The translations under genes were made by a program, and so were the position numbers. Of a stretch of DNA of 62,469 bases, positions 1 to 62,469 are shown one piece after another. Below the pieces are notes generated by a model. The model saw only the letters and a list, made by a program, of their open reading frames with translations. It did no database searches and had not been told where the DNA came from. Origin of the DNA: a virus (lineage: Duplodnaviria; Caudoviricetes); the IMG/VR virus record IMGVR_UViG_3300035101_000006, positions 1 to 62,469 of that record. One strand, 5' to 3'. Each line of letters starts with the position of its first letter. Within the stretch, counting starts at the first letter, position 1.

Positions 1-161
1 CGCTGGGCGTTAGGCGGGTGAGTCTGGCCCCCGGTGGGGGTCAGCGAAGCCGCCTAACGCGCCGCGAGTTAAGCGGACTTCGGGTCATCCACTTCCCCCC
101 ACCAATCATCGACAAGTTTATAAAATGACGCCAAGCATTCTGAACATAAATCCGCATCACA
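1..161. repeat. Terminal direct repeat (copy 1), indicating a circular or circularly permuted assembly
   Basis: 1-161 equals 62309-62469 except T35 vs A62343. Confidence 0.95.
9..58. repeat. Cassette spacer hairpin H5 (= 62317-62366)
   Basis: GTTAGGCGG-gtgagt-CTGGCCCCC-ggw-GGGGGTCAG-cgaag-CCGCCTAAC. Confidence 0.9.
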
Positions 162-272
162 AAATATTGGCGCTTTCTTAGTCCGTAAAGCTAATTTCAA
201 GTCAAGTAACGAGAGAAAGGGATATGTATTCTCAATTTCATTTTTGCATCTATCGCATACTGTTATCTTCAT
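69..272 (-). CDS. Cassette ORF, small Cys-rich protein (CDRC...CSEC)
   Basis: 67 aa, AT-rich, purine-rich SD; stop TAA lies inside the CCGCTTAA repeat. Confidence 0.75.
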   Translation of the reverse strand: MKITVCDRCKNEIENTYPFLSLLDLKLALRTKKAPIFCDADLCSECLASFYKLVDDWWGEVDDPKSA

Positions 273-320
273 CTTGCCCCTTTTCTAATTCCAGACTAGC
301 AGTTCCGCTTCAATGAGCAG

Positions 321-530
321 TTATGCGTCCGAAGCGGTTGAGTCGGCTTCGTGTTGGTTGTTGGCGTCGTCGCTGGCTGCACTACTGGCGGCGATATCGT
401 TTAGCACAGCCTGAACGCCATCAATTCCTAGCAGCTCGGTGAGGTTATAAATCAAGTGATAGCACGGTTGAGAGTAAAGCAATATATCTTTTTCTCTCGA
501 TTCTTTTACCATTTCTGCTTCTGTTTTCAT
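321..530 (-). CDS. Cassette ORF, hypothetical protein
   Basis: MKTEAEMVKES start after AGGAGG; stop lies inside GCATAAC. Confidence 0.7.
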   Translation of the reverse strand: MKTEAEMVKESREKDILLYSQPCYHLIYNLTELLGIDGVQAVLNDIAASSAASDDANNQHEADSTASDA

Positions 531-593
531 TCTAGCCGCCTCCTGGCTATTTGATCTAGTAGAGCAAGGATGCCTGCTCATTGCTCGCGGCGC

Positions 594-645
594 GTTATGC
601 GTCCGAGCCTTCCTCCCGAAGGGAGTGAGAGCGAGGACGCATAAC
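594..645. repeat. Cassette spacer hairpin H6
   Basis: GTTATGCGTCC-gagccttc-CTCCC-gaa-GGGAG-tgagagcga-GGACGCATAAC. Confidence 0.9.
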
Positions 646-684
646 TATTATTATGCTGCCCACGTCCACATATACGGCCCTGCA

Positions 685-1014
685 TTATTCGCCACCCCCC
701 ACATCTTGCGGCAGATACCCCAGGCGGCACAGCGCCGTCATCGCCGCCTCACGCTCGTCGCCGTCGCCCAATGGGATTGACGGCACGCAGTCCACACGCC
801 ACCAGCGCCCATCGAACCGGCGCAGCTCTGCCACTTTCAGCCCGCCGACGTACAGGAAGCTGCCAGCGAACCTCGCACCCAGGTTGGTTATCTCCCCGGC
901 GCACTCGTGCCGGTTCTGACAGGTCGCGCACAGCCACCGGCCGCAGCGCCCACAGGTACGGGCGCGGTCCAGGTCGGCGGGTTCGCCGCAGTTGTGGCAG
1001 GTGAAAGTCATCAT
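685..1014 (-). CDS. Zinc-finger hypothetical protein
   Basis: MMTFTCHNC...CGRC...CATC...HEC; start overlaps the upstream stop. Confidence 0.65.
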   Translation of the reverse strand: MMTFTCHNCGEPADLDRARTCGRCGRWLCATCQNRHECAGEITNLGARFAGSFLYVGGLKVAELRRFDGRWWRVDCVPSIPLGDGDEREAAMTALCRLGYLPQDVGGGE

Positions 1015-1244
1015 AGCCCCCTCAGTCTGCGCGCCTCTGAGTGCAGCCTGATTGCCCGGTGCAACCCTGTCAATATGCGGAGGGCGGCCCGCGTCTGCCC
1101 CGCGCAAGCCAGCGCATAGGCCAGCGATTCGGGGTCATAGGCAGCCACGATCACGCCGTCACCCTTGCGCTCCCATCTATCGGGAACGACGCCGAGGTGC
1201 CAGGACGGGGTATTGCGGCGGAGTTCAAGCGTTGTCGTGTCCAT
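1011..1244 (-). CDS. Hypothetical protein
   Basis: 77 aa ORF coupled to its neighbours. Confidence 0.55.
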   Translation of the reverse strand: MDTTTLELRRNTPSWHLGVVPDRWERKGDGVIVAAYDPESLAYALACAGQTRAALRILTGLHRAIRLHSEARRLRGL

Positions 1245-1764
1245 CTGTCAATGCCTTTGCGCTTGGCGCCGATAATTTCTTTGCTACCTCGCGCACCGCT
1301 GGCAACATTCTCGCCTGGTGTTTTGCGCGCTTGTCAAGTCTGTCGTATGTGTCAATAAAGCGCGCGCGCGTCGTGTGTATCATATCCTCTGGCGTGGCGC
1401 AAATCAGCCGCCAACCTCCGACCGCGTTAATTGTGCGGATTATCAAATCGTTGTCAAAGTTCGGCAGCCTACACCAGCCGTAATGACCGATAGCAGATGT
1501 TACAATTCCCCAGGCGTCCGCCCCGGTTGGCCTGTCCTGCCCCTCATCCACCAAGCGGAACGCGGCGGAGCGGATCTGACCGGCAGATGGGAACCAGGGC
1601 GAATCAGCCGCGGCTAAGTCGAGCACCGCCGCCTTGAATAAATCAAGGTCCAGGTCGCACAATATCAGGTAGTACGCCTCGACCGTGGCCGGCGTCAGAT
1701 TGAAACGCGGGAAAGCGGCCGCGAGTAATCCCATAGCCTTTGCAAATTCCTGTCGCTCAATCAC
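1225..1764 (-). CDS. Helicase loader/inhibitor-like protein (SPP1 G39P / DUF6475-like)
   Basis: EFAKAMGLLAAAFPRF...FPSAGQIR...AWG..V..A pattern, directly downstream of the initiator. Confidence 0.7.
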   Translation of the reverse strand: MIERQEFAKAMGLLAAAFPRFNLTPATVEAYYLILCDLDLDLFKAAVLDLAAADSPWFPSAGQIRSAAFRLVDEGQDRPTGADAWGIVTSAIGHYGWCRLPNFDNDLIIRTINAVGGWRLICATPEDMIHTTRARFIDTYDRLDKRAKHQARMLPAVREVAKKLSAPSAKALTDGHDNA

Positions 1765-2594
1765 GCCGTTGCCCCCCCCTGCTCTAGCCATTGCCTGAGT
1801 CCATCGAATCCGGCCGGCTCACCGCCGACCACGGGAGAGCCGCGCGCCTTTCCCTTGTTCTTGGCACAGCCCACCAGATACGACACAACCCGAGCGCGGC
1901 TGGTACATCCCTCGCGCAGCGCCTTGTGGAGCAGGTCGTCAAACTCATCACCCAGCACCTGCGCGGCGGCCAGAAAATCGCGCTTTTGCTCTAATGTCTC
2001 GAACGTCTTGGGACCGCGTCGGCCTTTAGCCTTGGCGGTTGCCTGCAATCTCGCCTTGAGTATTCGCGCCTCCGGGGTGTCAAAATCTACTGTTTCGCTT
2101 GGAGGCGGGGGCGATCCGCCCCCCTCCGTAGGAGGTTCTTGGTGTTGTGGGGATTCGGGTACGGGTTCGGGTACGGGTACGGGGCTATCGTTAGTCACAC
2201 TGTTACTACCATCGTTACTAACACCGTTACGCATAGCCATTTCATCACCTTGACTTCGTTTCTTGCGCTCGCGCCATTCCGCCTGCCGCTTGGCATTGGC
2301 GGCCCTCTCTGCCTTTACCTGCTCGGCACTCGGGTTGTATTCGAGGTAATCGTGTATTTGATAGCCGCCGTCTGCGCGTTCCCATAGTCCGGCGGCAACC
2401 AAACGATCAGCGATGGCAAGCGGATCATCACAGACAAAGAGCAACCGTTTAACCTGGATCTCTGGCACAAATCCATCGGTGAGATAGTCGGCGCACCACG
2501 AAAGCGTCAGCAGGAAAAGCCCCATTGCCTCTGGTCCTGCCTCCAATACTTTCGGGTGGCTATGTAGTCTGTCATCAATCTTTGCCCAGGTCAC
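1761..2594 (-). CDS. Phage replication initiator / replisome organiser
   Basis: MTWAKIDDRLHSHPKV...DGFVP...GLW...YQIHDYLEYNPS N-terminus typical of phage initiators; PVPVPEPVP linker. Confidence 0.8.
   Translation of the reverse strand: MTWAKIDDRLHSHPKVLEAGPEAMGLFLLTLSWCADYLTDGFVPEIQVKRLLFVCDDPLAIADRLVAAGLWERADGGYQIHDYLEYNPSAEQVKAERAANAKRQAEWRERKKRSQGDEMAMRNGVSNDGSNSVTNDSPVPVPEPVPESPQHQEPPTEGGGSPPPPSETVDFDTPEARILKARLQATAKAKGRRGPKTFETLEQKRDFLAAAQVLGDEFDDLLHKALREGCTSRARVVSYLVGCAKNKGKARGSPVVGGEPAGFDGLRQWLEQGGATA
2190..2231. repeat. Putative iterons (origin) inside the initiator gene
   Basis: GTTA(C/G) at 2190, 2202, 2214 and 2226, an exact 12-bp period. Confidence 0.45.
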
Positions 2595-2604
2595 CGTTGC
2601 CCCC

Positions 2605-3495
2605 TCACCAATCCCTCACTACCCGGCCGCGCTCCGTCAGTACAACCGGCTCACTCCCGTACTCAATCAGGTTAAAGTATGCAAAATTGCCCCACGGACC
2701 ATCCGCGTACAGTTCTGTCGAGAACACGACCGCCCGCTGTATGCGCGTCTCATTCCCCACCCAGGCGAGAAACGCGCCCAGCTCGTCTGGATCTGCAATC
2801 CCTATCTCGCTAATAATTGCAAATTCTATGCCCGCCCCTTCTGCGTTCCATCCGTCCATCAGGGCAAGCATCCCCTCGGAATGCGCGATACACTCCGCCG
2901 CCGTGTTGTAGTAACAGTGCCAGTCCAGCACGTCAAACGGGAACGGGGCACCTGGATACATCGCCGCGTACTCGTCCACGAAATCGACAAGCCAGGGGGG
3001 ATGTATAGTAATCGCCGGCGATGCCCACTTGTATTCTGGAAACCGGTCAAGCAATAGGTGTTGATACACCGCCCAGGCCGCCGGGCTGATGTTCGCCTGT
3101 TCCGCAATTTCTGGCTCGTTCGCGGACAGCACGACCGCACCCGGCGCCGCCTCGATCTGCCGCCGTCCAGCCAGCACGTCATCGGCCAGCCAGGCGCAGC
3201 AAACGCACGGCATCTGCACGATATATCTGGGGCAGTCCTTGTTTGTGGCAACGTGCCACCCCCGCGCGTACTGCGCGCCCAGCGCCTCGACGATGCCGGC
3301 GCACCGCCCGGAGGTCAGTGCCACCCCTAGCTTATTGGGGTAATCGCTGGCGACCAGCGGTAGATATACCGTGTACGTCATTTCCTGCGGGGTTGCCTCT
3401 TGCGGTTCCCCCTGCCGCAGCACAAAGTAGACGGCGGTGATGGCGACTATGGCGCAGATGGCAAAGACCAGGGCAACGCGGCGTGCTGGCTTCAT
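2605..3495 (-). CDS. Membrane-anchored putative glycoside hydrolase (clan GH-A-like)
   Basis: N-terminal TM, YLPLV motif, NEPE acid/base motif, DWHCY and ISEIG motifs. Confidence 0.6.
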   Translation of the reverse strand: MKPARRVALVFAICAIVAITAVYFVLRQGEPQEATPQEMTYTVYLPLVASDYPNKLGVALTSGRCAGIVEALGAQYARGWHVATNKDCPRYIVQMPCVCCAWLADDVLAGRRQIEAAPGAVVLSANEPEIAEQANISPAAWAVYQHLLLDRFPEYKWASPAITIHPPWLVDFVDEYAAMYPGAPFPFDVLDWHCYYNTAAECIAHSEGMLALMDGWNAEGAGIEFAIISEIGIADPDELGAFLAWVGNETRIQRAVVFSTELYADGPWGNFAYFNLIEYGSEPVVLTERGRVVRDW

Positions 3496-3995
3496 TCCTT
3501 TGCTCCTAGCCCCGCTTGGGGCAGTTCTGGCCCGGGCATCTCGTCCCATTCGCGCCCATCCAGCAGGCGACCGGCGGCTTTCTTGCCGATGAATTGTCCT
3601 GTCTCAGAATCGCGTTCTGGTAGATGTAACTTATTGTGTTCCTCTTTGGTCATACGTTGTAGATTTTCCCATCGGTTATCGGTTTTGTCTCCATTGATAT
3701 GGTGTAGAACCTCACCTTGCAAGAGCGAGTCGCCAGCAGAGACCCAAACCAGCGTATGCTCATAGGCGTAACCATTGGAATCTGCCAGCGGATGTGATTT
3801 GCCGACGCGAATTTTCACATAGCCACCATCGGCTATCATTCTGCCGTCATTCCAGCGGTAATGCATTGAACTATTTACGTGGTTATTATGCAATCCGCGG
3901 CCATCTGGAACATCCATAATATCACACCCAAGTTCTTCGGCTCTCTTTTTGCGACGGTAATATGTCGTCCTGCTAAACGGGTAACCTTTATACAT
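3492..3995 (-). CDS. HNH endonuclease
   Basis: GYAYEHTLV...LHHINGDKTDNRWENLQ...EHNKLH. Confidence 0.9.
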   Translation of the reverse strand: MYKGYPFSRTTYYRRKKRAEELGCDIMDVPDGRGLHNNHVNSSMHYRWNDGRMIADGGYVKIRVGKSHPLADSNGYAYEHTLVWVSAGDSLLQGEVLHHINGDKTDNRWENLQRMTKEEHNKLHLPERDSETGQFIGKKAAGRLLDGREWDEMPGPELPQAGLGAKE

Positions 3996-4761
3996 TTGGA
4001 TACTCCCTTATCATCAGATCGTCTGGAATCGGTGCTTTCTTTGACATCTGCTTCATAAAAAACGGCACACCCGCCATCTGGCATTGGTCCCGTAGCGACC
4101 GCGCCCAGTCGGGATGCATCGGGCGCGCGTCGGGGCCAGATTCGCCGCCGCAGATGACCCAATCAAGTAGCGAATATCTGGCTGGGTCATCTCGTGCAGT
4201 TGCGCCTTGAGGATTGATCCACTCCGATAAATCTACCGGCCCCAGCATCGGCTCCACGCTCACAAACCGCACCGCCGCCGGTATCTGTAGCAGGGTGGGG
4301 ATGCGCTCGTTAGCCCGCTCCTGGTTCTCTGCTGTGACGCCAAGCCAGATGTTCGGGAATGGGTCTGGTTTTCCGTCACGATCAACAATGTACTCACTGA
4401 TCCACTCTTTCATTCTTCCGGGGCGTTTTGTGAGTACCTGAAATGTATGTTGTCTTGTGTTCTGGCGTCCCATCACGCGGAAAACCTCAAGAATGAATGA
4501 GTCTGGAATATCCTCGTGGAACAAATCTCCCATACTCACCACGAACACCCGCCGCGGCTTGCGCCAATGTAACGGCTCATCCAATCGGTCGGGGTGCAGC
4601 GTCACGTCGAAATTGTGTGACGCTTCTGGGTATCCGCACCGCCCGGCTAGGCGCTTGCTCATCCGTTCAGCGTAACAATGGGCGCACCCCTCGCTGATCT
4701 TTGTGCAGCCGGTGACAGGGTTCCACGTTTGGTCAGTCCATTCGATTTTAGTCTTGCCCAT
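3988..4761 (-). CDS. Phage Gp37/Gp68 (DUF5131) radical-SAM-like protein
   Basis: IEWTDQTWNPVTGCTKISEGCAHCYA, SMGDLFH, LTKRP, SVEPML, GGESG. Confidence 0.92.
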   Translation of the reverse strand: MGKTKIEWTDQTWNPVTGCTKISEGCAHCYAERMSKRLAGRCGYPEASHNFDVTLHPDRLDEPLHWRKPRRVFVVSMGDLFHEDIPDSFILEVFRVMGRQNTRQHTFQVLTKRPGRMKEWISEYIVDRDGKPDPFPNIWLGVTAENQERANERIPTLLQIPAAVRFVSVEPMLGPVDLSEWINPQGATARDDPARYSLLDWVICGGESGPDARPMHPDWARSLRDQCQMAGVPFFMKQMSKKAPIPDDLMIREYPNV

Positions 4762-5095
4762 CGTTTCCTCTTTCCTCCAGCCCTAGCGCCCGCTGCCGCT
4801 GGCAGTCGGGGGCGTGGCCAAAGTCACTGTGCCATCCGCACCAGGCGCACAAGTCATGGCCGCAATGTGTGGCGATTGGCACATATTCCACCGCCTCCAC
4901 CGCCGCCCGCAGCTCGTCCCGTTGGGCGCGCAAATCTTCCGCGCGTGACCATTCTGTGTGATAGCAGTCCTCATAAATTAACCGCTGCTTTTTATGTTCC
5001 TTTGCCGCCCGCTTCCAAGCGACCAGTTCCCGCCGCAGCCGCTCGTACTCGGCGCGCTTGGCGTCGGGTGACATTTTGGCCCAGTTGTCGGTCAT
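4748..5095 (-). CDS. Hypothetical protein
   Basis: 115 aa, coupled; C-terminal CAWC...HAPDC. Confidence 0.6.
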   Translation of the reverse strand: MTDNWAKMSPDAKRAEYERLRRELVAWKRAAKEHKKQRLIYEDCYHTEWSRAEDLRAQRDELRAAVEAVEYVPIATHCGHDLCAWCGWHSDFGHAPDCQRQRALGLEERGNDGQD

Positions 5096-7383
5096 TGGGC
5101 GGCCTCAGCTTGCTGCATAGCGGCCCAATCAAATAGCGTTTCACTTTTTCCCAAAGTCGCTGCACCCTTCATATTATTCACGGCTTCCTCGAAATATGAC
5201 CGTTTCAACTCAATGATGATGGCCTTGCGTCCGTGTTTGAGCGCAACGTACCCCTCGCTACCAATGCCACCAAATGGGGATAGTACGGTTTCACCGGGAT
5301 TTGAGTAGAGCTTGATGCATCGTTCAATAGTCTCAAGTTGCAATGGGCAGATGTGCTTTTCGTCATCGTGTGCGCGTCCGTGGTTGTAGCCGTGTTGAAG
5401 TACGTTTGTCTCGTTTATATCGGTCCACACGCCAGCCGCCCATTTTATCCATAGTTCATTGTCCATCTCGCCATTCTCAACCGGCGTGATAGGCACTTCA
5501 TTTTCCCCAGGCTTGCGGAACACAAGCACTTGGTCAATTAGAGCTGGACGGCTCCAAATGCTATCCTTCTTGAGTTGTACAAAAAGCAACCCCTTTGAGT
5601 GCGTGCGGATCGCTTGCGCTTGTGGATTTTTGCTGATGACGATTCGACCGTGGAACACCCAGCCTTCACGCTCGTATGCATCAATCACGCGGCCTGGAAA
5701 GTCCTTAATCCCAATATACCCATCGTTCTGCGCCAGCGCCGGAATGTCGCTGGTATGCACACAGGTTGCGCGACCTGGTTTTGTTACCCGCAGCACGTCA
5801 CGGATGATGTAGGCGTAATGTTCAAAGAACTCATCCCAATCGCGAGAGTTGCCCAAGTCCCGATTGCTGCTGGTGTAAGTGTAAAGGTCGGCAAATGGCG
5901 GGCTGTAGACTGACAAGTCAATCGAGTTGTCGCCAATCTCTGCGAGACGCTGGCTGGAATCGCCAAGCATTGCTGTCCATCCATCCTCTGATACTGTTTG
6001 CTCCTGGTATTCATCCTGCAGCGGTGCGACCATCCCAAGTTCCTCCTTCTCAAAGTTCTCTAGTTGTTTTATCATCTGTTCGCGCAGCCGCCTTGCCTGT
6101 GCGTCCTTACGCATAACGTTATGATAAACCGAATCCTCAACGTCGCTCATAACGATGTGAACATCAACAGGCGACGGTTGTAAATAGCGCCATTCCCTGC
6201 GCACACATTGATAGAACTGCTCCCAGGAATAGGACAGACCGAAAAACGCCATTTTGTGCGCGTTTTGCATATTCAACCCAAAGCCGCCGATGGCTGGCTT
6301 TGTGACCAAAATGCGAAATTTCCCGTCCTGGAAGTCCTCAAATGCCTGCGCCTTTTCGTCTGGTGAATCATCGCCCGTTACTTCTACGCAATCATCGAGC
6401 GCCGCCGTAACCGCTTCACTTTCCTCATTCAGCCCCACCCACACAATCCATTGCTCATTATCATCGCCAATGATCTCGGTGAGTTTATCGAGTCGCTGAG
6501 GAATTGTATCACGTCGGATCTCTGCGAGCTGTCTAATACCTTTGATATGGGTAAAGAAAAGTTGATCGTCTGGTTTGTAGTTTGAGCGAACAAAGTATTT
6601 GTGCTGTCGGAGGGGCGGTAACACAAAGCCGTCATCATCATAGCCCAGGTCGCTTGGCTTTGTCATCATAACCGCCCAACTTGCCAGCCATCGCAAGAAT
6701 GGTTGTTCGGCGTGATGCTTTAAACGCCACTCCTGCCCGGCTGCATTGCTGCCCTTTTTGCGATATGCCTTGTCGTCGATGTAGTAGGTGTGTTCCTTGT
6801 TGGCATTGATAAAGAACATCGCCAGCATTTCGGCGCGTGAGCAAATGCCCAGAAATTCGGCGTGATTGCCCAGCTCCGTGTGGTCGTTCGGCGATGGGGT
6901 CGCCGTACAACAAAGGCGATATGGAACAATCTGGCAAAGCTCCGTCAAACGCTTGCGTGTGCTGCCTGAAATTGATTTGAGGATGCTTGATTCATCCAAC
7001 ACAACCGCGCCGAATTCGTCAAAGTCGAAGTGGTCAATCATCTCGTAGTTTGTGATGGATATTAGGCCGTCAACCTCGCTTTGGTTACGCACATACTTAA
7101 CATCAATGTCAATCTTTTTGCCCTCTCGAACCGTCTGCCTTGCCACGGAAAGGGGAGCGATGATCAGAGTTTTCTCACCCATCAGCCGCGCCCATTCCAA
7201 CTGGCAGAATGTTTTACCGAGGCCGGTATCGAGAAACAAAGCACAACGCCCCTTGCGAACCGCCCAGGCCGTCACGTCACGCTGAAACGGGAATAGCATT
7301 TGATTGACTTCTGAATCGTCAACCTGCTTGCCATAAGCCGTTTGCCTGAATCGCTTTGTCTCTAAGAATTCCTGATAGTTCAT
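5092..7383 (-). CDS. SF2 (SNF2-like) helicase fused to an N4/N6 DNA methyltransferase
   Basis: DTGLGKT, LDESS, TATP, GLNMQ helicase motifs; YSPPF, KHICPLQL, LSPFGGIGS MTase motifs. Confidence 0.9.
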   Translation of the reverse strand: MNYQEFLETKRFRQTAYGKQVDDSEVNQMLFPFQRDVTAWAVRKGRCALFLDTGLGKTFCQLEWARLMGEKTLIIAPLSVARQTVREGKKIDIDVKYVRNQSEVDGLISITNYEMIDHFDFDEFGAVVLDESSILKSISGSTRKRLTELCQIVPYRLCCTATPSPNDHTELGNHAEFLGICSRAEMLAMFFINANKEHTYYIDDKAYRKKGSNAAGQEWRLKHHAEQPFLRWLASWAVMMTKPSDLGYDDDGFVLPPLRQHKYFVRSNYKPDDQLFFTHIKGIRQLAEIRRDTIPQRLDKLTEIIGDDNEQWIVWVGLNEESEAVTAALDDCVEVTGDDSPDEKAQAFEDFQDGKFRILVTKPAIGGFGLNMQNAHKMAFFGLSYSWEQFYQCVRREWRYLQPSPVDVHIVMSDVEDSVYHNVMRKDAQARRLREQMIKQLENFEKEELGMVAPLQDEYQEQTVSEDGWTAMLGDSSQRLAEIGDNSIDLSVYSPPFADLYTYTSSNRDLGNSRDWDEFFEHYAYIIRDVLRVTKPGRATCVHTSDIPALAQNDGYIGIKDFPGRVIDAYEREGWVFHGRIVISKNPQAQAIRTHSKGLLFVQLKKDSIWSRPALIDQVLVFRKPGENEVPITPVENGEMDNELWIKWAAGVWTDINETNVLQHGYNHGRAHDDEKHICPLQLETIERCIKLYSNPGETVLSPFGGIGSEGYVALKHGRKAIIIELKRSYFEEAVNNMKGAATLGKSETLFDWAAMQQAEAAQ

Positions 7384-7676
7384 AGCGCCGTCCCTGCCTT
7401 GTCATCGACGTACACATCAGCGCCGCCCTTTGCCATCATCAGGCCGTGAAACGGTATGCGGTTTGCAATGAGCCAGCCGACGGTTTCTGGCGCGCATTCC
7501 CACTGGCGCGCCGTCCAGATGATGACGATGTTGCCGGAGCGGTACAGGTCGCGCAATTTCTCAACCTGCTTGAGGTTCGGCGTTGGTTGTTCCAGCCAGA
7601 ACGGCTCACCGTTTGTTAGCGTCCCGTCCAGGTCTATCGCTATGACTCTGCGCGGTGCGTTCTCGTCAAACTCCAT
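7380..7676 (-). CDS. Small HAD-family phosphatase
   Basis: IDLDGTL, WTAR, K, YVDDK motifs. Confidence 0.8.
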   Translation of the reverse strand: MEFDENAPRRVIAIDLDGTLTNGEPFWLEQPTPNLKQVEKLRDLYRSGNIVIIWTARQWECAPETVGWLIANRIPFHGLMMAKGGADVYVDDKAGTAL

Positions 7677-7703
7677 ATCTCCCCTTTTCCCACCAAGACA
7701 CGA

Positions 7704-7844
7704 AACCGCCCGAGACGGTCAAGCTCGTTGAGGACAAGCGATGACACAGGGTCTCGGGCGGTTGCCTATTTTGGTAGTTTATCTCCTGTATCATCATTGC
7801 TTGTCCTCAAGAAATATCTTATCACACAACTGCGTCCTTGTCAA
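7704..7844 (-). promoter_or_regulatory. Sigma70 promoter plus attenuator-like structured leader
   Basis: TTGACA(7844)-17-TAAGAT(7821); 13-bp stem 7704-7716/7751-7763; loop 7728-7744 is complementary to 7794-7810. Confidence 0.7.
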
Positions 7845-8131
7845 GCGTTTGCCTCCGCCTCTTTTTGGCACTCTGAGCACCAATGCGTCACCCTCTCGCC
7901 CCGCACCGCCGACCGGGGATGGCCGCAGGGCAGCAGCTCCACCGGCGCCAGCTCGTCGTGCCGCGCCGTGCAGGTGTGCCCCGGCCACTTGACGACGTAC
8001 AGGCCCAGGGCGGAGACGAAGGACACGACGGCCTCCACCGGGTCGCCGTGGTTGGCGTAGGTGACGGGCTGGTTGACGACGAACTCCGGCTCGGGCAAGT
8101 CCTTGGGCGGCACGACGGGCGGCGTTTTCAT
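7841..8131 (-). CDS. Hypothetical protein
   Basis: Coupled ORF with C-terminal PCGH...CSEC. Confidence 0.55.
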   Translation of the reverse strand: MKTPPVVPPKDLPEPEFVVNQPVTYANHGDPVEAVVSFVSALGLYVVKWPGHTCTARHDELAPVELLPCGHPRSAVRGERVTHWCSECQKEAEANA

Positions 8132-8442
8132 CGGCCGCCTCGCCTTTGGTCGATGATGCACCAGACCAGGACGCCGATGGCCAGCAGCGCCAGGGCAATG
8201 CCAATCGCTGCCTCAAATGCCGATGGACCGTCAGTGCTGGCGTCTGCCATCGTTACCGATGCCGTCACGCCGTCGCCGGTCGGGACGGGTGGGGCGATGA
8301 CGGACACCGGCTGCTGCGCGTGGGCTGGGGTGGCTAGGGACGCGATGACGATGATAAAGGCCAGGACAACGGCGGCAATCGCCACAACGGTCCAGAATAC
8401 CGAACGCGCCGAGTTCTCGTTGTTCCATTCTCCGTCTTTCAT
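8128..8442 (-). CDS. Small two-TM membrane protein
   Basis: Two hydrophobic segments. Confidence 0.6.
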   Translation of the reverse strand: MKDGEWNNENSARSVFWTVVAIAAVVLAFIIVIASLATPAHAQQPVSVIAPPVPTGDGVTASVTMADASTDGPSAFEAAIGIALALLAIGVLVWCIIDQRRGGR

Positions 8443-8660
8443 TGCTCACCCCTTCCCGCCGCCTCTTCCTCGCGGCTGATCTGCGATGATAGCATACAGG
8501 CGGCAATGACGCACGCCAGCGCGACCAGTAGGCCGAATCCGCACACAACGCCGATCCAGAACATCGCCGTCATAGCACACCTCCCAACAGTTGATTTGCG
8601 ACCCAGGCCAGGAGGCCGAGGGCGATGAGTATGGCAAGCATTGCGGCGCTAAGTTGTTTT

Positions 8661-9296
8661 CTAGTCATTTGCCCACCTCCGCGCCGTTGATGTTGGGACC
8701 GGCGCATATCCGTGCTCACTGAGTAATCGCTGGACGCCATCGGCGTTCAGTCCATCGCCACCGCCGTTCAGTCCGGCGCGGATTTTTCGCCATTGGTGAA
8801 TATCGGCTTTCTTTTGGCGCTCATTGGTTTCTGGCTGGTGTTCGCCGGTGTCGATTTGTAAACCGATGGCGCTCATAATGGCGTCACCGACGCCAACCTT
8901 GCGACCCCTGGCGCTCAATGCGTCCACTTGGCGCGCCAAGATGGACAGCAGCCCAACAATCAGCGTGGGAAAGATTGCGTACAACCACGCGAATTTATTG
9001 GTATAGTCCCACGGTCTGACATAGGCCACGTTTAGCCCGCCATCAGTCAGCACGAAAATGAAGTAGCAAGCCCAGGCCGCTCGGCGCGTTGTGGCCCAAT
9101 GCGTGAACCAGGCGCACACAGCGATACCAAAGTCCAGGCCGAGCGCGTAGACGTAGCCCAGCCACTCGAACCCGATCGGCTCAAAGCCACCGGTGAAGGC
9201 GGCGACGTGGACAATGGGCACAACGGTGAAGATTGCCACGAGTAGCCAGATCGCAGCCTTGCGCCAATCAATGAGTTGCACCTTTGTTCGTTTCAA
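8661..9296 (-). CDS. Multi-TM protein with C-terminal HTH-like end (DUF2637-like)
   Basis: Four TM segments, then ...STARRW; start codon uncertain. Confidence 0.55.
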   Translation of the reverse strand: MKRTKVQLIDWRKAAIWLLVAIFTVVPIVHVAAFTGGFEPIGFEWLGYVYALGLDFGIAVCAWFTHWATTRRAAWACYFIFVLTDGGLNVAYVRPWDYTNKFAWLYAIFPTLIVGLLSILARQVDALSARGRKVGVGDAIMSAIGLQIDTGEHQPETNERQKKADIHQWRKIRAGLNGGGDGLNADGVQRLLSEHGYAPVPTSTARRWAND

Positions 9297-10114
9297 TGGT
9301 CTATCTCCTTTGGTCGCCAATTCCAAACGGATTCACATCCAGACACATCAGGTAAATACTTTCCATCAATCTTGTCCGGGCGCACATATTTGACTAGAAA
9401 GTCAACAATCCGCTCGCGCTTCCCGCTATGACGATCTATCAACTTGTCTCGTTCTACTCGCCATACTGCGCCTTCGACTGGTTCCATAGCGCCATAATGC
9501 CCATAGAATCCTGGTAGAACTGGCTCAAGTTTCATCATTGCAATCTCGATTGAAAGCGGATCGCCCCGGTGCAACAGCGGTGGGATAGCGAGGCCAATCC
9601 CACTCGTTCGCTCTCGGAACACATCATAAGGAAAACGGTTATCATCCACCATCAAATCAAAGGCAACAAACGGATCACGCGGCCCCAAGTTATACCGCGT
9701 GCCGTGGGCCTGTGCTAGCCATTCTCCCACGATCCGCTCGCCATCTCGCAAGATGGTCATAAATCGCTCATAATTGAATGGCTCAAACACCCAGGCGTGG
9801 AAAAGTTTGTGCTGTTCCCACGGCGACGAAATGGCAGGGTATCCGGCACGGCCTAATGGAAATAACGCATCACCTATTCGCGCAATGCCGACATTTGAGC
9901 CGTCTAGTTTTTCTTGCACTATAATTTCATCGTGTTTGTCTCGCGCTTTTTCAGTGGCAATCCTCTTTTGGCCTTCGTGACATTTGTGATCTCCTGGCCC
10001 TATGCGACTACCTGGAAGATGCGGTATATGACCATAGTTTTTTCGCCCTAGTGGTTTTTCTATCATCTCTTTTCCTTTCAAGTCTACATAAGCTATGTAG
10101 TCAGTAGCTACCAC
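9293..10114 (-). CDS. RNA ligase family nucleotidyltransferase
   Basis: EKLDGSN, GEW, AFD, EGAVWR, KYVR motifs. Confidence 0.85.
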   Translation of the reverse strand: MVATDYIAYVDLKGKEMIEKPLGRKNYGHIPHLPGSRIGPGDHKCHEGQKRIATEKARDKHDEIIVQEKLDGSNVGIARIGDALFPLGRAGYPAISSPWEQHKLFHAWVFEPFNYERFMTILRDGERIVGEWLAQAHGTRYNLGPRDPFVAFDLMVDDNRFPYDVFRERTSGIGLAIPPLLHRGDPLSIEIAMMKLEPVLPGFYGHYGAMEPVEGAVWRVERDKLIDRHSGKRERIVDFLVKYVRPDKIDGKYLPDVSGCESVWNWRPKEIDH

Positions 10115-10494
10115 ACGTATTGCCTTCCCGTTTTCCGCCTCATCTCTCGATCTATCTCTCGCGTCAGTGATAATGGCCCATCGAAATAGAACCGTTCCGG
10201 TTTGTACGATTTTTCCATCATCTCGATAAAGTGCATCATACCACTAATATGCTCGAACTCTGCCGGGATGAAACGTATCGTCCCACCATTCAGCTTTGAA
10301 CACACGATAATCAGCGACTCACTATCTCCGTGGAAATGGGTGTCAATAGCAACCGCAGTGATTGCGTTGCCGTCAACAACCCACTTTTTCATATCGTAAA
10401 CGACTTGCTGTACGCTGCTGAGTTCACAAGCGATATCGTTTATTCCCAGCCAATTACGTAGTTTCGCTTTTATGCGCTTTGCTATCTTACTCAT
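10108..10494 (-). CDS. Hypothetical protein
   Basis: MSKIAKRIK start after a G-rich SD; lower GC than neighbours. Confidence 0.6.
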   Translation of the reverse strand: MSKIAKRIKAKLRNWLGINDIACELSSVQQVVYDMKKWVVDGNAITAVAIDTHFHGDSESLIIVCSKLNGGTIRFIPAEFEHISGMMHFIEMMEKSYKPERFYFDGPLSLTREIDREMRRKTGRQYVW

Positions 10495-10819
10495 TCCCCG
10501 CCTCCCGCATCTGCGCCAGCGCGTCGGGGTCGCTGGCCTCCGCCCCCGCGCCAGCCCAGCCCAGGGCGGCGGCGGTGTCGTCCTGCTTCGCCGCCAGTTT
10601 CCGCAGCGCCTCGGCGCAGGCGGCGACTTCGGGGCCGAATGCGGCGGGGTCGTCACGGTGCAGCCACTGGTCGGCGGCATCCGTGGTGCTGGCCAGGGTC
10701 GCGGCGTCACCGGCGCGGGCAATGTCGATGATCCATTGCAGCCAGCGGCGGGCCTCGTCGCGCTCTGCTTTCAGGCCGTCGATTTCGTCTTGCATAATCT
10801 GGACGTAGGTCTTAGTCAT
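10487..10819 (-). CDS. Hypothetical protein
   Basis: 110 aa, coupled. Confidence 0.6.
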   Translation of the reverse strand: MTKTYVQIMQDEIDGLKAERDEARRWLQWIIDIARAGDAATLASTTDAADQWLHRDDPAAFGPEVAACAEALRKLAAKQDDTAAALGWAGAGAEASDPDALAQMREAGNE

Positions 10820-11210
10820 CGCGCCTCCATTCTAGCCGAATAATGATGGCTGGTTCTTCGCCGTCTCTCGCCCGACGTGCCGGAGTATCGGTCCCGCCAA
10901 ATATCGAATCATCAATGCCCAGCGCCGCCGCCAGCACATCCTGAATCAGCTTGCGGAAGTTAGACGTGTCTGGCATCCGTCCACGTCCACGTGGAGCGAT
11001 AATTTCTAAGTCTAGCGTGACGGGGTAGCCCGCTGCCACTCTACCGCCCACCTTTCCAATCGAACGGTTGGCATTGCACCGCAGCGCCAACAGCCAGCTT
11101 GAAACGTGAGGCTTGATACCATAACGCGCGCTACCCCGATTGTAGGCGTGATTGACAGATACGTCGGCCTCGTATGGCATTATTGATTGCATCCCGCATT
11201 GCTTTGTCAT
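10812..11210 (-). CDS. rusA: RusA-like Holliday junction resolvase
   Basis: SVNHAY...PDTSNFRKLIQDVL...GIDDS (D-x-x-N-x-x-K-x-x-x-D...DD). Confidence 0.7.
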   Translation of the reverse strand: MTKQCGMQSIMPYEADVSVNHAYNRGSARYGIKPHVSSWLLALRCNANRSIGKVGGRVAAGYPVTLDLEIIAPRGRGRMPDTSNFRKLIQDVLAAALGIDDSIFGGTDTPARRARDGEEPAIIIRLEWRRDD

Positions 11211-11236
11211 TCGTCACCCCAAGAAAAAAGTTTTTT

Positions 11237-11806
11237 CTATCGCTTCAACCGGCGCACGCTCACCGGGTAACCCTTGAGCTGTACTGCCTGCAACTCGTCG
11301 CCCTCGACCGTCACCGTGCGCCCGTTCTGGTCTATGGCCTCGCAGTGTACGACCGTGCCGCCTGTGCGCTCCGGCTCATCGCCCAGGTGCTGCTTGATGT
11401 CGGCAACGCTGGCGCTGTTGTTCCGCGCCCAGGTCAACGCTTCGGCCTGCTCCTGCGGCGTCAGGTCATCCGACTTTGTAACCAGCACGTACCAATAGAC
11501 GCCAAGCGACAGGTCGGGGCTTAGTAGCTGTTCCTGCACTTCGAGCAGCAGCGCAAGCCGCTTGATAGTCTGCGGCGACCAGGCGCTTGCCTCGCTGGCC
11601 GCATCCCTGCCGCCCGGTCCCATTCCGTCGGCCAACGCGGCGAGCATAATGTCGTACTTGAACCCGATCAGCCGCAGGGTGCGCCGGTCCTCAAACGCCT
11701 GTTTCAAATCTTCGACGTTTTGGATCTCTGCGATGCGTTCGCCAAAAGCGGCGGTGAGTTGTTCCAGCAGGGTCGGAACTTGGGGAAGGGTGGGTTGGTC
11801 GGTCAT
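11237..11806 (-). CDS. Hypothetical protein
   Basis: 189 aa ORF. Confidence 0.65.
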   Translation of the reverse strand: MTDQPTLPQVPTLLEQLTAAFGERIAEIQNVEDLKQAFEDRRTLRLIGFKYDIMLAALADGMGPGGRDAASEASAWSPQTIKRLALLLEVQEQLLSPDLSLGVYWYVLVTKSDDLTPQEQAEALTWARNNSASVADIKQHLGDEPERTGGTVVHCEAIDQNGRTVTVEGDELQAVQLKGYPVSVRRLKR

Positions 11807-12015
11807 CGCGCCGTTCTCTTGAAAAAGCTCAGGCGCCTCGGTCCATCTTCGGGCTGTGTTTGGACTATGCCGTCTACAGAGTAGATAAACCCGTCGCCAA
11901 AATACGTGAACACATTAGGGTCATATGATTCTGGGCTATCACCGGCAGCATCGTATTCTACTCGTTCGCCGCTGTCTAGCTGGCATACTGTCTTTGGTTT
12001 GCTTGTGCCATACAT
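11803..12015 (-). CDS. Hypothetical protein
   Basis: MYGTSK start after AGGAG. Confidence 0.55.
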   Translation of the reverse strand: MYGTSKPKTVCQLDSGERVEYDAAGDSPESYDPNVFTYFGDGFIYSVDGIVQTQPEDGPRRLSFFKRTAR

Positions 12016-12100
12016 TTTCAATCTCCTTTTCTCTCCCCCGTTCCCCCCGCCGCCGGGCCGGGCGGGCGCCACTGGCGCGACGGCGGGGAGCGGGGTGGTA

Positions 12101-13039
12101 CTAACTCAGTGCTGTGACTTTCTGCGGATTGCCTTCCTCGGTGACGCAGTAGGTGGCCGTGCGCCCGGTCAGGTCATAGGTCTGCATTGCGTCCAGTTGG
12201 TCGGGGTCCAGCCCGGCCGCCGCCATAACCTCCGGCCAGATTGTCACGCCGTACTTGGAGAACTGGCCGCCTTGCACCTTCCAATAGGTCTTGCCGTTGT
12301 GGACGTTTGCCACCAGTGTTTCAGCCGGGAAGGTGAGCGCACCGACTTCATTCCCACCGCCCGCCTGCGGTGCTTGCGCCGCCGGTGCGGCTGGCTGTGG
12401 CGGCGCGGGTTCGATGTTGGCGGGGTGGGCGGCGCTGGCCTGATGGCGGCCGTTGCCGTTGGGCCGCCAGCCCTTCCCGGCCAGATAGCTCACCAGCTTG
12501 GCGCACGATTCGGCCTTTGCCGCTGCCGTGTCACCGGGTACCAGTCCATCGCGGATCGTGATCATCACGTCTGCGCCGCTGGGGTCGTACATCTTTATTG
12601 ACGCGCTAAACAGCGCCTCTGCATTCTCTGCCATTTCTGATTCCCCTTTCATAATGTTATCGTCGCGCACTATCGCGCCTAGTTCCTGTGCTGCCGCTTC
12701 AACCGGGTCCATCCCCGGCAATTCCCCTTGTCCCTGCGCCTTGAGCACGGCGGCGCAAATCTGCGCCACCAGCGCGTCGCCGCCGTCGTTCAGCCAGTAC
12801 ACCAGCGCCTTGCACTGGCCGGGCGTCAGGTCTTTGCTTGATTCGTGGCCGAACGCTGCAAGGCAGAGCAAGTGGCGCTCGGCGTCGTTGATGTCGTACT
12901 GACTGAACGCGCCCATCAAGCCGCCGCGCCAGTTCTTGCCGTCATCGGCCCGCATCTCATCGGCGCTGGCCGCCAGCACCGCCAGCCAATCGGCGGCCTT
13001 GTGGTCTATGGCGTCAATCCGCTGTAGCAAGTCGCTCAC
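12101..13039 (-). CDS. Hypothetical protein (possible recombination or ssDNA-binding function)
   Basis: 312 aa, Pro/Ala linker, beta-rich C-terminal domain; early-region position. Confidence 0.6.
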   Translation of the reverse strand: MSDLLQRIDAIDHKAADWLAVLAASADEMRADDGKNWRGGLMGAFSQYDINDAERHLLCLAAFGHESSKDLTPGQCKALVYWLNDGGDALVAQICAAVLKAQGQGELPGMDPVEAAAQELGAIVRDDNIMKGESEMAENAEALFSASIKMYDPSGADVMITIRDGLVPGDTAAAKAESCAKLVSYLAGKGWRPNGNGRHQASAAHPANIEPAPPQPAAPAAQAPQAGGGNEVGALTFPAETLVANVHNGKTYWKVQGGQFSKYGVTIWPEVMAAAGLDPDQLDAMQTYDLTGRTATYCVTEEGNPQKVTALS

Positions 13040-13398
13040 ATCGGCCTCCGCGCCTGTTCCTGCTCGTCGCGGCGGTCCTGCTCCTTCTCGCGCAGGTCGT
13101 CAGTGAACAACTCGAACTGCTGCGGGTCCATATCCATAATCTCAGAAACTGTCAACTGCTCTTGCGTCTTGTCCATTTTTCCCTCAACTCCTATCCAGAA
13201 GTGATGTACTAGCACCGTCGCCAGCGGCGCGACCTGCACCCCGCCGACCGTCACTGGCTTGCCCTCATCTAGCGCCGACGGGTGGACGTAGCAGGTGTCA
13301 GGCTCCGTGCCGAACTTGCGGCGGTAGCGGGCGGCGGCTCTGTTCACGCGGTCCGTCAATTCGCCTTGTGTATCCATCCAGAGTAGGCCTTCACGCAT
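13036..13398 (-). CDS. Hypothetical protein
   Basis: Coupled ORF; start uncertain. Confidence 0.55.
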   Translation of the reverse strand: MREGLLWMDTQGELTDRVNRAAARYRRKFGTEPDTCYVHPSALDEGKPVTVGGVQVAPLATVLVHHFWIGVEGKMDKTQEQLTVSEIMDMDPQQFELFTDDLREKEQDRRDEQEQARRPM

Positions 13399-13576
13399 TG
13401 CCTTGCTCCTGGCCGTCATCGTCGCCCATCTCGTGTGCTTCAATTGATGCCTTCAAGTCTGCTATAATCTGCCGCCTGTACTCTGGCCATATAGCCAGGT
13501 CGCGGGCGGCATCTCGATAGTTCTCACCAGCGCCGCAAGCAAGCGCCCGTTGGCGTAGCCTCTCAAGTGATTTCAT
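13391..13576 (-). CDS. Hypothetical protein
   Basis: 61 aa, coupled. Confidence 0.45.
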   Translation of the reverse strand: MKSLERLRQRALACGAGENYRDAARDLAIWPEYRRQIIADLKASIEAHEMGDDDGQEQGNA

Positions 13577-13860
13577 CCATTTCCCCCCTTCATTTCGTCG
13601 TGGGCGGCGAGGGCGGCTTCTAGTATCGGTTTTGCGGTTCCTTTTTTCAAGTGGCTATCAAGTTCCCAAAGAGCTGCTTTACTTGCCCCCGCCAGCCGCT
13701 CCGCGTCGGCCTCTGCGGTCTCTGCGCAGGCGATGGCGGCAGTGAGTTGCAACCGCGCCTCACGCAGTTCAACTATAGCTTTTCTCAAAGCTGTCTTGCC
13801 AGCGCCAGCATATCTTTCTAATGCATCTCGGTTGAATTTCTTGAAGTCGTCTTTACTCAT
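13573..13860 (-). CDS. Hypothetical coiled-coil protein
   Basis: MSKDDFKK...AALAAHDEMKGG. Confidence 0.55.
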   Translation of the reverse strand: MSKDDFKKFNRDALERYAGAGKTALRKAIVELREARLQLTAAIACAETAEADAERLAGASKAALWELDSHLKKGTAKPILEAALAAHDEMKGGNG

Positions 13861-13864
13861 CCCT

Positions 13865-14020
13865 CTACCTCCGCCCCCCTTCCCGCTGGGACCGGCTGCC
13901 CCGACCGGCCCCAGCGGCTCGAAAGGAGGATCGACGATAAATCCGCGCACCACAGCGCGGGCAAAACTCATAGCTTGTCGCAAGTTCAGCGCCGCAATAT
14001 GGACATCGCTTTTTACTCAT
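13865..14020 (-). CDS. Small zinc-ribbon protein (below the ORF-track cutoff)
   Basis: MSKKRCPYCGAELATSYEFCPRCGAR, ATGA overlap. Confidence 0.6.
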   Translation of the reverse strand: MSKKRCPYCGAELATSYEFCPRCGARIYRRSSFRAAGAGRGSRSQREGGRR

Positions 14021-14283
14021 TGCATCACCCGCCTAAATGCGCGCTGGTATGCCTCTGACCTCTCGCCGTCTGGCGCGGCGTCGTATGCCGCATTTCCCAC
14101 CCGTTGCGCCAGCGCGATACGATCAGCGCCGGTGGAACGCCCCCACTCGGCGTCAAGGTAGCGGCTAACCGTGCAGGCGTGGGCCAATGGCGCGCGGTCT
14201 GCAAGGCCAGCGATGGCGGCGAGTTCTGCCGCCAGGTCGCCTGCCTGCTGGGCCTGCTGGATGTCGGTGGAGGTGGTCATCAC
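14017..14283 (-). CDS. Hypothetical protein
   Basis: 88 aa, coupled. Confidence 0.55.
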   Translation of the reverse strand: MMTTSTDIQQAQQAGDLAAELAAIAGLADRAPLAHACTVSRYLDAEWGRSTGADRIALAQRVGNAAYDAAPDGERSEAYQRAFRRVMQ

Positions 14284-14525
14284 TCGCCCCCTTCTACTGC
14301 CGCAATCCCGGCGGCTGTGACGCGGTAGCCGCAGGAGAGGTCGGCGGCGTCCACGACCTTGACGCCGATGCTCTCAAGAATGGCGTCGTTCTGCGCCTGT
14401 CGCGCCCGGTTCCAGTCGGAAACGATAAAGCGCAGGGCTGCCGAGTCGTTGCTCTTGTGCTCCGCTGCCGTGCGCTTGATAATGTCGATCTGTTCTTGTT
14501 CGATGCTGTAGGCTTTGACTTCCAT
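14280..14525 (-). CDS. Ribbon-helix-helix-like regulator
   Basis: KAYSIEQEQIDII...SAALRFIV; first gene after a strong promoter. Confidence 0.55.
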   Translation of the reverse strand: MEVKAYSIEQEQIDIIKRTAAEHKSNDSAALRFIVSDWNRARQAQNDAILESIGVKVVDAADLSCGYRVTAAGIAAVEGGE

Positions 14526-14555
14526 CTGTGCCTCCCCTTGTCTGAATCTGATACT

Positions 14556-14584
14556 ATAATACACTATAAATGCGCCCAAGTCAA
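14556..14584 (-). promoter_or_regulatory. Sigma70-type early promoter
   Basis: TTGACT-17-TATTAT. Confidence 0.75.
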
Positions 14585-14636
14585 GAATTTGTATTGATTA
14601 TTACATTGTAACCGTTCTAAACTGCGCGGGGCACAC

Positions 14637-14662
14637 AAAAGCCGCCCGGCGCCGGGCGGCTC
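14637..14662 (-). terminator. Intrinsic terminator
   Basis: AGCCGCCCGG cg CCGGGCGGCT followed by TTT on the minus strand. Confidence 0.7.
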
Positions 14663-14675
14663 CTGCGGGGTGGGA

Positions 14676-14828
14676 CTAATCAAAGTCCTCGGTGTCCCAA
14701 TCGGTCGGCACCCCGGTTGCATAGTCCCACGCGGGCGGTCCCCCCTTGTACCGCCGCCGCCACTTGGCGGCCAGCCCGAGGGCGATAACTGCACAGACGA
14801 GAAACACGACGATCAACACGCCTTCCAT
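14676..14828 (-). CDS. Small single-TM protein
   Basis: MEGVLIVVFLVCAVIALGLAAKWRRR, 50 aa. Confidence 0.5.
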   Translation of the reverse strand: MEGVLIVVFLVCAVIALGLAAKWRRRYKGGPPAWDYATGVPTDWDTEDFD

Positions 14829-14830
14829 TG

Positions 14831-15061
14831 CTATTCCCCTTTCTTTACGGTTCTGACTGTCGCCACCAGTTCGCCTGTGGCGACGTGCTGCCCACCTACA
14901 AAATCAACGCCGATCAACAGGCGATCAACCACTACAAGCGTGCTGGTCCCGCGCAGGTTGAGGAAGAAGCGGTCACCTGGCACAAGGCGGAACGGGAGCG
15001 CCAGGTTGCCAATATCGACCATTTGCTCGTCCGTTTCGAGTAGGATACCGTGGTTAATCAT
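14831..15061 (-). CDS. Hypothetical protein
   Basis: 76 aa with SD. Confidence 0.55.
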   Translation of the reverse strand: MINHGILLETDEQMVDIGNLALPFRLVPGDRFFLNLRGTSTLVVVDRLLIGVDFVGGQHVATGELVATVRTVKKGE

Positions 15062-15070
15062 AGCGCCCCC

Positions 15071-15352
15071 TCACATCCTGGTGCAATCTGCGCGGTCGCC
15101 GTTGCCCCGTCCTTGTGCGTTGGCGTTATCATACCTGCTGGCGGCGCGAAACGTGAACAGCGCCGCGACCAGTCCGGCGACTACGAGCGCCGCCGCAATG
15201 ATGGGGCGCTCTGGTCCCGGCGCGATGTTCGTGAAAGAGTAGTGCTGTTCCTCTGATGGCACGTCATCCATTGTCACCGCGCCGTAGACCAACAGGGCGA
15301 AAAAGGCCAAACACAAAAAACACAGCCCGCCGCTTACAAGCATTCTCATCAC
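15071..15352 (-). CDS. Two-TM membrane protein
   Basis: Two hydrophobic segments. Confidence 0.55.
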   Translation of the reverse strand: MMRMLVSGGLCFLCLAFFALLVYGAVTMDDVPSEEQHYSFTNIAPGPERPIIAAALVVAGLVAALFTFRAASRYDNANAQGRGNGDRADCTRM

Positions 15353-16092
15353 TCGCCCCCTTTGGTCGCGTCGTGGGCGGCGAGGGCGGCTTCAATCCGT
15401 TGCGTTTGCGTGAGTACATCGTCTAATGACATATCCCAGGCAGATACAACGGCTGCTGTTATTTCCTCTATGCTAGAAAGTGCCTGCGCTAAATTCTCTT
15501 TGTTGTTGAATGGTATCTTGCAGATGGATTCAATTACTCCTAGAGTTGCCGCCAGCCTCTCGGCTAGAATCTGCATATCGCTAGCGGTCGCCTTCCACTT
15601 CTCTGTGTCGGCCTCTGCTGCCTTAGCACGGGCGAACGTCGCGAAGCCCACTCTGATCAACTCACTGTTTTTTCTATTGGCAGCCTCCGCGTCAGCCTCT
15701 GCCGCCTCCCGTGCCTTGCGCTCGTCCAGCAGCGCCTCGGCGGTGGCGTTCGACTGCGCGATGTTGGCTTGCAGGGCGGCCGCTGCGATGGCGGCTTGTG
15801 CCTCGGCGTCGGCAAGCGCGGCCCCTACGTCATCCACCTGCTTGCGTGGATCGACCGTGCCGGTTGCTCCGGGCCATTCGGCGGGACCGCCAAAGACCCA
15901 GGAATGACACCATAGCTTCCAGCGGCCAAGCTCTGCCTCGGCGGCCTCGGCGCGGGCGGTGGCGGTGGCGAGTGCTTCGGTAACACGACCAAACAGCGAT
16001 AACTCAGCAAGTCCCTGGTGCGTTGGGACGCCCTGCCCGTCGAGGAAGCCTACTATGTATTCAAATTGTTTCTTAATTTCTGATTCATTCAT
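15349..16092 (-). CDS. Ala-rich coiled-coil protein
   Basis: Repeated ARAEAAEA/AEAD motifs. Confidence 0.65.
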   Translation of the reverse strand: MNESEIKKQFEYIVGFLDGQGVPTHQGLAELSLFGRVTEALATATARAEAAEAELGRWKLWCHSWVFGGPAEWPGATGTVDPRKQVDDVGAALADAEAQAAIAAAALQANIAQSNATAEALLDERKAREAAEADAEAANRKNSELIRVGFATFARAKAAEADTEKWKATASDMQILAERLAATLGVIESICKIPFNNKENLAQALSSIEEITAAVVSAWDMSLDDVLTQTQRIEAALAAHDATKGGE

Positions 16093-16291
16093 CCCCCTCG
16101 CTCCTTTCTGCCCCTGCCCCGTCGCCGTCGCTGGGGGCGCGGCGCTGCGCTACCTTATCATTGACGGGATTAAGATAGCCTAGTTTGTCCAGCGCATTCA
16201 CAACGTTGTAAACCAGACGCTTTGATTTCCTGCGCTGCATATATTCCTCAACCTCGTTGGTTATCCTGAATAGGTCTACTGGATGCATCAC
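16085..16291 (-). CDS. Hypothetical protein
   Basis: 68 aa, coupled. Confidence 0.5.
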   Translation of the reverse strand: MMHPVDLFRITNEVEEYMQRRKSKRLVYNVVNALDKLGYLNPVNDKVAQRRAPSDGDGAGAERSEGDE

Positions 16292-17025
16292 TCCTCCTTG
16301 TCCCCGTCGATGGGGGCGGGTGGGGCGGTGCGCCCGCTTTGCACACTGTGTGTCAGCGGACCGCCCACATTTTCAAAGCGTTTGCCGCGACAAATCAAAC
16401 TGATAGCGGATTCAGTGTATCCGTAATCATTGGCGATACTCAATAGAGTTTCACCGCCTGCCCGACGAGTCCTAATTTCTATCACTTGCTCGGGGGAAAG
16501 TCGCCGTCCGGGTATAAGCGGGCCGCCCGCATTCTTATGACAATAGCCCCTGCAAATAGCTCTTACGTGGCTTTTTGACATTCCATATTCATCTGCCAGG
16601 GTTGCCATTGTAGCGCCCCTGTTTGCCTTGTGCCTAATTTGCCGTACCCGGCGGCGTGTAAGTGCCTCCTTATCTTCTAAGTTTCCCTGGTGAGTGTCGT
16701 ATCGGAGGTTGTCAAGGCGGTTATTCCTGGGGTCGCTGTCATTGTGGCACGCCTCCATACCATCTGGTGGAGGGCCGACAAAGGCCAATAATACGAGGTT
16801 GTGAACACGTCGAGGGTATCGTACTCCATCTTTGCATAGCATCACAAAAAGATACGTCCCGCCCCCCAAACACTGGGATAGTATCTTTTGTGGTTTGTCC
16901 ATAATTTCCCACTGAGGCCCGGCGTCGCTTATTCCAGTGCATTTTTTATAGCTCCGCACTGTCCCAAAATTGCTTATATCATACCCAGGGAAACCCGGTA
17001 TGGGACGGTACTTTTCTTGCATCAC
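16288..17025 (-). CDS. NUMOD4-HNH homing endonuclease with two C-terminal HTH repeats
   Basis: YRPIPGFPGYDISNFGTVRS, VHNLVLLAF..CHNDSDPRNNRLDNL; two A..YG.S/T...ICRG repeats. Confidence 0.9.
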   Translation of the reverse strand: MMQEKYRPIPGFPGYDISNFGTVRSYKKCTGISDAGPQWEIMDKPQKILSQCLGGGTYLFVMLCKDGVRYPRRVHNLVLLAFVGPPPDGMEACHNDSDPRNNRLDNLRYDTHQGNLEDKEALTRRRVRQIRHKANRGATMATLADEYGMSKSHVRAICRGYCHKNAGGPLIPGRRLSPEQVIEIRTRRAGGETLLSIANDYGYTESAISLICRGKRFENVGGPLTHSVQSGRTAPPAPIDGDKEE

Positions 17026-17031
17026 AACCCC

Positions 17032-17098
17032 CTTGACAATGTTTATACCATAATACTCTATTGGGGACCGATTGTCAAGACATTGTAATCATTCTAAA
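17032..17098 (-). promoter_or_regulatory. Sigma70 promoter with inverted-repeat operator
   Basis: TTGACA-17-TATTAT; IR CTTGACAAT (17032) / ATTGTCAAG (17071). Confidence 0.75.
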
Positions 17099-17229
17099 TA
17101 AGCAAAAACCTTAACCTAACTTGTATAATTCTGCCTTCACTCCCCGCTAACTGTATGCACAATGTTACAATCTTACCATTCCCCCGCCCCAATGTTAAAG
17201 ATTGCCACTTTTGTACCATTGCCGCAACG

Positions 17230-17255
17230 AAAAAGCCCCCGCCTAGGACGGGGGC
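17230..17255 (-). terminator. Intrinsic terminator ending the late operon
   Basis: GCCCCCG..CGGGGGC followed by TTTTT on the minus strand. Confidence 0.75.
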
Positions 17256-17311
17256 AGGGACGGCCCGCACGGTGGCGGGCGTCGGGCCGGGGATGCTGTC
17301 GCCCGGCGGGG

Positions 17312-17620
17312 TTACAGGCCGACGGCTTGCATAATGAACGCAGTAATGATGGCGACGGCAACACCGGCGACGGCACCGCTGACAGCGCCATAGGTTGCCA
17401 GCCGGGTCTTGATGACGGCTATATCCTGGCGTAACTCGTTGACGGCGGTTGTCAACTCTTTCACGTCGTCGCGCAGTTCTTTCAAGACAGCAACGTCGGT
17501 GCATAGGTCATTCAGCTTGACCGCCGTGTCAAGCAGGTTTTTCGATAGGCTGTCTATGTCCGACAGTACCTTGCGCTTCCACTCCGCCCAGCCGTTGCCC
17601 TTGCCATCATCTACGCTCAT
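17312..17620 (-). CDS. Coiled-coil plus C-terminal TM protein (holin/XhlA-like)
   Basis: Heptads followed by a hydrophobic C-terminus; end of the tail module. Confidence 0.55.
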   Translation of the reverse strand: MSVDDGKGNGWAEWKRKVLSDIDSLSKNLLDTAVKLNDLCTDVAVLKELRDDVKELTTAVNELRQDIAVIKTRLATYGAVSGAVAGVAVAIITAFIMQAVGL

Positions 17621-17621
17621 T

Positions 17622-18110
17622 TTATCCCCTCGCTATTCTCGATGCCAGCAGCGCAGTTGCAGCGCAGGCAACGGCTTGGTCATACTGGCGATACATCACG
17701 CCGGCCAGCACGATTAGGCCGATAGTCGCAGCCACAAAAAGCCGCTTGTGTTGGTGGATGCCGAACCGCCCCAGGCAGACGATGCCCAGCAGCGGGATAT
17801 ACAGCACCCACGGGAACTCGGTGGAACCATTCGCAATGTCCAATACAAGCATCCCGGCGATAGCGCCGAACCCGCACCAGGCGTAGAATATCAGCCCGGT
17901 TGCGGCGTCGATGTAGTTTGCAATGACGAGCGCCAGGACGCACAGCACCAGCAGGCCGCAGGCGATGGCGACGTATCCGGTGGTGATGCCCGACCACTGG
18001 CCGCTGAGATAGAACGCGGGGTAGCTGGCCAGGATCGCCAGCAGCGCGGCGGCATTGCCCCACAGCACGCGGGTTATATTCTGGTCTGCCGCTACTTGCC
18101 GTTCAACCAC
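17622..18110 (-). CDS. Multi-TM membrane protein
   Basis: About five hydrophobic segments. Confidence 0.55.
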   Translation of the reverse strand: MVERQVAADQNITRVLWGNAAALLAILASYPAFYLSGQWSGITTGYVAIACGLLVLCVLALVIANYIDAATGLIFYAWCGFGAIAGMLVLDIANGSTEFPWVLYIPLLGIVCLGRFGIHQHKRLFVAATIGLIVLAGVMYRQYDQAVACAATALLASRIARG

Positions 18111-18370
18111 GGAGACTCTGCCTGTGGTATTGAGCCATCAGCGCGCCCCTTGTCGTATGCAGCCCAATATGCAAGCAGGGCATCTCGTGTGGGCGCATAT
18201 TCTAGCACGCCCTTTATGGTTGCGCGCTGCGCGTCTGTTAAATCATCAGAGCCACAACCGGCGGCGATGGCGTCAATATCGCCTGTCGCCAATACCCTCT
18301 CTAATACGCCTCGATGCAAAACTGCCTCAGAGGCTACATAACGGATAGAATAGAAAGTTTGCTCTGTCAT
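18092..18370 (-). CDS. Hypothetical protein
   Basis: 92 aa with GGAGG SD. Confidence 0.55.
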   Translation of the reverse strand: MTEQTFYSIRYVASEAVLHRGVLERVLATGDIDAIAAGCGSDDLTDAQRATIKGVLEYAPTRDALLAYWAAYDKGRADGSIPQAESPWLNGK

Positions 18371-18384
18371 TTTATCAAGTCCTC

Positions 18385-19221
18385 CTATACAGTTATATAA
18401 AACCAGCGCGTCATATGAAACAGGCGCGCGGCGTGTGCATCTGCGCCCTGGTAGGTCAAGCCGCCATAGCGGGTATTTCCGACACTGATAAGATAGCGGA
18501 AGTAGTCTGCCGGATCTCCGCTCGCACCCATTGTCAGCGCCGCGCCGCCGTCGAAAACAGATGCGCTGACGCCAACGGCTAATTCATCCATTGTCAGCGC
18601 AGCGTCTGTCGGTGCTCCGACATAGATACGCTGGCGCGACCCTGGCTGAAAATATCCAGCTACAAAGTACCATTCATTTATCGCCTCGGCATACGTGCTC
18701 GTGACGTGAACATCTGCAGCCACAAGCCCGGTAGCGTTTGTGGTGAACCGGAACGCCCCGGCGGCCGTGGAATACCACAGCTTCCAACTGCGCCAGTTGC
18801 CGCCGGTCGTATCCCATTTCCCGATGATGGTTTGATTCGCGGCAAGCGTTGCTAGTCTTACCCACCGCCAGGTGAATATATAGTTTGCGCCAGCCTCTTG
18901 CCACGCGGCGTCGGCGATTGAATAATACTCTGTCGCGCCGTCCAGGTCAACGTATGGTGCGCCCCGTCTATACGCACCGTAATCTGTAAGCCCGATGTTG
19001 ACCGTGGTCCATACCGGCGCGGCCTCTCCATACGCCTGCCTGCTATCGGCAAGCCAGCCCTCAATTAAGTTTCCACCGCTTGTATATGTCGGGTTTGCCC
19101 CTCTATGTGTTGCCAGCACAGCAGACACGAGGCGCGCGCCATCGGACACAAACTCTTCGCGCGTCGTCAGCGAACCATATAGCAACTGCTCCATCTGTGC
19201 GTTTCGTATCTGTGTCGGCAT
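18385..19221 (-). CDS. LamG/concanavalin-like tail protein
   Basis: LDGATEYY, IIGKW, EWYFVAG motifs. Confidence 0.7.
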   Translation of the reverse strand: MPTQIRNAQMEQLLYGSLTTREEFVSDGARLVSAVLATHRGANPTYTSGGNLIEGWLADSRQAYGEAAPVWTTVNIGLTDYGAYRRGAPYVDLDGATEYYSIADAAWQEAGANYIFTWRWVRLATLAANQTIIGKWDTTGGNWRSWKLWYSTAAGAFRFTTNATGLVAADVHVTSTYAEAINEWYFVAGYFQPGSRQRIYVGAPTDAALTMDELAVGVSASVFDGGAALTMGASGDPADYFRYLISVGNTRYGGLTYQGADAHAARLFHMTRWFYITV

Positions 19222-20429
19222 TACATCCCCCCCAGCCCCTTTTTTGCCAGGAGCTGCGGCAGGCTACCGTATCGCTCGCCGTTTAGCTCAACCTGATATG
19301 GCGCGGTGAAAGTCACGCTCTCGATTAGGAACACGCGCGGGTCAGCGCGCAGGTCTATCGGCGGCGGGTGGTATCCTGCCAGGAAGTCGGGCATAAATAC
19401 CCACTGCCCCGGCCGCACGTCCCAGGGTGGAATCGTCACGCTTCCTCCGTGTGCGTCTATGGCCTGCAACACATCGGCGATGCGATGCCGATAAAGTATG
19501 TTTATCGGTTCTGTCCAGTAATGCACCGTCCTGTCCTCATAAACCCCGAAAAAAGTGCGCTGATCTGTCGCCGTCCCGATAGCCACGCACTCCTGTATCA
19601 CGTTCCAGGCGGTTTTGTTGTCGTCGCTTATCGCTGCGATCAGAAAAGCATTGTCCTCGATGTAGTCGTGGTTTCTAGGGAAAAGCCAGTTGGGGTCTGT
19701 TTCAAGCGCATACCTTATCTTTGTACTAATGCCGACGGCCCCCGCTATGGCTATGTCACTGATAAACGTATCCAGCCGATAGCCATACCCCACACACTCA
19801 AGCGTGATAGAGCCGGTTGCGCCAGTCCCCACGCTTATGCTTGTCGCGTCCTTCGGCCACGCCATATCGCGGAGCTGTGTGTCCCGTATCTGCTCTGCCT
19901 CGGCCTGTGTCGCCTCGCCACTTTGAATTACCTCCTCAAGGATGCCATATTTTAGTTGCGAATCCTCGTTCTCTGCCGCTATCGTTTCTGTTGGCGGCCC
20001 CTTGGCCGGCGGGTCTGCGCTGTAGTCTATTGGCGTGTAGATGACGACGCAGCGGTTTACTACGTCTAGCACAGGGCCGCTGTTTTTCGTGACTGAGCCG
20101 ATATTTGCAGAATAGGAATTGACAAACCCCTCCCACACCGTCCCGGTCTGCGCACTATACACTTCGATATGCCTGCTTAGCCCGTCGGCTATCCACGATT
20201 CGATGTATTCCTGCTCGCCCTCAAGCGTGATCGTCGCCGTGTCGAATCCGATCTCCGAGTTTATCGTGTGGCTGTAAGAACTGACGCGAAATTCTAGGCA
20301 ATCCTCTATGAGCTGCCCGCGCGGTAGATACGAACAGTCAACGGTAGATAAACCGAGATAACCCACGATGCGCGGGCGCCACACGCTAATACTAAGGCCA
20401 AGTGCTTGCAGCAGGCTCGGCGTCGTCAT
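19221..20429 (-). CDS. Minor tail / hub protein
   Basis: Position in the tail module; VWEGFV, SQLKYGILE, VRPGQW. Confidence 0.65.
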   Translation of the reverse strand: MTTPSLLQALGLSISVWRPRIVGYLGLSTVDCSYLPRGQLIEDCLEFRVSSYSHTINSEIGFDTATITLEGEQEYIESWIADGLSRHIEVYSAQTGTVWEGFVNSYSANIGSVTKNSGPVLDVVNRCVVIYTPIDYSADPPAKGPPTETIAAENEDSQLKYGILEEVIQSGEATQAEAEQIRDTQLRDMAWPKDATSISVGTGATGSITLECVGYGYRLDTFISDIAIAGAVGISTKIRYALETDPNWLFPRNHDYIEDNAFLIAAISDDNKTAWNVIQECVAIGTATDQRTFFGVYEDRTVHYWTEPINILYRHRIADVLQAIDAHGGSVTIPPWDVRPGQWVFMPDFLAGYHPPPIDLRADPRVFLIESVTFTAPYQVELNGERYGSLPQLLAKKGLGGM

Positions 20430-23400
20430 CTATTGCCCCGCATCGACAGGTAGCGCGCTACGTGTTCGGTCTTGACAGAGTGCAGGGCAAACGGATCAGA
20501 ACGCCAGTTCGGACACACGATCAAATACAGGTCGTTTGTGTCCCAGTCATCTTCCGCGCCACCCGTCAGCGTTCCGGTTATTTCGTAGTCATACCCTATA
20601 GACGTAATGACCGCGCTTGAGCCGTCCGTCAGATTGTAAACGATCATATCCGGTTTGACACCTGAACGCCAGAAATTCGCGTATCCGTCTTGCAATGTTG
20701 GGCTATTGTTTGCCCCCGTGTGATAGCCCTTGCACACGCCGGCAGCAGACAGGAAAAACAACTGCTGGTCTGCGTTGGCCTGCAATATCGCCGGACTCAA
20801 GCCCACGCGCTCATATATGCTGCGGATATATGCGCTTGCGTCTGCCGTGCGCACTGTGGCGCGGATGCTGCGCTTGGGGTACGTCACGCTGTCGGCGTCC
20901 AAAGAATACCCATTTGATACACCGCTGTCGGTTTCAAATGCCGCGTCTACAAAGTCGCCAACCCATTCATCGACCGGGACCAGGCACAGGTCATACATCG
21001 TAACTTGCAAGTTGTATGTTGCCTCGGACGCAATTTGCACGATGATATTAAACTCATTAGGCAACTCGTCTATGTTAAACGAGCCTGATACCGGCAAAGA
21101 AATTCTGCCAAAGTCGAGCAGTTGAAAGTCCTTGTAATGCTCTCCGTTTGCGTCTAGCCCGGTAAAGTGGCGGTACTCTGTCACCTTATAGACGCCACCA
21201 GATCCAGTCTGGAACAGCAGGCGCACGCGCACACCATCCTCGTCACCTGCAGGGGCGGCTGCGGGTTCTTCCAGTTGCGCGCGCATAAAGACGTGGAATG
21301 TGCCGTAATAGTCGCGCGCGATAGATGGCCCAAGCGTGACGGTAGCCACGTCTGCGTATATGTCCAGCGAGCCAGTGGGGGGCGTCGTGTGGCGGCAAGC
21401 AATCCCTGCAGGCGCGCGCGGGTCTGCAATGGTCGTCGTCCCTGTGCCATCCAGGACAATAACGCCTGTTGGGTTCTGGCTGTATGATGTGGCAACCACG
21501 CCGTCCTCTGCCAAGTTGATAAAGCTGGTAAATCCATCTCCGCGCGAAACGCCGCGCAGCCCGGCGATGATGCGGTTGTCCAGCAAGTCAAGCTCGTCTA
21601 CCGTTTCGTATCCATCCTCGTCTGAGCGGTTGTGCGTCTCAATCCGCAAGAGCGCGGGAACATCGCCGGCCACTTGTGCGTCGTCTATATCTACATCTGG
21701 CCAGGTGACGGTGTATACATCGCGGTGTTGTTGAATTGGAGACTGTAGCCACGTTCCAACGGCCGTTACCCTGGCGCGCACCCAAAGCGCAGTGACGCCA
21801 TTCACCGCATCCGTTGCCCAGTCATCGGGCGGAACCCAGGAAACAGAATTGACGCCCTGCCTATCGAACGGATCAAGTGCCATTGTGCCATCTTGCACAT
21901 TCAGCGTGTTCCACGCCGCGCCGCCCTGCGAATACTCCCACACTATCGTGATGGTTGCCCCGTTTAACTCTTGCAATATATCGAAAACCAACGAGCAGAA
22001 CGGGCCAAACTCGGACACGTTTGACGCAATGCCAAAGTATACAATGTCGCCAGCGACGAACGGCGATGGCAGCAAAAAGAATGGAAGTGTCGCCGGGAAA
22101 TGGCTTGTATACGCCGCGACGGTGCTGTTATAGACAAGTACATTTGATAGCTGGGCAATGTTTTTTTTATTCGCCACAAAGACTTCATCCAGGCAGGTTG
22201 CATCGCGCCCCACGTCCGTTGATTGTGACAAGATGTATATCTGTCCAAGCGCGCCGAGGTAGGCGAGTCCGTTGCCGGAATAGTTACCCACCATCCCCTC
22301 GCCGGGCGGCGCGGCTATCGTGTATATCGCCTTCCAATCAATTCCATCAGATGACTCGTAGATATTGCCGCCGCTCCCGCTCATAATATAGCTGCCGCTG
22401 GCAAGCTGCTGGATGTCGTTACCATACACGACGCCAAATACCGTATCGTCTGGTGTGACGCGCGCCCAGTTGATACCGTCAGATGTACGGTATAGTCGGG
22501 GACCGTCTAGCGTGCCGACAAGCTCGGATGCGAATAGATCATCTCCTATCTCTTGAAATACTGTAATGTAACTGAGGTTGTCGGTGATGAACACCTTTGT
22601 CCAGGTCGTTCCGTCCGTGCTGCGCCAGATGCTCCCGACATCAGACCCACTGCCACTCGACGTGTAAAGCGCATCCTCCCACACAAATAGTGCAATGCAC
22701 CCACCAAGCGGCGTTGAGAATACGCGCGTCCAGGTCGTGCCGCCGTCACTGCTGCGAAAAACTCCGCCGGTGACCGGACCACGAACAGCAGCATATAGAT
22801 AGCCGCCAAAATATGCAAGGCCGTTTTGATCGGCAAAGCTCGCCGCTCCGGCTCCGGTTATATCGTTGTTTCTGAGCGCCCAGTTGTTACCATCGTCTAC
22901 GCTGCGCCAGCATTCGGGCAGCGTGGTCCCGGTATCTGTGCCGATCAGATAAATGGTTGACCCGCCAACTTCAAGCATAGCCTGGCAATTCACATTTGGG
23001 GCAGGTGGAGCAGCGCACGCTGCCCACGGGGCGGTGCCGTCCAGCGAGCGCCATACATTGCTGCTTGCCTCGCACGCCACAAGAACGCCGCTGGTTGTTT
23101 CTATGATGTCGTGGACCTGCCCGACCGGGTTGGCGTCGTGGATTGCAAATAGTTCCTCGTATCTCCAATCTTCCTGCGTGCCACTCGCCTGCACGCAGTT
23201 GCACTCCACATCATCTTCGTCTGTGTAGTCACAATCACAATCCCACACCGCTTCAGTGATAGCTCCATCGTTGCTATTGCCCGAACGGTCATAGGTCGTC
23301 GCGCCCGCGCCTTCATAGATGACTTGCAGAACGACGCCAGCGTCAATGTTCGGCAGTTCACAGCGCGGCTCTGGCGTGAAGTCGCCGTCGGCGGGGTCGT

Positions 23401-25234
23401 AGGGGATGTCGTCGTGTACGCGCACCCATCCGATGTCGCCGTCGAATGTTCCAGATGCCCCGGCGTTATTGCCGATTATCAAATCATCGCCATTGTCAAC
23501 ACTATAGTTTCCGATGCTTACCTGCTGTGTGGGATAAGATGCAACCCAAACACCGTCTATCGCTAGATAAATTGTACGATTTGCTGGCAGGCCGCCGCCC
23601 GCTTCATCATACGTCATCAGGATGTGATGCCACTCACCGTCGGCGGTAAACTCATCCAAGCCGCTTGACGATATAGCATCCTGTGTCGCACAATCAACGT
23701 ATGACAATATTCCAACAGCAGAATCCACCAAGAGATGAAATCCACGCGTTGCTAGTGCATCACTGCCCTTGATAACAATACGGCCCTGATTGCCTTCACC
23801 ATACCCGTCTGCCCGTATCCACGCCTCGGCCGCCATCGGTCCGTTTCCTGCTATCGCGTTGTCTGGTAGGTCATCAATGCTGACCGCTGCTGCGACCGTT
23901 ACAAGGCTTGTCTCTCCATTGAACTCCAAATAGTTCGGCCAACAAGGATACACCGTGTTTTCATAGAGGCAATCGCAACCCCAAAGGACGGTAGTCAGCG
24001 TGCCATCGTTGTTGTGGCCTGAGTAGTCGTCGGTTTGCACTCCGCAGCCAGGCGAGTGTCTTAGGAGTAGTTGCGTCCCGGTGCTAGGATCTGGCGGAGT
24101 GCATCGCGGGTCGGGCGTGAAGTCGCCGCCAGCGGGGTCGTAGCGGATTGAGTCAGAGACGCGAACCCAGCCAATATCGCCATCAAATGCATGTCCTCCG
24201 ACAGAGTGATCACCAATCAATAAGTTACCTGCGGCATCTGTTGAATAGTTCCCAATGCTCACCTGTTGGGTCGGATAACTGGCAACCCAAACCCCATCAA
24301 TGGCAAGATAGATGGTCCTCGCTGCCGGAGTGTCAGCACCAGTCTCATCATAGCACATTAAGACGTGATGCCACAAACCATCGGCGGTAAACTCATCCAA
24401 GCCGCTATATGAAATTGCGTTTTGTGCTGCACAAAGGACATATCCAGCGAGTCCCTGTACACTGTCTAGTTGTAGAATCCATCCCCCCCCACGCTTCGAT
24501 ACAATATAGCCTTGACCTGTTTCTCCATATCCATTAGCCCGTATCCACCCATCTGCGGTCAATTGCCCTCGCCCTGCAACTGCATTATCTGGTATGTCGT
24601 CAAGGCTGGCATCACTCCCGCAATTGACGACAGAATCCGCGCCGTCAAATGTCAGATACGACGGATCGCACCCCGATTCTGTCCAGGTGATTGATTCGCT
24701 CTTTTCCTCCGGGCACGGCTGCCCAGGTGCAACGCTGCGCCAGAACGGTTCGCGCTCGATAACCAATCGCCAATCCTCAAACGCCGCCTGTCCCAGTTTG
24801 TTCCAGAAATAGTCTTGATTGCTGTATGGGTAGTTGTCAGCCTGCGCCCGGTAGTCCTCGATGAGTGAATAGCGCGCATTCGTCTCGCCCAGCCCCTGCG
24901 CCTTGATCCACACCGGCCCCGGAGTCCACGCTGTTGGAGAATATGAAGCCGCTTTCTCCAAGAGGCGGCGCAGTTCCTGCGTCTCACGCACAAGCATATC
25001 AGGCTCGAAGCTGCGCGCCTGGATTTCAAATGTCTCCATCGCATTTGCACGCTTGCGCACGCGCAACTTGCGCCCGTCTGCAAGCGGGCTGTCTGACCAG
25101 GTGCCGTCTCCCTTTATCTCAGACACGGCAGGCGTCCAGTCCGTGGCGAAGAACCCACTATGCGTATTTAGCAAATCAACCGTTGTGGTCCCATCTGTTA
25201 TTTGCAGTATCTGAAAGGCGGCACATCTCTGCAT
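20426..25234 (-). CDS. Large distal tail / receptor-binding protein with two LamG domains and a BNR beta-propeller
   Basis: Follows the tape measure; duplicated LamG; repeated RSxDGxTW Asp-boxes. Confidence 0.8.
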   Translation of the reverse strand: MQRCAAFQILQITDGTTTVDLLNTHSGFFATDWTPAVSEIKGDGTWSDSPLADGRKLRVRKRANAMETFEIQARSFEPDMLVRETQELRRLLEKAASYSPTAWTPGPVWIKAQGLGETNARYSLIEDYRAQADNYPYSNQDYFWNKLGQAAFEDWRLVIEREPFWRSVAPGQPCPEEKSESITWTESGCDPSYLTFDGADSVVNCGSDASLDDIPDNAVAGRGQLTADGWIRANGYGETGQGYIVSKRGGGWILQLDSVQGLAGYVLCAAQNAISYSGLDEFTADGLWHHVLMCYDETGADTPAARTIYLAIDGVWVASYPTQQVSIGNYSTDAAGNLLIGDHSVGGHAFDGDIGWVRVSDSIRYDPAGGDFTPDPRCTPPDPSTGTQLLLRHSPGCGVQTDDYSGHNNDGTLTTVLWGCDCLYENTVYPCWPNYLEFNGETSLVTVAAAVSIDDLPDNAIAGNGPMAAEAWIRADGYGEGNQGRIVIKGSDALATRGFHLLVDSAVGILSYVDCATQDAISSSGLDEFTADGEWHHILMTYDEAGGGLPANRTIYLAIDGVWVASYPTQQVSIGNYSVDNGDDLIIGNNAGASGTFDGDIGWVRVHDDIPYDPADGDFTPEPRCELPNIDAGVVLQVIYEGAGATTYDRSGNSNDGAITEAVWDCDCDYTDEDDVECNCVQASGTQEDWRYEELFAIHDANPVGQVHDIIETTSGVLVACEASSNVWRSLDGTAPWAACAAPPAPNVNCQAMLEVGGSTIYLIGTDTGTTLPECWRSVDDGNNWALRNNDITGAGAASFADQNGLAYFGGYLYAAVRGPVTGGVFRSSDGGTTWTRVFSTPLGGCIALFVWEDALYTSSGSGSDVGSIWRSTDGTTWTKVFITDNLSYITVFQEIGDDLFASELVGTLDGPRLYRTSDGINWARVTPDDTVFGVVYGNDIQQLASGSYIMSGSGGNIYESSDGIDWKAIYTIAAPPGEGMVGNYSGNGLAYLGALGQIYILSQSTDVGRDATCLDEVFVANKKNIAQLSNVLVYNSTVAAYTSHFPATLPFFLLPSPFVAGDIVYFGIASNVSEFGPFCSLVFDILQELNGATITIVWEYSQGGAAWNTLNVQDGTMALDPFDRQGVNSVSWVPPDDWATDAVNGVTALWVRARVTAVGTWLQSPIQQHRDVYTVTWPDVDIDDAQVAGDVPALLRIETHNRSDEDGYETVDELDLLDNRIIAGLRGVSRGDGFTSFINLAEDGVVATSYSQNPTGVIVLDGTGTTTIADPRAPAGIACRHTTPPTGSLDIYADVATVTLGPSIARDYYGTFHVFMRAQLEEPAAAPAGDEDGVRVRLLFQTGSGGVYKVTEYRHFTGLDANGEHYKDFQLLDFGRISLPVSGSFNIDELPNEFNIIVQIASEATYNLQVTMYDLCLVPVDEWVGDFVDAAFETDSGVSNGYSLDADSVTYPKRSIRATVRTADASAYIRSIYERVGLSPAILQANADQQLFFLSAAGVCKGYHTGANNSPTLQDGYANFWRSGVKPDMIVYNLTDGSSAVITSIGYDYEITGTLTGGAEDDWDTNDLYLIVCPNWRSDPFALHSVKTEHVARYLSMRGNR

Positions 25235-25237
25235 CTG

Positions 25238-28200
25238 CTATACCCCCTGAAGCGCCTTGCGTACCGCGCGGGTGGCGATGATCTCCACCGTCGCCACGTC
25301 AATTGGCGTGTTGAAGTAGTTTGGCCCGACGTTTGCCGTTCCCTGATAGCTGCGCGAGTTGTCGGTTGCCGCAGGCTGCCCCATCACAGGCCGCGCAGTC
25401 GTCACAGGAAATGCAGTGCTTACATCCCTGGTTAGCTCGCGCATCTTTGCCGCCAAGTCCGGCAGCGCGCGTGTCGCCCCCGTAATGCCTATCTCAAGCG
25501 GCGACGGGCTGTGGCCGATGAATGGGGCGGCGGCGGCGGCGCCCGCGTCGAACGTTTGGGTAAATTCGTGCCACGCCTTTGCCGCCTCTAGCACAACGCG
25601 GGCGACGGTTGTCACGCCCTCGATAATGCCGCCCGACCTCCAAAATATGTCTGCGATTTGCTCAAGCGCCCATATAAGCCCGCTTTCAGAATCCCCGAGA
25701 TATTTTAGGAATAGGGCAAGCGCGCCATCCCCTGTGAGGTATTCTGCCAGCTTCCCGGCGAGCTTCCACAGTGCAGCATAAACACTTTCGGTATCGCCGC
25801 CGATGAGGTCGCGTACAAATTCAAGCGTCGGTTTCAATGTCTCGTTTAGCACAGAATCAAACTCTTTCACCGCGCTCGGCATATTCGTTCTAAACCACAG
25901 TTGAACGGTGCCCCCCATCATCCGCACCGCATCTGGAATACTTATACCAAATATCCGCTCGAACACACCGCCATAGTAATTCATATAGAATTGGAGCAGG
26001 CCGCCTTCTTCTTCAACCTTTTCGCGGGCTGTCTGAATGGAAGATTTGAAATTTTCCCACGATAGATTGTCTATGATCGTCTGTATGTCTGCAATCATTC
26101 TATCGAACTTGGCGACCATTCCCTCTACCGGGGCGCCTTCTTCAATCCCTCCGAATATCATCGTCTGTATTCTGCCAAATGCCTCGACCAGCGGCTTGAA
26201 AATGTCAGCAAACTTCGCCTTCAACTGTTCCTTCATCGCGTCAATGGCTTCGCCTATCTTGCTGCTGATGTCCCACTTGCCACCGGCCCCGACGCCAGTC
26301 ATAATCTCGTTAAGAGACTTTCCAACGGACGCGGCAACGCCAGCCGCCCCTTCTTTCGTTCCCTTGAACAACTGCGCGAGATGGTCTACCAACTGCCGTT
26401 GCAGCGCGACCTGTTCCTGTAAATCGCCCGTGTCCTGTGCGGCCGCCGCCTTTTCCTGTGCCGCCGCTGCCTTTTCCTGCTCTGCTGCGCGCACCTCTGC
26501 CAGCTTTGCATCCAGTTCCTGCTGGGTTGCTCCCTCTCGTAGAAGTTGGTTATATTCGTGGACGGATTTTGCAACCTTTGTCTGCGCCGACTCATATTTC
26601 CTGTTTGCGTCATCCATCGCCTTCGTCGCCTTGGCGAGTTCAAATTCTGCGCGCGCCAATTTTGCCACCTCGACGCCAAAGATGCCCGCGCTCTTTGCGA
26701 TGCGGTCAAAGAACGTCTCGCCAATTCCGCCGCCAGCAGCGATGTCGCCGATTAGCGCCTTTGATAGCCCCGTCATTGCCTTTGGAGAAAGGAAGTTGCC
26801 GAGGGCGCTTTGCACGGTCTTTAGCACAGAGAAGTCGGCATCTGTGAACCCGCGCAAGTATTCAGCCATCGTCGCCGCGCCCCACTTGTCAATGTTCGGG
26901 GCGATGCGCGGTGGGGATCCGGGCGCCATCCAGAACGACAGCAGGCCACTGACGACGTTGGCCATTGCGTCGATTGCGTCGTAGGCTGCTGATACCATCC
27001 CCTCTGCCAGTGCAGCCACGATCTCAGCGCCCCACCGGAACATATCTTCGGCCGTTTGTCCTAATCCCCGGTTAAGCTCGTTTTCAATCCCCATAAGCAT
27101 CTTTGCCGTTTCTGCTATCGCCTTGCCGGGATTGAAAACGAGCATAAATATATTGCCAAGTTGCTTGTCAATGATGCTGATGATTGCCGGGAGGTTTGCG
27201 CTGATGTAGTTGAGTGCTGCTGAGAATCCATCGGCAACCAGGGAGGCGGCGGCACCAAGTTTGACGAGGATGGGATACAACGCGCCGCCCTCTTTCGTCG
27301 CTTCAGTCAGGGCATTGACGAACCCGCGAATGCCACTGCTGCTGTCGCCGATGACGGCAGAGAACGCGGGCAAGAACGCCTCCATCAACCCCGCCTTTAA
27401 CTCTGGCAACTCGCGCCCGGTGAATGAACGCAGGCGCTTTGTGGGAGACATCATCGCCGCGTCGTACACATCCATTATGTTCGCTGACTGTTCCAGAATG
27501 GCATTGACGCGCGCCTGCACTTCCTCCTGCTGCGTTAGCGCCTTAACATCTTTATTGAGTGAGTCTGCGTGCGTCTTTAGTGCCTTTTGATTGTCTACGG
27601 TGATTTGAAGCGCGGTAAGGCGCGCCGTGTTGCCCGTGACTATGGCGTCTGTAAGGCGCTCCATCGTTTCTGTTGAGTCCTCGTCGATGAGGATGCCCGT
27701 CGCCTGTGCAACTTTCACGAGGTCGCCGGCTTGTGCTAAGTCAATCTGGTTCCTTGCAAACTTCGCCGCCGCCTCGGCTGCTTTGTCGTAGCGTATTCCG
27801 GCCTCGTTTATCGTGTCTATGCCATCGCGGATCTCCTGCTCGCTCAACCCCATCGCGCGCCCGATGGCAAGCGCGGCCAGTCCTGCTTCCTCGAACCGCC
27901 CAGCCAGCATCAGCCCTTCTTGGCCGACTTGGACAAGAGTGGAGATGAATTGCTTGGCGAGATTTATTGCGCCCTGCATTACCTTTTGCAACGCCGTAAT
28001 CGCCGCCATTGCAACGCCCGCAGCAGCGCCAAGTGCAATTCCACCAGCAGCAGCGCCGCTTCCCCCTAATACGCTTGCCAATTTCAGAAATTCATTTGTG
28101 GTTCCTGCGACAAATCGACCGGTTTCTGTGTCTCTAAATCTTCCGGTCGTCTTATCATATTGAATTTCTGCCTTGCGCATATCAGACAGGAATTTTGCAA

Positions 28201-28243
28201 CACCTTCCGCTTTGAGTTCTACCGACTCAACCTGTTTGCCCAT
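25238..28243 (-). CDS. Tail tape measure protein
   Basis: 1001 aa, Ala-rich helical, PGSPP and HSPS motifs, follows the chaperones. Confidence 0.85.
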   Translation of the reverse strand: MGKQVESVELKAEGVAKFLSDMRKAEIQYDKTTGRFRDTETGRFVAGTTNEFLKLASVLGGSGAAAGGIALGAAAGVAMAAITALQKVMQGAINLAKQFISTLVQVGQEGLMLAGRFEEAGLAALAIGRAMGLSEQEIRDGIDTINEAGIRYDKAAEAAAKFARNQIDLAQAGDLVKVAQATGILIDEDSTETMERLTDAIVTGNTARLTALQITVDNQKALKTHADSLNKDVKALTQQEEVQARVNAILEQSANIMDVYDAAMMSPTKRLRSFTGRELPELKAGLMEAFLPAFSAVIGDSSSGIRGFVNALTEATKEGGALYPILVKLGAAASLVADGFSAALNYISANLPAIISIIDKQLGNIFMLVFNPGKAIAETAKMLMGIENELNRGLGQTAEDMFRWGAEIVAALAEGMVSAAYDAIDAMANVVSGLLSFWMAPGSPPRIAPNIDKWGAATMAEYLRGFTDADFSVLKTVQSALGNFLSPKAMTGLSKALIGDIAAGGGIGETFFDRIAKSAGIFGVEVAKLARAEFELAKATKAMDDANRKYESAQTKVAKSVHEYNQLLREGATQQELDAKLAEVRAAEQEKAAAAQEKAAAAQDTGDLQEQVALQRQLVDHLAQLFKGTKEGAAGVAASVGKSLNEIMTGVGAGGKWDISSKIGEAIDAMKEQLKAKFADIFKPLVEAFGRIQTMIFGGIEEGAPVEGMVAKFDRMIADIQTIIDNLSWENFKSSIQTAREKVEEEGGLLQFYMNYYGGVFERIFGISIPDAVRMMGGTVQLWFRTNMPSAVKEFDSVLNETLKPTLEFVRDLIGGDTESVYAALWKLAGKLAEYLTGDGALALFLKYLGDSESGLIWALEQIADIFWRSGGIIEGVTTVARVVLEAAKAWHEFTQTFDAGAAAAAPFIGHSPSPLEIGITGATRALPDLAAKMRELTRDVSTAFPVTTARPVMGQPAATDNSRSYQGTANVGPNYFNTPIDVATVEIIATRAVRKALQGV

Positions 28244-28545
28244 CTTGTCTCCGCTCGTATATGCGCAGCCGATTTAGCGCCCTTTTTTTGTCATCGTCGG
28301 ACAGCATTGACCACGCATCCATCGTGTTCGTGGCCGAAAACTCTGCAATCGCCTCGTATTGCGCCGGCAGGCTCATCCCTCGCCAGTCATCTAGCGTCCA
28401 TCCGCGCGCCGCCCGCAATTGGGCCAGCATATACTCACTGCTGCTCCACCATCGCTTCTTCTTCTCCAGGCTCATCGCCAGCCGCAGCTTCTTCAGTGGT
28501 ATCGCCGTCTCCGGTGTCCTCCCCCACGCCGGAACGAAAAAACTC
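28227..28545 (-). CDS. Tail assembly chaperone C-terminal frame (gpT-like, probably reached by frameshift)
   Basis: +1 frame opens just before the TTT TTT CGT site and runs to the tape measure start. Confidence 0.5.
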
Positions 28546-29142
28546 TTCTATCTGCTCCACCTCTTCTTCGCTGCGTCCACTGGCGAGAATGATGCCCTTG
28601 TAAATGCCCATCATATCGGTTTCAACGTCGCCGATGGCAACGGTGAGAAAATAGTGTAGGCTGCGTTCTAGCGGGTCATCCGGTACACTCAACCCCTGCC
28701 ATTCCTGGCGCTTTACCCACTCTTCCTCCGGCGGGGCGTTCAGCACGCGCACGCCATCGGTGGCGACGATGCGCACTAGGGCATTCATCAGGCGCTGGTT
28801 GTACTCTACCTCTGCTTTATCCTGTGCGGCGATGTAGTCAGCCCAGGCTTGCTTGTCCTCATCGGGCGCGTCCTGTATGGTTTCCTCGGTGTAATCAAAC
28901 GTTTCCTTGTCGCCGCCCGCAAATGTAGACTCGTAAGTCGGCACTTCTGGCCAGTCAATTTGTTTTCTGATGTTGTCGCCTGCCGCGTCCAGCATCGCGC
29001 CTACTGGCTGGCATTCCAGCTCTACGCCGCGTGACGTGGTTGTGATGGGCAAGCCATTGTCTGACAGCGGGAAGCCACCGAATGTCTCGCGCTTTGCCTT
29101 GCGCTCTGCCGCACGTTTTGCCGTTCTCGTCTTGCTGCTCAT
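28435..29142 (-). CDS. Tail assembly chaperone (gpG-like)
   Basis: Between tail tube and tape measure; ...EEFFR then an acidic tail. Confidence 0.65.
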   Translation of the reverse strand: MSSKTRTAKRAAERKAKRETFGGFPLSDNGLPITTTSRGVELECQPVGAMLDAAGDNIRKQIDWPEVPTYESTFAGGDKETFDYTEETIQDAPDEDKQAWADYIAAQDKAEVEYNQRLMNALVRIVATDGVRVLNAPPEEEWVKRQEWQGLSVPDDPLERSLHYFLTVAIGDVETDMMGIYKGIILASGRSEEEVEQIEEFFRSGVGEDTGDGDTTEEAAAGDEPGEEEAMVEQQ

Positions 29143-29170
29143 AACATAAACCTCCCCTGTGTTCCTTGGG

Positions 29171-29227
29171 GACACGCCCGACAGGAACGCGGGGGAGGTT
29201 GTAGCCACGTCCTGCCGGGCGTTGTCC
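29171..29227. other. Intergenic stem-loop between tail tube and chaperone genes
   Basis: GCCCGACAGGAACG ... CGTCCTGCCGGGC imperfect IR. Confidence 0.45.
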
Positions 29228-29263
29228 GCTGTTATTTGTCAAGCGCCTCCCCTGCGCTTGATA

Positions 29264-30844
29264 CTACACGCTGCCTTGTGCGCTCAGTTCCAGTATCAGG
29301 CCGACAGAGTTGACGACCTCGCCAACCGCAAAGATGTGGTTGGTGTCGCACATCCATAGAGCGTTCATCCCGTAGTATTCCAGCGCGCCGTCAAAGGCCG
29401 TGTCGTGCGCGTATGCTTCCCAGTGCTCGCCGCCATCGAACGTGCGGTAAACAGCGCCAAAGTCATCGGCAGCAACCGAGTAGTTGCCACAGCACGCGCC
29501 GTCGAACTCGTTGATGAACACCACGTCGCCCAGGGCGTCAGGGGTCTTGGAGGTCAGCACGCGCTGCGTCCAGTTCGCGCCGAAGTCATTACTGTACCAC
29601 AGGCCGCCGTCCTCGTCACACACCCACACGCGGTTGGAGTCCACCAAGTCGCAGCCGGTGAGAATCTTTGCCGCCGCTCCGGTTCCCAGGCTCCAATGCT
29701 CCCCGCCGTCCGTGGTGGTCAGGTAAACGCTTGACGCGCCGGTCGTGCCGCCAACGCAGACGCCGTAGTTGTAGTCAAGGAAGCGGATGCAGAACAATTC
29801 CTCTGCGCCGCCGACAGGGACCGGCGCAACCTGGTCGGTCCAGGATAGGGCCGCGTCGTCAGAGAAAAAGATATTCCCCTGGTCGGTGCAGCACCAGATG
29901 TGTTGCGCGTCAAAGGCGAACAGCGTGCCACCGTGAACGGCAAACTCGCCATTCGTCGCGCCGACGTTGACATTTGTCCACGCGCCCCAGGTGGCTGTCG
30001 GGATGTCGTAGTCAGCATACCCGATCTCGGCCGGGTTCGCGCCATCGGTTGTGCCCCGAATAGTGACCATCCGCACGGTGTCTTTGTCCAGCGCAAAGCG
30101 CACGACGCTGGCAACGTCCTCGTCGTTACCGAATGGATCTGTGCCGACCGCCGTTCCGTTAGCCCATCCGTCGGTTGATGTCCACACTTCAGCGGAAACA
30201 CCGCTGGCGGCGTCTGCGGCGATGCTACCGCGCTCGCAGTCATCTTGCAACCCGCCACAGGGACCGATGCACTGCGCATCCTCGCTGAACCAGATGTCGC
30301 GCAGCGGTTCGTCCTCTGCGATGTTGCTACGATCGGTGATGACCAGGGGCCAGTAGTCGGCCGGCAGAGGCTCACCACTCAAGTCAAACGACTGGGTAGC
30401 CATATCCGCCGCGCCATCGCCTGCATCGACCATCCCGCGCACGAGCGCACCCTTGGCCTTGCTGGTGAAGATGCCGTTTGCCAAGCGTTCGCCGTGTTCA
30501 TAGTTCAGGAACGTGTCGGGCCGCCCGCAGTGCAGGTGATGCAAATACACCGGCATCGGGCAGCGCCGCGCAGCCTGCATTTGTAGATAGTCGCGCGCCC
30601 TTGGCAGCCACGTTTCAATCGTAGTCGTCGCCTCGCCCGGCACACCTTGCGCCCTGTGAACGCTCAAGTATTTGCCATCGCCGCCCTTGCACATTCGCGT
30701 GGTCGTGTCGCCCAGCGGCGCGTCAACGGCGTCCAGGTTGGCGCAGGGGATGGGAAAACTCGCAGTATTGGGGCCATAAGGCTGCACCCAAACTACCCCC
30801 ATATCCCCGTCGAAGTAGTTGTCTTTACTCGTCTTGTTTGGCAT
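29264..30844 (-). CDS. Putative major tail (tube) protein with a C-terminal BNR/YCF48-like beta-propeller
   Basis: Position before the chaperones; Asp-boxes TTDGGEHW, SNDFGANW, RTFDGGEHW. Confidence 0.6.
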   Translation of the reverse strand: MPNKTSKDNYFDGDMGVVWVQPYGPNTASFPIPCANLDAVDAPLGDTTTRMCKGGDGKYLSVHRAQGVPGEATTTIETWLPRARDYLQMQAARRCPMPVYLHHLHCGRPDTFLNYEHGERLANGIFTSKAKGALVRGMVDAGDGAADMATQSFDLSGEPLPADYWPLVITDRSNIAEDEPLRDIWFSEDAQCIGPCGGLQDDCERGSIAADAASGVSAEVWTSTDGWANGTAVGTDPFGNDEDVASVVRFALDKDTVRMVTIRGTTDGANPAEIGYADYDIPTATWGAWTNVNVGATNGEFAVHGGTLFAFDAQHIWCCTDQGNIFFSDDAALSWTDQVAPVPVGGAEELFCIRFLDYNYGVCVGGTTGASSVYLTTTDGGEHWSLGTGAAAKILTGCDLVDSNRVWVCDEDGGLWYSNDFGANWTQRVLTSKTPDALGDVVFINEFDGACCGNYSVAADDFGAVYRTFDGGEHWEAYAHDTAFDGALEYYGMNALWMCDTNHIFAVGEVVNSVGLILELSAQGSV

Positions 30845-30847
30845 TGC

Positions 30848-31264
30848 TTATACCTCCTGTGCTGCCGCTTTTAGCAGCGTGTAGATGTTGCCAACCGCCT
30901 TGCCTATCGCGTGCTTGACGGCCCTGGCATTTGTCAAATCCTCTTTACACCACACGCCGCGCCGCCGCAGTTCTGCGCCAAGCGTGCGGGCCATTGACTT
31001 TGGTAAGTCTCCCAGGTGATCCTCCCAGGCGATGCCGTATGGTATGCCAGCGCCCAGCGCTTCTTTGCTGGCTTTTCCTGTGGCGACCTCATCAGCCGGA
31101 AGATAGCAGCGGTGCAGGTCGTCGCGCTCCACCCATTCGACGAGCGCGCTGCCGTCTTTCTCTGCAATGACCTTGACGGTGACCGTCTTGCGCGGTGCGC
31201 TTGCCTTCTCTGGTTCTATTTTTTCTTCCGTTTCTTCTACTGTGACGCTCTCATCTTCTGGCAT
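30848..31264 (-). CDS. Hypothetical protein
   Basis: GGAGG SD, neck region. Confidence 0.6.
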   Translation of the reverse strand: MPEDESVTVEETEEKIEPEKASAPRKTVTVKVIAEKDGSALVEWVERDDLHRCYLPADEVATGKASKEALGAGIPYGIAWEDHLGDLPKSMARTLGAELRRRGVWCKEDLTNARAVKHAIGKAVGNIYTLLKAAAQEV

Positions 31265-31274
31265 AATCGCCTCC

Positions 31275-31799
31275 CTATTCGTTTGTTGCGTTCCTTGCAC
31301 CGCGCCGCATCGCGTTTTCGATCTCTCTGTAAAAATACGGTTTTATCCATCTTATGATTGCATCTTCCAGCTTGCGTGGCTTCGTGCCTGGATGATGCAC
31401 TTCTTTTGCAAACACCGTCTCCCCGGTTGCCTTTCCCGGACCCTTGTACTGGCCGCCAGCCCCCGGCCTGGTTCGCGGCTGGTATCCGGTTGGAAAAGCT
31501 AATGTTCCCCCCGCTTTTTTTGGCTTGATCGTGTGTGGTTTCGTGCCTCTGAGCCACACCCATTTATCGGCACCCTTCCCGCCGGGCGCTTGTACCTTTG
31601 TTGAAATGTAATCGCCTGTATCCTCGGTCTTTGCTTCCCAGTTCGGCTTTTCCCCTTCCCATTCGTTTGTGATGCGCTTGTGGTATCCAAGCAACTTTGG
31701 GGCGATTTTGCGCCTCATCGTCTGCTCGACCTCGCGGCTGATCCCGCTCCAATTCGGCGCCTTTTTGCGCCCCCGTAGCCGTCGCACTAGAACTCGCAT
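31275..31799 (-). CDS. Neck/tail-completion protein (HK97 gp10-like)
   Basis: GTKPHTIKPK...VFAKEVHHPGTKP. Confidence 0.65.
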   Translation of the reverse strand: MRVLVRRLRGRKKAPNWSGISREVEQTMRRKIAPKLLGYHKRITNEWEGEKPNWEAKTEDTGDYISTKVQAPGGKGADKWVWLRGTKPHTIKPKKAGGTLAFPTGYQPRTRPGAGGQYKGPGKATGETVFAKEVHHPGTKPRKLEDAIIRWIKPYFYREIENAMRRGARNATNE

Positions 31800-32049
31800 T
31801 CTTCAAAGTCCTCCCTGTCCAACTTGGGCAAATCGCGCCTGTCCACGTAATAGCGCCAGCTGGCAGTGAACTTGTACCGCGCCTCGCTCGCGCACCCGGC
31901 CGTGGAAAACGAGCGCAGCGCCACGAGCGACTTGAACCCACGCTCGCCCGGAAATATCGCCGGTGGTTCCTGTTTGCCCGGCGCACCGCCCGGCCGGTAG
32001 CGTCTGCCACCGCCGCCGCCTCAGTACCAGGGGCCGTGTTGGAAACGTG

Positions 32050-32493
32050 CTACCGGCGGCGCTTGACCTCGTTCTCGATAATCCGCGCTGTATTGAAGTC
32101 CGTCCACGTCATCTCCGCGTAATCTACAGCCGGGAAGTCTGCCCCGGTTTCCCCGTCGCAAAGTTCCTTTTTCCCCGTGCGTATCAACTCAAGCTCGCCA
32201 TTAATCCAATCCAGGTATGCTTGGCGCATATCGTCGCCAATCATCGGCTTGGCGCAGTGACAAAAGTGGTATATCACCGCGTCGATGATGTTCAGCTTTT
32301 TCAGGTAGGCGGTCGCCCAGTCTGCCAGGTCGCAATCACAGGCATTCGCCGCAGCCAGCGCAGAGTGAATATCACTGGCGGCGATTTCGAGGATGCCGTT
32401 GATCGTCGCCTCTTCCTCGCTACCGCACGGCGCGTCCACACACCAAAACGCGGCGTACTCTTCAGCATCTGCGTATCTTCCACTACAAGCCAT
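32050..32493 (-). CDS. Head-tail adaptor (gp36/gp6-like)
   Basis: RYADAEEY...ILEIAASDIHSAL. Confidence 0.6.
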   Translation of the reverse strand: MACSGRYADAEEYAAFWCVDAPCGSEEEATINGILEIAASDIHSALAAANACDCDLADWATAYLKKLNIIDAVIYHFCHCAKPMIGDDMRQAYLDWINGELELIRTGKKELCDGETGADFPAVDYAEMTWTDFNTARIIENEVKRRR

Positions 32494-33308
32494 TATGACG
32501 TAGCCCTCACGATGTCGGCGCTCACAACGCACTTGCCGCACTTGGGCGATGTGACCGTGCCGCCTATGTCCTTCTGCGCGTCCCAGTAGAACGTCTTACT
32601 TGCTTCTAGCTTGGCGGTTTCATCTGCCTCTAGCGTCACCAGGATTGTGCCCGCCGTCGCCGCCCCGAGGACCGTGATACTGCCGTTTGCTGGCACAGTC
32701 GCCGTCGCCCCGTTGATGATCTCAAGGCCGCCTGTGCGGGAGATAAGCACGGTAGCCTGTGCGTCTGTGTCGTCTTTGTCGTCCTTCATCCCAAACCAGA
32801 TGTCGGCGTTGCCCGTCAGATCCCCCAGGCCGGTGATTGTCTGCGTCCAGGTGTCGCCGCGGTAGATGAACAGCGGGTCATCTGTCTGCTGTAGCACCTT
32901 TTTGACGCCAGGGAATGACAGGATGGCATTTGACACGCAACTGCACACGGCGTTTACCGCTGATAGCAACGTCGAGACGACTGTATCCAACCAATAAGCA
33001 GAATACCGAACCTCTGCGAATCCATCGCACCATTCTGCCCCCGCCTGGTCAACCCAGCGCACGAATATATTTCCACCAGTAGCCGCCGTATTCCCCTCTG
33101 CCGCGCTCAATGTGACCTCGACCCGCGTCCCGCCGGCGGGTGTTACAGTCGGCAAGTTGTCCAGGTTCGCAAATGCACCGCCATTGATAGACCTCTGGAA
33201 ATCACCAGCGGCAATTGTCGGATTTGCTTGTAATAGTTTCACATCGGCCTGTTGGAAAAGACCAACGCCAAACGTGAAAGTTTCTCCGACTACGGGCGTT
33301 TGTGGCAT
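32493..33308 (-). CDS. Virion structural protein (C-terminal BppU-like domain)
   Basis: IYRGDTW...GTILVTL...YWDAQ. Confidence 0.55.
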   Translation of the reverse strand: MPQTPVVGETFTFGVGLFQQADVKLLQANPTIAAGDFQRSINGGAFANLDNLPTVTPAGGTRVEVTLSAAEGNTAATGGNIFVRWVDQAGAEWCDGFAEVRYSAYWLDTVVSTLLSAVNAVCSCVSNAILSFPGVKKVLQQTDDPLFIYRGDTWTQTITGLGDLTGNADIWFGMKDDKDDTDAQATVLISRTGGLEIINGATATVPANGSITVLGAATAGTILVTLEADETAKLEASKTFYWDAQKDIGGTVTSPKCGKCVVSADIVRATS

Positions 33309-33316
33309 CTAGTCAC

Positions 33317-33622
33317 CTATGCAAATGTTTCCCATACCTGAGACAACAAATAGAACAGCTTGTCTCGCGTGTTGTCGTCTACGATGCTTCCGGGCAACCC
33401 GCTCAGAGCAATGTATAGCGCCTTGATGTCGTCTGTCGTGTAAACATTTGGGAAGGAGTATCCGGTGAAAAATGTTTCGAGTCCGGCGGGAGTCCCGCCT
33501 GTCAGCGCCAATAATTCTTGCACGATGCGATTGCGCAGCTTGTTCGCCTGCTCAAGATTCAGCATCATCGCTGCTGCGTTATCTCGCAGGTTGCTGAGTG
33601 CATAGTCTTGTGGTGTTGCCAT
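33317..33622 (-). CDS. Hypothetical protein
   Basis: 101 aa with GGAG SD. Confidence 0.6.
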   Translation of the reverse strand: MATPQDYALSNLRDNAAAMMLNLEQANKLRNRIVQELLALTGGTPAGLETFFTGYSFPNVYTTDDIKALYIALSGLPGSIVDDNTRDKLFYLLSQVWETFA

Positions 33623-33636
33623 AATTCGTTATTCTC

Positions 33637-34392
33637 CTAAAGATTTGCCATCGCGCCTGTTCCAGCCGTGCCGAGGGCAGCTACCTGGAATGCGTCAAGA
33701 GTGATGCTGTAAATTGCAATCGCTTGGATTTTTCCACTAAAATAATATCCTAAAATAGGACTTCTTGATGCTATATTGATTGTTGCCACAGATAAAACAG
33801 CGCCAGCACCACACACATTATCTGCTACACCGTTTTTGTAGCCAGTCTTTCCTGCAATAGCAAGGTTTCCAGCCGTGATGCGTGCTGTTGCAGCAGATGT
33901 GAAGTTCGTATAATACGAACTTCCTCCCGTTGTTTGCCATAATGCAAATCTATCTGCTGCCCCTGCACCAAAAATTCCACACAACAATCTATTCGTAGCA
34001 TCTGCTACGCCATCCGAAAAAGCGACAATCATTGTCCACGTCTCGGATGGTGATAGTCCAGTTGTTAAATATTGATTAGTGCCGTTAAATGCCCAGCCAG
34101 TTGCCGCCGCCCACGTCGGGGCGATCCCCGGCGCGGCATCGTTTGTGCCAGGATTATTCAGATTTATATAGCTTTCAGCCAGGTTCCCCGGCCCAGCCCC
34201 CCAGGTTATGCCATTAGCCTGCGCCCGATATGCCACCACACAATCGCCTGGGTCTATCGCCGCAGCCAGCGGGAATCCAGGCCACGGGCCAAGCCACCAG
34301 GGCACTCCCGCTTCCTCTCTTGGTGGCTCACTCACCCGTATGCCTCCCTGGGTCCAGTCAGGGTAAGCTATTGCGCGTTGGCCTAGAATCAT
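33637..34392 (-). CDS. LamG-like virion protein
   Basis: WAFNGTNQYLTTG...FSGKIQAIAIY. Confidence 0.6.
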   Translation of the reverse strand: MILGQRAIAYPDWTQGGIRVSEPPREEAGVPWWLGPWPGFPLAAAIDPGDCVVAYRAQANGITWGAGPGNLAESYINLNNPGTNDAAPGIAPTWAAATGWAFNGTNQYLTTGLSPSETWTMIVAFSDGVADATNRLLCGIFGAGAADRFALWQTTGGSSYYTNFTSAATARITAGNLAIAGKTGYKNGVADNVCGAGAVLSVATINIASRSPILGYYFSGKIQAIAIYSITLDAFQVAALGTAGTGAMANL

Positions 34393-34412
34393 ATCGCGCC
34401 TTTGTTAAGGTG

Positions 34413-34598
34413 CTACTCTTGCGCGCCAGGAAACACGACACGCACAGCCGCCAAGTTCTCGCTGCCAACCGCATCCTCAACGGCGCTATCCTGTGCCGCC
34501 TCGATGTCGCCGGGCAGCCCCAGCCCAGCGGCGACGAGGGCGGTTGCCAGGTCGGCATCTCCGAGTTGCTTTGTCAGTTTATCACCCTGTGTCGTCAT
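34413..34598 (-). CDS. Small hypothetical protein
   Basis: MTTQGDKLTKQLG. Confidence 0.5.
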   Translation of the reverse strand: MTTQGDKLTKQLGDADLATALVAAGLGLPGDIEAAQDSAVEDAVGSENLAAVRVVFPGAQE

Positions 34599-34608
34599 AT
34601 CGCCCCCC

Positions 34609-35559
34609 TTATGGAACGGATACCGTGTCACCGTCTAGGCAGTGGTTGTTCAGCCAGTGACCGCTCGTGGCGTCGTCGCACGTCCCGCCCGGCCCGGTGT
34701 ACTGTGCCAGCGTGCAGCCCAGCCAGTTATCGGAGACGAGGTTTGTGGCGCCGCCCGTCAGGTCGATGTAGTTCGCCGCGCCTGCCGGGTTGCCGATGAT
34801 CCTGTTTGCGTGAATCACGCAGTCGTCGGTGTCCTCAAGGTCGATCGCCGCCGTGCATTGCAGGAAGTCGCAACCGCTGATAAAGCAGTAGTCCGGGTCG
34901 CCTGCCACGTCCATACTGAAGATTGCGGCGATTTGGATATTGTCAAAGAGACAACCGACGATCTGGTTGTACCACGAGTAGTCGAGTTGGATGCCATAGT
35001 CAAGGCCGGCATCAAAGTGACAGCTCTTTACGGTAAGGTTTTCGCCATAGTCCGTTACGCCGTCCCATTCCGCCATAATCCCCGTGCAACCGGTGAAACC
35101 GGTGTAGAAGCCGATGTTTTCCACCAGCACGTCTGTCGCGTGAACGGTCAGGGCTACCCCGTTATTTGCCGCGGGCGACCAGGTGCAGGCCAGCGGATTA
35201 GGGCCGGTGCCGACGATGCGGATGCCGCCCTTCGTGTATGGGATTGTGACCGATTCCACGACCTGCACGGGGCGTTGTCCGGCGGCGTACTGCCAGCCGT
35301 CGTTAGGGGCGATGAAGATGGTATCGCCGCGATAGGCGCGGCACAACGTCACGGCGGCGGCAACGGTCGCCAGCGGCACGGTCGGGTCCTCGCCGTGGTT
35401 GCCGGCGTCCGTCGCTTGCGCGTTGTTTGGGTCCACGAAAAACCGCTTTGCACCAGGTGCCATATAGACACCGTTGGCGATGGCAGTTTCCCACCCGAAC
35501 CCCCATACACGCTCCACGCCATCACTTTGGCCGGCGTTCTTGTCAAATGTAGTTCTCAT
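34609..35559 (-). CDS. Right-handed beta-helix (pectin-lyase-like) virion protein
   Basis: FFVDPN...PLATVAAAV...GDTIFIAP; parallel beta-helix repeats. Confidence 0.7.
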   Translation of the reverse strand: MRTTFDKNAGQSDGVERVWGFGWETAIANGVYMAPGAKRFFVDPNNAQATDAGNHGEDPTVPLATVAAAVTLCRAYRGDTIFIAPNDGWQYAAGQRPVQVVESVTIPYTKGGIRIVGTGPNPLACTWSPAANNGVALTVHATDVLVENIGFYTGFTGCTGIMAEWDGVTDYGENLTVKSCHFDAGLDYGIQLDYSWYNQIVGCLFDNIQIAAIFSMDVAGDPDYCFISGCDFLQCTAAIDLEDTDDCVIHANRIIGNPAGAANYIDLTGGATNLVSDNWLGCTLAQYTGPGGTCDDATSGHWLNNHCLDGDTVSVP

Positions 35560-35575
35560 AGGAAGCTCCTATCTT

Positions 35576-35619
35576 TGGCGGGGAGGGGAGAAAGGAGTTG
35601 TGAAACCCCTCCCCGCCAT
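35576..35619. terminator. Strong intergenic hairpin
   Basis: TGGCGGGGAGGG ... CCCTCCCCGCCA; no clear U-tract. Confidence 0.45.
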
Positions 35620-35693
35620 TGTCAATGCGGGGCCGCGACTGCCACTAGGTGCAATCGTTTTGCAGAATGTCGTCGCTCGTCGCCCCTCACCTG

Positions 35694-35879
35694 CTAGGAT
35701 TCTTGTTCAGGTTCCGGCTTGGCGTCGGACTTGGCCTTCTTTGGTTTCGATTTCGGCTTTGCCGCCGCCTTCTTGGCTGATTTGTGGTCATCGGCCATCT
35801 TGGCCTTGAGCAGCTCCCCCAGTAGAGCGTCAAACTCTGCTGCCGGTAGTTCCTTCTTGTCATTCAGCGAATCAAACAT
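35694..35879 (-). CDS. Small Lys/Ala-rich protein
   Basis: GAGGTG SD, 61 aa. Confidence 0.55.
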   Translation of the reverse strand: MFDSLNDKKELPAAEFDALLGELLKAKMADDHKSAKKAAAKPKSKPKKAKSDAKPEPEQES

Positions 35880-35891
35880 ATAGCACCTCTC

Positions 35892-36803
35892 TTACGTTCC
35901 CACCAACTCGATAGCCCCCACACCGTTGTCGTTTACGTGGTTGTCGATGGTCATATTGGCATCGGCGTGGTTGATGGCGTCAACTGCAACAATCCAGTTC
36001 CCCGCACAGAACAAGTCGCCAACGACGCTATCGTTGATGCCCGTCGTCAGTAATGCCCCGCCGCCGCTCCATATCATATTGCGGTATGCGACAGAGCCGC
36101 CGCACAGGGCAGCGCCAGACAAGTCGATCCCGGTGGTTACTGCCTTGATTGTGCAGTGTGCAATCACGCAATCAAAGAAGTCGCCGGTGCTGCGTATTCC
36201 GGTCGTGATGGGGTTCGTGTTGAATGAGAAGTTACAGCCGATAATCTGGCTCCCGCCGGCGTCAGTCGTGTCGATGCCAACCGTGGCTAGGCCAGGATTG
36301 CCGTCGTTGATATTGCAATTCTGGATGATGCACGAGTTCATCACGCCAAAGTCGAGGACGGGCGCGGCAGTGTTGACGGTAAACCGGATATTGTAAAGGT
36401 GCAGGCCGAGGCCAGTTCCGGCAAGGGCAGACCCTGCGGCGGGTTCCACCCTAGCCTGGATGTCTCCACCGTTTGCCACTCCGAGTCCGATCATCCGGCA
36501 GTAGTATGGCGGAGTCAGATTTTCGGCGTATGCACCAGGCGCAATCCAGATGTTGTTCATCGGCTGCGGCGTTGCCGCCCAGTCGATCGTCGCGTTGTGC
36601 GCCGTGATCGCCGCCTGGATTGTCTCGAATGGTGCCTCCGGGTCAGTCCCGTCGTTGTTGTCGTCGGCATTGGGGTTCATCTGATCTACGTAGTAATTGA
36701 TGGCGGTGTCACCGCCAAGTTTCGCATATCTCGCAGTACCACGAAAACCCCAAATGCCCTCACGGAACGGGAAATTTCCCTGTTCTGTTATCATTTCATA
36801 CAT
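35892..36803 (-). CDS. Right-handed beta-helix virion protein (paralog of 34609-35559)
   Basis: YYVDQ..NADDNNDG...PFETIQAAI...IWIAPGAYAE. Confidence 0.7.
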   Translation of the reverse strand: MYEMITEQGNFPFREGIWGFRGTARYAKLGGDTAINYYVDQMNPNADDNNDGTDPEAPFETIQAAITAHNATIDWAATPQPMNNIWIAPGAYAENLTPPYYCRMIGLGVANGGDIQARVEPAAGSALAGTGLGLHLYNIRFTVNTAAPVLDFGVMNSCIIQNCNINDGNPGLATVGIDTTDAGGSQIIGCNFSFNTNPITTGIRSTGDFFDCVIAHCTIKAVTTGIDLSGAALCGGSVAYRNMIWSGGGALLTTGINDSVVGDLFCAGNWIVAVDAINHADANMTIDNHVNDNGVGAIELVGT

Positions 36804-36818
36804 CCTTGACCTCCTGCG

Positions 36819-37181
36819 CTATGCGATAGCGCGCGTTCGTTTCCATCCACGTCTGTCACTGGTCGGCTTGCGGTCTTTCGCGTTGTAGGCGTCAAGGAAA
36901 GCCTGCGCCTCTTCTGCGCGCTCAAGCGGCCACGCCTGCGGGTCTTTCTTGCGTTCCTCGATGATCGTGTTGGCCCGCTCGACCGTCATCCCCTTGTAGC
37001 CCGTAGAAAGCAGGGTTTCCATCTCTGGCGTACCCGGCTTGACCTTTGGCTGCGCGTCCTCGAGCGCCTTGATGCGCTCTGCGCTGGTCAGTTCCGCCGC
37101 CTGCCCAAGCAGTTCCTCGCGCAACTGCTCAAGCTGCGCCAGCTTCTCGCGGAGTTCTTTTTCAGTTAGTTTCTTAGCCAT
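36819..37181 (-). CDS. Hypothetical protein
   Basis: GGAGGT SD, follows the capsid gene. Confidence 0.65.
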   Translation of the reverse strand: MAKKLTEKELREKLAQLEQLREELLGQAAELTSAERIKALEDAQPKVKPGTPEMETLLSTGYKGMTVERANTIIEERKKDPQAWPLERAEEAQAFLDAYNAKDRKPTSDRRGWKRTRAIA

Positions 37182-37204
37182 TGTCTTTTACCTCCCCTGA
37201 TAGT

Positions 37205-37230
37205 GGGCGCCCGCCCGGAGACGGGCGCCC
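37205..37230. terminator. Hairpin after the major capsid gene
   Basis: GGGCGCCCG cccggaga CGGGCGCCC. Confidence 0.5.
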
Positions 37231-37248
37231 TTGTTTTTCAATCACGCG

Positions 37249-38409
37249 CTATGCCGTTGTTCCGTTCGAGTAGTAGATCCCGCGAAAGTCGGTGACGCCG
37301 ACATACGAGGCATCATCCCACCCGCCCACGATGTCCTCGACTGCGAACCAGATGTTTCCGGTCGCATAGTCGCCCATCGTGAAGGCTCCCGGCATCGTCC
37401 CGCTAATCATACTGATGTCGCTGGAACGCTGGAACACGGCCGGACCAGGCACACCCTCCATCCGCGCAACCGTCACGGTCGGAACCTCTGACGGGTCGGC
37501 GAACAGATACCACGGCACATTTGCACCGGCGAAGGCGATGTAAGGATCAACGCGCACACCGGCGACGAACTGCGCCAGCACGTTTCCACCGGGGCCACCG
37601 TAGGCCAGAATATCCTGCAAGATGTCTGCCGCTTGAATCTGCAAAATCTTGGGGATGACCAGCCACACGCGGTTAATGTTCATTTGGTTGCCGTTGGCGT
37701 CCACGCGCTGCATCATCGCATTCAGGCCAATGGCCAGGTTGGCAGCGGTAAGCCGTCCGGTGCCGCCGTAAACCGCACCGAGGGCCAGCAGCGTAGCCTG
37801 CGTGGTGGCATTGTCGTACAGGGCGCTCACCCACTCATCCAGCCAGCGCCGCGCGGCATTGGCCATCCGGGTCGGCGTCTCGCGGATTTTGCCCAGGTCA
37901 TCGTTGACAATGGTGCGCCACGACACATCGAACTCGACGCTGTATTCCTCGACGCCGTAGTTGATCTCCGTCTCGGTAACGTAGGTGGCCGCGTGCTGCG
38001 CCTTCTCGCGCCGCTTCTGCAACTTGCCCGGTTCGCTCATCCGAAAACGGGACACGTCGCGGAAGTCGGGCGTGGTGTCGGCGTAGGTATAGTCGCGCCA
38101 GCCGCCGACGCTGTACTGGTAGTCGGCATAGAACGCGCGGCTGATGGCGTCGGCAAAGTAGTCGGAGAAATGCGCCGCAGTCAGCACTTCCTTGAACTGC
38201 GCCGGGTGCATCCTGCGCCCGTTGCGCCCGATCTCGCGCAAGGCCGCCACGCGGGTCATCGCCTCGTCAAAAGGCAGCGTGGTAACCTTTTCTTTCAGCA
38301 CCGGCTCAAGGGCCGATTCGCTGAGATTTGATACATCCTCGATCACATTCGCGTCCAGGCCCATAGAGGCCAGCGCGAAATCTTCCAACCATCTCGTCAC
38401 TTGATACAT
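37249..38409 (-). CDS. Major capsid protein (Mu gpT-like, HK97 fold)
   Basis: PDFR..., VSWRTIVNDDLG, WYLFADP, DFRGIY; start MYQV after GGAGG. Confidence 0.85.
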   Translation of the reverse strand: MYQVTRWLEDFALASMGLDANVIEDVSNLSESALEPVLKEKVTTLPFDEAMTRVAALREIGRNGRRMHPAQFKEVLTAAHFSDYFADAISRAFYADYQYSVGGWRDYTYADTTPDFRDVSRFRMSEPGKLQKRREKAQHAATYVTETEINYGVEEYSVEFDVSWRTIVNDDLGKIRETPTRMANAARRWLDEWVSALYDNATTQATLLALGAVYGGTGRLTAANLAIGLNAMMQRVDANGNQMNINRVWLVIPKILQIQAADILQDILAYGGPGGNVLAQFVAGVRVDPYIAFAGANVPWYLFADPSEVPTVTVARMEGVPGPAVFQRSSDISMISGTMPGAFTMGDYATGNIWFAVEDIVGGWDDASYVGVTDFRGIYYSNGTTA

Positions 38410-38429
38410 TTCGTTTGCCTCCTCTTGGC

Positions 38430-38930
38430 CTAGTTCGTGCCCGCGCCGATGATGACCACGCCACAATCCTGCGTGGACGCGGTGACGCCACCCTTGGGGT
38501 AGTCGCCCCGGTCATCGTCGTTGCACGGAATGACGTGCCCGAATTTGACGTTTGCCGCGCCGGTATTGTCCAGCGGGCTTGTGCTGAGATACACGCCGGC
38601 CGGCATCGTGGCCGAATCGTCGTAGTACACCGGGTCGCCAATGTTAATCGCGCCCCAGGTAGCCTCGACGGCGGCGGCGTATGTCAGCACGTTGCGCACC
38701 TCAAAGAAGTACTTGTTCCCCGGCGCAACGTCCAGCACGGCCACGCTATCGCCTGCGTCAACGCTGATGATGACACCTGTCAGCGCCTCGCCGTTGGCAT
38801 AGTCCAGGCCGTTGACTGCCGCGGGGTTCGAGGCGGTCGGCGTGGTGTCGATCAGCCGCGCGTATGGAATGTCAACCGTTTGCAACGGATTTGACGCGCA
38901 CTCGTAATCGTGATTCACTTGTTCCGTCAT
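38430..38930 (-). CDS. Capsid cement/decoration protein (DUF2190-like)
   Basis: AINIGDPVYYD...FG; immediately before the capsid gene. Confidence 0.65.
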   Translation of the reverse strand: MTEQVNHDYECASNPLQTVDIPYARLIDTTPTASNPAAVNGLDYANGEALTGVIISVDAGDSVAVLDVAPGNKYFFEVRNVLTYAAAVEATWGAINIGDPVYYDDSATMPAGVYLSTSPLDNTGAANVKFGHVIPCNDDDRGDYPKGGVTASTQDCGVVIIGAGTN

Positions 38931-38932
38931 CT

Positions 38933-40714
38933 TTATTCCTCCTTAGACTCGCGGACGCGAGTGCTTAGATACCGCTGATTAACCGCGTCCTGCGCCTTTT
39001 CGATAGCGGCGCGGTTTGGCCTCAACGCCTCGGCGGCTTGCTTGCCGCGCGTGGCAATCGGCTTACCACTACCGGCCGCCTGCTTGAACTCTGCCACGAC
39101 CTGCTTCACGGTCGCGTCAAGTTCTTCGGCGTCGGCGTATGCCCGCGCGGATAGCAGCGCCTTCGTGTGCTCGGGGAGCGCCACGCCGTCCAGCGCCTCG
39201 GCAATCTGTGCCTCGGTCAACGCCTGCGGTTCTTCGTTGGGGGCTTCCTCTTCGCCAAGCGCGACCTCTTCTGTGGTTTCCTCGGCTGGCGTTTCGGTAG
39301 GCTCCTGTTCCAGTTCTTTCTCGTCTTTCGACATATTCCCACCTCCATCTTCATTTTCTGCCAGTCCGAGGGCACGGCCCCCAGCCCCGGCTTTCGATAC
39401 CCAATCAACGGACGAAATATCCGTCAACTCTTCAACATACTTGCCCTTGCGTCCTCCAAGCTCAAAATCGCCCTGCCTCACCCTGCCGTGCCCCCTGATG
39501 GAGCATTCCAGCATCCCCAGCAAATCAAGCTCGTTCAGGTTGAGCACTTTCTGCGCAAAGGACGGATCGTGGACGCCGACGACGCTTACCGGCTCACTTG
39601 ACTCGGTGAAACGTGGCGTTTCGATGATCGTTGACACCCAATTGCGGTTGTTCGTCTCTGCCTCTATGTGGTTCGTCTCGAACATCTTGACTTTGTTAAA
39701 CAGGGCCGCGCCGTTCCTCAGTGCATCCTCGCTGTAGTAGTTGTTGTCGCGCGTGTTGCCCCAGCCTGGACGGATCGGCACGATTTCCAGCTTCAGCGGC
39801 TTTGTGCCGCCCGTCGCCACGTCTCCAACCTCTGAAATGCTCAAGGCGTGCCCGGTGATTGAAACGCCAGCAGTGCCGCCGGTTTCGTTGATGTCGATTT
39901 CCTCAAACTCTGTGGCGGCGGCTTCTTCTTCGGGCGCTTCTTCTTCTGGTTCCTCGTCAGGTTCCTCGTCCGGCTCGCCGTCCGCGCTATCTGCTGGCAG
40001 CATATCGAGCGCCTTCTGTAACAGGTCGCGCAATGCGCTAGTGTCTGCCTCCGTTGCCTGCTCCTTTTTCTTTTCCTCGCCAGCCCACGGCATATCCTCG
40101 GCCTTGTAGAGCGCCTTCAGCTTTGAGGTTGCGGCGTCTTTCTCTGGACCCTCGTACTTGTTCCCACGGTGGCCGCCGGGTGAAGTCAGCGCCGCTTTGG
40201 CAGCGCCCATCAGGGCGTGGTCGGGCGTCCCGTTCTTCTTCACCTGTAGATGCCAGGTGCTGGGCTTTTCTGAATCTTCCACGACGAGGAAGTCAGATGC
40301 GGGATACTTTTCGCCGCCCACCGTTTTCATCATCTTCGCCTCGGAAAGCTCCGTCCAGATGTCAGCCAGCAGTTTGTCGGCAATCTCCGCGACGGTCTTG
40401 CCGTTTTTCTCAGCAAGCTCTTTCATCGTGCGCGTGCCACCGCTAATCGCCGCCGTCGCCGTCTCAACCGCCTGCTCTGCAAGGCTGATGAAATAGTCAA
40501 TGTTTCGGTCCATATTGCTTACAACCTCCTGCGCTGCTGTTTCCTGTGCGTCACGCCAAGCCGCGTTGCATACTGCAACTGCCTGTTTGCGGTCATCCTC
40601 GCTTTCAGGGTCGAGCTTGCGTCCCTGTAGTGTTCCTTCATCAAATACATAGGAAACACAGCGGCTAACATACTCGTCCTGTTTTTCGCCAGTGTTCGGT
40701 TTAGGTAACGGCAT
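38933..40714 (-). CDS. Prohead protease/scaffold
   Basis: MPLPKP..EK..YVSRC; NYYSEDAL, NH, ECSIRG, SVDWVSKAGAGGR; acidic scaffold tail. Confidence 0.8.
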   Translation of the reverse strand: MPLPKPNTGEKQDEYVSRCVSYVFDEGTLQGRKLDPESEDDRKQAVAVCNAAWRDAQETAAQEVVSNMDRNIDYFISLAEQAVETATAAISGGTRTMKELAEKNGKTVAEIADKLLADIWTELSEAKMMKTVGGEKYPASDFLVVEDSEKPSTWHLQVKKNGTPDHALMGAAKAALTSPGGHRGNKYEGPEKDAATSKLKALYKAEDMPWAGEEKKKEQATEADTSALRDLLQKALDMLPADSADGEPDEEPDEEPEEEAPEEEAAATEFEEIDINETGGTAGVSITGHALSISEVGDVATGGTKPLKLEIVPIRPGWGNTRDNNYYSEDALRNGAALFNKVKMFETNHIEAETNNRNWVSTIIETPRFTESSEPVSVVGVHDPSFAQKVLNLNELDLLGMLECSIRGHGRVRQGDFELGGRKGKYVEELTDISSVDWVSKAGAGGRALGLAENEDGGGNMSKDEKELEQEPTETPAEETTEEVALGEEEAPNEEPQALTEAQIAEALDGVALPEHTKALLSARAYADAEELDATVKQVVAEFKQAAGSGKPIATRGKQAAEALRPNRAAIEKAQDAVNQRYLSTRVRESKEE

Positions 40715-41261
40715 AACCCTCGTCCTCCATCCTGTCGCCTATCGTGTTTTCAATGAATCGCGCCAGCCCTGGCGACAGGTCTTGCCTCCACGCTCCAACC
40801 GGCCTGGGCTCGCGCTTTGGCCTGTACGCATTCAGGCACGCCAGCGCACAGCCCTCGTCAATCTCCCTGCCAAATACCCCGTGCGCCAGCCGCACCACCT
40901 CTGCAACTCCGTCTGACCGCAGTGCCTCGTAACTCGTTTCAACCGGCCCAACTGCACGCCACCTGTCCAGCATTTCTGGCCACGCCCCGCACAAGTCCTC
41001 TGCCAGTTTCTGCGGCGGCTGGTGCGGGTGGCGATTGCACAGGCTTACCAATATGTCGCGTGGGTCGCGCCTCGTTAAAATAGCAATTTCGTATGGCCTA
41101 TCCTGCGGCTCGCCGTGCGTGCGTTCGATACGCCAATTAGACGAAGCTGTCTTTTTCCCGCCACCAACCGGCGTGCTGCCATCGCAAATCTCGGCTAGAA
41201 TACGCGCCAGCCAGGTCGTGCCACTGTGCGGCCTTCCCGCGACCATCGCTATACGTGTCAA
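40701..41261 (-). CDS. Sulfotransferase-domain protein
   Basis: GRPHSGTTWL (5'-PSB-like), RTH, RDPRDILVS (3'-PB), SYEAL, C-terminal GAWR...M..EGY. Confidence 0.8.
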   Translation of the reverse strand: MTRIAMVAGRPHSGTTWLARILAEICDGSTPVGGGKKTASSNWRIERTHGEPQDRPYEIAILTRRDPRDILVSLCNRHPHQPPQKLAEDLCGAWPEMLDRWRAVGPVETSYEALRSDGVAEVVRLAHGVFGREIDEGCALACLNAYRPKREPRPVGAWRQDLSPGLARFIENTIGDRMEDEGYAVT

Positions 41262-41274
41262 TGTGCTGCCCTGC

Positions 41275-41961
41275 TTATACCCCAAAAAGCACCCGCTCTT
41301 GGTTGAAGAGGTGCGCCATCTCTGCCGCCGCAAGCACGCGGTGCCAGATTCTTAGCCCCCACATCTTGCCGTCAAAGTAATTCGTGTTCGGGTTGTTCGC
41401 CACGCGAAATGTCTGCGCGCCGCAGGCCACCGGGTCAAGCATCCCGTTGGTCGAATGCGCGGTTTCATACGCCCCGCCGTTGAAATACATCTGAGCCACA
41501 AGACTATCGCGCGTCACGCCCAGGAACTGCCACGCCCCCGTCGTGATGCAACCGACCGCCGACGCGCCCTCCCGGCTCCCGGCCTGGTTCGTCCGCAACG
41601 CCAAGTTGCCAATCGCCGTGTACCACTCCCACCCGCAGGCGTTCAACTGCCCCCGGTTGCAGATGACGTGCGCCGATGCAATATCATCGTGATATGCCCA
41701 CACAGCCAGGCTAAAGTCATCGCTCGTAAAGTCCAGGTCTGCGCTATCTGCACCGGAGCACGTTATCTCGTCCAGGTTGCCAAAGTCGATTACGGTCAGG
41801 TCGTTGTCAAGGTTCGTCCAGGTTGGCGTGCCAACCAGCGCCATCGGGTGGTACGGCTTTGCCCAGTCTCGCGTAACCGTGCCGGCCCCCTCGTTGAACG
41901 GCAGGCACAATAGCAGCTCGTGGTTATAGCGCGCATTGTCAAATCCGATTACAGTACTCAT
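41275..41961 (-). CDS. LamG domain protein
   Basis: LPFNEGAGTVTRD, FSLAVW, WQFLGVTR, FDGKM. Confidence 0.8.
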   Translation of the reverse strand: MSTVIGFDNARYNHELLLCLPFNEGAGTVTRDWAKPYHPMALVGTPTWTNLDNDLTVIDFGNLDEITCSGADSADLDFTSDDFSLAVWAYHDDIASAHVICNRGQLNACGWEWYTAIGNLALRTNQAGSREGASAVGCITTGAWQFLGVTRDSLVAQMYFNGGAYETAHSTNGMLDPVACGAQTFRVANNPNTNYFDGKMWGLRIWHRVLAAAEMAHLFNQERVLFGV

Positions 41962-42653
41962 ACCCCGAACAGGTCGCGCTCTGCCTCGTAAATCGCTTTC
42001 ATTTCCCAGGTCGCAAGCTGGCGATTCCACACGCGCGGCCTCCATATCCTGCCATCGTACCAACCAGCCGCGCCGCCGTCTGTCGTGCCGATGGTGAAGT
42101 CAACCGCCGCACTCGTGGCCGGGTTGATGTGCGTGCCATTCGTCACCGTCACGTTCACGCCGTTCAGGTACACCGCCGCACTCGCCCCGCTGCGCGAAAA
42201 ACTGACGAACTGCCAGGCGGCAGTGGCAAGCCCGTTGCCACCATAGGTTGTCTGCGATGCTGGCCCGGCGTTGTACGTAGTGAACGCCAGATAGGGCGCC
42301 GTGCCGCTGATCCAAAAGCTCCACCCCTCTGTGCCGGCTGCTGTAAACTTCGTGAAGAGGAAGCGGTTGCCATAGGCATCCGGGTAAATCCACGCCCCGC
42401 CAGAGAATGAAGTGGTGGTAAAGTCCAGATCCACGCAGTCGGCCGCCTGGATAATCACTCGGTCGGGGTTCGTCGGATCAAACGATAGATATGTCAGGTC
42501 GTTGCCGAGCACGGCCCACGCAGGAGCGCCAGAAAGGGTGGGTTGGTCGTGATACGGCTTGGCCCAGTCCTTCGTCTGCGTTCCCGTCGTTTCCCTGAAT
42601 TGCAGGTCAAGTAAAAGCCCCTGGTTAGGTCGCCACTTGTCATATCCGATCAT
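41958..42653 (-). CDS. LamG domain protein (tandem paralog)
   Basis: FRETTGTQTKDWAKPYH, FSGGAWIYP, WQFVSFSR, YDGRI. Confidence 0.8.
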   Translation of the reverse strand: MIGYDKWRPNQGLLLDLQFRETTGTQTKDWAKPYHDQPTLSGAPAWAVLGNDLTYLSFDPTNPDRVIIQAADCVDLDFTTTSFSGGAWIYPDAYGNRFLFTKFTAAGTEGWSFWISGTAPYLAFTTYNAGPASQTTYGGNGLATAAWQFVSFSRSGASAAVYLNGVNVTVTNGTHINPATSAAVDFTIGTTDGGAAGWYDGRIWRPRVWNRQLATWEMKAIYEAERDLFGV

Positions 42654-42656
42654 CGG

Positions 42657-43100
42657 TTACATCTCCAAGAATAGCTCCCAGTCATACGCGCGGTTGACGC
42701 CGGCAGACTGTTCAAGCGTGAGCTGGAACCCGTGGCGGAACGGCCCCAGGTCGATCTTGACGACTTTCATACTGTTGGCCAGCCCACCGTCAGCCCCGGT
42801 GTAGCTGTTGTAGTCGTACAGTTGCAAGCCGCCGCCATCGTTCAGCCTGTGGTAGACGCGGATGTTCGTGGTGTCGCCGCCGGCCATATTGTCCAGGTCG
42901 ATGTATGCGGCGACCGCCTTTGCGCACCCCAGCGGCTCATTGTCGATGTATAGCGTCTGCTCCGTGCCGTCTGCCGTAATCGTGCCGCCAGTGGCAGATA
43001 GCACCAGGATAGCCGAGGTTTGCGCTTCGATCTCGTCAACCGCAGCATCTACGTCGCCGCTTGCTACCGATTGATTTGTCAGCCCCATCTTGCCGATCAC
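42657..43100 (-). CDS. Hypothetical beta-rich structural protein
   Basis: 147 aa, coupled. Confidence 0.6.
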   Translation of the reverse strand: MIGKMGLTNQSVASGDVDAAVDEIEAQTSAILVLSATGGTITADGTEQTLYIDNEPLGCAKAVAAYIDLDNMAGGDTTNIRVYHRLNDGGGLQLYDYNSYTGADGGLANSMKVVKIDLGPFRHGFQLTLEQSAGVNRAYDWELFLEM

Positions 43101-43573
43101 GAGAACACCGCCTCGATCTGCAATGTGCCGGGCGTCCCAGGCACACCGCTCTCACGCGCCGTTATCCTGATGCGCTCGACCGTGCCGCCCAGGTCAATCG
43201 GCCCAAAGCTAAAGTCCTCCGCCGCTGCCCCCTGGCTGCCATAGCTCACCAGCTCGCGCTGCGTGAGTGATGTGGTGTCAGCGCCAGCGGCAACAGCACC
43301 GGAGGCATAAACGGCCGCCGTCACCCACTCGCTTGCGCCGGCTGGCGCATTGGCCGCAACAGAGTAGGGGGATGTTTCAATCTGAAAGTCGAATGCCCCG
43401 CCTGCAGCCCCGCGCGTGTAGGTGAAGTTCAATGTCACGTTCTCGAAATACGGGCAGGCAAGCTCGGTCGGCGTAGCATCCCACGCGCTTGCGGCCGGTA
43501 GGGCAGCAGACGCGCGGGCGGCTTGCACGTTGAGATAGGTTGCCGATAGGGGAGGCGTGTTTTGGATTGCCAT
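43097..43573 (-). CDS. Hypothetical beta-rich structural protein
   Basis: GAGGTG SD. Confidence 0.6.
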   Translation of the reverse strand: MAIQNTPPLSATYLNVQAARASAALPAASAWDATPTELACPYFENVTLNFTYTRGAAGGAFDFQIETSPYSVAANAPAGASEWVTAAVYASGAVAAGADTTSLTQRELVSYGSQGAAAEDFSFGPIDLGGTVERIRITARESGVPGTPGTLQIEAVFS

Positions 43574-43585
43574 AATCACCTCGTA

Positions 43586-43702
43586 GAAAAACAAAAAAGC
43601 CGCTTCCTGCGGCGTGGTAAGGACCAGGCTGCAAAAAAAGCGGCGTACTGAAAAGTAGGCCAGTGTTAAGTTGTTAGACTAATCCATCATAATTTTACCA
43701 CA
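43586..43702 (-). promoter_or_regulatory. Extended -10 promoter followed by a terminator-like leader
   Basis: TGTGGTAAAAT at 43702-43692; GCCGCTT...AAGCGGC followed by TTTTTT. Confidence 0.55.
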
Positions 43703-43728
43703 TAGCTGTACCCAAACCTGGTACAACT

Positions 43729-43944
43729 CTAAATTTCTTCCTCGAATATTTCCCCGCTCTCTATGCGCAAATCAGGACGCACAACGCTCAAGCTGTTGAC
43801 GATCCTGTATACGCTATGGCGCTGCACCCCAAGGCGGCGTGCGGCATCGCGCACGGATAGGCGCCTACCGCGCTCAAGCAGTTCCAGCAAACGGACGGCC
43901 CGCTGGCTCGGCGTCATATCCCCTGGATGGTCTATCATTCCCAT
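43729..43944 (-). CDS. Helix-turn-helix DNA-binding protein
   Basis: RLLELL...LSVRDAARRLGVQRHSVYRIVNSL. Confidence 0.75.
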   Translation of the reverse strand: MGMIDHPGDMTPSQRAVRLLELLERGRRLSVRDAARRLGVQRHSVYRIVNSLSVVRPDLRIESGEIFEEEI

Positions 43945-43982
43945 AGTTTATCTCAGTGTATGGTTGCCGGCGACGATGATAG

Positions 43983-44630
43983 TCAACACGAGTCTTTCCT
44001 AGCCATCTTGAGTAACCGGTCGAAGTGATTGTTCCCGTTGTAATAGCCATGCTTCGCCGAGAGGGCGATACGGTAAACTCTCTTAATGCGATCGGCGTCT
44101 CCGGGCGGCGTGTCCTCTTTTCTATACATCCAAGTAATGCGGGCGGGAGGATACGACCTGATTTCGTCATCGTTTAGCCACATTGCGCACCCCCACCGGT
44201 CGTTGCAAACCCCGCCACATTTCCCGTATAACTCACAAAGCAATACCGGTCGCAAACGATCAACGAGGCGCGCGGCGTCGTTCCATACCTCTGCCTCATC
44301 GTGGCCGCAATGGCCAATCGTCTCCCAACAGTTGAAGCAGAGATCAGCTTGACACCACCAGCACGCCTCGGCTTTGTCGGCCTCGACCACTTTCCCGCAA
44401 CGCCCGCAGCGCACGAGTTCAACAGGCGGGTCTAGTTCAATCTCGATCCACTTTCCGTCGATGCTGTCTGGAACGTCGAGTGCTGGAGATGTGCCGTATT
44501 CGATCGGTTTGACTGGTATCTCAGCGCCAGTCATCGTGATGACCGATAGCCAGCGATGAGAGCTGGGGGCGAATAAGGGAGCAAGCAATGCAGCAAATGC
44601 CGCTTTCATAAAATCACGTCTTGTCAGCAT
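43983..44630 (-). CDS. Twin-arginine-leader protein with Cys/His clusters
   Basis: MLTRRDFMKAAFAALL; CGRC, CWWC, CFNC. Confidence 0.6.
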   Translation of the reverse strand: MLTRRDFMKAAFAALLAPLFAPSSHRWLSVITMTGAEIPVKPIEYGTSPALDVPDSIDGKWIEIELDPPVELVRCGRCGKVVEADKAEACWWCQADLCFNCWETIGHCGHDEAEVWNDAARLVDRLRPVLLCELYGKCGGVCNDRWGCAMWLNDDEIRSYPPARITWMYRKEDTPPGDADRIKRVYRIALSAKHGYYNGNNHFDRLLKMARKDSC

Positions 44631-44816
44631 AATTCCTCCCATTTTACTTCGTCGATATATTCCCCGCGCGCCACATCTTGCGCAGATTGCCCGTTGTCGG
44701 CCCGCTCATTCGCCCCGCCTCTATAAGCTGTTCCTCGATGAATGCCAGCTCGCTTAGTATCGCCCGGCGGCGACTCTCCTGCCAGTCCAGGAGGGGCGTG
44801 GTTGCATCAGTCTCGC

Positions 44817-45086
44817 TCAATTATCGCCCCCTCTCTGCTCTGCCAGTGCGCGCTTGATCTGCTCCTGAAACTCGTAAAGCCCGCTGGCCGCGACGAACGC
44901 GGCAAACCGCACGAGGTCGCACGCCTCCACCTCGCTTTCAGGAGTAATCACCAGGCCTGCCTTTGCCGCCAGCACGCGGTTACTGAGGCCCATGCCGATG
45001 CCGCCCCCAAGCAGGAACGCGATGGCCAGCAGGACCAGCAAAACGACTATGCCAAGTGCTGCGAGTAAAGCGTACAGGATAATCAT
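44817..45086 (-). CDS. Small membrane protein
   Basis: GGAGGT SD, N-terminal TM. Confidence 0.6.
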   Translation of the reverse strand: MIILYALLAALGIVVLLVLLAIAFLLGGGIGMGLSNRVLAAKAGLVITPESEVEACDLVRFAAFVAASGLYEFQEQIKRALAEQRGGDN

Positions 45087-45110
45087 AGCAACCTCCCCCC
45101 GTTATACCGA

Positions 45111-45578
45111 TTACATTCCAACAATGACAACGCTCCCGGCACTAGCCGCCTTGATAGCCTGTCCGAGCGTTGGGAAGCATTGATCTTCTGGCAAGTCGTT
45201 TGTTACATATCCATCAGGCATAACATATAGTACATCGCCCGTAGATATATCGCGTTTAGTTGGCAAGCTGATAACTCTATGGCTTCTTTGAAAATCATCG
45301 TAGTCATCTTCATCGCAGTCATCTTGTAAGCTCTGTGGCTTTGGTGCGCCGCAATGCGCCACGCCATCGCCGCCGCAGTATAGCGCGCTGGCGCTATTCA
45401 TACAGCCGCAGTAACGACAAGTCCAAGGCTCGCCAAGCGCGGGTATCTCGTGATATGTAATGTTGTCTGTGCTAGAAATAATCATAGGGGCATCACAGGC
45501 GCGCAAGGCGTCAAGGCCGCTTGAATACTGAACGAATAGATTTTCTCCCCACGCCTTGATTCTATCGGCGTATGACAT
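45111..45578 (-). CDS. Zinc-ribbon hypothetical protein
   Basis: WTCRYCG...C...HCGAPKP. Confidence 0.6.
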   Translation of the reverse strand: MSYADRIKAWGENLFVQYSSGLDALRACDAPMIISSTDNITYHEIPALGEPWTCRYCGCMNSASALYCGGDGVAHCGAPKPQSLQDDCDEDDYDDFQRSHRVISLPTKRDISTGDVLYVMPDGYVTNDLPEDQCFPTLGQAIKAASAGSVVIVGM

Positions 45579-45590
45579 AGCAACCTCCCC

Positions 45591-46382
45591 CTACGGCCAC
45601 TTTGGCAGCGGCCCCCGGCTCAACGGCTTGTCAGTCACCAAAAGCTCGCACAGGCAATTCCACCCGCCGCACTTGATTGTCTCGTTCGGCGGGTCTTGCG
45701 GGTGCGGCCCGCGCGCCGCCCAGTAGCTCGCTCTCTTAACCTTGCCACTCATAGAAATGCAGGTGGAACATCCGTCAGATGTTGGACCTCTAACCCATTC
45801 CAGCTTCTGGTCTGCGCACGCCATCAGCTTTGCCCGGTTCACGATGTCGATGTAGCGCAACTCCCACAGCGCCACGCGCGCCCGCACAGTTGCAAACTTG
45901 CCCTTGTTCTTCTTACTGTGCTTCTGGATGAAGTCAAGCAGGCCGATGATGTGCGACTGTTCCAGGGCTATCGCGCCGGTCAGTTCAGCCCGTTCTTCTG
46001 GCGACAGGTCGCCCGGTGTTATGTCGCACGCCTGCGCCCCCTCGTACCAGGCCCTGGTCAGGCCGATGCGGATTGTATCGAGCAGCAGGCCATACGCCTG
46101 GTCGAAGTCAACCGCGCCGCGCCAGAACACGCGCGCAATGCCGCGCAGGTCGCGCCCGTAGGATTGCGCCGTAGCGGATTGCTCGGAAATGGCAAGGTAT
46201 TCATTGTCAAGCGCACCGTCTGCCCCCGCCCCGCAGTAGTGGCAGATAAACGCGGATTGCTTGACCGTCTCGAAAAGCCACGCCACCCCGCACTGGCACT
46301 CAATCTCCACCGCTTTTGCCTCTTGCACAGAGACAACCGGGCCGTGCTGTGTGGTGATGACGTGGTAGGTGTTGTATTTCAT
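45591..46382 (-). CDS. Head morphogenesis protein (Mu gpF / SPP1 gp7-like)
   Basis: C-terminal LEW...CSTC...G...CGGWNCLCEL. Confidence 0.6.
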   Translation of the reverse strand: MKYNTYHVITTQHGPVVSVQEAKAVEIECQCGVAWLFETVKQSAFICHYCGAGADGALDNEYLAISEQSATAQSYGRDLRGIARVFWRGAVDFDQAYGLLLDTIRIGLTRAWYEGAQACDITPGDLSPEERAELTGAIALEQSHIIGLLDFIQKHSKKNKGKFATVRARVALWELRYIDIVNRAKLMACADQKLEWVRGPTSDGCSTCISMSGKVKRASYWAARGPHPQDPPNETIKCGGWNCLCELLVTDKPLSRGPLPKWP

Positions 46383-46654
46383 AGATTGCTTATTGCCCGC
46401 GCCACAGCCTCGGCGCTGATCGCCTTGACTTCTTCAACTGAAACCGCCCCGGTGTCCATCCTTATCTTTATCCTAGAGACATTGTGTTCCACCCTGGCGA
46501 ACACGGTTATAGACAACTCATCTTCATTGAACTCAATGGCTGTGACATCTCCGTCATTTTCGAGCTGGGTCAGCCAGTTGGCGATCTGTGAACGCCTCTG
46601 GTATTTTGTTGGGCCTCCAAAAGTCCTTTGATGCCAAGTGGCATTCCTGCTCAT
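46379..46654 (-). CDS. Hypothetical protein
   Basis: GGAGGAG SD. Confidence 0.6.
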   Translation of the reverse strand: MSRNATWHQRTFGGPTKYQRRSQIANWLTQLENDGDVTAIEFNEDELSITVFARVEHNVSRIKIRMDTGAVSVEEVKAISAEAVARAISNL

Positions 46655-46662
46655 TGCTCCTC

Positions 46663-46953
46663 CTAGAAATCAGACGGTGAAATCAATGCCCACGTTTTCC
46701 CCCCGTCTATTGAATACCACATCTCGCTGATGTTGTTTGTGGTCCACACACGGCCTCCGTTGCTATTGCTGTCGTACCCATACCACACCTCATCAGGCCA
46801 CTCATCTGGCTCGTCATCCTCTGGCGCCCATTCCGTGTCGTCGCCCTCGTCGCCAATCTCATCTATCGGTGGTAGCCCGGTGATAGCTGCTGCTGCCACC
46901 GTCGCCGCTCCGAGGGCGAGCGCACGTAGAAACTCACGCCTATTGATGCTCAT
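46663..46953 (-). CDS. Twin-arginine-leader small protein
   Basis: MSINRREFLRALALGAA; Asp-box SIDGGKTW. Confidence 0.6.
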   Translation of the reverse strand: MSINRREFLRALALGAATVAAAAITGLPPIDEIGDEGDDTEWAPEDDEPDEWPDEVWYGYDSNSNGGRVWTTNNISEMWYSIDGGKTWALISPSDF

Positions 46954-47227
46954 TGCTCAACCTCCTACCGCATTGAGGACAAAACTTGAATCTCACCGCT
47001 GGGTACAATGCCGTGAAAAACTCGCACATTGTGCAATCTTCCTCTGGTATGTCAGCAATCAGCGGGCGCAATAGTTCTGCTGGAACCTGCGACTCGCGAG
47101 AGTCAAATAGACAAGATATATATTCTGGTGCATCTGACCAAGAAATTAACGCCAGCCCGCTAAAGTCTGAATTGTAATGTACCCTGATTTCCCCAAACTC
47201 TTTAGACTGTATCACCTTTGTGTGCAT
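46940..47227 (-). CDS. Hypothetical protein
   Basis: CTMC...FCPQCGRRL. Confidence 0.6.
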   Translation of the reverse strand: MHTKVIQSKEFGEIRVHYNSDFSGLALISWSDAPEYISCLFDSRESQVPAELLRPLIADIPEEDCTMCEFFTALYPAVRFKFCPQCGRRLSNEHQ

Positions 47228-47628
47228 ACTGCCCCATCCTCCCTCTCAACCTTGACGGCGCGGAAATTCTCATTCACCAGCTCGATGCGATACCCGAGCG
47301 CCTCGGCGAGCGACATAATTTGCTCTGTGTGATCGAGAAGTATCCTCTCAAGCGTCGCTGTCGTTTCGCGGCTGTTTTTCGCTTGACGCTCTATCTCGCG
47401 CGCAAGGTCGCTTATTCTGAGGTCGAAACCTTCGGTTACGCCCTGCCAGTAGTTGACCCGATTAGACAGCGTTTCGGAAACCGCACTGGCGTCTTTTACA
47501 TCGCACTTTAGAGCTAGCAATTCGATCTCGCGCTCCGCCAGCTTGCCGCGCAATGTTATGTTCGCATCTTCAAGGCAAGCGATTCTTGCCAAGATAATTC
47601 TGACTTGCGTCTCTACATCTTTTCTCAT
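47212..47628 (-). CDS. Coiled-coil hypothetical protein
   Basis: GGAGGT SD, heptads. Confidence 0.6.
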   Translation of the reverse strand: MRKDVETQVRIILARIACLEDANITLRGKLAEREIELLALKCDVKDASAVSETLSNRVNYWQGVTEGFDLRISDLAREIERQAKNSRETTATLERILLDHTEQIMSLAEALGYRIELVNENFRAVKVEREDGAVCTQR

Positions 47629-47749
47629 TCTGCACCTCCCCCATCTACCCTATCGCCGCCGCCCTGCGCGCCACAGCCTGAACAGTCCGCGCACGAAATA
47701 GAACGCGCTGGCGCACAGGCACAGCACCCCGAATGCGCCGGTGACGACC

Positions 47750-49549
47750 TCAAGTGATAGCCGAATCTCCCCCATCGTGATTAACCTCCCCTGCCTCATC
47801 CTCTGCCTTGTCAACCGCGGCCTCTAGCGCCCATAGTGCCTGCCGTAGACTATTCGCCGTTATCAGGCGGTTGACCTGATCGAGCGCCCCGCCAAGGCTG
47901 AACTCCTGCGGTTCCTCCGGCGCTTTTGGCGCTGCCCCATCCGGCGCGCCTCCATGCCCCGCGTCGTCCTGCCCTACCTCTACAGGCTCAAGATCGCGTA
48001 TGCCCAAATCCTCCAGGCCGACGACGACCAACTTGGCGAGCGCAATCTGCCCAATCTCCAAGTCAAGTGCGCCATCCGTCATTGCTTTGGCGATAGCATC
48101 CATCAGGCGCGTGATGTTTTCCATTTCCAGGTCCAGCGGGCTTTCTAGCGTGATAACGGCGTCCGTCCTCTTGAACTGTTTGCCGCCGTATTCAGACGCG
48201 AACCACAGCACGATCTCGACCCACTCCTTGAACACGTCCGACCAGAACGTCTGATAGCGCGTCATCTGCTCAAGGCACGGGCGGCTCGACTCGCGCGCCG
48301 TCGCCCTGTTCTGCATTGCGCCGGGAAACCCCATCCAGTGCGGCGGGATCTTTGTACCCGCGCTCACCTGCCCAACCATCAGCATCGCGTCTGCCTCTGC
48401 GTCACTCGCGCCGGTTCCCAACGGGCGCCGTTTGTATTCAACCGCCTTATTGTGGATGAGCTGTGACCCTGCGGCGGCCGGCGGGTTGCGTTCCCACCAA
48501 TCCGATGTAGACGTAAGCGATGATTCAAACTTGCCTTTCACGGCGTCGATTCCCCGGCTCCCCCCGTCCACTATGGCCTCGTCCACGAACGCGGCCACGG
48601 AACGCGCCACAGTCGCCCGGTCCTCTAAGAATCGCTTCAACGCCTTCGACCAGGCCACGGCCCTGCGCAACTGGGGCCAGCCGCGGCCGTTCATCTCGTT
48701 CATTGCCGCGTGCTGCATCACCGCAACCGTGGGCTGTCTCTCCTGTTTCTTTCCACCGACCTGGACGGCAACGGGTTCGCCTGCCACATCAGAGCGCACA
48801 GCGTCTTTCGGGATGTCGCCGGCCTCGGTATGGCGCTGCCAGTAATCGTCAAGCAGGTCGGCATAGCTGCGCTTCGCTTCCCAGTCTGGATAGTAGACTT
48901 TCCCGCTGTCTGTCTTGCGCACGTAGAACAGCGGCACGTCGGCGTCGTCGTCCTCGTAGAGTATCTCGGTGATTTCCTCGGTGAACACGCGCCGGATTAT
49001 CACATCGCCGTCAATGCCACTGCCGGAGAACTCAAAGAACTGCTCGCCGTCCTGTACCTGTTGGTTACTCAGCGCCGCAATCTTGCGCTGTTTCAGCAGC
49101 GGCTTATTGCGCGGGCTGTCCCAAAAGGCAGACCACACGATCTGCGCCTCCGTGTCAATCGGCTTGATCTTGACGCTCTGTCCAAAGCCAAAGTCGGTCC
49201 ACATCTCGACGGCATTGCCAATCTGCACGTCGAAGTTGTAGTAGTAACGGCTTTCGTACACCACGCGCAGGCGGTCCTGCTCGGAAAACTTGAGGTGGTT
49301 GCCCCACCAGCTACCGCTCAAGACCTCCCAGCCCTCCATCTGGACGAGCATATCAATCAGGTGCGGGTCGATTTCTCCCAACTGGCGCACAAGCTCTCGC
49401 GGGGGCAGCAGTGCCGGCCCGCGCTGGAACGCCGTGTCGATGACGTGGCTTATGCGCTCGTTGCGCTCCCTGTACCAATTGCCGCCGACGATCTCGACCG
49501 CCGTGCGGCGCAATCCGTTTTCTCGTATCCTGTCAATGATATTAGGCAT
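47750..49549 (-). CDS. Portal protein
   Basis: 599 aa after TerL; DGEQF, GRGWPQL, IPPHWMG..NRATA. Confidence 0.8.
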   Translation of the reverse strand: MPNIIDRIRENGLRRTAVEIVGGNWYRERNERISHVIDTAFQRGPALLPPRELVRQLGEIDPHLIDMLVQMEGWEVLSGSWWGNHLKFSEQDRLRVVYESRYYYNFDVQIGNAVEMWTDFGFGQSVKIKPIDTEAQIVWSAFWDSPRNKPLLKQRKIAALSNQQVQDGEQFFEFSGSGIDGDVIIRRVFTEEITEILYEDDDADVPLFYVRKTDSGKVYYPDWEAKRSYADLLDDYWQRHTEAGDIPKDAVRSDVAGEPVAVQVGGKKQERQPTVAVMQHAAMNEMNGRGWPQLRRAVAWSKALKRFLEDRATVARSVAAFVDEAIVDGGSRGIDAVKGKFESSLTSTSDWWERNPPAAAGSQLIHNKAVEYKRRPLGTGASDAEADAMLMVGQVSAGTKIPPHWMGFPGAMQNRATARESSRPCLEQMTRYQTFWSDVFKEWVEIVLWFASEYGGKQFKRTDAVITLESPLDLEMENITRLMDAIAKAMTDGALDLEIGQIALAKLVVVGLEDLGIRDLEPVEVGQDDAGHGGAPDGAAPKAPEEPQEFSLGGALDQVNRLITANSLRQALWALEAAVDKAEDEAGEVNHDGGDSAIT

Positions 49550-49739
49550 TGTTGTGTCTACCCCTCAACCCCCGCTTCACCCACCGCTTCACCTGCTGCC
49601 AGCGCCCAGGGCGCGCAGCACTCGGCACCATCTTGGGCAACCGTCGCCATTGTCCATCAACGCACAGGTACTGCACCGCGCCGCCTGTGTGCTCGAACTC
49701 GCGCAGCGTCATTGTTTTGTGCGCCGGTTCAATCATCAT
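49542..49739 (-). CDS. Hypothetical protein
   Basis: 65 aa, coupled. Confidence 0.45.
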   Translation of the reverse strand: MMIEPAHKTMTLREFEHTGGAVQYLCVDGQWRRLPKMVPSAARPGRWQQVKRWVKRGLRGRHNNA

Positions 49740-50061
49740 CCTCCCCCGTCAACTTGAACACTATATGCACAACCAGCTCGTCGTCCTTGCAGCACGGCGG
49801 GCTTACCATCTCAACCAGCGTTATCTCGCCGTCGTATGAATCGGCACCGTCATAGTCCGGCACCACCGTCCAATATATGCTGCTGCTCTCGCAGGCGTGG
49901 ACAGACTGGCACAGCGCCCGGTTTTCATCGCGCGATAACGACAACTCAAAAATAAAGGCGCTGTCGCCCTTGCGCTCGATGTACTTGGCGCTGCCGACCA
50001 GCGCCGGCTCCCCATCTTGGATCTGGAAAAGCTGGTATGGCAAAAGTGCTTTGTTGGTCAT
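49729..50061 (-). CDS. Hypothetical protein
   Basis: GGAGG SD. Confidence 0.55.
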   Translation of the reverse strand: MTNKALLPYQLFQIQDGEPALVGSAKYIERKGDSAFIFELSLSRDENRALCQSVHACESSSIYWTVVPDYDGADSYDGEITLVEMVSPPCCKDDELVVHIVFKLTGEDDD

Positions 50062-50068
50062 CCTCCCC

Positions 50069-50296
50069 CTATGCAATGCACACAACTAGGTTATCCAACT
50101 CCCTATTATATCCGCACTGAAACTCAATACCAGAATGGGTCACAAACGTTTCAAGGCCGATCATTGGTTGCACAAAGTCTACGCGCGTATTTTCAGTTAT
50201 AGGCCATCCACGTAACTTGGCAAATAGAACAGCGCAATCAATCAGGTGTTCTGTGCTCTTTGCAAATGCCATCATCCTCCCCCTAGTAGCTCCCAA
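50069..50296 (-). CDS. Hypothetical protein
   Basis: About 70 aa. Confidence 0.5.
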   Translation of the reverse strand: MGATRGRMMAFAKSTEHLIDCAVLFAKLRGWPITENTRVDFVQPMIGLETFVTHSGIEFQCGYNRELDNLVVCIA

Positions 50297-51578
50297 TCCT
50301 CACCGGGTTATACACCACGCGCCCCTGCTCCTGCTCTGTGTGCGTCAGCCAGGCGACGGCATAGCGCAGGCTGTCCAAGCAGTGAAACTTTTCTTTGTTC
50401 TCTACCTCGTCTTGGAACTCGCCCGTTCGCTTGTTCAGCTTGCGGTGGTATTCCTCGATCTCGCTCAGTAGTTGCTTGCAGGTGTCGTGTATGACCAGGC
50501 TGTCGGTTTGCAGCAAGTCCAGCACCCGGTCAATGCCCACCCAAAAGTCGGCTATTGGCGGGTCTACAACCGGGATGCCGGCCGCCTGGAACTCCACGCG
50601 CCAGTCGCGTTCTGACTTTGCCCCACACACCCAGGCGAACACCGGCCCTCCTTGCGTCTCTGATAACACCTTCTCCGCAAAGTGCTGCACCGTCGAACCG
50701 AACGGCAGCACCAACTCCCTGTAAACGTGCAGCCTGTTACCTTGCGGATCGTAGGCCAGCCACAGCGCCGCCCGCTTTGCGCCGGCCGGGTCGATGCCCA
50801 CCACTCGCGGCCACTGTCGCGGTATCTCGAACGCAGCTGCGAGGTGCTTTCCGTACTCGCCATCTTCCCGCAGGCCGTCGAAGTGCTCGCCATAGATGCT
50901 GCCCTCCGGTGCTGCCCACAGGCCGTATCTGTACCGCTTCTTCAGCGCCCCCGTCAGCCTGTCCAGCGCCCCTATGCGCTGCTTGCCCTGCTCCGTGATT
51001 TCGCCCGTTCTCTGGTCGTACAGGTCGGGGTTGTCCCTGTGTCTTGAATTGAACAGCGTCAACAGGCCGGATTTCGCCCGCTGGCGTATCCAGTGCGACG
51101 GGGGGCCAGGGTTGCAATCGCCGATCACCTGCGGGTGCGGTATGTGCCCCGCGCGGCCGGTCGCCCGCATCGTCAGCATTTGCCAGTCCATCACAGTCAA
51201 CTCTTCGGCCTGGTTGACGTAGACGCCATCGAACTGGCCTGATAGCACCTTGGTTGACTTGTCCATCCCCGCAACCCACACGCGGGAACCGTTGGGGTAG
51301 TCATACCATTGCGCCTTCTCGCCACCGTATATTGTGACGGTCGGGTCTATTATCTCATTCTGCCAGGTTTGCAGTACTGTTGAGTACGTGTCGGTGAGTT
51401 GTTTACGTGCTATGACAAAGCTGGCGTCGTCGTACTTGTGCGCCAGCCAATGGAATTTCGTTAAAAACGTGATCGTCTTGCCGGTGTCTGCCGGCCCCGC
51501 CAGTATGACTTCCTGGTCGTGGCAGAGGTAGGCGCGGCGGTTCTCGCCGTAGACGATGGGAAGGTGTATTTTCTCAAT
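50283..51578 (-). CDS. terL: Terminase large subunit (non-canonical start)
   Basis: Frame extends ~100 codons upstream of the track ORF and contains Walker A GPADTGKT; NQAEE, GDCNP, GIDP, HCLDSLRY. Confidence 0.9.
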   Translation of the reverse strand: MEKIHLPIVYGENRRAYLCHDQEVILAGPADTGKTITFLTKFHWLAHKYDDASFVIARKQLTDTYSTVLQTWQNEIIDPTVTIYGGEKAQWYDYPNGSRVWVAGMDKSTKVLSGQFDGVYVNQAEELTVMDWQMLTMRATGRAGHIPHPQVIGDCNPGPPSHWIRQRAKSGLLTLFNSRHRDNPDLYDQRTGEITEQGKQRIGALDRLTGALKKRYRYGLWAAPEGSIYGEHFDGLREDGEYGKHLAAAFEIPRQWPRVVGIDPAGAKRAALWLAYDPQGNRLHVYRELVLPFGSTVQHFAEKVLSETQGGPVFAWVCGAKSERDWRVEFQAAGIPVVDPPIADFWVGIDRVLDLLQTDSLVIHDTCKQLLSEIEEYHRKLNKRTGEFQDEVENKEKFHCLDSLRYAVAWLTHTEQEQGRVVYNPVRIGSY

Positions 51579-52035
51579 CGCCAGTCTCCGCGTCGGGGTC
51601 GATGCCTACGAGTTGGACGTTTGCTCTCAAATCAACCTCGCTTCTATCCACAAACTTGCCGTGTATCTTGGCAATGTCCCGCAGTGCGCCCTGTGCGTCG
51701 TAGAATTCGTATTCTTTGCCGTCGCGCGTCTCGCGGATTTTCTTGACGAGGTATCCTTTTCCGTCCGCAACCAGCTTCTGAATGTCAAGCGTTCCGTCCT
51801 CTTTGACATACTTGCCCCATTCCCCACGCGCCATCTCAGAGATGCGCGCCAGCGCCTCGTCAGCGTCCATCACAAGGTCAGCCATCCGGGCGGCTATTTC
51901 TTTTTCAAACTTCTTTGCCTTTTCTGGCCCCTGTTTATCTGGCCACTTGTAATCGGCGCGGCGTGCGGCCTCTGTTGCGTTGAAACCGCACTGAAAGTAA
52001 TACTCAAGCCACGCCTTCTCCTTGTTGCTTGCCAC
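51574..52035 (-). CDS. terS: Terminase small subunit
   Basis: FNATEAARRADY...ADEALARISEMAR...YDAQGAL. Confidence 0.85.
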   Translation of the reverse strand: MASNKEKAWLEYYFQCGFNATEAARRADYKWPDKQGPEKAKKFEKEIAARMADLVMDADEALARISEMARGEWGKYVKEDGTLDIQKLVADGKGYLVKKIRETRDGKEYEFYDAQGALRDIAKIHGKFVDRSEVDLRANVQLVGIDPDAETGD

Positions 52036-52077
52036 TGTTTCCCCTAGTTTTTACTAGTTTCTGGAATCGTTTATCCA

Positions 52078-52251
52078 CTACGCCACAAATTGCAAGGTGT
52101 GTTCAACCTTGCGCGTATTGCCAGAGGCACGACAAATAGTGCATAGTCCCGGCCTCGTGGTCAAAAAGTCACATAGCGGACAAGTCCAGAACAATTCGTA
52201 CTTTCTATCTGGATGCTTCCTCTCTGTGGTTTTTACTGAGCTATTACTCAT
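52078..52251 (-). CDS. Small zinc-finger protein (57 aa)
   Basis: WTCPLC...CTIC. Confidence 0.45.
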   Translation of the reverse strand: MSNSSVKTTERKHPDRKYELFWTCPLCDFLTTRPGLCTICRASGNTRKVEHTLQFVA

Positions 52252-52354
52252 CGCTCACGCCCCGCCGTCATCACCCACGCAAACACTAGCGGGGTCAGTA
52301 CTGTTAGCGCCCCGAGCGCCCACAGCACAGCACCCCACACACGCAGGGGGAGGG

Positions 52355-53074
52355 TCATTCCTTCGGCCTCAGTAGTCGCATCCCGCAGATCGCGCTCTCG
52401 AACGGCTTGCTCACGCCCAGGCTGTACCACACCAGCCTGTATCGCTCCAACAGGTAGCACTTCGTACCATCCCACGGGTCGGCAATGAGTACGTCGTTCT
52501 TTTCCTCGTTCCACTCAAGCGCAACCGCAAAGTGCTGGTTAAACTTCTGCGTGGTCGGCCTAAAGTCAACCTCAATGATAACCGGCCCCTTTGCCAACTC
52601 CGCGAAAAATAAATTTTTATCGGCTGCCGTCTTGTGCCAATTGTACCACCCGTAATACCCCAGGCCGGGGTAGGCCAGCGGTATCTTCTCCGGGTATGTC
52701 AGCAGTTCCGGTTTTGCCTCGTTGAAACACCCCACGCGCCGCAGCTCATCTGCCACCTGCGGCGGTTCCTCGATGCTGCCCGCCAAACTCGCCACCATCG
52801 CCACGCAGGTGATGTAGCATCCAGAGCCACCGATCGTGTAACCCGGCGCGTACTCGATGTATCGCCATCGGTCGTCACGCTGGCTGTATAGCGTCATCGG
52901 CGGCGTCAGCGGCACAAGCTCCACTGGCTCTGACGGTTGCGGGGTATAAGTTGCGTCGCCTTCGATATGATAATTGCCGTCGCTCCCCTCAATAATGAGG
53001 TTTACGCCGGTGATTTTACCGCCGATCATATCCAACCAGCCGCCGATGGGGAGAATGTTTTCCTGGTCGGTCAT
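52355..53074 (-). CDS. C39-like cysteine peptidase (candidate endolysin)
   Basis: YSQRDDRW, GCYITCVAM, QHF, ADPW. Confidence 0.75.
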   Translation of the reverse strand: MTDQENILPIGGWLDMIGGKITGVNLIIEGSDGNYHIEGDATYTPQPSEPVELVPLTPPMTLYSQRDDRWRYIEYAPGYTIGGSGCYITCVAMVASLAGSIEEPPQVADELRRVGCFNEAKPELLTYPEKIPLAYPGLGYYGWYNWHKTAADKNLFFAELAKGPVIIEVDFRPTTQKFNQHFAVALEWNEEKNDVLIADPWDGTKCYLLERYRLVWYSLGVSKPFESAICGMRLLRPKE

Positions 53075-53340
53075 TATGCCCCTATTCCGCCGCGCTCTGT
53101 TACAAACTGCACCCACTCATCACCATCAAGCGACTTCATAGCCTGCATTTCTTCCGTGATTTCCTCTGGCGTCAATATGCGTGGATAAAATGCCCACCGC
53201 TCAATCGGGCCGCTATACATAACCGGGCGCGTGCCGTGCATCACGCCGCACGGGGAGCTGAACGTCCATTCCTGCTCTGTGCGCCAGGCTGGAATAGCGG
53301 GGGCGCTCGGGTCCCACCAGCAGCACTTGCAATCACACAT
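53074..53340 (-). CDS. Hypothetical protein
   Basis: 88 aa, TAATG coupling. Confidence 0.5.
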   Translation of the reverse strand: MCDCKCCWWDPSAPAIPAWRTEQEWTFSSPCGVMHGTRPVMYSGPIERWAFYPRILTPEEITEEMQAMKSLDGDEWVQFVTERGGIGA

Positions 53341-53855
53341 TATCCGCCGCCTTCGCCTGGCGTCTTTGCTTTGGCCTCATAATGGCATTTGCTGTGTGCA
53401 ATTTTCTCATTGTTCCTGAACCATCCGGGGCCTGTTCCGTACCACTGCAAACCGAGCACGGATTCATTCCAAGCAAAGCGGCCGCCGCAATAATGGCAAC
53501 GGGAAAAAGCCCACCGCTTGAACTTTTGCAGTGGATGAACCTGAAAGCGCCAATGCCAAAAATGCCAGCGTGGGTGTTGCCACCACTTACGGGAGAGGCC
53601 CTTGTGCAACCTGAACAGTCGCCGGATGCGAGACTTTGCCTCATACTCCGGCATATCTGGAAACCAGCTTTTCAGATTGTCGTACTCATTATCAATCAGC
53701 GCCGCGGCATATCCTACCTCGCGGTCTGACAGATGGGGCCACGCCCACCCACAACTATCCTCGTCGCCACCATTCATCGGGTCAACGTGCCAAATCGTGA
53801 TGAAGTAATGGCCAAAAAGTTTTATTTCGTGCGCTACTGATTCAGGATCGTGCAT
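53340..53855 (-). CDS. Hypothetical Trp/His-rich phage protein
   Basis: MHDP...ITIWHVDP..GDEDSCGW...HPRWHFWHWR. Confidence 0.7.
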   Translation of the reverse strand: MHDPESVAHEIKLFGHYFITIWHVDPMNGGDEDSCGWAWPHLSDREVGYAAALIDNEYDNLKSWFPDMPEYEAKSRIRRLFRLHKGLSRKWWQHPRWHFWHWRFQVHPLQKFKRWAFSRCHYCGGRFAWNESVLGLQWYGTGPGWFRNNEKIAHSKCHYEAKAKTPGEGGG

Positions 53856-53865
53856 TATGCCCCCA

Positions 53866-54100
53866 TACTCCGGTTACACTGTCCGGCTCGTCGTTGGTGG
53901 CGTGAAGCCACCGGCTCTTTGCGACGATGCGCCTACGGACGTCGCCCCTTGGCGGCATCGCAACTGTTCCCGCGCTTGGCGGGTCAGCTAAGCCACCTAC
54001 GCCGCATTCACGGTTTCAGTGGCAAGGTCGCGGCGTTAGCGACTGTGCGAGACGCTAGGCGACTCATTACAGACGCGGGTGCCGCACCCGGTACCCAAGG
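53866..54100 (-). ncRNA. Candidate structured non-coding RNA
   Basis: Largest gap in this operon; multiple stems and a possible pseudoknot. Confidence 0.3.
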
Positions 54101-54103
54101 TTG

Positions 54104-54310
54104 TTAATACGTTCTCCAATTAACCCAGCTTTCATACCACGATGGGCTTTTTGGCCTGATTCCACGACACAGCGCCTTTGCTTGTCTACGCCGCGCCTTA
54201 CTCAATGCGCGCTTCCACCACCTACCCTGCTTTCTTCCTGGCCACGTTGCAGTAAAGCCCAACCAGGGATATTTTTCTCGCAATTCGTCTTGTGCCCGTC
54301 GCCCCATCAC
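54104..54310 (-). CDS. Small basic protein
   Basis: WWKRALSKARRR. Confidence 0.55.
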   Translation of the reverse strand: MMGRRAQDELREKYPWLGFTATWPGRKQGRWWKRALSKARRRQAKALCRGIRPKSPSWYESWVNWRTY

Positions 54311-55314
54311 GCCCCCAACTTCTCCCCCAACTCCGCCGGGCTTGCCGCGTCAATGCATTCCACGACCACGCCGGGGTAGTGCTCCGCGAACCAGGCGCAC
54401 AGGTCGCCGTCCCACAGGTGCGGGTTCACGGCAATGACGCGCCGGTCGTCGAGGTCGGCAATTCCGGCATCGTCTGCGCTCCCGCCGATAGTCCAGCGGC
54501 GTGCGTCCCATCCCGCACCTACCACAGCCTGTGCCCAGGCAGCGCCAGCGCTGGGAGGAAGGAGCACGTAGGTTCTGGCGTATTGCACGCGGGGTTGCCC
54601 CAATAACCCAGGCACGCGCACCGTCACTGCCGGAACGTCCGCGTACTCGTTATAGATGCAGCGTCCCGGCCCCCAAACAACAGAGGCATCAAAGGGGTAC
54701 TGCCCGCCGTCCAGGCCAATGCCCAGGTAAAACGTAAAGTTCCCTATGGCGTCATTTTGCGGGTCGCCGTTCAATGGCGGCACATCTGCCTCGTCCAGCG
54801 CCAGCGCCTCGTAGCCCGCCCCCTCGCTCCACGCCGGGTCGTTGGGGTGGGGGAACCCCGCATCGTTGTGGTTGCTCCAAGCGTGGGCCTTGGCGCGAAA
54901 CGTGAGGTATGCGCCGTCAAGCGTCAACTCGGCGGCGTCCCAATAGGCGTCGTTGTGCCGGAACGGCCACAGCGTCACGGAGCGCAGAAAGACGGTCACA
55001 TCCCTGCCGTTTGGCAGTGTAACCGTCTGCATAAATCCCGCGTCGTGGTTGCGCCCGAAGCTGAATTGACAAACGGCTTGCCGCCCCTCGCTCACGCGGC
55101 CGGGGTACTGATCAGCCGCAAGCAGTTTGACCTCTGGCTGGTCCCAGGCGCCGGGCAAGTGCCTGAACCACGTCAGCCAGCCGGGCGGGGTAAAGATGTT
55201 GCCGGACTCTTTCAGGTATGGCTCGCCGCCGACGGGGAATACCGCAACGTCGTGGCTCCGTTCGTCGCCCCAAGCGGCGTTAAATCCGGGGTTAGTCAGA
55301 AGGTTTATGGTCAC
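54307..55314 (-). CDS. Hypothetical protein with carbohydrate-binding-like N-terminus
   Basis: NLLTNPGF, PPGW, YWDAAEL; C-terminal GQPRVQYARTYVLLPP. Confidence 0.65.
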   Translation of the reverse strand: MTINLLTNPGFNAAWGDERSHDVAVFPVGGEPYLKESGNIFTPPGWLTWFRHLPGAWDQPEVKLLAADQYPGRVSEGRQAVCQFSFGRNHDAGFMQTVTLPNGRDVTVFLRSVTLWPFRHNDAYWDAAELTLDGAYLTFRAKAHAWSNHNDAGFPHPNDPAWSEGAGYEALALDEADVPPLNGDPQNDAIGNFTFYLGIGLDGGQYPFDASVVWGPGRCIYNEYADVPAVTVRVPGLLGQPRVQYARTYVLLPPSAGAAWAQAVVGAGWDARRWTIGGSADDAGIADLDDRRVIAVNPHLWDGDLCAWFAEHYPGVVVECIDAASPAELGEKLGA

Positions 55315-55565
55315 TGCACAACCCTATAAGCGGAGGCGAGCCACTTCCTACCGTCTACTGCCTCGATGTACTTTTTGACTCGCTCCATTTTGCCAGCTTT
55401 CAGCGCCGCGTTTATCCTGCGATTCGCATTAGAATACGAAATGTTCAATAACTCACTAAGCTCCACGGCCGTTTTTGCATTCTGGTCTATTTCACATTCC
55501 TCTATGCCGAGCGCGTCTGAAAAGGCGTCGATCACTTCTGCGTCTGTCAACTCGATGCTGTCCAC
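55311..55565 (-). CDS. Winged-helix DNA-binding protein
   Basis: KTAVELSELLNISYSNANRRI. Confidence 0.6.
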   Translation of the reverse strand: MDSIELTDAEVIDAFSDALGIEECEIDQNAKTAVELSELLNISYSNANRRINAALKAGKMERVKKYIEAVDGRKWLASAYRVVQ

Positions 55566-56386
55566 GCCTTTCTCCTTTTTATCTGTGACCTCTCAACGTC
55601 CCAGGTATACCGCCCACCCCGGCACACAAACCACATCCCGCCCACCGGCTCGATGTGCCCGCCAGCCCCTAGGCGATGCCCGAAAGCGGTTGTCAACTGC
55701 CACGGTGGGCAACTAAAGAATTGCGGTTTTGGCTCTCGCGGCCCCGGCTGCCAGTAGTGGACGTGCCCCCTGATCGCCACATCTGGCGGCCTCTCTCCAT
55801 CGTCGAGGTACTCCGCCCGCAGGATTGCGCCATTTCTCGCGGCGGCCGCCGCTTTCGTCCACGGTCTACGCCCGCTGGTCTGTGGGTGATGGGCGATGTC
55901 AAACCTGACGCCGCCCACCTCCAACGGCAACCACCACCACGAATGCGTGCCGCTTTCTTCATCCGGCGTGGCGTCCAGGTCGCGGGCGATAAGTTCACTC
56001 AAGCAAGCCTGCGGTCCCTCGTGCGCCGGGGTGCCGCGCACTACAAAGAACTCATCTGCAATCTCGCGCAGCCCTTCGAGCACCTTTGCGGCTATCTTTA
56101 CCTCGTCGGAGTCCACGCGGCTGATTAGCCCGCTGCCGTCGTGGGTATTCTTATCCCCCACGTCACCAGCGACCACCACGTACAGCTTGCAATTAAGCGT
56201 TTTCTTCTTGGCGTCGATGATGTTCCGATAGTCGCACCATCGCTGCCAAACCAGGCGCTGCGCCTTGCTGGCCTTGTATGTTCCGCCCGCGTCAAGATTT
56301 ATGGACGGTGGGCAAAGCCCGCGTACTGAGTTCGTGTGCAGGTCTGCCACTACCGCCACTAGCGTTGCCGCTTCGTCGGTATTCAT
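55547..56386 (-). CDS. Calcineurin-like metallophosphoesterase
   Basis: ADLH, AGD, RGTPAH, AHH, GHVH. Confidence 0.8.
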   Translation of the reverse strand: MNTDEAATLVAVVADLHTNSVRGLCPPSINLDAGGTYKASKAQRLVWQRWCDYRNIIDAKKKTLNCKLYVVVAGDVGDKNTHDGSGLISRVDSDEVKIAAKVLEGLREIADEFFVVRGTPAHEGPQACLSELIARDLDATPDEESGTHSWWWLPLEVGGVRFDIAHHPQTSGRRPWTKAAAAARNGAILRAEYLDDGERPPDVAIRGHVHYWQPGPREPKPQFFSCPPWQLTTAFGHRLGAGGHIEPVGGMWFVCRGGRYTWDVERSQIKRRKAWTASS

Positions 56387-56432
56387 AGGTTTGTAAAATT
56401 GCTAATTTTGCCAGCCTCTAAACTGGCGCGCG

Positions 56433-56720
56433 TTACGCCTTCGGCGTCAGCAGATACGCCGCCTGGTTCGCCACCAGCGCGGACAGCAGCACCCCGAGCA
56501 GGCCGAACGCGCCCGCCTCGGTGCATTGCACGGCGTTGATCACGCCGCCGCAACTCAGGCCAAAGATCGCCCCAGCCGCTACAATCAAAAGCACGGCCAT
56601 CACGCCGCGCTTCTTTGTGCTGCCGAGCTTTCCGTACCAATCCTTGAGGCCGGGAATGTAGGAGAATCCCAGGGACAAGGCAATGCCCACAACTCCCGAT
56701 AGTGTCTCAGCAGTAATCAT
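56433..56720 (-). CDS. Holin-like three-TM protein
   Basis: 95 aa with three hydrophobic segments; first gene of the late transcript. Confidence 0.6.
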   Translation of the reverse strand: MITAETLSGVVGIALSLGFSYIPGLKDWYGKLGSTKKRGVMAVLLIVAAGAIFGLSCGGVINAVQCTEAGAFGLLGVLLSALVANQAAYLLTPKA

Positions 56721-56848
56721 AATTTGTCCTGCTCCTTTCTATTCCCCGCGCCGGCGCGGGTTCCTTGGCGGTGCCAGTCGTTGCACCTGTCGGGTACTGC
56801 CCTGTTGCTTGCAACCGTTCGCCGCCTCGGATACTTGCAGTTGCCACT

Positions 56849-56859
56849 ATTATACCACA
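56849..56859 (-). promoter_or_regulatory. Extended -10 (putative late) promoter
   Basis: TGTGGTATAAT just after an HTH gene; no -35 match. Confidence 0.6.
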
Positions 56860-56878
56860 AAACCGGCGCCACTAAAGT

Positions 56879-57133
56879 TCAGTTTCGGCGGCTTGCCACG
56901 TCCCGCACCTTGCCCAGCGCCACCTTGAGCAGGTAACTAACCCCCTGCTGTGTCTTGCCGATGGCGCGGGCGATGGCCAATTCCTCGATCCCGCACCCGC
57001 AGTACATCACGAACGCTATTAACTCGTTGTCCGTCATTGAACGCATCGCCAGGATCACAACATCCTCGGCAAACTGTGCATCCTCTATGTCTGCCTCTAT
57101 GCGCCGCTCTGCGTAGTTGTGCCTTTGCGCCAT
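56879..57133 (-). CDS. Sigma region-4-like HTH regulator (putative late activator)
   Basis: MTDNELIAF...IARAIGKTQQGVSYLLKVALGKVR. Confidence 0.7.
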   Translation of the reverse strand: MAQRHNYAERRIEADIEDAQFAEDVVILAMRSMTDNELIAFVMYCGCGIEELAIARAIGKTQQGVSYLLKVALGKVRDVASRRN

Positions 57134-57960
57134 CAGCCCCCCGCAACTTCATCAAACCGTGGGCGCGGCTCGAATAAATCCATCTGCGCCCCTGCTTGGC
57201 GCAGAATCTGGCCAATGCTCCAACGCGGTCGCCAGGTGTGGTTAATCTCAACCTCCAAATCTGCGGCAATCTGTGCAACCTCTGGATGCAGGCGGCAGAA
57301 GTTGAATACCTCTTGACGCTTGCCCATAATGCAGCACCAGCAACCGCAGCGGGTAGCATAGTTATACATCGGGTTTGGTAGGATGCCGTGCGCCCGCAGA
57401 TAGTCCCACACCTGGCGCTCTGTCCATTCGAGGACAGGGCGAAAGGACGGCGGGGGTGGAGATAATAACGGACTGTTTAGTTTTTTATTGCCGCCATTTG
57501 TCCAGGGATCATATTTGCTGCGCCGTTTCGATTCCTCGCGCCTACTGCCCTCAAGTTGTACGGGATTATCAAACTCGTTAGCATATAGTCTTAGTGGCCA
57601 CTGCTTGAGATACATAGTACAAAACCGATAGCGCGACCCCGGCCACATTCCACGCGTTCTCACAAGATCGAAAATACCGCCTCTACAATTCGCCAACGCG
57701 TCAATTCTATCCTGCCCATTTCGCTTTGCCGGTAACGCCCGATCTCCTGCCTGTATCCGGTCTATCTCGATTCCAAGTTCCCGCTCAAGATAGCTCAGAT
57801 AGTCGTATGTTTCGGGCCATTCCGCGCCAGTGTCGCAGAATGCAAAGCGCAGCTTGTCGCGTGGCAGGGTATCCAGCGCCCACAGCGCAGTGGCCGTGCT
57901 GTCCTTGCCACCGCTTACGGCGACGATATAGGTATCAAAGTCTGATAGGTGCATCGCCAT
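57133..57960 (-). CDS. Phosphoadenosine phosphosulfate reductase family protein
   Basis: SGGKDS, DTGAE, RFCT..LK, GSRREES..R, NPMY..RCGCWCC. Confidence 0.9.
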   Translation of the reverse strand: MAMHLSDFDTYIVAVSGGKDSTATALWALDTLPRDKLRFAFCDTGAEWPETYDYLSYLERELGIEIDRIQAGDRALPAKRNGQDRIDALANCRGGIFDLVRTRGMWPGSRYRFCTMYLKQWPLRLYANEFDNPVQLEGSRREESKRRSKYDPWTNGGNKKLNSPLLSPPPPSFRPVLEWTERQVWDYLRAHGILPNPMYNYATRCGCWCCIMGKRQEVFNFCRLHPEVAQIAADLEVEINHTWRPRWSIGQILRQAGAQMDLFEPRPRFDEVAGG

Positions 57961-58248
57961 CTAGCCCCCCGTCCAGTCAAACCCGCCCCGCTCCAACTCG
58001 TCCAGGTCGCCGGGGTGCGGTATCCAGCTCCCGCAGCACGGCTCCCACACGGCGCGGCGGCCATCGTGCCACATCACCGTCGAGCCGTCGAGGTACATCG
58101 TGCCGAGGCGCAACCCGGCGGACAGCGCCGCGCCTGCGTCCGTCTCGCGGGGTGGGGAGCTGCCGATGCCGCGCGCGCCCAGGCTGTGCTGGGGCTGGCG
58201 GCGGGTTTCTCGCTCGAATATGACGCGCTCGGTCACGATTTCAGCCAT
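57961..58248 (-). CDS. Hypothetical protein
   Basis: 95 aa. Confidence 0.5.
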   Translation of the reverse strand: MAEIVTERVIFERETRRQPQHSLGARGIGSSPPRETDAGAALSAGLRLGTMYLDGSTVMWHDGRRAVWEPCCGSWIPHPGDLDELERGGFDWTGG

Positions 58249-58263
58249 TCCTTGCCTCTATTT

Positions 58264-58304
58264 TTCGTTCGTTCGTCGTTCGTTCCGTTCCTTTCGCTCA
58301 TTCA
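58264..58304. repeat. Short tandem TTCG/GTTC repeat
   Basis: TTCGTTCGTTCGTCGTTCGTTCCGTTCC. Confidence 0.6.
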
Positions 58305-58319
58305 GGCGCGAAATGAACG

Positions 58320-59411
58320 CTAATTCGCGGTGTGGGGTGGGGTAGCAGGCGGCGTGGTGACTGTTTTTGGCTCCGGTGCGACCAAGTTCAGAAAATCTGC
58401 ACCCTCTGCCGTAATGTCAACCCCCTGCTTGTGGGCCTTCGGGTTTGTCCACTTCGCAAACCCCTTCCCAAACATCCACTCGCATACGTCCTGATACTCT
58501 TTCTGTGACAGAATCCCTGCCCCGCTGCTGCAGCACGCCGTTTCAGAGAATTTCTTGGTGGTCAATATGTACCGCGCCAGTTGAATCATCGTGTCATCGT
58601 CCAGCGGGCAATCATCGTGACTATGCTCAGAGATAAGTCGCCCGTTTGCGTCTCTGGTGGTTATCGTCAGGTGAATTTCGCGCGGCGCCGCCTGCGCGGC
58701 CGATGCCCGCTTGTTCCGCACCGCCCACCACCACGGCGGCTCATTCCCGGCCAAGAGCGAACCGACGGCACCCCAAATGTTCTGCTCCTGGAATACCGAC
58801 TTTTGCGCCAGTTTTTGCGAGAACGCAAGTTCGATATGCACCCAAAACGACGCAGACGCAATGGCGAGAATCGCCGCAACCAATGGGCCAAATAGTCGCC
58901 ACGCATCGGCGGACCATTCCAGCCACCACGGAAGCACAATTTCCGGCGCAACCAGCACGGCGACACGCCATAGACACCAGACCAGGCCGCCGAGCAGGGC
59001 AGACGCCCCCACGCCAATTATCAGCGTCAAAAGAATGACGCCGAGAATCAGCGCCGGACCCGTGCCACGCTCCACCAGCTCGCCTATCCATAGCTCGATT
59101 GATTCCTGTCTGAGCCAGCGGCGGACGGCCAGCACCCACCAGATGAACGTCGCCACAGATCCAACAAACCACACGACGAACAGCGCGTCTTTACCAATGG
59201 CGAACACAGCCAGCAAAAACGATGTGACCATTGACGCAAGGGCGATGGACGCCCAGCGCGCTTGCAACACTGGCACGGTTACATCGTTTTCGCGCCCGGC
59301 CTCGCGGCGCTCGTCTATCTCTGCTGGCGTCGACCCCTTGCGTTCTATGTCAAGTTCGCCGCCTAGCTGCCCTATTCTGCTTTTCCTTGCTCTTGCATCC
59401 ATTGTCAGCAT
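58320..59411 (-). CDS. Multi-TM membrane protein with a C-terminal winged-helix-like domain
   Basis: Four to five TM segments; KGFAKW...DITAEGADFL. Confidence 0.6.
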   Translation of the reverse strand: MLTMDARARKSRIGQLGGELDIERKGSTPAEIDERREAGRENDVTVPVLQARWASIALASMVTSFLLAVFAIGKDALFVVWFVGSVATFIWWVLAVRRWLRQESIELWIGELVERGTGPALILGVILLTLIIGVGASALLGGLVWCLWRVAVLVAPEIVLPWWLEWSADAWRLFGPLVAAILAIASASFWVHIELAFSQKLAQKSVFQEQNIWGAVGSLLAGNEPPWWWAVRNKRASAAQAAPREIHLTITTRDANGRLISEHSHDDCPLDDDTMIQLARYILTTKKFSETACCSSGAGILSQKEYQDVCEWMFGKGFAKWTNPKAHKQGVDITAEGADFLNLVAPEPKTVTTPPATPPHTAN

Positions 59412-59549
59412 CCTATTCACCCCAGCCCCCCGGCGGCTGCGGCGGCTGCCCTGCGTGGCTGCGGCGCTGGCGGCGGGCTTCAATCATTGCGGTTTTTATG
59501 TCCATCTAATTGCCTTTTGTGGGAGCGAGCAGCCCGAACGCGCCGCGAG

Positions 59550-59804
59550 TTAAGCGGAGGGTGGGTTTTTCGTTTCATCTTCTATTGGCTCAAACGCTTG
59601 TTCAAAATCATAATCTCGCCAAATATGTTTCTCTCCAAGTGGGCCAGTTACTATCCAATCACCACGGCCCACGATTAGCCTGCCTTGATCTGTCTCAACA
59701 ACGCCATATACCCCGCCCGCCCTCTCAGTAACATCTTTAGTAGATTTCCCTGGATACCACTGTTCTGCCTCTACTATCACTGGATTTTTTCTAAACTTTG
59801 GCAT
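59550..59804 (-). CDS. Cassette ORF, conserved phage protein (MPKFRK.PV..EA.QW type)
   Basis: FRKNPVIVEAEQW...GDWIVTG..GE......FEQAFE; AAGGAG SD. Confidence 0.8.
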   Translation of the reverse strand: MPKFRKNPVIVEAEQWYPGKSTKDVTERAGGVYGVVETDQGRLIVGRGDWIVTGPLGEKHIWRDYDFEQAFEPIEDETKNPPSA

Positions 59805-59859
59805 TTGCACGCTCTCCTTGTGAACTAGTCCCGTCCAACCCTTCCGCTTCAATGAGCAG

Positions 59860-60066
59860 TTATGCGTCCGAAGCGGTTGAGTCGGCTTCGTGCTGGTTGT
59901 TGGCGTCGTCGTCTGATTCAGCGGGGCGGCGGATAATGTGGTCGAATGCCCCGGCTTTGATAAGTTCTATAACACATTTTAGGCAAAGACCGTTTGGCAC
60001 AGTGCCTTTTTCACCACATCGCCTGCACTTCTTATCAAGATTAATGTCGATTGTTGCTGTTGGCAT
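59860..60066 (-). CDS. Cassette ORF, small zinc-finger protein
   Basis: CRRC...CLKC; stop lies inside GCATAAC. Confidence 0.7.
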   Translation of the reverse strand: MPTATIDINLDKKCRRCGEKGTVPNGLCLKCVIELIKAGAFDHIIRRPAESDDDANNQHEADSTASDA

Positions 60067-60132
60067 AATTAGCCGCCTTTCTGCTCACTGGTCAAGTAGA
60101 GCGAAACCGTCCTGCTCATTTAACTCGCGCCC

Positions 60133-60181
60133 ATTCGACGGGTGAGCCTCCCTCCGAAGGATGGGAGCGAAGCCGTCGAAC
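60133..60181. repeat. Cassette spacer hairpin H1
   Basis: aTTCGACGG-gtgagc-CTCCC..GGGAG-cgaag-CCGTCGAAC. Confidence 0.9.
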
Positions 60182-60190
60182 GTGGGCGAG

Positions 60191-60556
60191 TTAAGCCGCC
60201 CTATGGGTTTGCTTTCGCTCGAATCTATGGCACGCATCATCTGCATCCGTTTCTATTTTCCATAAATAACAATGCCCAAATCTATGATTGAGTTTGTTCA
60301 TTTTCCAATTGACGCAATCGCGGCACCGTAGCTTCAGCCCAAGACTAATAGGGTCGGCTTCAATGAGTTGTTCGGGGCGCGAGCGTGTAGCGTCGGTTCC
60401 CGATGGCTCTGGACTGCCTTCTGGCGTGGTTAAGGCGTTCTGCAAATCCGAGTTCATATCTGCCAGTGTAAGCACTAGGTGTGCAAGATCACTTTTCGAT
60501 TTGTTCATCAGAGAGTTATAGGTTAAATCTGTCGTTACTACGATGGTTGTTCCCAT
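60191..60556 (-). CDS. Cassette ORF, hypothetical with C-terminal Cys cluster
   Basis: CRDCVNW...GHC...C; stop lies in GGCTTAA. Confidence 0.7.
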   Translation of the reverse strand: MGTTIVVTTDLTYNSLMNKSKSDLAHLVLTLADMNSDLQNALTTPEGSPEPSGTDATRSRPEQLIEADPISLGLKLRCRDCVNWKMNKLNHRFGHCYLWKIETDADDACHRFERKQTHRAA

Positions 60557-60643
60557 TATCTTCACCTTTCCCTTTCAAGCCGTTCTCTGCTTCAGACTTA
60601 GAGCGTCCCCGATGACAACTCATTGAAGTGTTAACTCGCCCAC

Positions 60644-60690
60644 GTTCGGGTCAAGCGAGCTGGCCCAGAGGGTCAGCGAGCGACCCGAAC
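60644..60690. repeat. Cassette spacer hairpin H2
   Basis: GTTCGGGTC-aagcgag-CTGGCCC-aga-GGGTCAG-cgagc-GACCCGAAC. Confidence 0.9.
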
Positions 60691-60716
60691 GGCGCGGAGA
60701 TAAGCGGACTTGCGGG

Positions 60717-61088
60717 TTAGGCGCGCTCGTGATACTGACACGTTTCTCCAATCTTTTTTATGCCGTCATATATGCCGCATTGACCATGGTTGTTAGTGTG
60801 CGGCACAACAAGCCAGTATTCACAATCTGGCCCGCATCTCAAGATAGCATCATTAGCAAGTTCCGCTTCATTGACTGGTTCGCCCTCTGAGCGGATTTGC
60901 TGCTTCGTGTCGCTGGGGGCGTCATCTGGGGCTGCATCGTGGGCGGCGTATTTTGCCTTAATGGTCGTGTCCCACAAATTATACCCAAGCCAATCCCCAA
61001 CCCGCGAGGCCGCTTTTCTCAGCCTCTCAAGCGTCATCATATCGAGATAAATAAACCCAACTGCCATAACTTCAAATTTCTTGTCCAT
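60717..61088 (-). CDS. Cassette ORF, hypothetical with C-terminal Cys cluster
   Basis: MDKKFEV...CGPDCEYW...C...C. Confidence 0.7.
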   Translation of the reverse strand: MDKKFEVMAVGFIYLDMMTLERLRKAASRVGDWLGYNLWDTTIKAKYAAHDAAPDDAPSDTKQQIRSEGEPVNEAELANDAILRCGPDCEYWLVVPHTNNHGQCGIYDGIKKIGETCQYHERA

Positions 61089-61153
61089 TCTAGCCGCCTT
61101 TCTGTTCTCAAATCCTGATAAGTTCAGAGGGTCAGTCAATGTATCTCCGCGCC

Positions 61154-61205
61154 GTTCGCCCTCTGAGCCTCCCTTCGTACCCGAACGGGAGCGAAGAGGG
61201 CGAAC
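61154..61205. repeat. Cassette spacer hairpin H3
   Basis: GTTCGCCCTCT-gagc-CTCCC..GGGAG-cga-AGAGGGCGAAC. Confidence 0.9.
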
Positions 61206-61330
61206 GGGCCGGAGATATGCTGCGCGTGTGTAGGTGCGTTTGCTACCACCGTGCCCACCATCTCAAGTGCCATCCGTCCCATACCTCCATACTAGCGCAG
61301 CATCATTGACTGGTTATCCGCCCGAACGGG

Positions 61331-61585
61331 TCAGGCGGCTTCATCTTCTGCGCCAGAATCATCTTCACACGAGAGATCAGACAAGGCGACTTTTAGAGAT
61401 TGTAATGCTTCTATAGCATAGATGATTCCAGCAGCCCTGCCGTGCCAATGAACCGCAGATTTACCAGAACCCCATTGTTTCGAAAGTTCAGATTGTTTAA
61501 TGCTCTCGGCTGCTTCATCAAAAAGATGATCTAATCCCATAGTGCCTTTGTCTCTTAATGCCCTTAGTTTGTCCGTGAGTGTCAT
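61331..61585 (-). CDS. Cassette ORF, hypothetical
   Basis: AGGAGGT SD, 84 aa. Confidence 0.7.
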   Translation of the reverse strand: MTLTDKLRALRDKGTMGLDHLFDEAAESIKQSELSKQWGSGKSAVHWHGRAAGIIYAIEALQSLKVALSDLSCEDDSGAEDEAA

Positions 61586-61663
61586 TTTAATACCTCCTAG
61601 CCTTGCTCTTATTGAGCGGAGTCACGTTGAGAGAGAAGGATAACCTCAATGTATCTCCGGCCC

Positions 61664-61710
61664 GTTATCCGCGCCGAACCTCCCCCAGAGGGGGAGTGAG
61701 GGCGGATAAC
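61664..61710. repeat. Cassette spacer hairpin H4
   Basis: GTTATCCGC-gccgaac-CTCCCCC-aga-GGGGGAG-tgagg-GCGGATAAC. Confidence 0.9.
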
Positions 61711-61735
61711 GCCCAGCGAGTTAAGCGGACGCGGG

Positions 61736-61927
61736 TTAATCCACCCACCATCGGCTCGCATCTTCTGGCTTACCTTCTGAATCAATGCGAATAGTCCCTT
61801 TACAATCCGGGTACTCGGAACATCCCCAGAATGGCTCCCAATCCTGATTGGGTCTTGGCCGTCGAAGTACCATTTGCGCGCCACATTCGGGGCAGTAAGG
61901 TTTCGGTTCTGTTTGTATCCCGTGCAT
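61736..61927 (-). CDS. Cassette ORF, stand-alone topoisomerase-type C4 zinc finger
   Basis: CPECGAQMVLR...FWGCSEYPDCKG. Confidence 0.85.
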   Translation of the reverse strand: MHGIQTEPKPYCPECGAQMVLRRPRPNQDWEPFWGCSEYPDCKGTIRIDSEGKPEDASRWWVD

Positions 61928-61981
61928 TTTCTGACTCCTAGACTAGCGTTCCGCTTCAATGAGCAGTTAGGCGGCGAGCGC

Positions 61982-62242
61982 TTAAACGTCCTCACCGCTG
62001 TATTCAAGATCAAGGTCACATTCCAGGCCCGCAAGGCGTCTTTCTGCGCGTCTCTGGTGCCAATGAATGCACCGTTTGACAATAAAACCCCACAACTTTT
62101 TGGGATGATGGAACGGACGGAGAAGCCCCATATTGACGGCCCACTCTATGTCCCGATATGAGCCGAAATTCTGAGACCACATATGAAACATCCAACAACC
62201 GTATGCAAGCGCTACCTGTTCATCACTTACCTTGTTTCCCAT
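61982..62242 (-). CDS. Cassette ORF, hypothetical
   Basis: GGAGGT SD, MGNKVSDE. Confidence 0.65.
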   Translation of the reverse strand: MGNKVSDEQVALAYGCWMFHMWSQNFGSYRDIEWAVNMGLLRPFHHPKKLWGFIVKRCIHWHQRRAERRLAGLECDLDLEYSGEDV

Positions 62243-62308
62243 ATTAACCTCCAAGCCTTGCTCTCTGCCTCTAAATTCCAGTCAAGCGATGACGCCCTGC
62301 TCATTGCT

Positions 62309-62469
62309 CGCTGGGCGTTAGGCGGGTGAGTCTGGCCCCCGGAGGGGGTCAGCGAAGCCGCCTAACGCGCCGCGAGTTAAGCGGACTTCGGGTCATCCAC
62401 TTCCCCCCACCAATCATCGACAAGTTTATAAAATGACGCCAAGCATTCTGAACATAAATCCGCATCACA
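62309..62469. repeat. Terminal direct repeat (copy 2)
   Basis: Matches 1-161 with a single mismatch. Confidence 0.95.

Follow-up and report, generated by a model that had tools for sequence, protein, structure and literature searches.

The attC sites of integrons are hairpins of 57-141 bp with a variable loop of 3-100 nt, in the source sections drawn on here. The sections of Nivina 2016 (PMC5027507) that were used add that IntI1 requires 6 bp between the extrahelical bases, that each arm has an unpaired central spacer of 5-6 nt, that the usual extrahelical bases on the bottom strand are G and T, and that a longer loop means less recombination where the attC must extrude from duplex DNA. Arrays of such sites that lack an integron integrase, called CALINs, are present in phages, and according to the portion of Qi 2023 (PMC9892861) drawn on here IntI1 recombines the attC sites that they contain; as described there, that survey used an IntegronFinder search together with HattCI annotation. 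A phage CALIN is a known kind of element. What is new in the array described here is the gene inside the site loop, the longer spacer, and the self-complementary mini copy of the site. Judging from its sequence, the stretch at 52-326 is probably (with a rough probability of 0.6) one of six integron-type attC sites in an integrase-less phage array, a CALIN, whose cassettes would still be able to recombine. The attC reading is supported by arm homology, by covariation in the L stem and by the G|TT junction rule.

The window is the whole of record IMGVR_UViG_3300035101_000006 (62,469 nt; IMG/VR class 'linear'; CheckV completeness estimate 82%), and it is a complete or nearly complete tailed-phage genome. 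It carries a portal, a capsid protein, a tape-measure protein, a weak terminase-domain match and HNH endonucleases, and its long ORFs are almost all on the minus strand. Positions 1-161 repeat 62309-62469 but for one mismatch (34/62342), which falls at a hairpin apex, and a contig from a public run bridges 62469 into sequence matching the window start. Because of this end repeat and the bridging contig, the phage genome is taken to be circular or terminally redundant, and the 'linear' label in IMG/VR probably reflects the single end-repeat mismatch. Since the window ends overlap, the repeats at both ends form one array of about 3.5 kb, which runs from 59533 to 62308 and then from 1 to 645.

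Assembled (Logan) contigs from one public wetland run, probably the source sample, were compared with the window; they leave stretches such as 59724-59829 without cover, which carries no information. Single contigs of that run have loose ends at 62371 and 61671, a weak hint of related cassettes in other contexts. The array stretch 60001-62000 has a GC content of 51%, against 53-62% in the remaining 2-kb windows, and a tRNA scan of the window found none. Within a 1602-aa Laminin_G_3 tail-fibre-like gene, 23361-24443 holds two internal direct repeats (741 nt apart, 72-78% identity), which look like a duplicated domain. Two HNH_3 homing-type endonuclease genes, one with a NUMOD4 motif, lie on the minus strand at 3492-3995 and 16288-17025. 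A helicase-N6_N4 DNA methylase fusion (5092-7383), a PAPS-reductase-domain protein (57133-57960) and a DUF5131 protein (3988-4761), all minus-strand, suggest a DNA-modification module.

All six attC-like sites are on the minus strand and share one order: an R'' box (xxxxAAC), 6 nt, an L'' arm with a bulged G and, 6 bp further in, a bulged A, a loop of 60-290 nt, the L' arm, 9-10 nt, and G|TTxxxx. The first site, U1 (52-326; 275 nt), was found both by direct reading and by the structural detector described below. Its R'' box is at 326-320, its 6-nt spacer at 319-314, L'' at 313-301, the loop at 300-80, L' at 79-69, a 10-nt spacer at 68-59 and R' (G|TTAGGC) at 58-52, so that the minus strand from 326 to 52 reads GCATAAC-TGCTCA-TTGAAGCGGAACT-(gene 272..69)-AGTCCGCTTAA-CTCGCGGCGC-GTTAGGC. 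The others are U2 (61704-61972; 269 nt), which encloses gene Y2; U3 (61199-61319; 121 nt), the only one of the six within the known attC size range; U4 (60684-60884; 201 nt); U5 (60175-60376; 202 nt), whose arms are closest to the aadA1 attC; and U6 (59533-59865; 333 nt), which encloses gene Y6. The AAC and GTT triplets are invariant in all six, and the full RYYY/RRRY consensus is carried solely by GCCTAAC/GTTAGGC, one of five distinct R'' boxes.

A preliminary description of this DNA had reported the layout of 326..52 and two repeat copies at 59533-59865 and 61704-61972; direct reading of 1-600 and of 59300-62469 bore out both. Its three copies were real but did not make up the set, since it had missed 61319..61199, 60884..60684 and 60376..60175, which belong to the same array of six. 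It had also called the sites nested, and this proved wrong: no site contains another, and each precedes a copy, inverted and collapsed, of the site that belongs to the next unit. The 10-nt spacer that it saw before GTT is present in three sites, while the other three have 9 nt, and the ACTAG motif that it placed in every copy is carried by four of the six (U1, U2, U3 and U6).

For a direct comparison with a classical site, the aadA1 attC was read from plasmid R100. It is GTCTAAC-AATTCG-TTCAAGCCGAC...CGGCTTAA-CTCAAGC-GTTAGAT, and U5 is CCCGAAC-AACTCA-TTGAAGCCGAC...CGGCTTAA-CTCGCCCAC-GTTCGAC. The two agree at 10 of 11 positions in L'', where the bulged base differs, and at 11 of 11 in L' plus 3 nt. 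In all six sites both arms can be aligned with this reference, which bears out the parallel to classical attC drawn earlier, and when three sites from one related array (L178, below) and one from another (L118) were added to the alignment, AAC and GTT were still invariant. The outer boxes (AAC/GTT), the bulges of L''/L' and the G|TT boundary are all as in attC. The bulges in the array sites are 6 bp apart, which fits the extrahelical-base rule; on the bottom strand the first is C, where G is usual, and the second T. The spacer on the R''-L'' arm is 6 nt and that on the L'-R' arm 9-10 nt, against about 5-7 nt on each arm of a classical site.

The sites depart from attC most in their size. Only U3 is inside 57-141 bp; the others measure 201, 202, 269, 275 and 333 nt. 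Sites of this gene-filled kind have two to three times the length of any attC on record. The very large loop, which had been pointed out as a deviation from attC, was confirmed at 60-290 nt against the known 3-100 nt. IntegronFinder has a size ceiling of 200 nt. Three of the sites are clearly above it and two are at 201-202 nt, so most of the array would probably be missed by that program.

A structural detector was used to search for such sites. It requires AAC, 4-7 nt, 2 bp, one bulge and at least 6 bp, allows an optional second bulge with further pairs, and ends with 5-11 nt and then GTT, over a total span of 45-420 nt. In the window it returned these six minus-strand sites and no others there, each with a stem of 11-14 pairs; on the plus strand, at a threshold of 10 pairs, it found none. 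Twenty Markov shuffles of the window, searched on both strands, gave 7 matches in total (mean 0.35). In 206 unrelated loci (2.34 Mb) there were 56 detector rows in 45 loci, scattered save for one cluster in L178; two matches in L177 were dropped as chance because both are antisense within coding DNA. As a positive control, 50 kb of R100 yielded the aadA1 attC as the sole match.

The pairing of the L arms is specific to each unit. The material for comparison was six copies and two related arrays. Every L'' in the window has its own L' as best partner, with 11-14 paired positions and zero mismatches, whereas pairing with the L' of other units reaches a mean of 6.8 pairs and a maximum of 10. The stems vary as +CT/AG, +CGC/GCG, +GGGT/ACCC, +CTTGC/GCAAG and AAGCCG+CCCTAT, and U3 has a distinct stem, ATGCTGCGC/GCGCAGCAT, whose sequence is wholly unlike that of the other sites while the pairing is kept. 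The bulged G is present in all six sites and the second bulged A, 6 bp further in, in five, always on the L'' arm. The co-variation of the arms and the two unpaired bases, both noticed in the preliminary description, are thereby upheld; compensatory change has maintained the L stem together with its two bulges.

This pairing bears on one alternative, namely that the array was built with short loops which genes entered later, that the sites are now dead, and that their pairing is inherited and not selected. The loops are far past the known working range and the window has no integrase, as such relics would have it. Against this, mismatch-free pairing over 11-14 positions in all six sites, in stems that differ in sequence, counts against dead sites, and a separate mechanism would have to account for five independent, precise insertions of genes into loops. 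We consider relic sites an unlikely account.

The preliminary description had proposed folding both single strands. In minimum free energy (MFE) folds of isolated sites, the long-range L stem forms on at least one strand in five of the six, and in U1 it forms on neither. The hairpins between units are very stable (z -2.5 to -7.6), and folding is strong on both strands. When U3, U4 and U5 were closed in silico as circles, the best fold on both strands was a three-way junction composed of the mini copy paired with R''/L'', a perfect hairpin of spacer and R box, and the L stem with gene Y inside it. In these modelled excised circles the local hairpins outcompete canonical R''/R' pairing.

Each unit of the array consists of TTxxxx, a hairpin loop, an inverted collapsed copy of the unit's own site, a gene X, R'', 6 nt, L'', a gene Y, L', 9-10 nt and a final G. 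The start of a unit reads G|TTxxxx, a loop of 33-38 nt, xxxxAAC, the inverted own spacer, a few L-box bases and the unit's own 6-nt spacer. This 'mini' is the unit's own site minus L stem and loop, inverted. In integrons, the R' box that closes a site belongs to the next cassette. Here, in five of six units, R'' is complementary at 7 of 7 positions to the TTxxxx box at the start of that unit. Its complementarity to the R' box at the end of the site is only 4-6 of 7; the match with the opening box reaches 11 nt in U3 and U4. In all five testable units the mini spacer is identical to the unit's own distal spacer, about 435 nt away, and is unlike the adjacent arm. This places the junction between the spacer and TTxxxx, which is the integron crossover point, and neighbouring units change exactly at G|TT.

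The first array boundary and hairpin 1 occupy 575-645, where G|TTATGC (645-639, minus strand) follows phage DNA. The G|TT there has no L' or spacer before it, and the boundary resembles a secondary-site or attI-like junction. Next come the loop, GCATAAC and an inverted collapsed core of U1 (plus strand TGCTCA-TTG-CTCGCGGCGC-GTTATGC, 575-600). Hairpin 2, between U1 and U2, lies at 1-58 and again at 62309-62366, with the R' box, a loop and an inverted R box. The remaining minis are on the plus strand. That of U2 (62298-62323) reads TGCTCA-TTG-CTCGCTGGGC-GTTAGGC. That of U3 (61644-61670) has a spacer 100% complementary over 15 nt to the distal spacer of U3, 434 nt away; in that of U4 (61133-61160) the match is 17 nt, 100% complementary and 439 nt away; and that of U5 (60617-60650) has two matches, of 18 nt and 14 nt, each 100% complementary. 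The mini at the start of U6 (60113-60139) has no match to the distal spacer of U6. At its other end the array breaks off in one more cassette, of which only the initial 14 nt are present (59519-59532, minus strand, CTGCTCGCTCCCAC). This truncated start follows the last G|TTCGGG, carries the conserved loop-start motif and is followed by phage DNA.

That loop-start motif, YTCRCTSMCC (e.g. CTTCGCTCCC), opens all seven loops, the truncated one included (on the minus strand, e.g. 51-40, 61703-61692 and 59532-59519). The loops are asymmetric, with GTGAG on one side and CGAAG on the other, which suggests a strand-specific role. Two other readings of the repeats were tried and dropped. One assigned an 'internal R'' box' (xxxTAAC-CC), at the loop-gene 3' ends, to a smaller canonical site, and the pairing was inconsistent. 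The other was the XerCD site dif/pdif, which has two 11-bp arms and a 6-bp centre; by sequence reading, the inverted R boxes in hairpins 1-6 are 33-38 nt apart, and the gap between the longer inverted arms is 29-32 nt.

The sharp unit boundaries also bear on whether the units could be mosaic phage modules, swapped by homologous recombination at repeats or by a recombinase of unknown type acting on palindromic hairpins. In the PeSL cassettes of T4-type phages, where small ORFs are flanked by an early promoter and a stem-loop, modules are exchanged by homologous recombination at conserved repeats. The units here do have conserved stretches of 25-80 nt in common, and an 83-nt segment shared by U1 and U6 (in X1/X6) at 92% identity resembles homologous exchange. 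Such exchange would scatter the switch points, and they instead lie exactly between spacer and TTxxxx in five of five testable units, with only GTT shared between neighbours, which weakens this explanation. The array is also unlike PeSL cassettes in that it has 2 sigma-70-like sites against 2.2 expected, neither of them in the repeats, in a scan that covered sigma-70 and not phage-specific promoters; the stem-loops have no sigma-70 promoter, and no recombinase family was found in the window. We regard mosaic modules as very improbable.

U6 is the exception to the rules. Its R'' is unlike the box that opens it, so that it breaks both the R''-box rule and the spacer rule, and together with the 83-nt stretch in common with U1 this makes it probably a chimera produced by homologous recombination. 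A chimeric unit, and a truncated cassette start that could be decay at the array end, would both suit relic sites, although the perfect complementarity between R'' and opening box in five of six units would not.

No close relative of the array was found in the scanned collections, and two related arrays were. Neither the array nor the tail genes had a blastn match among 50,697 phage records. In pattern scans of IMG/VR, a 14-base motif had at least 116 single, chance-like matches, a 19-mer had none, and a 16-base L'-spacer motif had six loci, all unrelated; a neighbouring 387-aa protein had no IMG/VR relative. The pattern scan of genome contigs gave one chance match (L117), and that of metagenomes gave three loci, L118, L119 and L120, of which only L118 is relevant: in L119 the motif is within coding sequence, and L120 is the same contig as L117. 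A blastn-short search of the junctions against the loci collected by then returned only pattern-selected matches.

The first related array is in L178 (IMGVR_UViG_3300026127_000002), a phage contig of 43.7 kb that is 96% complete and lacks a match to PF00589. Its array, at 1880-4400, has sites of 59, 108 and 132 nt which belong to the same sequence family and have canonical 6/7-nt spacers, two 105-nt perfect palindromes bounded by R boxes, and short GTTxxxx-loop-xxxxAAC hairpins. Its cargo is two N6_N4 methylases and small Cys-rich genes; one ORF starts inside a site and exits through R', with its ribosome-binding site and start codon inside the site. With respect to the genes, the bulged arm in L178 is the other one, so that the polarity of the sites and the direction of the genes are not coupled. 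Relatives of the L178 methylase led only to L208, which is this array in a second copy. The other related array is on L118 (Ga0180436_10283088), a 1.2-kb metagenome contig with 10-nt-spacer sites at 931-1206, an inverted mini copy that matches its own spacer and an adjoining PIN_3/DUF6364 toxin-antitoxin-like cassette. By its sequence L118 is probably part of a bacterial chromosomal integron, and it may point to the host lineage. The self-complementary mini copy was found in three independent arrays.

Coding sequence lies inside five of the six site loops, and the loop genes are 60-100 aa long and zinc-ribbon-like. Y1 (69-272, minus strand), in the loop of U1, is 67 aa and Cys-rich, and a homologue search found none besides Y1 itself. 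The loop genes are real: Y2 (61736-61927, minus), in the loop of U2, matches Zn_ribbon_Top1 (E 1.7e-11) and Y6 (59550-59852, minus), in the loop of U6, matches phrog_419 (E 3e-17). By inspection Y1, Y4, Y5 and X6 are Cys-rich. X1 (321-581, minus; 86 aa) ends with a TAA stop within R'' (GCATAAC) and shares its C-terminal 16 aa, without a difference, with X6, whose stop codon is also in R''. The stops of Y1 (TAA) and Y6 are in L'. In two units the reading frame does not stop at the site: the U4 ORF (60717-61139, minus) and the U5 ORF (60191-60565, minus) are each in frame through R''-L''. A single ORF spans R''-L'' in both, so the site arms double as coding sequence there. These two ORFs may, from their sequence, be natural proteins with an attC arm as linker. 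In both, an N-terminal part is joined to a common Cys-rich C-terminal domain (29% identity over 66 aa, E 0.047).

Arms that are partly translated or bear stop codons raise a further alternative, that the stems work at the RNA level: they would bracket cistrons, the big hairpins would be sites of mRNA processing or stabilisation, and the likeness to attC would be mere ancestry. RNase III sites lie between the early genes of T7. A single transcribed strand carries all genes and sites of the array, folding of the hairpins is strong on either strand, and L178 has a ribosome-binding site and start codon inside a site, all of which an RNA role could explain. It would leave unexplained why the hairpin arms mismatch their neighbours and match the far end of their own unit exactly, a pattern that fits a circular-cassette history better than selection acting on a transcript, which it does not fit, and why site polarity in L178 is inverted relative to the genes. 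Moreover, the array has no excess of sigma-70 promoters or intrinsic terminators, and Rfam gave no matches over the gathering score on the array. RNA-level elements are improbable on this evidence, and both they and homologous recombination have lower odds than relic sites.

We return to attC sites that would still work. At E<=1 the window has no match to PF00589 (tyrosine recombinases), TIGR02249 (integron integrase), PF00239 (serine recombinases) or PF01797 (Y1 transposases), so any recombination must use a host integrase. Weighing against working sites are this assumed enzyme, the length of five of the sites and of their loops, the 9-10-nt spacer, the C at the first bulge, the loosely kept boxes outside AAC and GTT, the stable local hairpins, the U1 fold and the site polarity in L178. 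In the proposed mechanism, phage replication would supply single-stranded DNA for folding. The plus strand (the attC 'bottom' strand) would fold with R' paired to R'' and L' to L'', with gene Y looped out, and host IntI would bind it. A cut at AA|C would then lead to whole units being inserted, excised or reordered, and the phage would gain an exchangeable set of small, mostly zinc-ribbon-like accessory genes. In the excised circle, the inverted mini and the R' half of the site would together form a perfect palindrome, which could help extrusion or lock the site.

Taken jointly, these steps describe a working attC with a gene in its loop, by which a host integrase moves two-gene units in and out of a lytic phage, and a mini copy that is an adaptation to it; this full combination is possible but doubtful. 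If it were true, the mini would make the R' half a local palindrome that extrudes from duplex DNA, or a lock, and so compensate for the over-long loop; the size limit in integron searches would hide a class of cassettes; and site arms would also serve as protein linkers. Gene-in-loop sites would extend the definition of attC beyond hairpins of 57-141 bp, and present surveys would then be seen to count too few cassettes, above all in phages. The array would be a clear case of integron cassettes in an integrase-less phage, bearing on gene exchange between phages and bacterial integrons, and the mini copy may bear on the folding or stability of cassettes.

Among known systems, the aadA1 attC of In2 on R100 is like the array sites in its box order, its AAC/GTT, an L''/L' nearly identical to that of U5, two bulges 6 bp apart on the same arm, G|TT joining and stops in R''. 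It differs in its L'-R' spacer, which is 7 nt against 9-10 nt here, and known attC sites differ in having loops of 3-100 nt where the array has 60-290 nt holding a gene. A classical integron differs more broadly: the array is not a complete integron, having no intI with adjacent attI and Pc, and each unit adds an inverted collapsed site copy. Vibrio cholerae repeats (VCR) and long chromosomal attC sites have similarly long, branched loops and high within-array similarity, but they are at most about 141 bp, with no protein gene described inside in the source sections used. In the literature covered, of which the supplementary tables of PMC9892861 were not part, no natural attC with a gene-sized loop and no inverted collapsed copy are described.

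Other elements place genes or coding sequence in attC sites by different routes. Group IIC-attC introns and IS1111-attC elements interrupt attC sites, and so also have a gene between attC halves. The inserts here are instead zinc-ribbon-like proteins of 60-100 aa, the loop genes, of 63-100 aa, have no reverse-transcriptase or transposase match, and the Rfam search of the array found no group II intron RNA. The phage CALINs of PMC9892861, as far as the portion drawn on describes them, share with the array two or more attC-type sites, the lack of an integron integrase and a cargo of small genes, and their cargo includes DNA methylases as does that of L178. As it holds six sites within 3.5 kb, in a 62-kb record that has no integrase, the array falls in this class, its sites being counted as attC despite their size. 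Finally, in synthetic attC sites placed within protein-coding sequence (Nivina 2020, PMC7439510), the arms double as coding sequence and peptide linkers, as in U4 and U5. Those are designed sites, with loops of 3-21 nt, whereas here the sites are natural and the loop itself is the gene, so that the array, if it works as proposed, would be a natural counterpart to engineered attC embedded in coding sequence.

What the first reader, a model, noticed from the sequence alone, without database searches (positions are those of the whole stretch)
59521..62469. Phage-borne, integrase-less gene-cassette array with an 'inside-out' attC architecture (continues 1-660)
Seen: six units (59540-60132, 60182-60643, 60691-61153, 61206-61663, 61711-62316, 59-593) carry nine small, mostly AT-richer ORFs. 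They are separated by 47-52 bp hairpins whose arms read GTT...AAC (ATT in H1). Each hairpin's arms match only each other. Five units are closed by a private inverted repeat: CGAACGTGGGCGAGTTAA/TTAACTCGCCCACGTTCG, CGAACGGCGCGGAGATA/TATCTCCGCGCCGTTCG, AACGGGCCGGAGATA/TATCTCCGGCCCGTT, TAACGCCCAGCGAG/CTCGCTGGGCGTTA and TAACGCGCCGCGAG/CTCGCGGCGCGTTA. The sequence identity switches at the AAC/GTT triplets. Known: integron cassettes recombine at G|TT, with the gene between GTTRRRY and RYYYAAC and a short attC between RYYYAAC and GTTRRRY. Here that is reversed: genes sit between AAC and GTT, and the GTT-to-AAC part is an empty hairpin. Inference: an ssDNA-structure-based, site-specific gene-shuffling platform in a phage, possibly undescribed.
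Basis: partly seen in the sequence, partly recalled or inferred. Interest (0 to 1): 0.93.

Follow-up and report, generated by a model that had tools for sequence, protein, structure and literature searches.

The report
Phage gene cassettes bounded by hairpins
A phage genome carries six small gene units, each closed by its own inverted repeat and separated by integron-like DNA hairpins; it looks like a gene-shuffling array with its exchange point in an unusual place, but no enzyme, relative or moving copy has been found.

Summary
Six units of 458-606 nt lie on the minus strand of a ~62.3 kb tailed-phage contig. They are separated by 47-52 nt GTT...AAC hairpins that occur nowhere else in the genome. 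Five units are closed by perfect private inverted repeats that begin at the AAC/GTT triplets.

Where they are intact, a junction reads TTAAC - 8-9 nt - GTT-stem...stem-AAC - 8-9 nt - GTTAAGC, which is the four-box order of an integron attC. On the strand opposite the genes the hairpins are purine-rich in their unpaired bases and carry GAA/AGA/GGA loops, as attC bottom strands do.

Only 1 of 6 junctions has canonical outer boxes. The near-invariant triplets and the identity switch sit at the inner boxes. Each unit also holds an internal half-site and nested repeats a(b(A)b' c(B)c')a'.

I found no recombinase in the phage, no related phage, no second instance and no sign of movement.

- **Best reading (0.45):** a cassette array built by structure-specific, integron-like recombination with exchange at the inner AAC and the enzyme supplied in trans.
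- **Rivals:** dif-module-like invertible units, RNA processing stems, an ordinary CALIN.

The parts
59521..59539 (+). H0: right half of a hairpin site (GGGAG-CGAG-CAGCCCGAAC) with no left arm. It marks the distal end of the array in gene direction, and the RBS of the next backbone gene abuts it.
   Evidence: Sequence; pattern match; weak model match of 12.7 bits at 59485-59558.
59540..60132 (-). Unit 1. Gene A 59860-60066 (68 aa, CxxC...CxxC); gene B 59550-59804 (84 aa, phrog_419). Internal half-site 59842-59871. Its closing repeat is imperfect: 10 nt, displaced 3-4 nt from the boundary.
60118..60196 (+). Junction H1. Inner hairpin 60133-60181 (ATT...AAC). The only junction with canonical outer boxes: ATTTAAC...GTTAAGC on +, GCTTAAC...GTTAAAT on -.
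60182..60643 (-). Unit 2. One 121-124 aa ORF (60191-60565) in which the A and B parts are fused in frame through the internal site 60353-60377. Private repeat 60177-60194 / 60631-60648. Inner repeat 60358-60371 / 60615-60628 (14 nt, 100%).
60644..60690 (+). Hairpin H2 (GTTCGGGTC...GACCCGAAC).
60691..61153 (-). Unit 3. ORF 60717-61088 (123 aa, A and B fused). Internal half-site 60861-60892, of which 60878-60892 is identical to the left arm and 5' loop of H3 (61154-61168). Private repeat 60686-60702 / 61142-61158.
61154..61205 (+). Hairpin H3.
61206..61663 (-). Unit 4. Gene A 61331-61585 (84 aa). Internal half-site 61300-61329. A 48-aa ORF, 61136-61282, reads through H3. Private repeat 61203-61217 / 61652-61666.
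61664..61710 (+). Hairpin H4.
61711..62316 (-). Unit 5. Gene A 61982-62242 (86 aa); gene B 61736-61927 (63 aa, topoisomerase-type zinc ribbon). Internal half-site 61949-61973. Private repeat 61707-61720 / 62307-62320.
62317..62366 (+). Hairpin H5, the same sequence as 9-58. The two copies differ by one base in the terminal loop (GGA / GGT).
59..593 (-). Unit 6 (its start is also at 62367-62469). Gene A 321-530 (69 aa); gene B 69-272 (67 aa, Cys-rich). Internal half-site 303-332. Closing repeat 51-68 / 584-601 (17 of 18).
594..645 (+). Hairpin H6, the first site in gene direction. Unrelated backbone sequence follows directly after its AAC.

Best explanation
The region is an array of mobile-type gene cassettes built by structure-specific site-specific recombination of the integron kind. 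It differs from a canonical integron in where the strand exchange takes place.

Site layout. Each cassette carries its own recombination site, a long quasi-palindrome: outer box, 8-9 nt spacer, inner GTT stem, purine-rich internal loop, short distal stem with a 3-nt purine loop, inner stem ending in AAC, spacer, outer box. The strand that folds is the one opposite the genes, as in attC sites.

Exchange point. Strand exchange occurs at the conserved inner triplet (G|TT = AA|C) at the foot of the inner hairpin. In attC terms this is the L-box position, where the normally silent recombinase subunit sits, and not the outer R' box.

Consequence. Because the exchange point lies inside the stem, every insertion splits the outer stem of the incoming site. 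One half ends up at each end of the unit. That leaves a perfect private inverted repeat around each unit and mismatched hybrid outer stems at each junction.

Enzyme. The phage encodes no recombinase, so it must come from the host or a co-resident element.

Status of each step:
- Shown: the anatomy, the covariation, the strand asymmetry and the repeat pattern.
- Inferred: that recombination made the array, the exact exchange point, and which enzyme acts.
- Unexplained: the internal half-sites. They may be relics of fused cassettes.
For: 1. Private repeats. The cognate arms of units 2-6 are perfect for 10-13 nt from the AAC/GTT boundary. Non-cognate arms match for 4 nt or less, and the two arms of one junction for 1-2 nt. 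An off-centre exchange inside a palindromic site predicts this pattern.

2. Structure kept, sequence not. 10 of 16 stem pairs have compensatory changes and 93.8% of cells pair; 0 of 500 shuffles reach the covariation score. The cargo proteins are unrelated to each other, apart from one shared 24-aa tail and a few weak matches of E 0.005-0.009.

3. attC-like strand asymmetry on the strand opposite the genes.
- Unpaired bases are purines in 49 of 61 on the + strand against 19 of 75 on the - strand.
- Terminal loops are GAA, AGA, AGA, GGA and GAA in 5 of 6 hairpins.
- Coding-strand GC and AT skews are -0.09 and -0.18 in the hairpins against +0.10 and +0.14 in the units.
- The + strand folds better in 6 of 6 hairpins with RNA parameters.
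- Nivina et al. report the same traits for attC bottom strands (PMC5027507, passages read).

4. Four-box order. It matches a canonical attC found next to an IntI-like gene in a MAG of the candidate host class (L093).

5. Stop codons. Three downstream genes (units 1, 2 and 6) end with their TAA inside the outer GCTTAAC box.

6. Array ends. At H6, unrelated backbone follows directly after the AAC. At the other end only a half-site remains. This is the arrangement an insertion series at a non-hairpin primary site would leave.

7. The 70-nt segment shared by units 1 and 6 (98.6% identity) starts, on the + strand, at the TT of a GTT. The base before it differs: G in unit 6, C in unit 1.

8. The sites occur only in the array. 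The array is AT-richer than the genome. Promoter-like and terminator-like matches in it are at chance level.

9. Integron integrases occur in the candidate host class: 4 of 201 genomes score over the TIGR02249 cut-off.
Against: - No direct evidence of movement. Contigs of the one run that holds the sequence show only the assembled order; the joints listed are cross-mapping of the internal 70-nt repeat and the contig wrap.
- No second instance anywhere: three viral patterns, one metagenome pattern, 49 related loci, and 151 + 151 genomes of the candidate host class and phylum.
- No recombinase in the phage.
- The 8-9 nt spacer is longer than the 4 and 6 nt of the canonical example. A tyrosine recombinase that uses such spacing is not known to me (recalled).
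- Not all breakpoints lie at GTT/AAC. The upstream end of the unit 1 / unit 6 shared segment is inside gene A. A co-occurring variant contig diverges at 61671, inside hairpin H4 and after its left arm.
- With DNA parameters and flanks included, the + strand is more stable in only 2 of 6 junctions, equal in 1, and less stable in 3 by 0.3-1.6 kcal/mol. G:T pairs are 3 against 2.
- The model does not predict the internal half-sites or the nested b/b' and c/c' repeats.
- The host assignment rests on one helicase match of 64% identity.
Confidence: 0.45

Rival explanations
1. Modules shuffled or inverted by a host tyrosine recombinase acting on double-stranded core sites, as in the dif modules of Acinetobacter plasmids. 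Each core site is an inner arm ending in AAC, a spacer of 8-9 nt of which the first 5-7 vary, and a conserved outer arm (GAGTTAAGCGG). Sites alternate in orientation. Gene units are therefore flanked by inverted sites with identical spacers and can invert. The roughly 30-nt hairpin cores are the alternating 'empty' modules.
For: - Each unit is flanked by exact inverted copies of one site: 14-18 nt at 100% for units 2-5, and 17 of 18 nt for unit 6.
- Only the spacer differs between units, while AAC, GAG and TTAAGC are shared.
- Two sites in direct orientation share an identical 22-nt stretch, 59537-59558 and 56-77, so deletion of units 1-5 would be allowed.
- In dif modules, C and D modules alternate between inversely oriented pdif sites, ORF-less modules exist, rearrangements need identical or near-identical spacers, and the enzymes are chromosomal XerC/XerD. 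This would explain the missing recombinase (PMC13141974, passages read).
- Tyrosine recombinase matches occur in 199 of 201 genomes of the candidate host class.
Against: - Integration of a circle by double-strand recombination yields direct repeats of a site, not inverted ones, so this model does not explain how the private inverted pairs arose.
- The inner arms vary freely but stay perfectly complementary to each other. That points to recognition of a fold, not of a sequence arm.
- The distance between the putative cleavage points would be 10-11 nt, against 6 bp in pdif.
- All nine genes face the same way, and no strand-changing joint was seen (contigs only).
Confidence: 0.15
2. The stems act in RNA. 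The array is one early transcript in which hairpins and long-range stems bracket each cistron, as processing, stability or translation signals. This resembles RNase III sites between phage early genes or the stems around rRNAs. Under this reading the repeats are kept by selection for pairing, not left by recombination.
For: - The repeats nest without spacers as a(b(A)b' c(B)c' )a'.
- Minimum-energy RNA folds of whole units reproduce hairpin / closing stem / hairpin. For unit 3 they also reproduce the two inner stems. z-scores are -4.8 and -5.0.
- The hairpins have a lower stem, an internal loop and an upper stem. This is the general shape of T7-type RNase III sites (recalled; not checked by any search).
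- There are no sigma-70-like promoters or intrinsic terminators beyond chance between units, so co-transcription is plausible.
- No evidence of DNA movement was found.
Against: - On the mRNA-sense strand the unpaired bases are pyrimidine-rich (19 of 75 purines), and the hairpins fold less well in 6 of 6 with RNA parameters.
- The closing repeats of units 2-6 are perfect over their reported runs, so they contain no G:U pairs and no mismatches. That is unusual for stems kept only by RNA selection.
- The unit genes are unrelated, so duplication and divergence in place is unlikely.
- No Rfam family matches; the best hits are miRNA-precursor models at 26-30 bits against gathering scores of 84-107.
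Confidence: 0.2
3. An ordinary cluster of attC sites without an integrase (CALIN), taken from a host integron. IntI would exchange strands at the outer GTTAAGC box. The private repeats would be incidental or decayed features.
For: - Four-box order.
- GTTAAGC is present at 4 of 6 junctions plus H0.
- Stop codons fall in GCTTAAC.
- Bottom-strand-like asymmetry.
- CALINs are known in 17 phages, and 5 of 6 tested phage attC sites recombined with IntI1 (PMC9892861, section 3.4).
- IntI occurs in the candidate host class.
Against: - A strict test for paired RYYYAAC...GTTRRRY boxes passes only 1 of 6 junctions. The same test finds the control site in L093.
- The opposite outer box lacks AAC in 4 of 6 junctions. 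Yet AAC is described as the only stretch conserved in all attC sites (PMC5027507).
- Exchange at the outer box would put the two halves of each private repeat in different cassettes, which canonical recombination cannot produce.
- The spacers are 8-9 nt, and the inner stem has no extrahelical base.
- At H6 the backbone starts right after the inner AAC.
Confidence: 0.1
4. Conserved intergenic scaffolds that promote ordinary homologous recombination between co-infecting phages, like the PeSL motifs of T4-type phages, with no dedicated site-specific enzyme.
For: - The region looks like a hyperplastic zone of small orphan genes.
- Short conserved motifs recur between units: CAATGAG, AAGCGGAAC, GAGTTAAGCGGAC.
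- Units 1 and 6 share a 70-nt patch with one end inside a gene.
- PeSL exchanges make mini-circles (PMC2839356, abstract).
Against: - The stems differ in sequence between junctions and keep only their pairing, so they offer little homology.
- PeSLs are promoter plus terminator. Here promoter-like and terminator-like matches are at chance level.
- Homologous exchange does not create private inverted repeats.
Confidence: 0.05

Closest known systems
Integron attC sites and CALINs (attC clusters without an integrase), including those reported in phages (Qi et al. 2023, PMC9892861; attC features from Nivina et al. 2016, PMC5027507)
   Same: - Co-oriented small genes separated by imperfect hairpins of 75-80 nt overall.
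- Four boxes in the order AAC-spacer-GTT...AAC-spacer-GTT.
- Structure conserved, sequence not.
- Purine-rich unpaired bases and GAA-type loops on the strand opposite the genes.
- Stop codons in the box next to the gene.
- No integrase nearby, as in a CALIN.
- Phage location already described.
   Different: - The near-invariant triplets and the identity switch are at the inner boxes, not at R'.
- The outer boxes are canonical in 1 of 6 junctions.
- The spacer is 8-9 nt, against 4 and 6 nt in the control site.
- The inner stem has no extrahelical base.
- The private complement extends over 10-18 nt instead of 6.
- Each unit holds two genes and an internal half-site.
dif modules of Acinetobacter plasmids (XerC/XerD, pdif sites; PMC13141974)
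   Same: - Discrete gene modules, each flanked by inversely oriented sites.
- Alternating module types, including ORF-less ones.
- Spacer identity governs which sites can react.
- The recombinase is encoded elsewhere.
   Different: - pdif sites are sequence-defined 11-6-11 sites. Here one arm varies freely and pairs with its neighbour to form a hairpin.
- The spacer is longer.
- The element is in a phage, and no Xer-arm similarity was tested.
PeSL regulatory cassettes of T4-type phages (PMC2839356, PMC4122927)
   Same: Repeated stem-loop motifs between small non-essential genes in a variable phage region; these motifs mediate gene shuffling and mini-circle formation.
   Different: PeSLs are sequence-conserved promoter-terminator units that recombine by homology. 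The present sites lack promoter or terminator features and differ in sequence.
RNase III processing hairpins between early genes of T7-like phages, and the long-range stems around rRNAs (recalled; no call)
   Same: Hairpins with a lower stem, an internal loop and an upper stem between cistrons of one transcript, and stems that bracket a whole gene.
   Different: The strand asymmetry favours the antisense strand, the closing stems are perfect and private, and nothing is known about the host's RNases.
Single-strand hairpin elements cut by HUH enzymes (IS200/IS605, REP/RAYT; recalled; no call)
   Same: A folded single strand is recognised, and cleavage falls at a short conserved sequence at the foot of a hairpin.
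   Different: The Pfam and PHROG scans of the phage ORFs listed no such enzyme, though its family was not searched for by name. Those elements carry sequence-conserved hairpins at both ends inside the element.

Membership tests
Integron attC site / CALIN | Imperfect hairpin bounded by paired R'' (RYYYAAC) and R' (GTTRRRY) boxes | tested here: not met
   The strict box-and-pairing scan passes H1 only, 1 of 6 junctions. The same scan finds the control attC in L093.
Integron attC site / CALIN | AAC/GTT triplet conserved in all sites at the exchange point in the R box (PMC5027507) | tested here: not met
   The outer box on the gene-start side lacks the triplet in 4 of 6 junctions. The inner boxes have AAC in 7 of 7 sites and GTT in 5 of 6.
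Integron attC site / CALIN | Cassette boundary at G|TT of R', so only about 6 nt at the start of a cassette complement its own R'' | tested here: not met
   The complement runs 10-13 nt from the inner triplet, or 14-18 nt with the shared core. At H6 the backbone begins after the inner AAC.
Integron attC site / CALIN | Unpaired features: extrahelical bases, an unpaired central spacer and a variable terminal structure | tested here: inconclusive
   The hybrid outer stems have bulges and mismatches, and there is a 4-8 nt internal loop and a 3-nt loop. The inner stems have no extrahelical base, and the spacers are 8-9 nt.
Integron attC site / CALIN | Bottom strand (opposite the genes) is purine-rich, folds better and often has a GAA loop | tested here: met
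   Purines 49 of 61 against 19 of 75; negative coding-strand skews; loops GAA x2, AGA x2, GGA; + strand better in 6 of 6 with RNA parameters, but in only 2 of 6 with DNA parameters and flanks.
Integron attC site / CALIN | Recognised by IntegronFinder or HattCI; recombined by an IntI | not testable with these tools
   Neither program is on hand, and no assay is possible. No IntI in the window.
dif modules (Xer) | Modules flanked by inversely oriented sites, with alternating module types | tested here: met
   Inverted identical sites flank units 2-6, and the hairpin cores alternate with the units.
dif modules (Xer) | Sites made of XerC and XerD binding arms separated by a 6-bp spacer (PMC13141974) | tested here: not met
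   The spacer is 8-9 nt, and the inner arm is not conserved in sequence. Similarity to the host dif site was not tested.
PeSL cassettes | Strong sigma-70-like promoter plus terminator stem-loop, conserved in sequence (PMC2839356 abstract) | tested here: not met
   2 promoter-like and 3 terminator-like matches in the array, against 2.2 and 2.9 expected; none lies at a hairpin. The stems differ in sequence.
Known RNA families (Rfam 15) | Match at or above a family's gathering score | tested here: not met
   Only three miRNA-precursor models match, at 26-30.5 bits against gathering scores of 84-107.

The most novel reading that the evidence does not exclude
A separate class of structure-specific cassette recombination. 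A folded single strand with the layout of an attC site is cut at the AAC at the 3' foot of its inner hairpin, the position of the normally silent subunit. Part of the stem therefore travels to the far end of each inserted cassette. The enzyme is an unknown recombinase supplied in trans, and a virulent-type phage uses the platform to collect and reshuffle accessory genes.
Probability: 0.3. Interest if true: 0.9.

Novelty: new variant of a known kind. Interest (0 to 1): 0.68.

Why it matters
Integrons are the only well-studied system in which genes are captured through a folded single-stranded site recognised by shape.

An array with the same site layout and strand bias, but with its exchange signature at the other pair of boxes, would show that this chemistry has more than one working geometry. 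It would also raise the question of which subunit of a recombinase tetramer is active.

It would also give phages an integron-like way to trade small accessory genes without carrying an integrase.

The case is concrete enough to test: six defined sites, a predicted cut position, and a predicted empty primary site.

If instead the stems act in RNA, the array is an unusually regular example of every cistron in an operon being bracketed by its own long-range stem.

Tried and rejected
Searches for a second instance or a relative all came back empty.
- Proteins flanking the array (387 aa and 140 aa) have no relatives in viral contigs.
- Three site or motif patterns were scanned in viral contigs. 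They gave 27, 2 and 0 loci. On inspection none had GTT/AAC stems.
- One pattern that matches 5 of the 7 sites was scanned in metagenome contigs. It gave 4 loci, all chance matches.
- blastn of the array against 50,697 phage records gave no match.
- The helicase 4.4 kb upstream gave 4 genome loci and 45 viral loci. No locus shares more than 3 of 32 window proteins. A GTT...AAC hairpin scan of the 45 viral loci showed no array, and the four genome loci had none either. The covariance model gave 0 matches in 49 loci, 739,794 nt.
- The model gave 0 of 151 genomes in the class and 0 of 151 in the phylum of the best helicase match. The same route finds the six sites in the window itself.
- The site pattern with 3 mismatches in four genomes gave 2 chance matches.
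- The unit 3 protein matches only its own record among 5.8 billion proteins.
- The unit 1 gene B has one 28%-identical relative, with no comparable repeats around it.
- The model does not match the canonical attC in L093 or the other intI contigs.

Other points.
- An N4-like hairpin-promoter reading was considered (recalled) and dropped. It explains neither the long stems nor the private repeats, and the scans listed no RNA polymerase family.
- Assembly artefact is rejected: independent contigs agree with the window.
- The relaxed box scan gave 343 hits and tells nothing.
- The bin 59661-59783 shows no contig cover; nothing is made of that.
- I did not build a covariance model of canonical attC sites, because only one control site was in hand.
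- The supplements of the papers were closed. Supplementary tables of PMC9892861 list the phage CALINs and could hold a similar case.
- That the inner-box signature is not in print rests only on searches and on the passages read.

Full report
**What the window is.** The 62,469-nt window is an IMG/VR virus record that CheckV puts at 82% complete. Its last 161 nt repeat its first 161 nt with one mismatch, so it is a circularly permuted or terminally redundant genome of about 62.3 kb. Nearly all long ORFs lie on the minus strand. PHROG and Pfam matches include:
- portal, head protease/major head, tape measure and a helicase-methyltransferase;
- small terminase and a large-terminase nuclease domain, two HNH endonucleases, an RNA ligase, DUF5131 and a PAPS-reductase domain.

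It is a tailed phage. There are no tRNA genes.

**The observation.**
- Six hairpins of 47-52 nt begin with GTT (ATT in H1) and end with AAC. They have 9-11 perfect base pairs at the foot.
- A pattern built from them matches only at the array, against zero chance expectation.
- A covariance model of the six junctions scores them at 72-88 bits, and nothing else in the genome scores above 14 bits.
- Ten of 16 consensus pairs show compensatory changes, and no shuffle reaches the observed covariation.
- The closing repeats of units 2-5 are 14-18 nt and perfect. That of unit 6 is 17 of 18.
- Counted from the triplet, cognate arms match for 10-13 nt, non-cognate arms for 4 nt or less, and the two arms of one junction for 1-2 nt.
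- Unit 1 is the exception. Its repeat is 10 nt and starts 3-4 nt away from the boundary.
- Independent contigs of one public run, probably the source sample, reproduce the region without differences. It is not an assembly artefact.

Outside the private arms there are further boxes. Read on the gene strand, a junction is GCTTAAC, then 8-9 nt, then the GTT stem, internal loop, short distal stem and 3-nt loop. The stem ending in AAC follows, then 8-9 nt, then a last box. That last box is GTTAAAT at H1 but degenerate at H3-H6. On the plus strand the last box is GTTAAGC at H0, H1, H4 and H5. The order AAC-spacer-GTT...AAC-spacer-GTT matches a canonical attC that I found beside an IntI-like gene in a MAG of the candidate host class, where the spacers are 4 and 6 nt (L093). 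The GTT...AAC hairpin therefore sits where the L boxes and terminal structure of an attC sit.

**Strand bias.** The hairpins show the strand bias reported for attC bottom strands (PMC5027507). On the strand opposite the genes:
- unpaired bases are purines in 49 of 61, against 19 of 75 on the gene strand;
- loops are GAA, AGA, AGA, GGA and GAA;
- coding-strand skews are negative in the hairpins and positive in the units;
- this strand folds better in 6 of 6 hairpins with RNA parameters.

With DNA parameters and flanks included, the advantage holds in only 2 of 6 junctions. G:T pairs are 3 against 2.

**Grammar inside each unit.** Read in gene direction, every unit is:

hairpin | a b - gene A - copy of the hairpin's 3' half | b' c - gene B - c' a' | next hairpin

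- The pair a/a' is private.
- The pair b/b' (CAATGAGCAG / CTGCTCATTG, or CATTGACTG / CAGTCAATG) brackets gene A.
- The pair c/c' (AAGCGGAAC / GTCCGCTTAAC) brackets gene B.
- The brackets nest without spacers.
- RNA folds of whole units recover the closing stem, and for unit 3 all three stems.
- The internal half-site copies 7-15 nt of the unit's own upstream hairpin in units 2-6. Unit 1 instead carries the unit 6 version, within a 70-nt patch of 98.6% identity.
- In units 2 and 3 the A and B parts are fused in frame across this site. In units 1 and 6 a TAA inside the copied xxTAAC ends gene A, and in unit 5 gene A stops just upstream of it.

**Cargo.**
- Three downstream genes stop inside GCTTAAC.
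- The proteins are unrelated to each other, except for one shared tail and a few weak matches of E 0.005-0.009, among them one between two Cys-rich domains.
- Only one has a Pfam domain above its cut-off, a topoisomerase-type zinc ribbon. One other matches phrog_419.
- The unit 3 protein has no relative in 5.8 billion proteins.

**Canonical attC membership.** This largely fails.
- A strict test for paired RYYYAAC...GTTRRRY boxes passes only H1.
- The triplet said to be conserved in all attC sites is missing from one outer box in 4 of 6 junctions. The inner AAC is present in 7 of 7 sites and the inner GTT in 5 of 6.
- The identity switch lies at the inner boxes.
- At H6 the backbone follows the inner AAC directly. 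[quoted passage not shown]
- Exchange at the outer box would place the two halves of each private repeat in different cassettes.

**How it most likely works.** A site that is a long quasi-palindrome, exchanged at a fixed off-centre point, leaves what is seen here: half of the outer stem at each end of the inserted DNA, and hybrid, mismatched outer stems at the junctions. In attC terms the inferred point, AA|C at the 3' foot of the inner hairpin on the purine-rich strand, is where the second, normally inactive subunit would cut.

Two small details fit a cut between G and TT, though each could be a point mutation:
- H1 begins ATT.
- The shared patch of units 1 and 6 begins at the TT of a GTT, and the preceding base differs between the two units.

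The enzyme is not in the phage. PF00589 gives no candidate in six frames, and the family scans of 68 backbone ORFs list no recombinase or transposase family. Integron integrases occur in 4 of 201 sampled genomes of the class that holds the best helicase match. That host link is weak.

**Against this reading.**
- Nothing shows movement.
- No relative or second instance was found by any route.
- Two breakpoints do not lie at the triplets.
- The internal half-sites and the b and c brackets are not predicted by the model.

**Rivals.** Each explains part of the anatomy.
- A dif-module-like system of inverted double-stranded sites with private spacers accounts for the design and for the missing enzyme. 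It does not account for the origin of the inverted pairs or for the covarying inner arms.
- RNA processing stems account for the nested brackets. The strand bias and the perfect, private stems speak against them.
- A plain CALIN is contradicted by the box test and by the position of the identity switch.
- PeSL-like homology scaffolds are contradicted by the lack of sequence conservation and of promoter or terminator features.

**Novelty.** Integrase-less attC clusters in phages are in print (PMC9892861). An array with attC layout but an inner-box exchange signature was not found in searches. These are lexical searches of an open-access library, and the paper supplements were closed. I rate it a new variant of a known kind. 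It rests on a single locus, and the mechanism is inferred from anatomy alone.

Noticed in passing
window 1-161 and 62309-62469: A 161-nt terminal direct repeat with one mismatch at position 35, which falls in the terminal loop of hairpin H5 (GGT against GGA). IMG/VR classes the record as linear. The repeat suggests a complete circularly permuted genome, and the mismatch suggests strain heterogeneity.
   Followed up: partly
window 59842-59911 and 303-372: A 70-nt segment at 98.6% identity is shared by units 1 and 6. It covers the acidic C-terminal tail of gene A (DDANNQHEADSTASDA) and the internal half-site. This indicates a recent exchange between units; one end lies at a GTT and the other inside the gene.
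   Followed up: yes
window 60191-60565 and 60717-61088: In units 2 and 3 the upstream and downstream parts form one ORF. It reads through the internal site, where GAA replaces the TAA seen in units 1, 5 and 6. The C-terminal parts share a Cys/His pattern (27.5% identity over 40 aa).
   Followed up: partly
window 61671, 62371 and 59444 (run X1): Contigs of the same run diverge from the window at these places. After 61671 there is a different distal hairpin behind the same left arm of H4. Before 62371 there is a different right arm and different first bases of the closing repeat. So related strains with altered junction sites co-occur.
   Followed up: no
window 16288-17025, and one of the ORFs in alignment A2: Two HNH endonuclease genes (HNH_3; the first also has NUMOD4). 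The large terminase appears only as a C-terminal nuclease-domain match at 50283-51281, so it may be split or divergent.
   Followed up: no
window 20426-25234: A 1602-aa ORF next to the tape-measure gene has no PHROG match. It is presumably a tail or host-recognition protein.
   Followed up: no
L093 742-833 (G145:C28): A canonical attC-like site (GCCCAAC...GTTAGAC, 92 nt, spacers 4 and 6 nt) lies on a 2.8-kb contig with an IntI-like gene that scores just below the cut-off (259 against 265 bits). The contig belongs to a MAG of the class that holds the best helicase match.
   Followed up: partly
window 59413-59505 and 58320-59483: Just downstream of the array, an ATG with a good ribosome-binding site opens only a 30-aa frame. 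The 387-aa membrane-protein ORF starts at a TTG in another frame. Its true start, or a frameshift, is unresolved.
   Followed up: no
window 27080-27139: A 60-nt GTT...AAC inverted repeat with a 12-bp stem lies inside the tape-measure gene. The array model scores it 9.2 bits (27063-27160), so it is probably coincidental.
   Followed up: partly

Follow-up and report, generated by a model that had tools for sequence, protein, structure and literature searches.

Are the small two-gene units at the two ends of this phage record mobile cassettes, recognised through the fold of single-stranded DNA, and what is the hairpin arm that recurs inside the units for? The window analysed here comprises an entire IMG/VR virus record (62,469 bases), which carries the labels linear and 82% complete. 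According to the original prediction, made from this sequence, the units can fold as three-way junctions, and the repetition of an AAC-ended hairpin arm at the end of the first gene gives the upstream hairpin two alternative partners, a switch that could choose which sub-module is excised or could protect the sites.

One array across the ends of a phage genome

Positions 1-161 of the window recur at 62309-62469, where one base differs (T at 35, A at 62343), and a contig from a public run crosses the join, passing from 62469 into the sequence after position 161. Thus, the genome closes on itself, and the arrays at its two ends are one array. The record represents a tailed-phage genome of 62.3 kb with two overlapping contig ends, and the units at 59-593 and 61711-62316 are neighbours, a correction to the original prediction. 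The array spans about 3.4 kb of the minus strand (window positions 645 down to 1, then 62308 down to 59519), which holds almost all genes of the phage, and consists of seven hairpins of one family (H0 to H5 and a truncated H6) with six tandem units between them (Table 1). The genome encodes a portal, a major head protein, a protease, a tape-measure-like protein and small and large terminase pieces, as well as a helicase-methylase, two HNH endonucleases, an RNA-ligase domain and a PAPS-reductase-like protein. Even the nearest cultured phages are distant relatives: across 50,697 phage records, identity to the portal does not exceed 24%.

Table 1. Coordinates of the array elements in the window, in their order along the minus strand (Z and Z', left and right strands of the outer helix)
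Feature	Position	Strand	Remarks
Hairpin H0	594..645	-	GTT + 8-nt arm ... arm + AAC; first array site; left flank not array-like
Unit 1	59..593	-	between H0 and H1
Unit 1, outer arms	Z 584-593; Z' 59-68	-	
Unit 1, helix A	left 574-583; right 311-319	-	
Unit 1, gene A and arm copy (J)	gene A 324-530; copy 320-332	-	
Unit 1, helix B and gene B	left 301-310; right 71-79; gene B 72-272	-	
Hairpin H1	62317..62366	-	also at 9-58, the other contig end, with one loop difference
Unit 2	61711..62316	-	unit of the original prediction; between H1 and H2
Unit 2, outer arms	Z 62307-62316; Z' 61711-61720	-	Z' followed by GTT of the next hairpin
Unit 2, helix A	left 62297-62306; right 61957-61965	-	left CAATGAGCAG; right TGCTCATTG
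Unit 2, gene A	61985-62242	-	ATG 62242; stop 61982-61984
Unit 2, arm copy	61966-61974	-	CCGCCTAAC
Unit 2, helix B	left 61946-61956; right 61723-61732	-	left AAGCGGA... with bulged A; right ...TCCGCTT; AA between helix B right and Z'
Unit 2, gene B	61736-61927	-	Top1-type zinc ribbon
Hairpin H2	61664..61710	-	
Unit 3	61206..61663	-	gene A 61334-61585; arm copy 61313-61321; helix B ATGCTGCGC/GCGCAGCAT
Hairpin H3	61154..61205	-	
Unit 4	60691..61153	-	single ORF 60720-61088; arm copy 60878-60892
Hairpin H4	60644..60690	-	
Unit 5	60182..60643	-	single ORF 60194-60556; arm copy 60370-60376; helix A 12 bp
Hairpin H5	60133..60181	-	terminates in AAT instead of AAC
Unit 6	59540..60132	-	chimera; gene A tail, arm copy (59859-59871) and Z' match unit 1
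Last hairpin (H6)	59519..59539	-	truncated, left half only; array end

The hairpins are 47-52 nt long, start with GTT and end with AAC (AAT in H5), and comprise a basal stem of 9-11 bp, an internal loop in which TCGCT and GGCTC are conserved, and a short stem-loop at the apex; some G-U pairs are present in the apical stems. Their folding z-scores range from -3.0 to -6.3. Both-sided changes at 8 of 11 pairs of the basal stem, together with a covariation score that none of 500 column shuffles reached, identify them as a real family. When the registers are slid, pairing drops from 90% to 37-52%. The letters that remain invariant in these covarying hairpins are the outer GTT (7/7 hairpins) and AAC (5/6, with one AAT); the copy of the arm inside the units carries AAC in 6/6. 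A covariance model built from the hairpins recovers seven copies in the 62 kb, all within the array (H1 twice, once per contig end), and nothing else above noise, with scores of 49-64 bits on the gene strand and 19-20 bits on the opposite strand. A plain search for GTT...AAC hairpins yields one unrelated case beyond the array (27080-27139).

Helices, repeated arm and folds of the units

Read directly in unit 2, the minus strand shows the predicted order, namely hairpin, AAC, Z, gene A, AAC, gene B, Z' and GTT; the same plan is found in all six units, and the three arm sequences quoted in support of it are all present. The outer helix formed by Z and Z', counted with AAC and GTT, comprises 13, 13, 15, 15 and 16 contiguous Watson-Crick pairs in units 1-5, and thus is 13-16 bp long and perfect in five of the six units; in unit 6, it has only 10 pairs and is set off from the hairpin. 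The helix around gene A (helix A) has 9, 9, 6, 9, 12 and 8 pairs in units 1-6, and that around gene B (helix B) has 9, 10, 9, 12, 12 and 13. Past its conserved 7-mer, helix B carries a single bulged A on the arm that lies on the side of the repeated AAC (5/6 units), after the first 6-7 pairs. Beyond this base follow 2-6 further pairs whose letters differ between units but remain complementary, that is, they covary; unit 6 has a second bulge, a T. There is no G-T pair among the approximately 150 long-range pairs, and the helices are kept both in coding sequence (units 4 and 5) and in non-coding sequence.

The pairing is specific to each unit. Variants of helix A include CAATGAGCA/TGCTCATTG, CATTGAC/GTCAATG and CTTCAATGAGTT/AACTCATTGAAG, and those of helix B include AAGCGGA.../...TCCGCTT, ATGCTGCGC/GCGCAGCAT and AAGCCG.../...CGGCTT, whereas the 4-5 letters adjoining AAC and GTT are different in every unit. 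Non-cognate left and right flanks of units other than unit 6 form at most two contiguous pairs, and, unit 6 apart, Z and Z' match perfectly within units and are mismatched across hairpins. The arm copy, which precedes the right strand of helix A and includes a GCTC box, shares at most 5 nt with non-cognate hairpins, except that the copy of unit 6 equals the arm of the unit 1 hairpin (H0). Accordingly, the rule that the end of gene A repeats the arm of the unit's own upstream hairpin stands for units 1-5 (13, 9, 9, 15 and 7 nt) and fails for unit 6 (0 nt), so that, as checked within this array, the duplicated cores are unit-specific in 5/6 units.

The copy and Z' of unit 6 are both those found in unit 1, to which unit 6 is also 92% identical over a stretch of 83 nt around the end of gene A. 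The left flank of unit 1 forms 10 pairs with the right flank of unit 6, which is identical to its own, and the left flank of unit 6 forms only 4 pairs with either of these right flanks. Given that both misfits are of the unit 1 type, one recombination inside the cassette explains both. The three-way helices and the duplicated core are real, covarying and unit-specific (the arm copy in five of six units).

The three-way fold competes, as had been predicted, with an attC-like fold for the same strands. The unconstrained optimum of a 741-nt stretch around unit 2 holds the three-way junction under DNA parameters; under RNA parameters, the optimum extends the local hairpin across the unit border, and helix A is kept in the centroid. 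The z-scores of the whole-stretch folds are modest (-1.8 and -1.6, with one of 20 shuffles as good). Constrained folds of units 2-5 were calculated as nested models, in which pseudoknots and bound protein are not represented. The local hairpin combined with the three-way junction lies 3.3-6.9 kcal/mol (DNA) or 1.5-8.0 kcal/mol (RNA) above the optimum, the GTT arm forced onto the distant copy 8.6-22.4 (DNA) or 9.0-28.4 (RNA) kcal/mol above it, and the open attC-like fold with unpaired spacers 16.4-30.2 (DNA) or 17.9-39.0 (RNA) kcal/mol above it. Since the distant pairing together with helix A is a pseudoknot, the true cost of joining the GTT arm to the copy may be lower than the nested figure.

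These energies are at odds with a GTT arm that switches freely between two partners, given that in the nested models the distant pairing lies 8.6-28.4 kcal/mol above the optimum. The objection that only one fold might be energetically plausible is half borne out: the three-way fold is 1.5-8 kcal/mol away and the distant pairing is far costlier. With a cost of 9-28 kcal/mol for the GTT arm on the distant copy, a spontaneous two-state switch is not supported by the models; a switch of folds may be driven by a protein.

Proposed integron-like cassettes and competing explanations

Integron sites are the standard example of DNA recognition through fold instead of sequence, and the relation that defines the ends of integron cassettes is the complementarity of the first bases of a cassette to its own R'' box. 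As described by Nivina et al. (2016, PMC5027507), an attC site consists of an R'' box that ends in AAC, the one conserved triplet, on the 5' arm, followed by a spacer, the inner stem, a terminal loop, the returning stem, a second spacer and an R' box that starts with GTT; the extrahelical bases sit on the R''-side (L'') arm, sites are 57-141 nt long, and spacers are 5-6 nt. Qi et al. (2023, PMC9892861) report integrase-less attC clusters (CALINs) in 17 phage genomes, with 5/6 of the tested phage sites recombined by IntI1; thus, this kind of system is already known in phages.

Starting at the internal arm copy and ending at the following GTT, the units present an AAC box, an unpaired spacer, a bulged stem, a loop, a stem, a spacer and a GTT box. 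With the AAC on the 5' arm and the site 3' of gene A, these are the canonical order and orientation of attC, and both triplets are found in every unit (AAC 6/6, GTT 6/6); the local hairpins, in contrast, have the opposite polarity, with GTT on the 5' arm. The first bases of the cassette are complementary to its own R'' box over 7-15 nt in 5/6 units, the exception being unit 6, which looks recombinant, and the single bulged A (5/6 units) lies on the L'' arm, where extrahelical bases are expected. In unit 3, only 107 nt separate the arm copy from the next GTT (room for an ORF of at most 45 codons), so that the site, about 121 nt, is of ordinary attC size; the sites of the other five units, at about 201-333 nt, exceed the attC range and hold gene B. 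The spacers, 9 and 11-13 nt, are longer than the usual 5-6 nt and are unpaired with each other but paired with the leader. Two further observations count against an attC reading: the R box of the array, by reading of the sequences, pairs over 3-7 bp only, and the open attC-like fold lies 16-39 kcal/mol above the optimum in the nested models.

The position of the cut is indicated by the pairings themselves. If the array is divided at G|TT, the left edge of each hairpin, then the hairpin, Z, helix A, the arm copy, helix B and Z' all fall within one cassette; every covarying pairing lies within one such cassette, and unrelated partners are joined only at G|TT. Were the extended local hairpin a standard attC, the cut would be expected at the outer GCTTAAC/GTTAA boxes. 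A crossover there would send Z with the upstream unit and is ruled out by the match of Z and Z' within units and their mismatch across hairpins. The placement of a putative crossover at G|TT follows from the internal logic of the array, and recombination as such is something that we infer, given that the searches yielded neither a recombinase gene nor relatives with the array nor excision products.

Taken together, the order of the boxes, the triplets, the bulged base and the match of the first bases argue, with a modest degree of confidence, that the array consists of six integron-like gene cassettes without a recombinase gene, similar to a CALIN. With the gene strand as top, such a cassette would start, after the crossover, with TT and the arm, run through the hairpin interior to the first complementary arm with AAC, which would close the local hairpin, and continue with Z, the left strand of helix A, the ribosome site and gene A. 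The second complementary arm with AAC would then be the true R'' box, complementary to the first bases of the same cassette, followed by a 9-nt spacer (right strand of helix A), L'' (left strand of helix B with the bulged A) and a terminal loop holding gene B; L' (right strand of helix B), a spacer of 11-13 nt (AA and Z') and G would complete the cassette. Gene A of units 4 and 5 lacks a stop codon, and translation there would proceed through the 5' arm of the site and join A and B into one protein.

Two folds of the single-stranded cassette are predicted. The first would be an attC-like hairpin with the R box, open spacers, the L box with its extrahelical base, and the loop. In the second, closed fold, the leader would pair with both spacer strands in a three-way junction while the local hairpin holds the R' arm. 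The leader, that is, a second copy of the R'' arm followed by 16-25 nt complementary first to the 3' spacer (Z/Z') and then to the 5' spacer (helix A), would contest three elements of the attC-like fold and, judging from the energies, would prevail. The closed form appears to be the stable one, and the leader therefore probably keeps the site shut until a recombinase or a single-strand binding protein opens it; the recombinase would be supplied by the host or by a co-infecting element.

In our reading, then, the duplicate arm is the cassette's own R'' box, which matches the cassette's first bases as in any integron cassette. Integron cleavage occurs on the GTT side, so that the duplicate would not choose which sub-module is excised, as had been suggested, but would rather decide whether the site is open or shut; the other half of that suggestion, that alternative folds protect the sites, may hold. 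A further and rather doubtful extension is that the cassettes regulate themselves: the in-cis decoy of the R'' arm and the 'anti-spacer' leader would clamp the site (hairpin plus three-way junction), excision or capture would occur only when a protein opens it, the loop and the 5' arm would serve also as coding space with A and B apart or fused, and the AAC spacing of 274 or 351 nt would be a physical ruler in the recombination complex. If so, the fusion of A and B would amount to domain shuffling at the DNA level at a recombination core.

The resemblance to integrons and CALINs as described in the two reports cited (PMC9892861, PMC5027507) extends to small co-oriented genes, each followed by an imperfect hairpin in which the 5' arm bears AAC and the 3' arm GTT, with an unpaired spacer, a variable loop and an extrahelical base in the inner stem; to first bases complementary to the cassette's own R'' box; and to the lack of an integrase gene nearby. 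The array departs from those descriptions in its long spacers and in the 5/6 sites that hold a whole ORF in the loop, in the leader, where a further copy of the R'' arm gives rise to a local GTT...AAC hairpin with the polarity inverted, and in the 16-25 nt of the leader that are complementary to both spacer strands. Among the papers listed for attC three-way junctions and for phage CALIN, attC, tyrosine recombinase and Xer systems, none was found to describe a gene in the site loop, an in-cis decoy arm or a spacer-closing leader. These three features set the array apart from the descriptions in those papers, whereas the cassette-array kind is known.

The spacing of the units points in another direction. 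In units 1-6, the hairpin AAC and the AAC of the copy are separated by 274, 351, 351, 276, 274 and 274 nt, even though leaders and genes are of unequal length and sequence. The successive hairpins H2 to H5 follow each other at intervals of 510, 510 and 511 nt despite a different division of each unit (351+159, 276+234 and 274+237). Such regularity appears too great for captured genes and is better accommodated by tandem duplication, which counts against the cassette reading. The units could be old tandem duplicates of a two-part gene with its regulatory scaffold, in which genes are swapped by homologous recombination in the conserved flanks, while gene conversion or template switching keeps the repeats similar and a site-specific recombinase is not needed. 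In favour of this scenario are, besides the recurrent lengths, the homology of the non-coding scaffolds in all six units, the flank types common to neighbouring units, the weak similarity of A4B4 and A5B5 (24.7% over 73 amino acids) and the origin of unit 6 as a recombinant with unit 1. Homologous exchange in the flanks would, however, break the unit-specific complementarity of the variable 4-5 nt at AAC and GTT, the gene bodies are at random DNA identity (23-31% in 4/5 pairs), and the attC-like box order and the bulged base are left unexplained, so that we consider this scenario distinctly improbable.

A precedent for such shuffling are the PeSLs of T4-type phages (Arbiol et al. 2010, PMC2839356), for which shuffling and mini-circles are documented and which, like the array, are short conserved non-coding stem-loop modules between small non-essential genes in a variable region. 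As described there, PeSLs consist of a sigma-70 promoter and a terminator and recombine by homology, whereas in the array neither signal stands out between the genes (two sigma-70-like sites with 2.2 expected from shuffled sequence, three terminator-like sites with 2.9 expected, none at the hairpins, and no T-run after them), and the flanks are complementary across each gene in a unit-specific manner.

The third explanation to be weighed is that the helices act in mRNA, each unit and each cistron being closed by a stem of its flanks that sets processing, stability or translation, with the unit-specific letters preventing mispairing between neighbours. Pairing of the flanks across an entire gene, in stalks nested from one gene to the next, is known from the processing stalks of rRNA operons and from the RNase III sites of the T7 early mRNA. 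A role in RNA would count against the cassette reading, as the stems lie on the transcribed strand: all helices are on the gene strand, where they enclose every gene together with its ribosome site and stop codon, the hairpin model scores far higher on that strand, the RNA centroid keeps helix A with the forced three-way fold 1.5-8 kcal/mol from the optimum, some apical stems contain G-U pairs, and the phage encodes an RNA ligase domain. Nevertheless, we regard this role as unlikely, for several reasons. The long-range helices contain no wobble pair in about 150, the conserved GTT and AAC at the stem ends have no RNA rationale, the duplicated arm would have no role, and there is no Rfam match. 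The helices (6-16 bp) are also short for RNase III, which requires roughly 20 bp, and shorter than the stems of the rRNA and T7 systems; in units 4 and 5, the ORF runs through the stems, and cleavage in helix A or B would split the single ORF of the unit. If the RNA reading were right, the array would be a protein-coding parallel to the rRNA processing stalks.

Finally, the perfect inverted repeats might be inversion switches (invertons, shufflon-like) or the ends of small nested transposon-like elements, given that each unit has perfect terminal inverted repeats of 13-16 bp (5/6 units), with repeats of 6-13 bp nested around each gene. This is very improbable: invertase and transposase domains are absent from the record, the genes all point the same way, no consistent target duplications are seen at the borders of helix A by reading of the sequence, and the contigs of the run, which drop rare forms, include no strand-changing joint. 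Two apparent joints in these contigs turned out to be cross-matches of paralogous repeats. Outside these models, genes bracketed by inversely oriented recombination sites, with the recombinase acting in trans, are known from the pdif modules of Acinetobacter plasmids; there, every module has the same 28-bp double-stranded Xer site, whereas the sites of the array are folded and specific to each unit.

If the cassette reading holds, the array represents a family of sites that contain genes within the fold together with their own competing strands, so that the mobility of a cassette would be gated by the cassette itself. It also provides a compact test set of six sites, one of ordinary size, which can be compared with and without their leaders and are suited to the established attC recombination and single-molecule folding assays.

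Searches for a recombinase and relatives, and the array genes

Domain searches in all six frames of the record detected no tyrosine recombinase, serine recombinase or Y1 transposase. In particular, PF00589, the domain of IntI-type tyrosine recombinases, has no match in the six frames of the 62 kb at E<=1, under conditions in which a control was matched in 14/14 genomes, and the array is not accompanied by the IntI-type recombinase and adjacent attI of a complete integron. Rfam gives no matches at the gathering score in the whole window (the attC models of IntegronFinder and HattCI are not part of Rfam); within the array, it returns only chance microRNA-like matches with E>0.002. Several other candidates were rejected. 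Target-site duplication by an inserted gene A element would require an insert complementary to both flanks of gene B; no support was found for IS200/IS605-type ends, for an Xer/dif-like core at the A/B junction or for N4-type hairpin promoters; and the bulges of archaeal bulge-helix-bulge splicing are absent.

A blastn search with the array (59500-62469) against 50,697 phage records identified no relative. Among viral contigs, a 14-mer pattern gives at least 117 single matches, all by chance as judged from context, and an 18-base pattern none; a 16-base pattern gives 59 single matches, none with a hairpin, and a 22-base pattern has no match in metagenome contigs. The 387-amino-acid neighbour has no match in viral contigs and the portal profile none in genome contigs. 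Searches for portal homologues gave 45 proteins and, in viral sequences, 39 loci; the hairpin is present in 0/39 of these loci and in 0/5 whole records chosen (the five longest, 36-65 kb). The PAPS-reductase neighbour was found in 22 metagenome loci of 1-20 kb, none with the hairpin; in one relative, where this neighbour is 63% identical, ordinary compact genes lie upstream in place of the array. Gene B6 has one distant relative, which is not associated with comparable repeats. Tetrasphaera phage TJE1, a reported CALIN carrier whose attC sites were not located here, gives no match with the hairpin model, and its first 12 kb are not organised in a comparable way.

The array sequence is present in one public DNA run only, kept as contigs, with no RNA run listed. 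These contigs confirm the order of the units, and other versions diverge at 61671 (inside H2) and at 62371 (just before Z' of unit 1). The contigs, in which rare forms are dropped, include no excised circle, no gain or loss of a cassette and no clean cassette borders; deletions between the two AAC copies, proposed as a check with the original prediction, are likewise not seen in them. The bin 59696-59811 has no contig cover and is uninformative.

The array contains twelve small gene parts, examined as ten ORFs given that units 4 and 5 each carry A and B as one ORF; all are in one orientation and mostly unrelated to each other. One part, gene B of unit 2, is a Top1-type zinc ribbon (PF01396, E 1.7e-11), one matches phrog_419, and no match was found for the others. 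Comparison of the ten ORFs reveals a clear likeness only between the tails of A1 and A6, besides the weak one of A4B4 and A5B5 noted above; the DNA identity of the gene bodies is at the random level for 4/5 pairs compared and reaches 0.45 for A1/A6, which share the tail. The single ORFs of units 4 and 5 (123 and 121 codons, respectively) run through the arm copy, the right strand of helix A and the left strand of helix B, so that the 5' arm of the putative site is predicted to serve as a protein linker in these units. If the sites are what they appear to be, phages would use them to mix small early proteins, whole or in halves, probably for host takeover or counter-defence. Several of the array proteins contain CxxC pairs, and the A proteins end in acidic tails.

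Probable closure of the record and other versions of the array

The ends of the contig overlap by 161 nt (1-161 and 62309-62469) with a single mismatch, T at 35 against A at 62343, which falls within a hairpin loop. The join is spanned by one contig of the public sequencing run. A closed genome of about 62.3 kb probably underlies the record, which is labeled as linear with 82% completeness.

Among the contigs of this public run are other versions of the array of small-gene units, which depart from the sequence at 61671 and 62371. One variant retains the right hairpin arm and the leader of unit 3 unchanged but has a different hairpin interior; the other retains the end of gene B1, followed by a different Z' (the right strand of the outer helix) and a different hairpin. 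These versions reflect either polymorphism of the array within the sample or the presence of a related one.

Organization of the array

Lengths are quantized across units 1-6 (59859-62902 in unwrapped numbering), despite the unrelated gene bodies and differing internal divisions of the units. The spacing between the hairpin AAC and the internal AAC is 274, 351, 351, 276, 274 and 274 nt in units 1 to 6, respectively, and the period between successive hairpins is 585, 653, 510, 510 and 511 nt.

Units 4 and 5 each contain a single ORF encompassing the A and B parts, the frame of which runs across an arm of the putative recombination site, and a Cys-rich motif, RCxxDC...GxC...C.H/Y.E, recurs in the B part of both. 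At the 3' ends of the B genes, a (T/A)AACCC motif is conserved 3-6 nt ahead of the right strand of helix B, the helix closing gene B, in all five units with a B gene, and in several of these it furnishes the B-gene stop codon. To the left of H0, the first hairpin, lies a flank that resembles the pattern formed by the right strand of helix B and Z' in unit 3; a search across the genome for a partner of this flank found none. The docking (attI-like) side of the array may lie here.

Features of the array and of the rest of the genome
Feature	Positions	Strand	Detail
Left flank of H0	646-661	-	GGGCAGCATAATAATA
Fused A+B ORFs, units 4 and 5	60720-61088; 60194-60556	-
(T/A)AACCC motif, examples	61733-61738; 60714-60719
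RNA ligase-domain protein	9293-10114	-	273 aa; PF09414, E 4.8e-16
Free-standing HNH_3 endonuclease genes	3492-3995; 16288-17025	-
ORF with large terminase match	50283-51281		332 aa
Internal repeat	23361-23702; 24102-24443		741-nt period, 72-78% identical; inside 1602-aa ORF
Two nested inverted repeats	7692-7810		25 nt at 84%, 17 nt at 94%

Other genes and repeats

The RNA ligase-domain protein could be relevant if the array stems act in RNA. NUMOD4 is present along with a helix-turn-helix in one of the two HNH_3 endonuclease genes. The large terminase match is confined to the C-terminal part of its ORF, so that this gene may be split. The internal repeat probably corresponds to a domain that occurs more than once in a tail or fiber protein, and the nested inverted repeats, located where gene orientation changes, may constitute a bidirectional signal or an origin.
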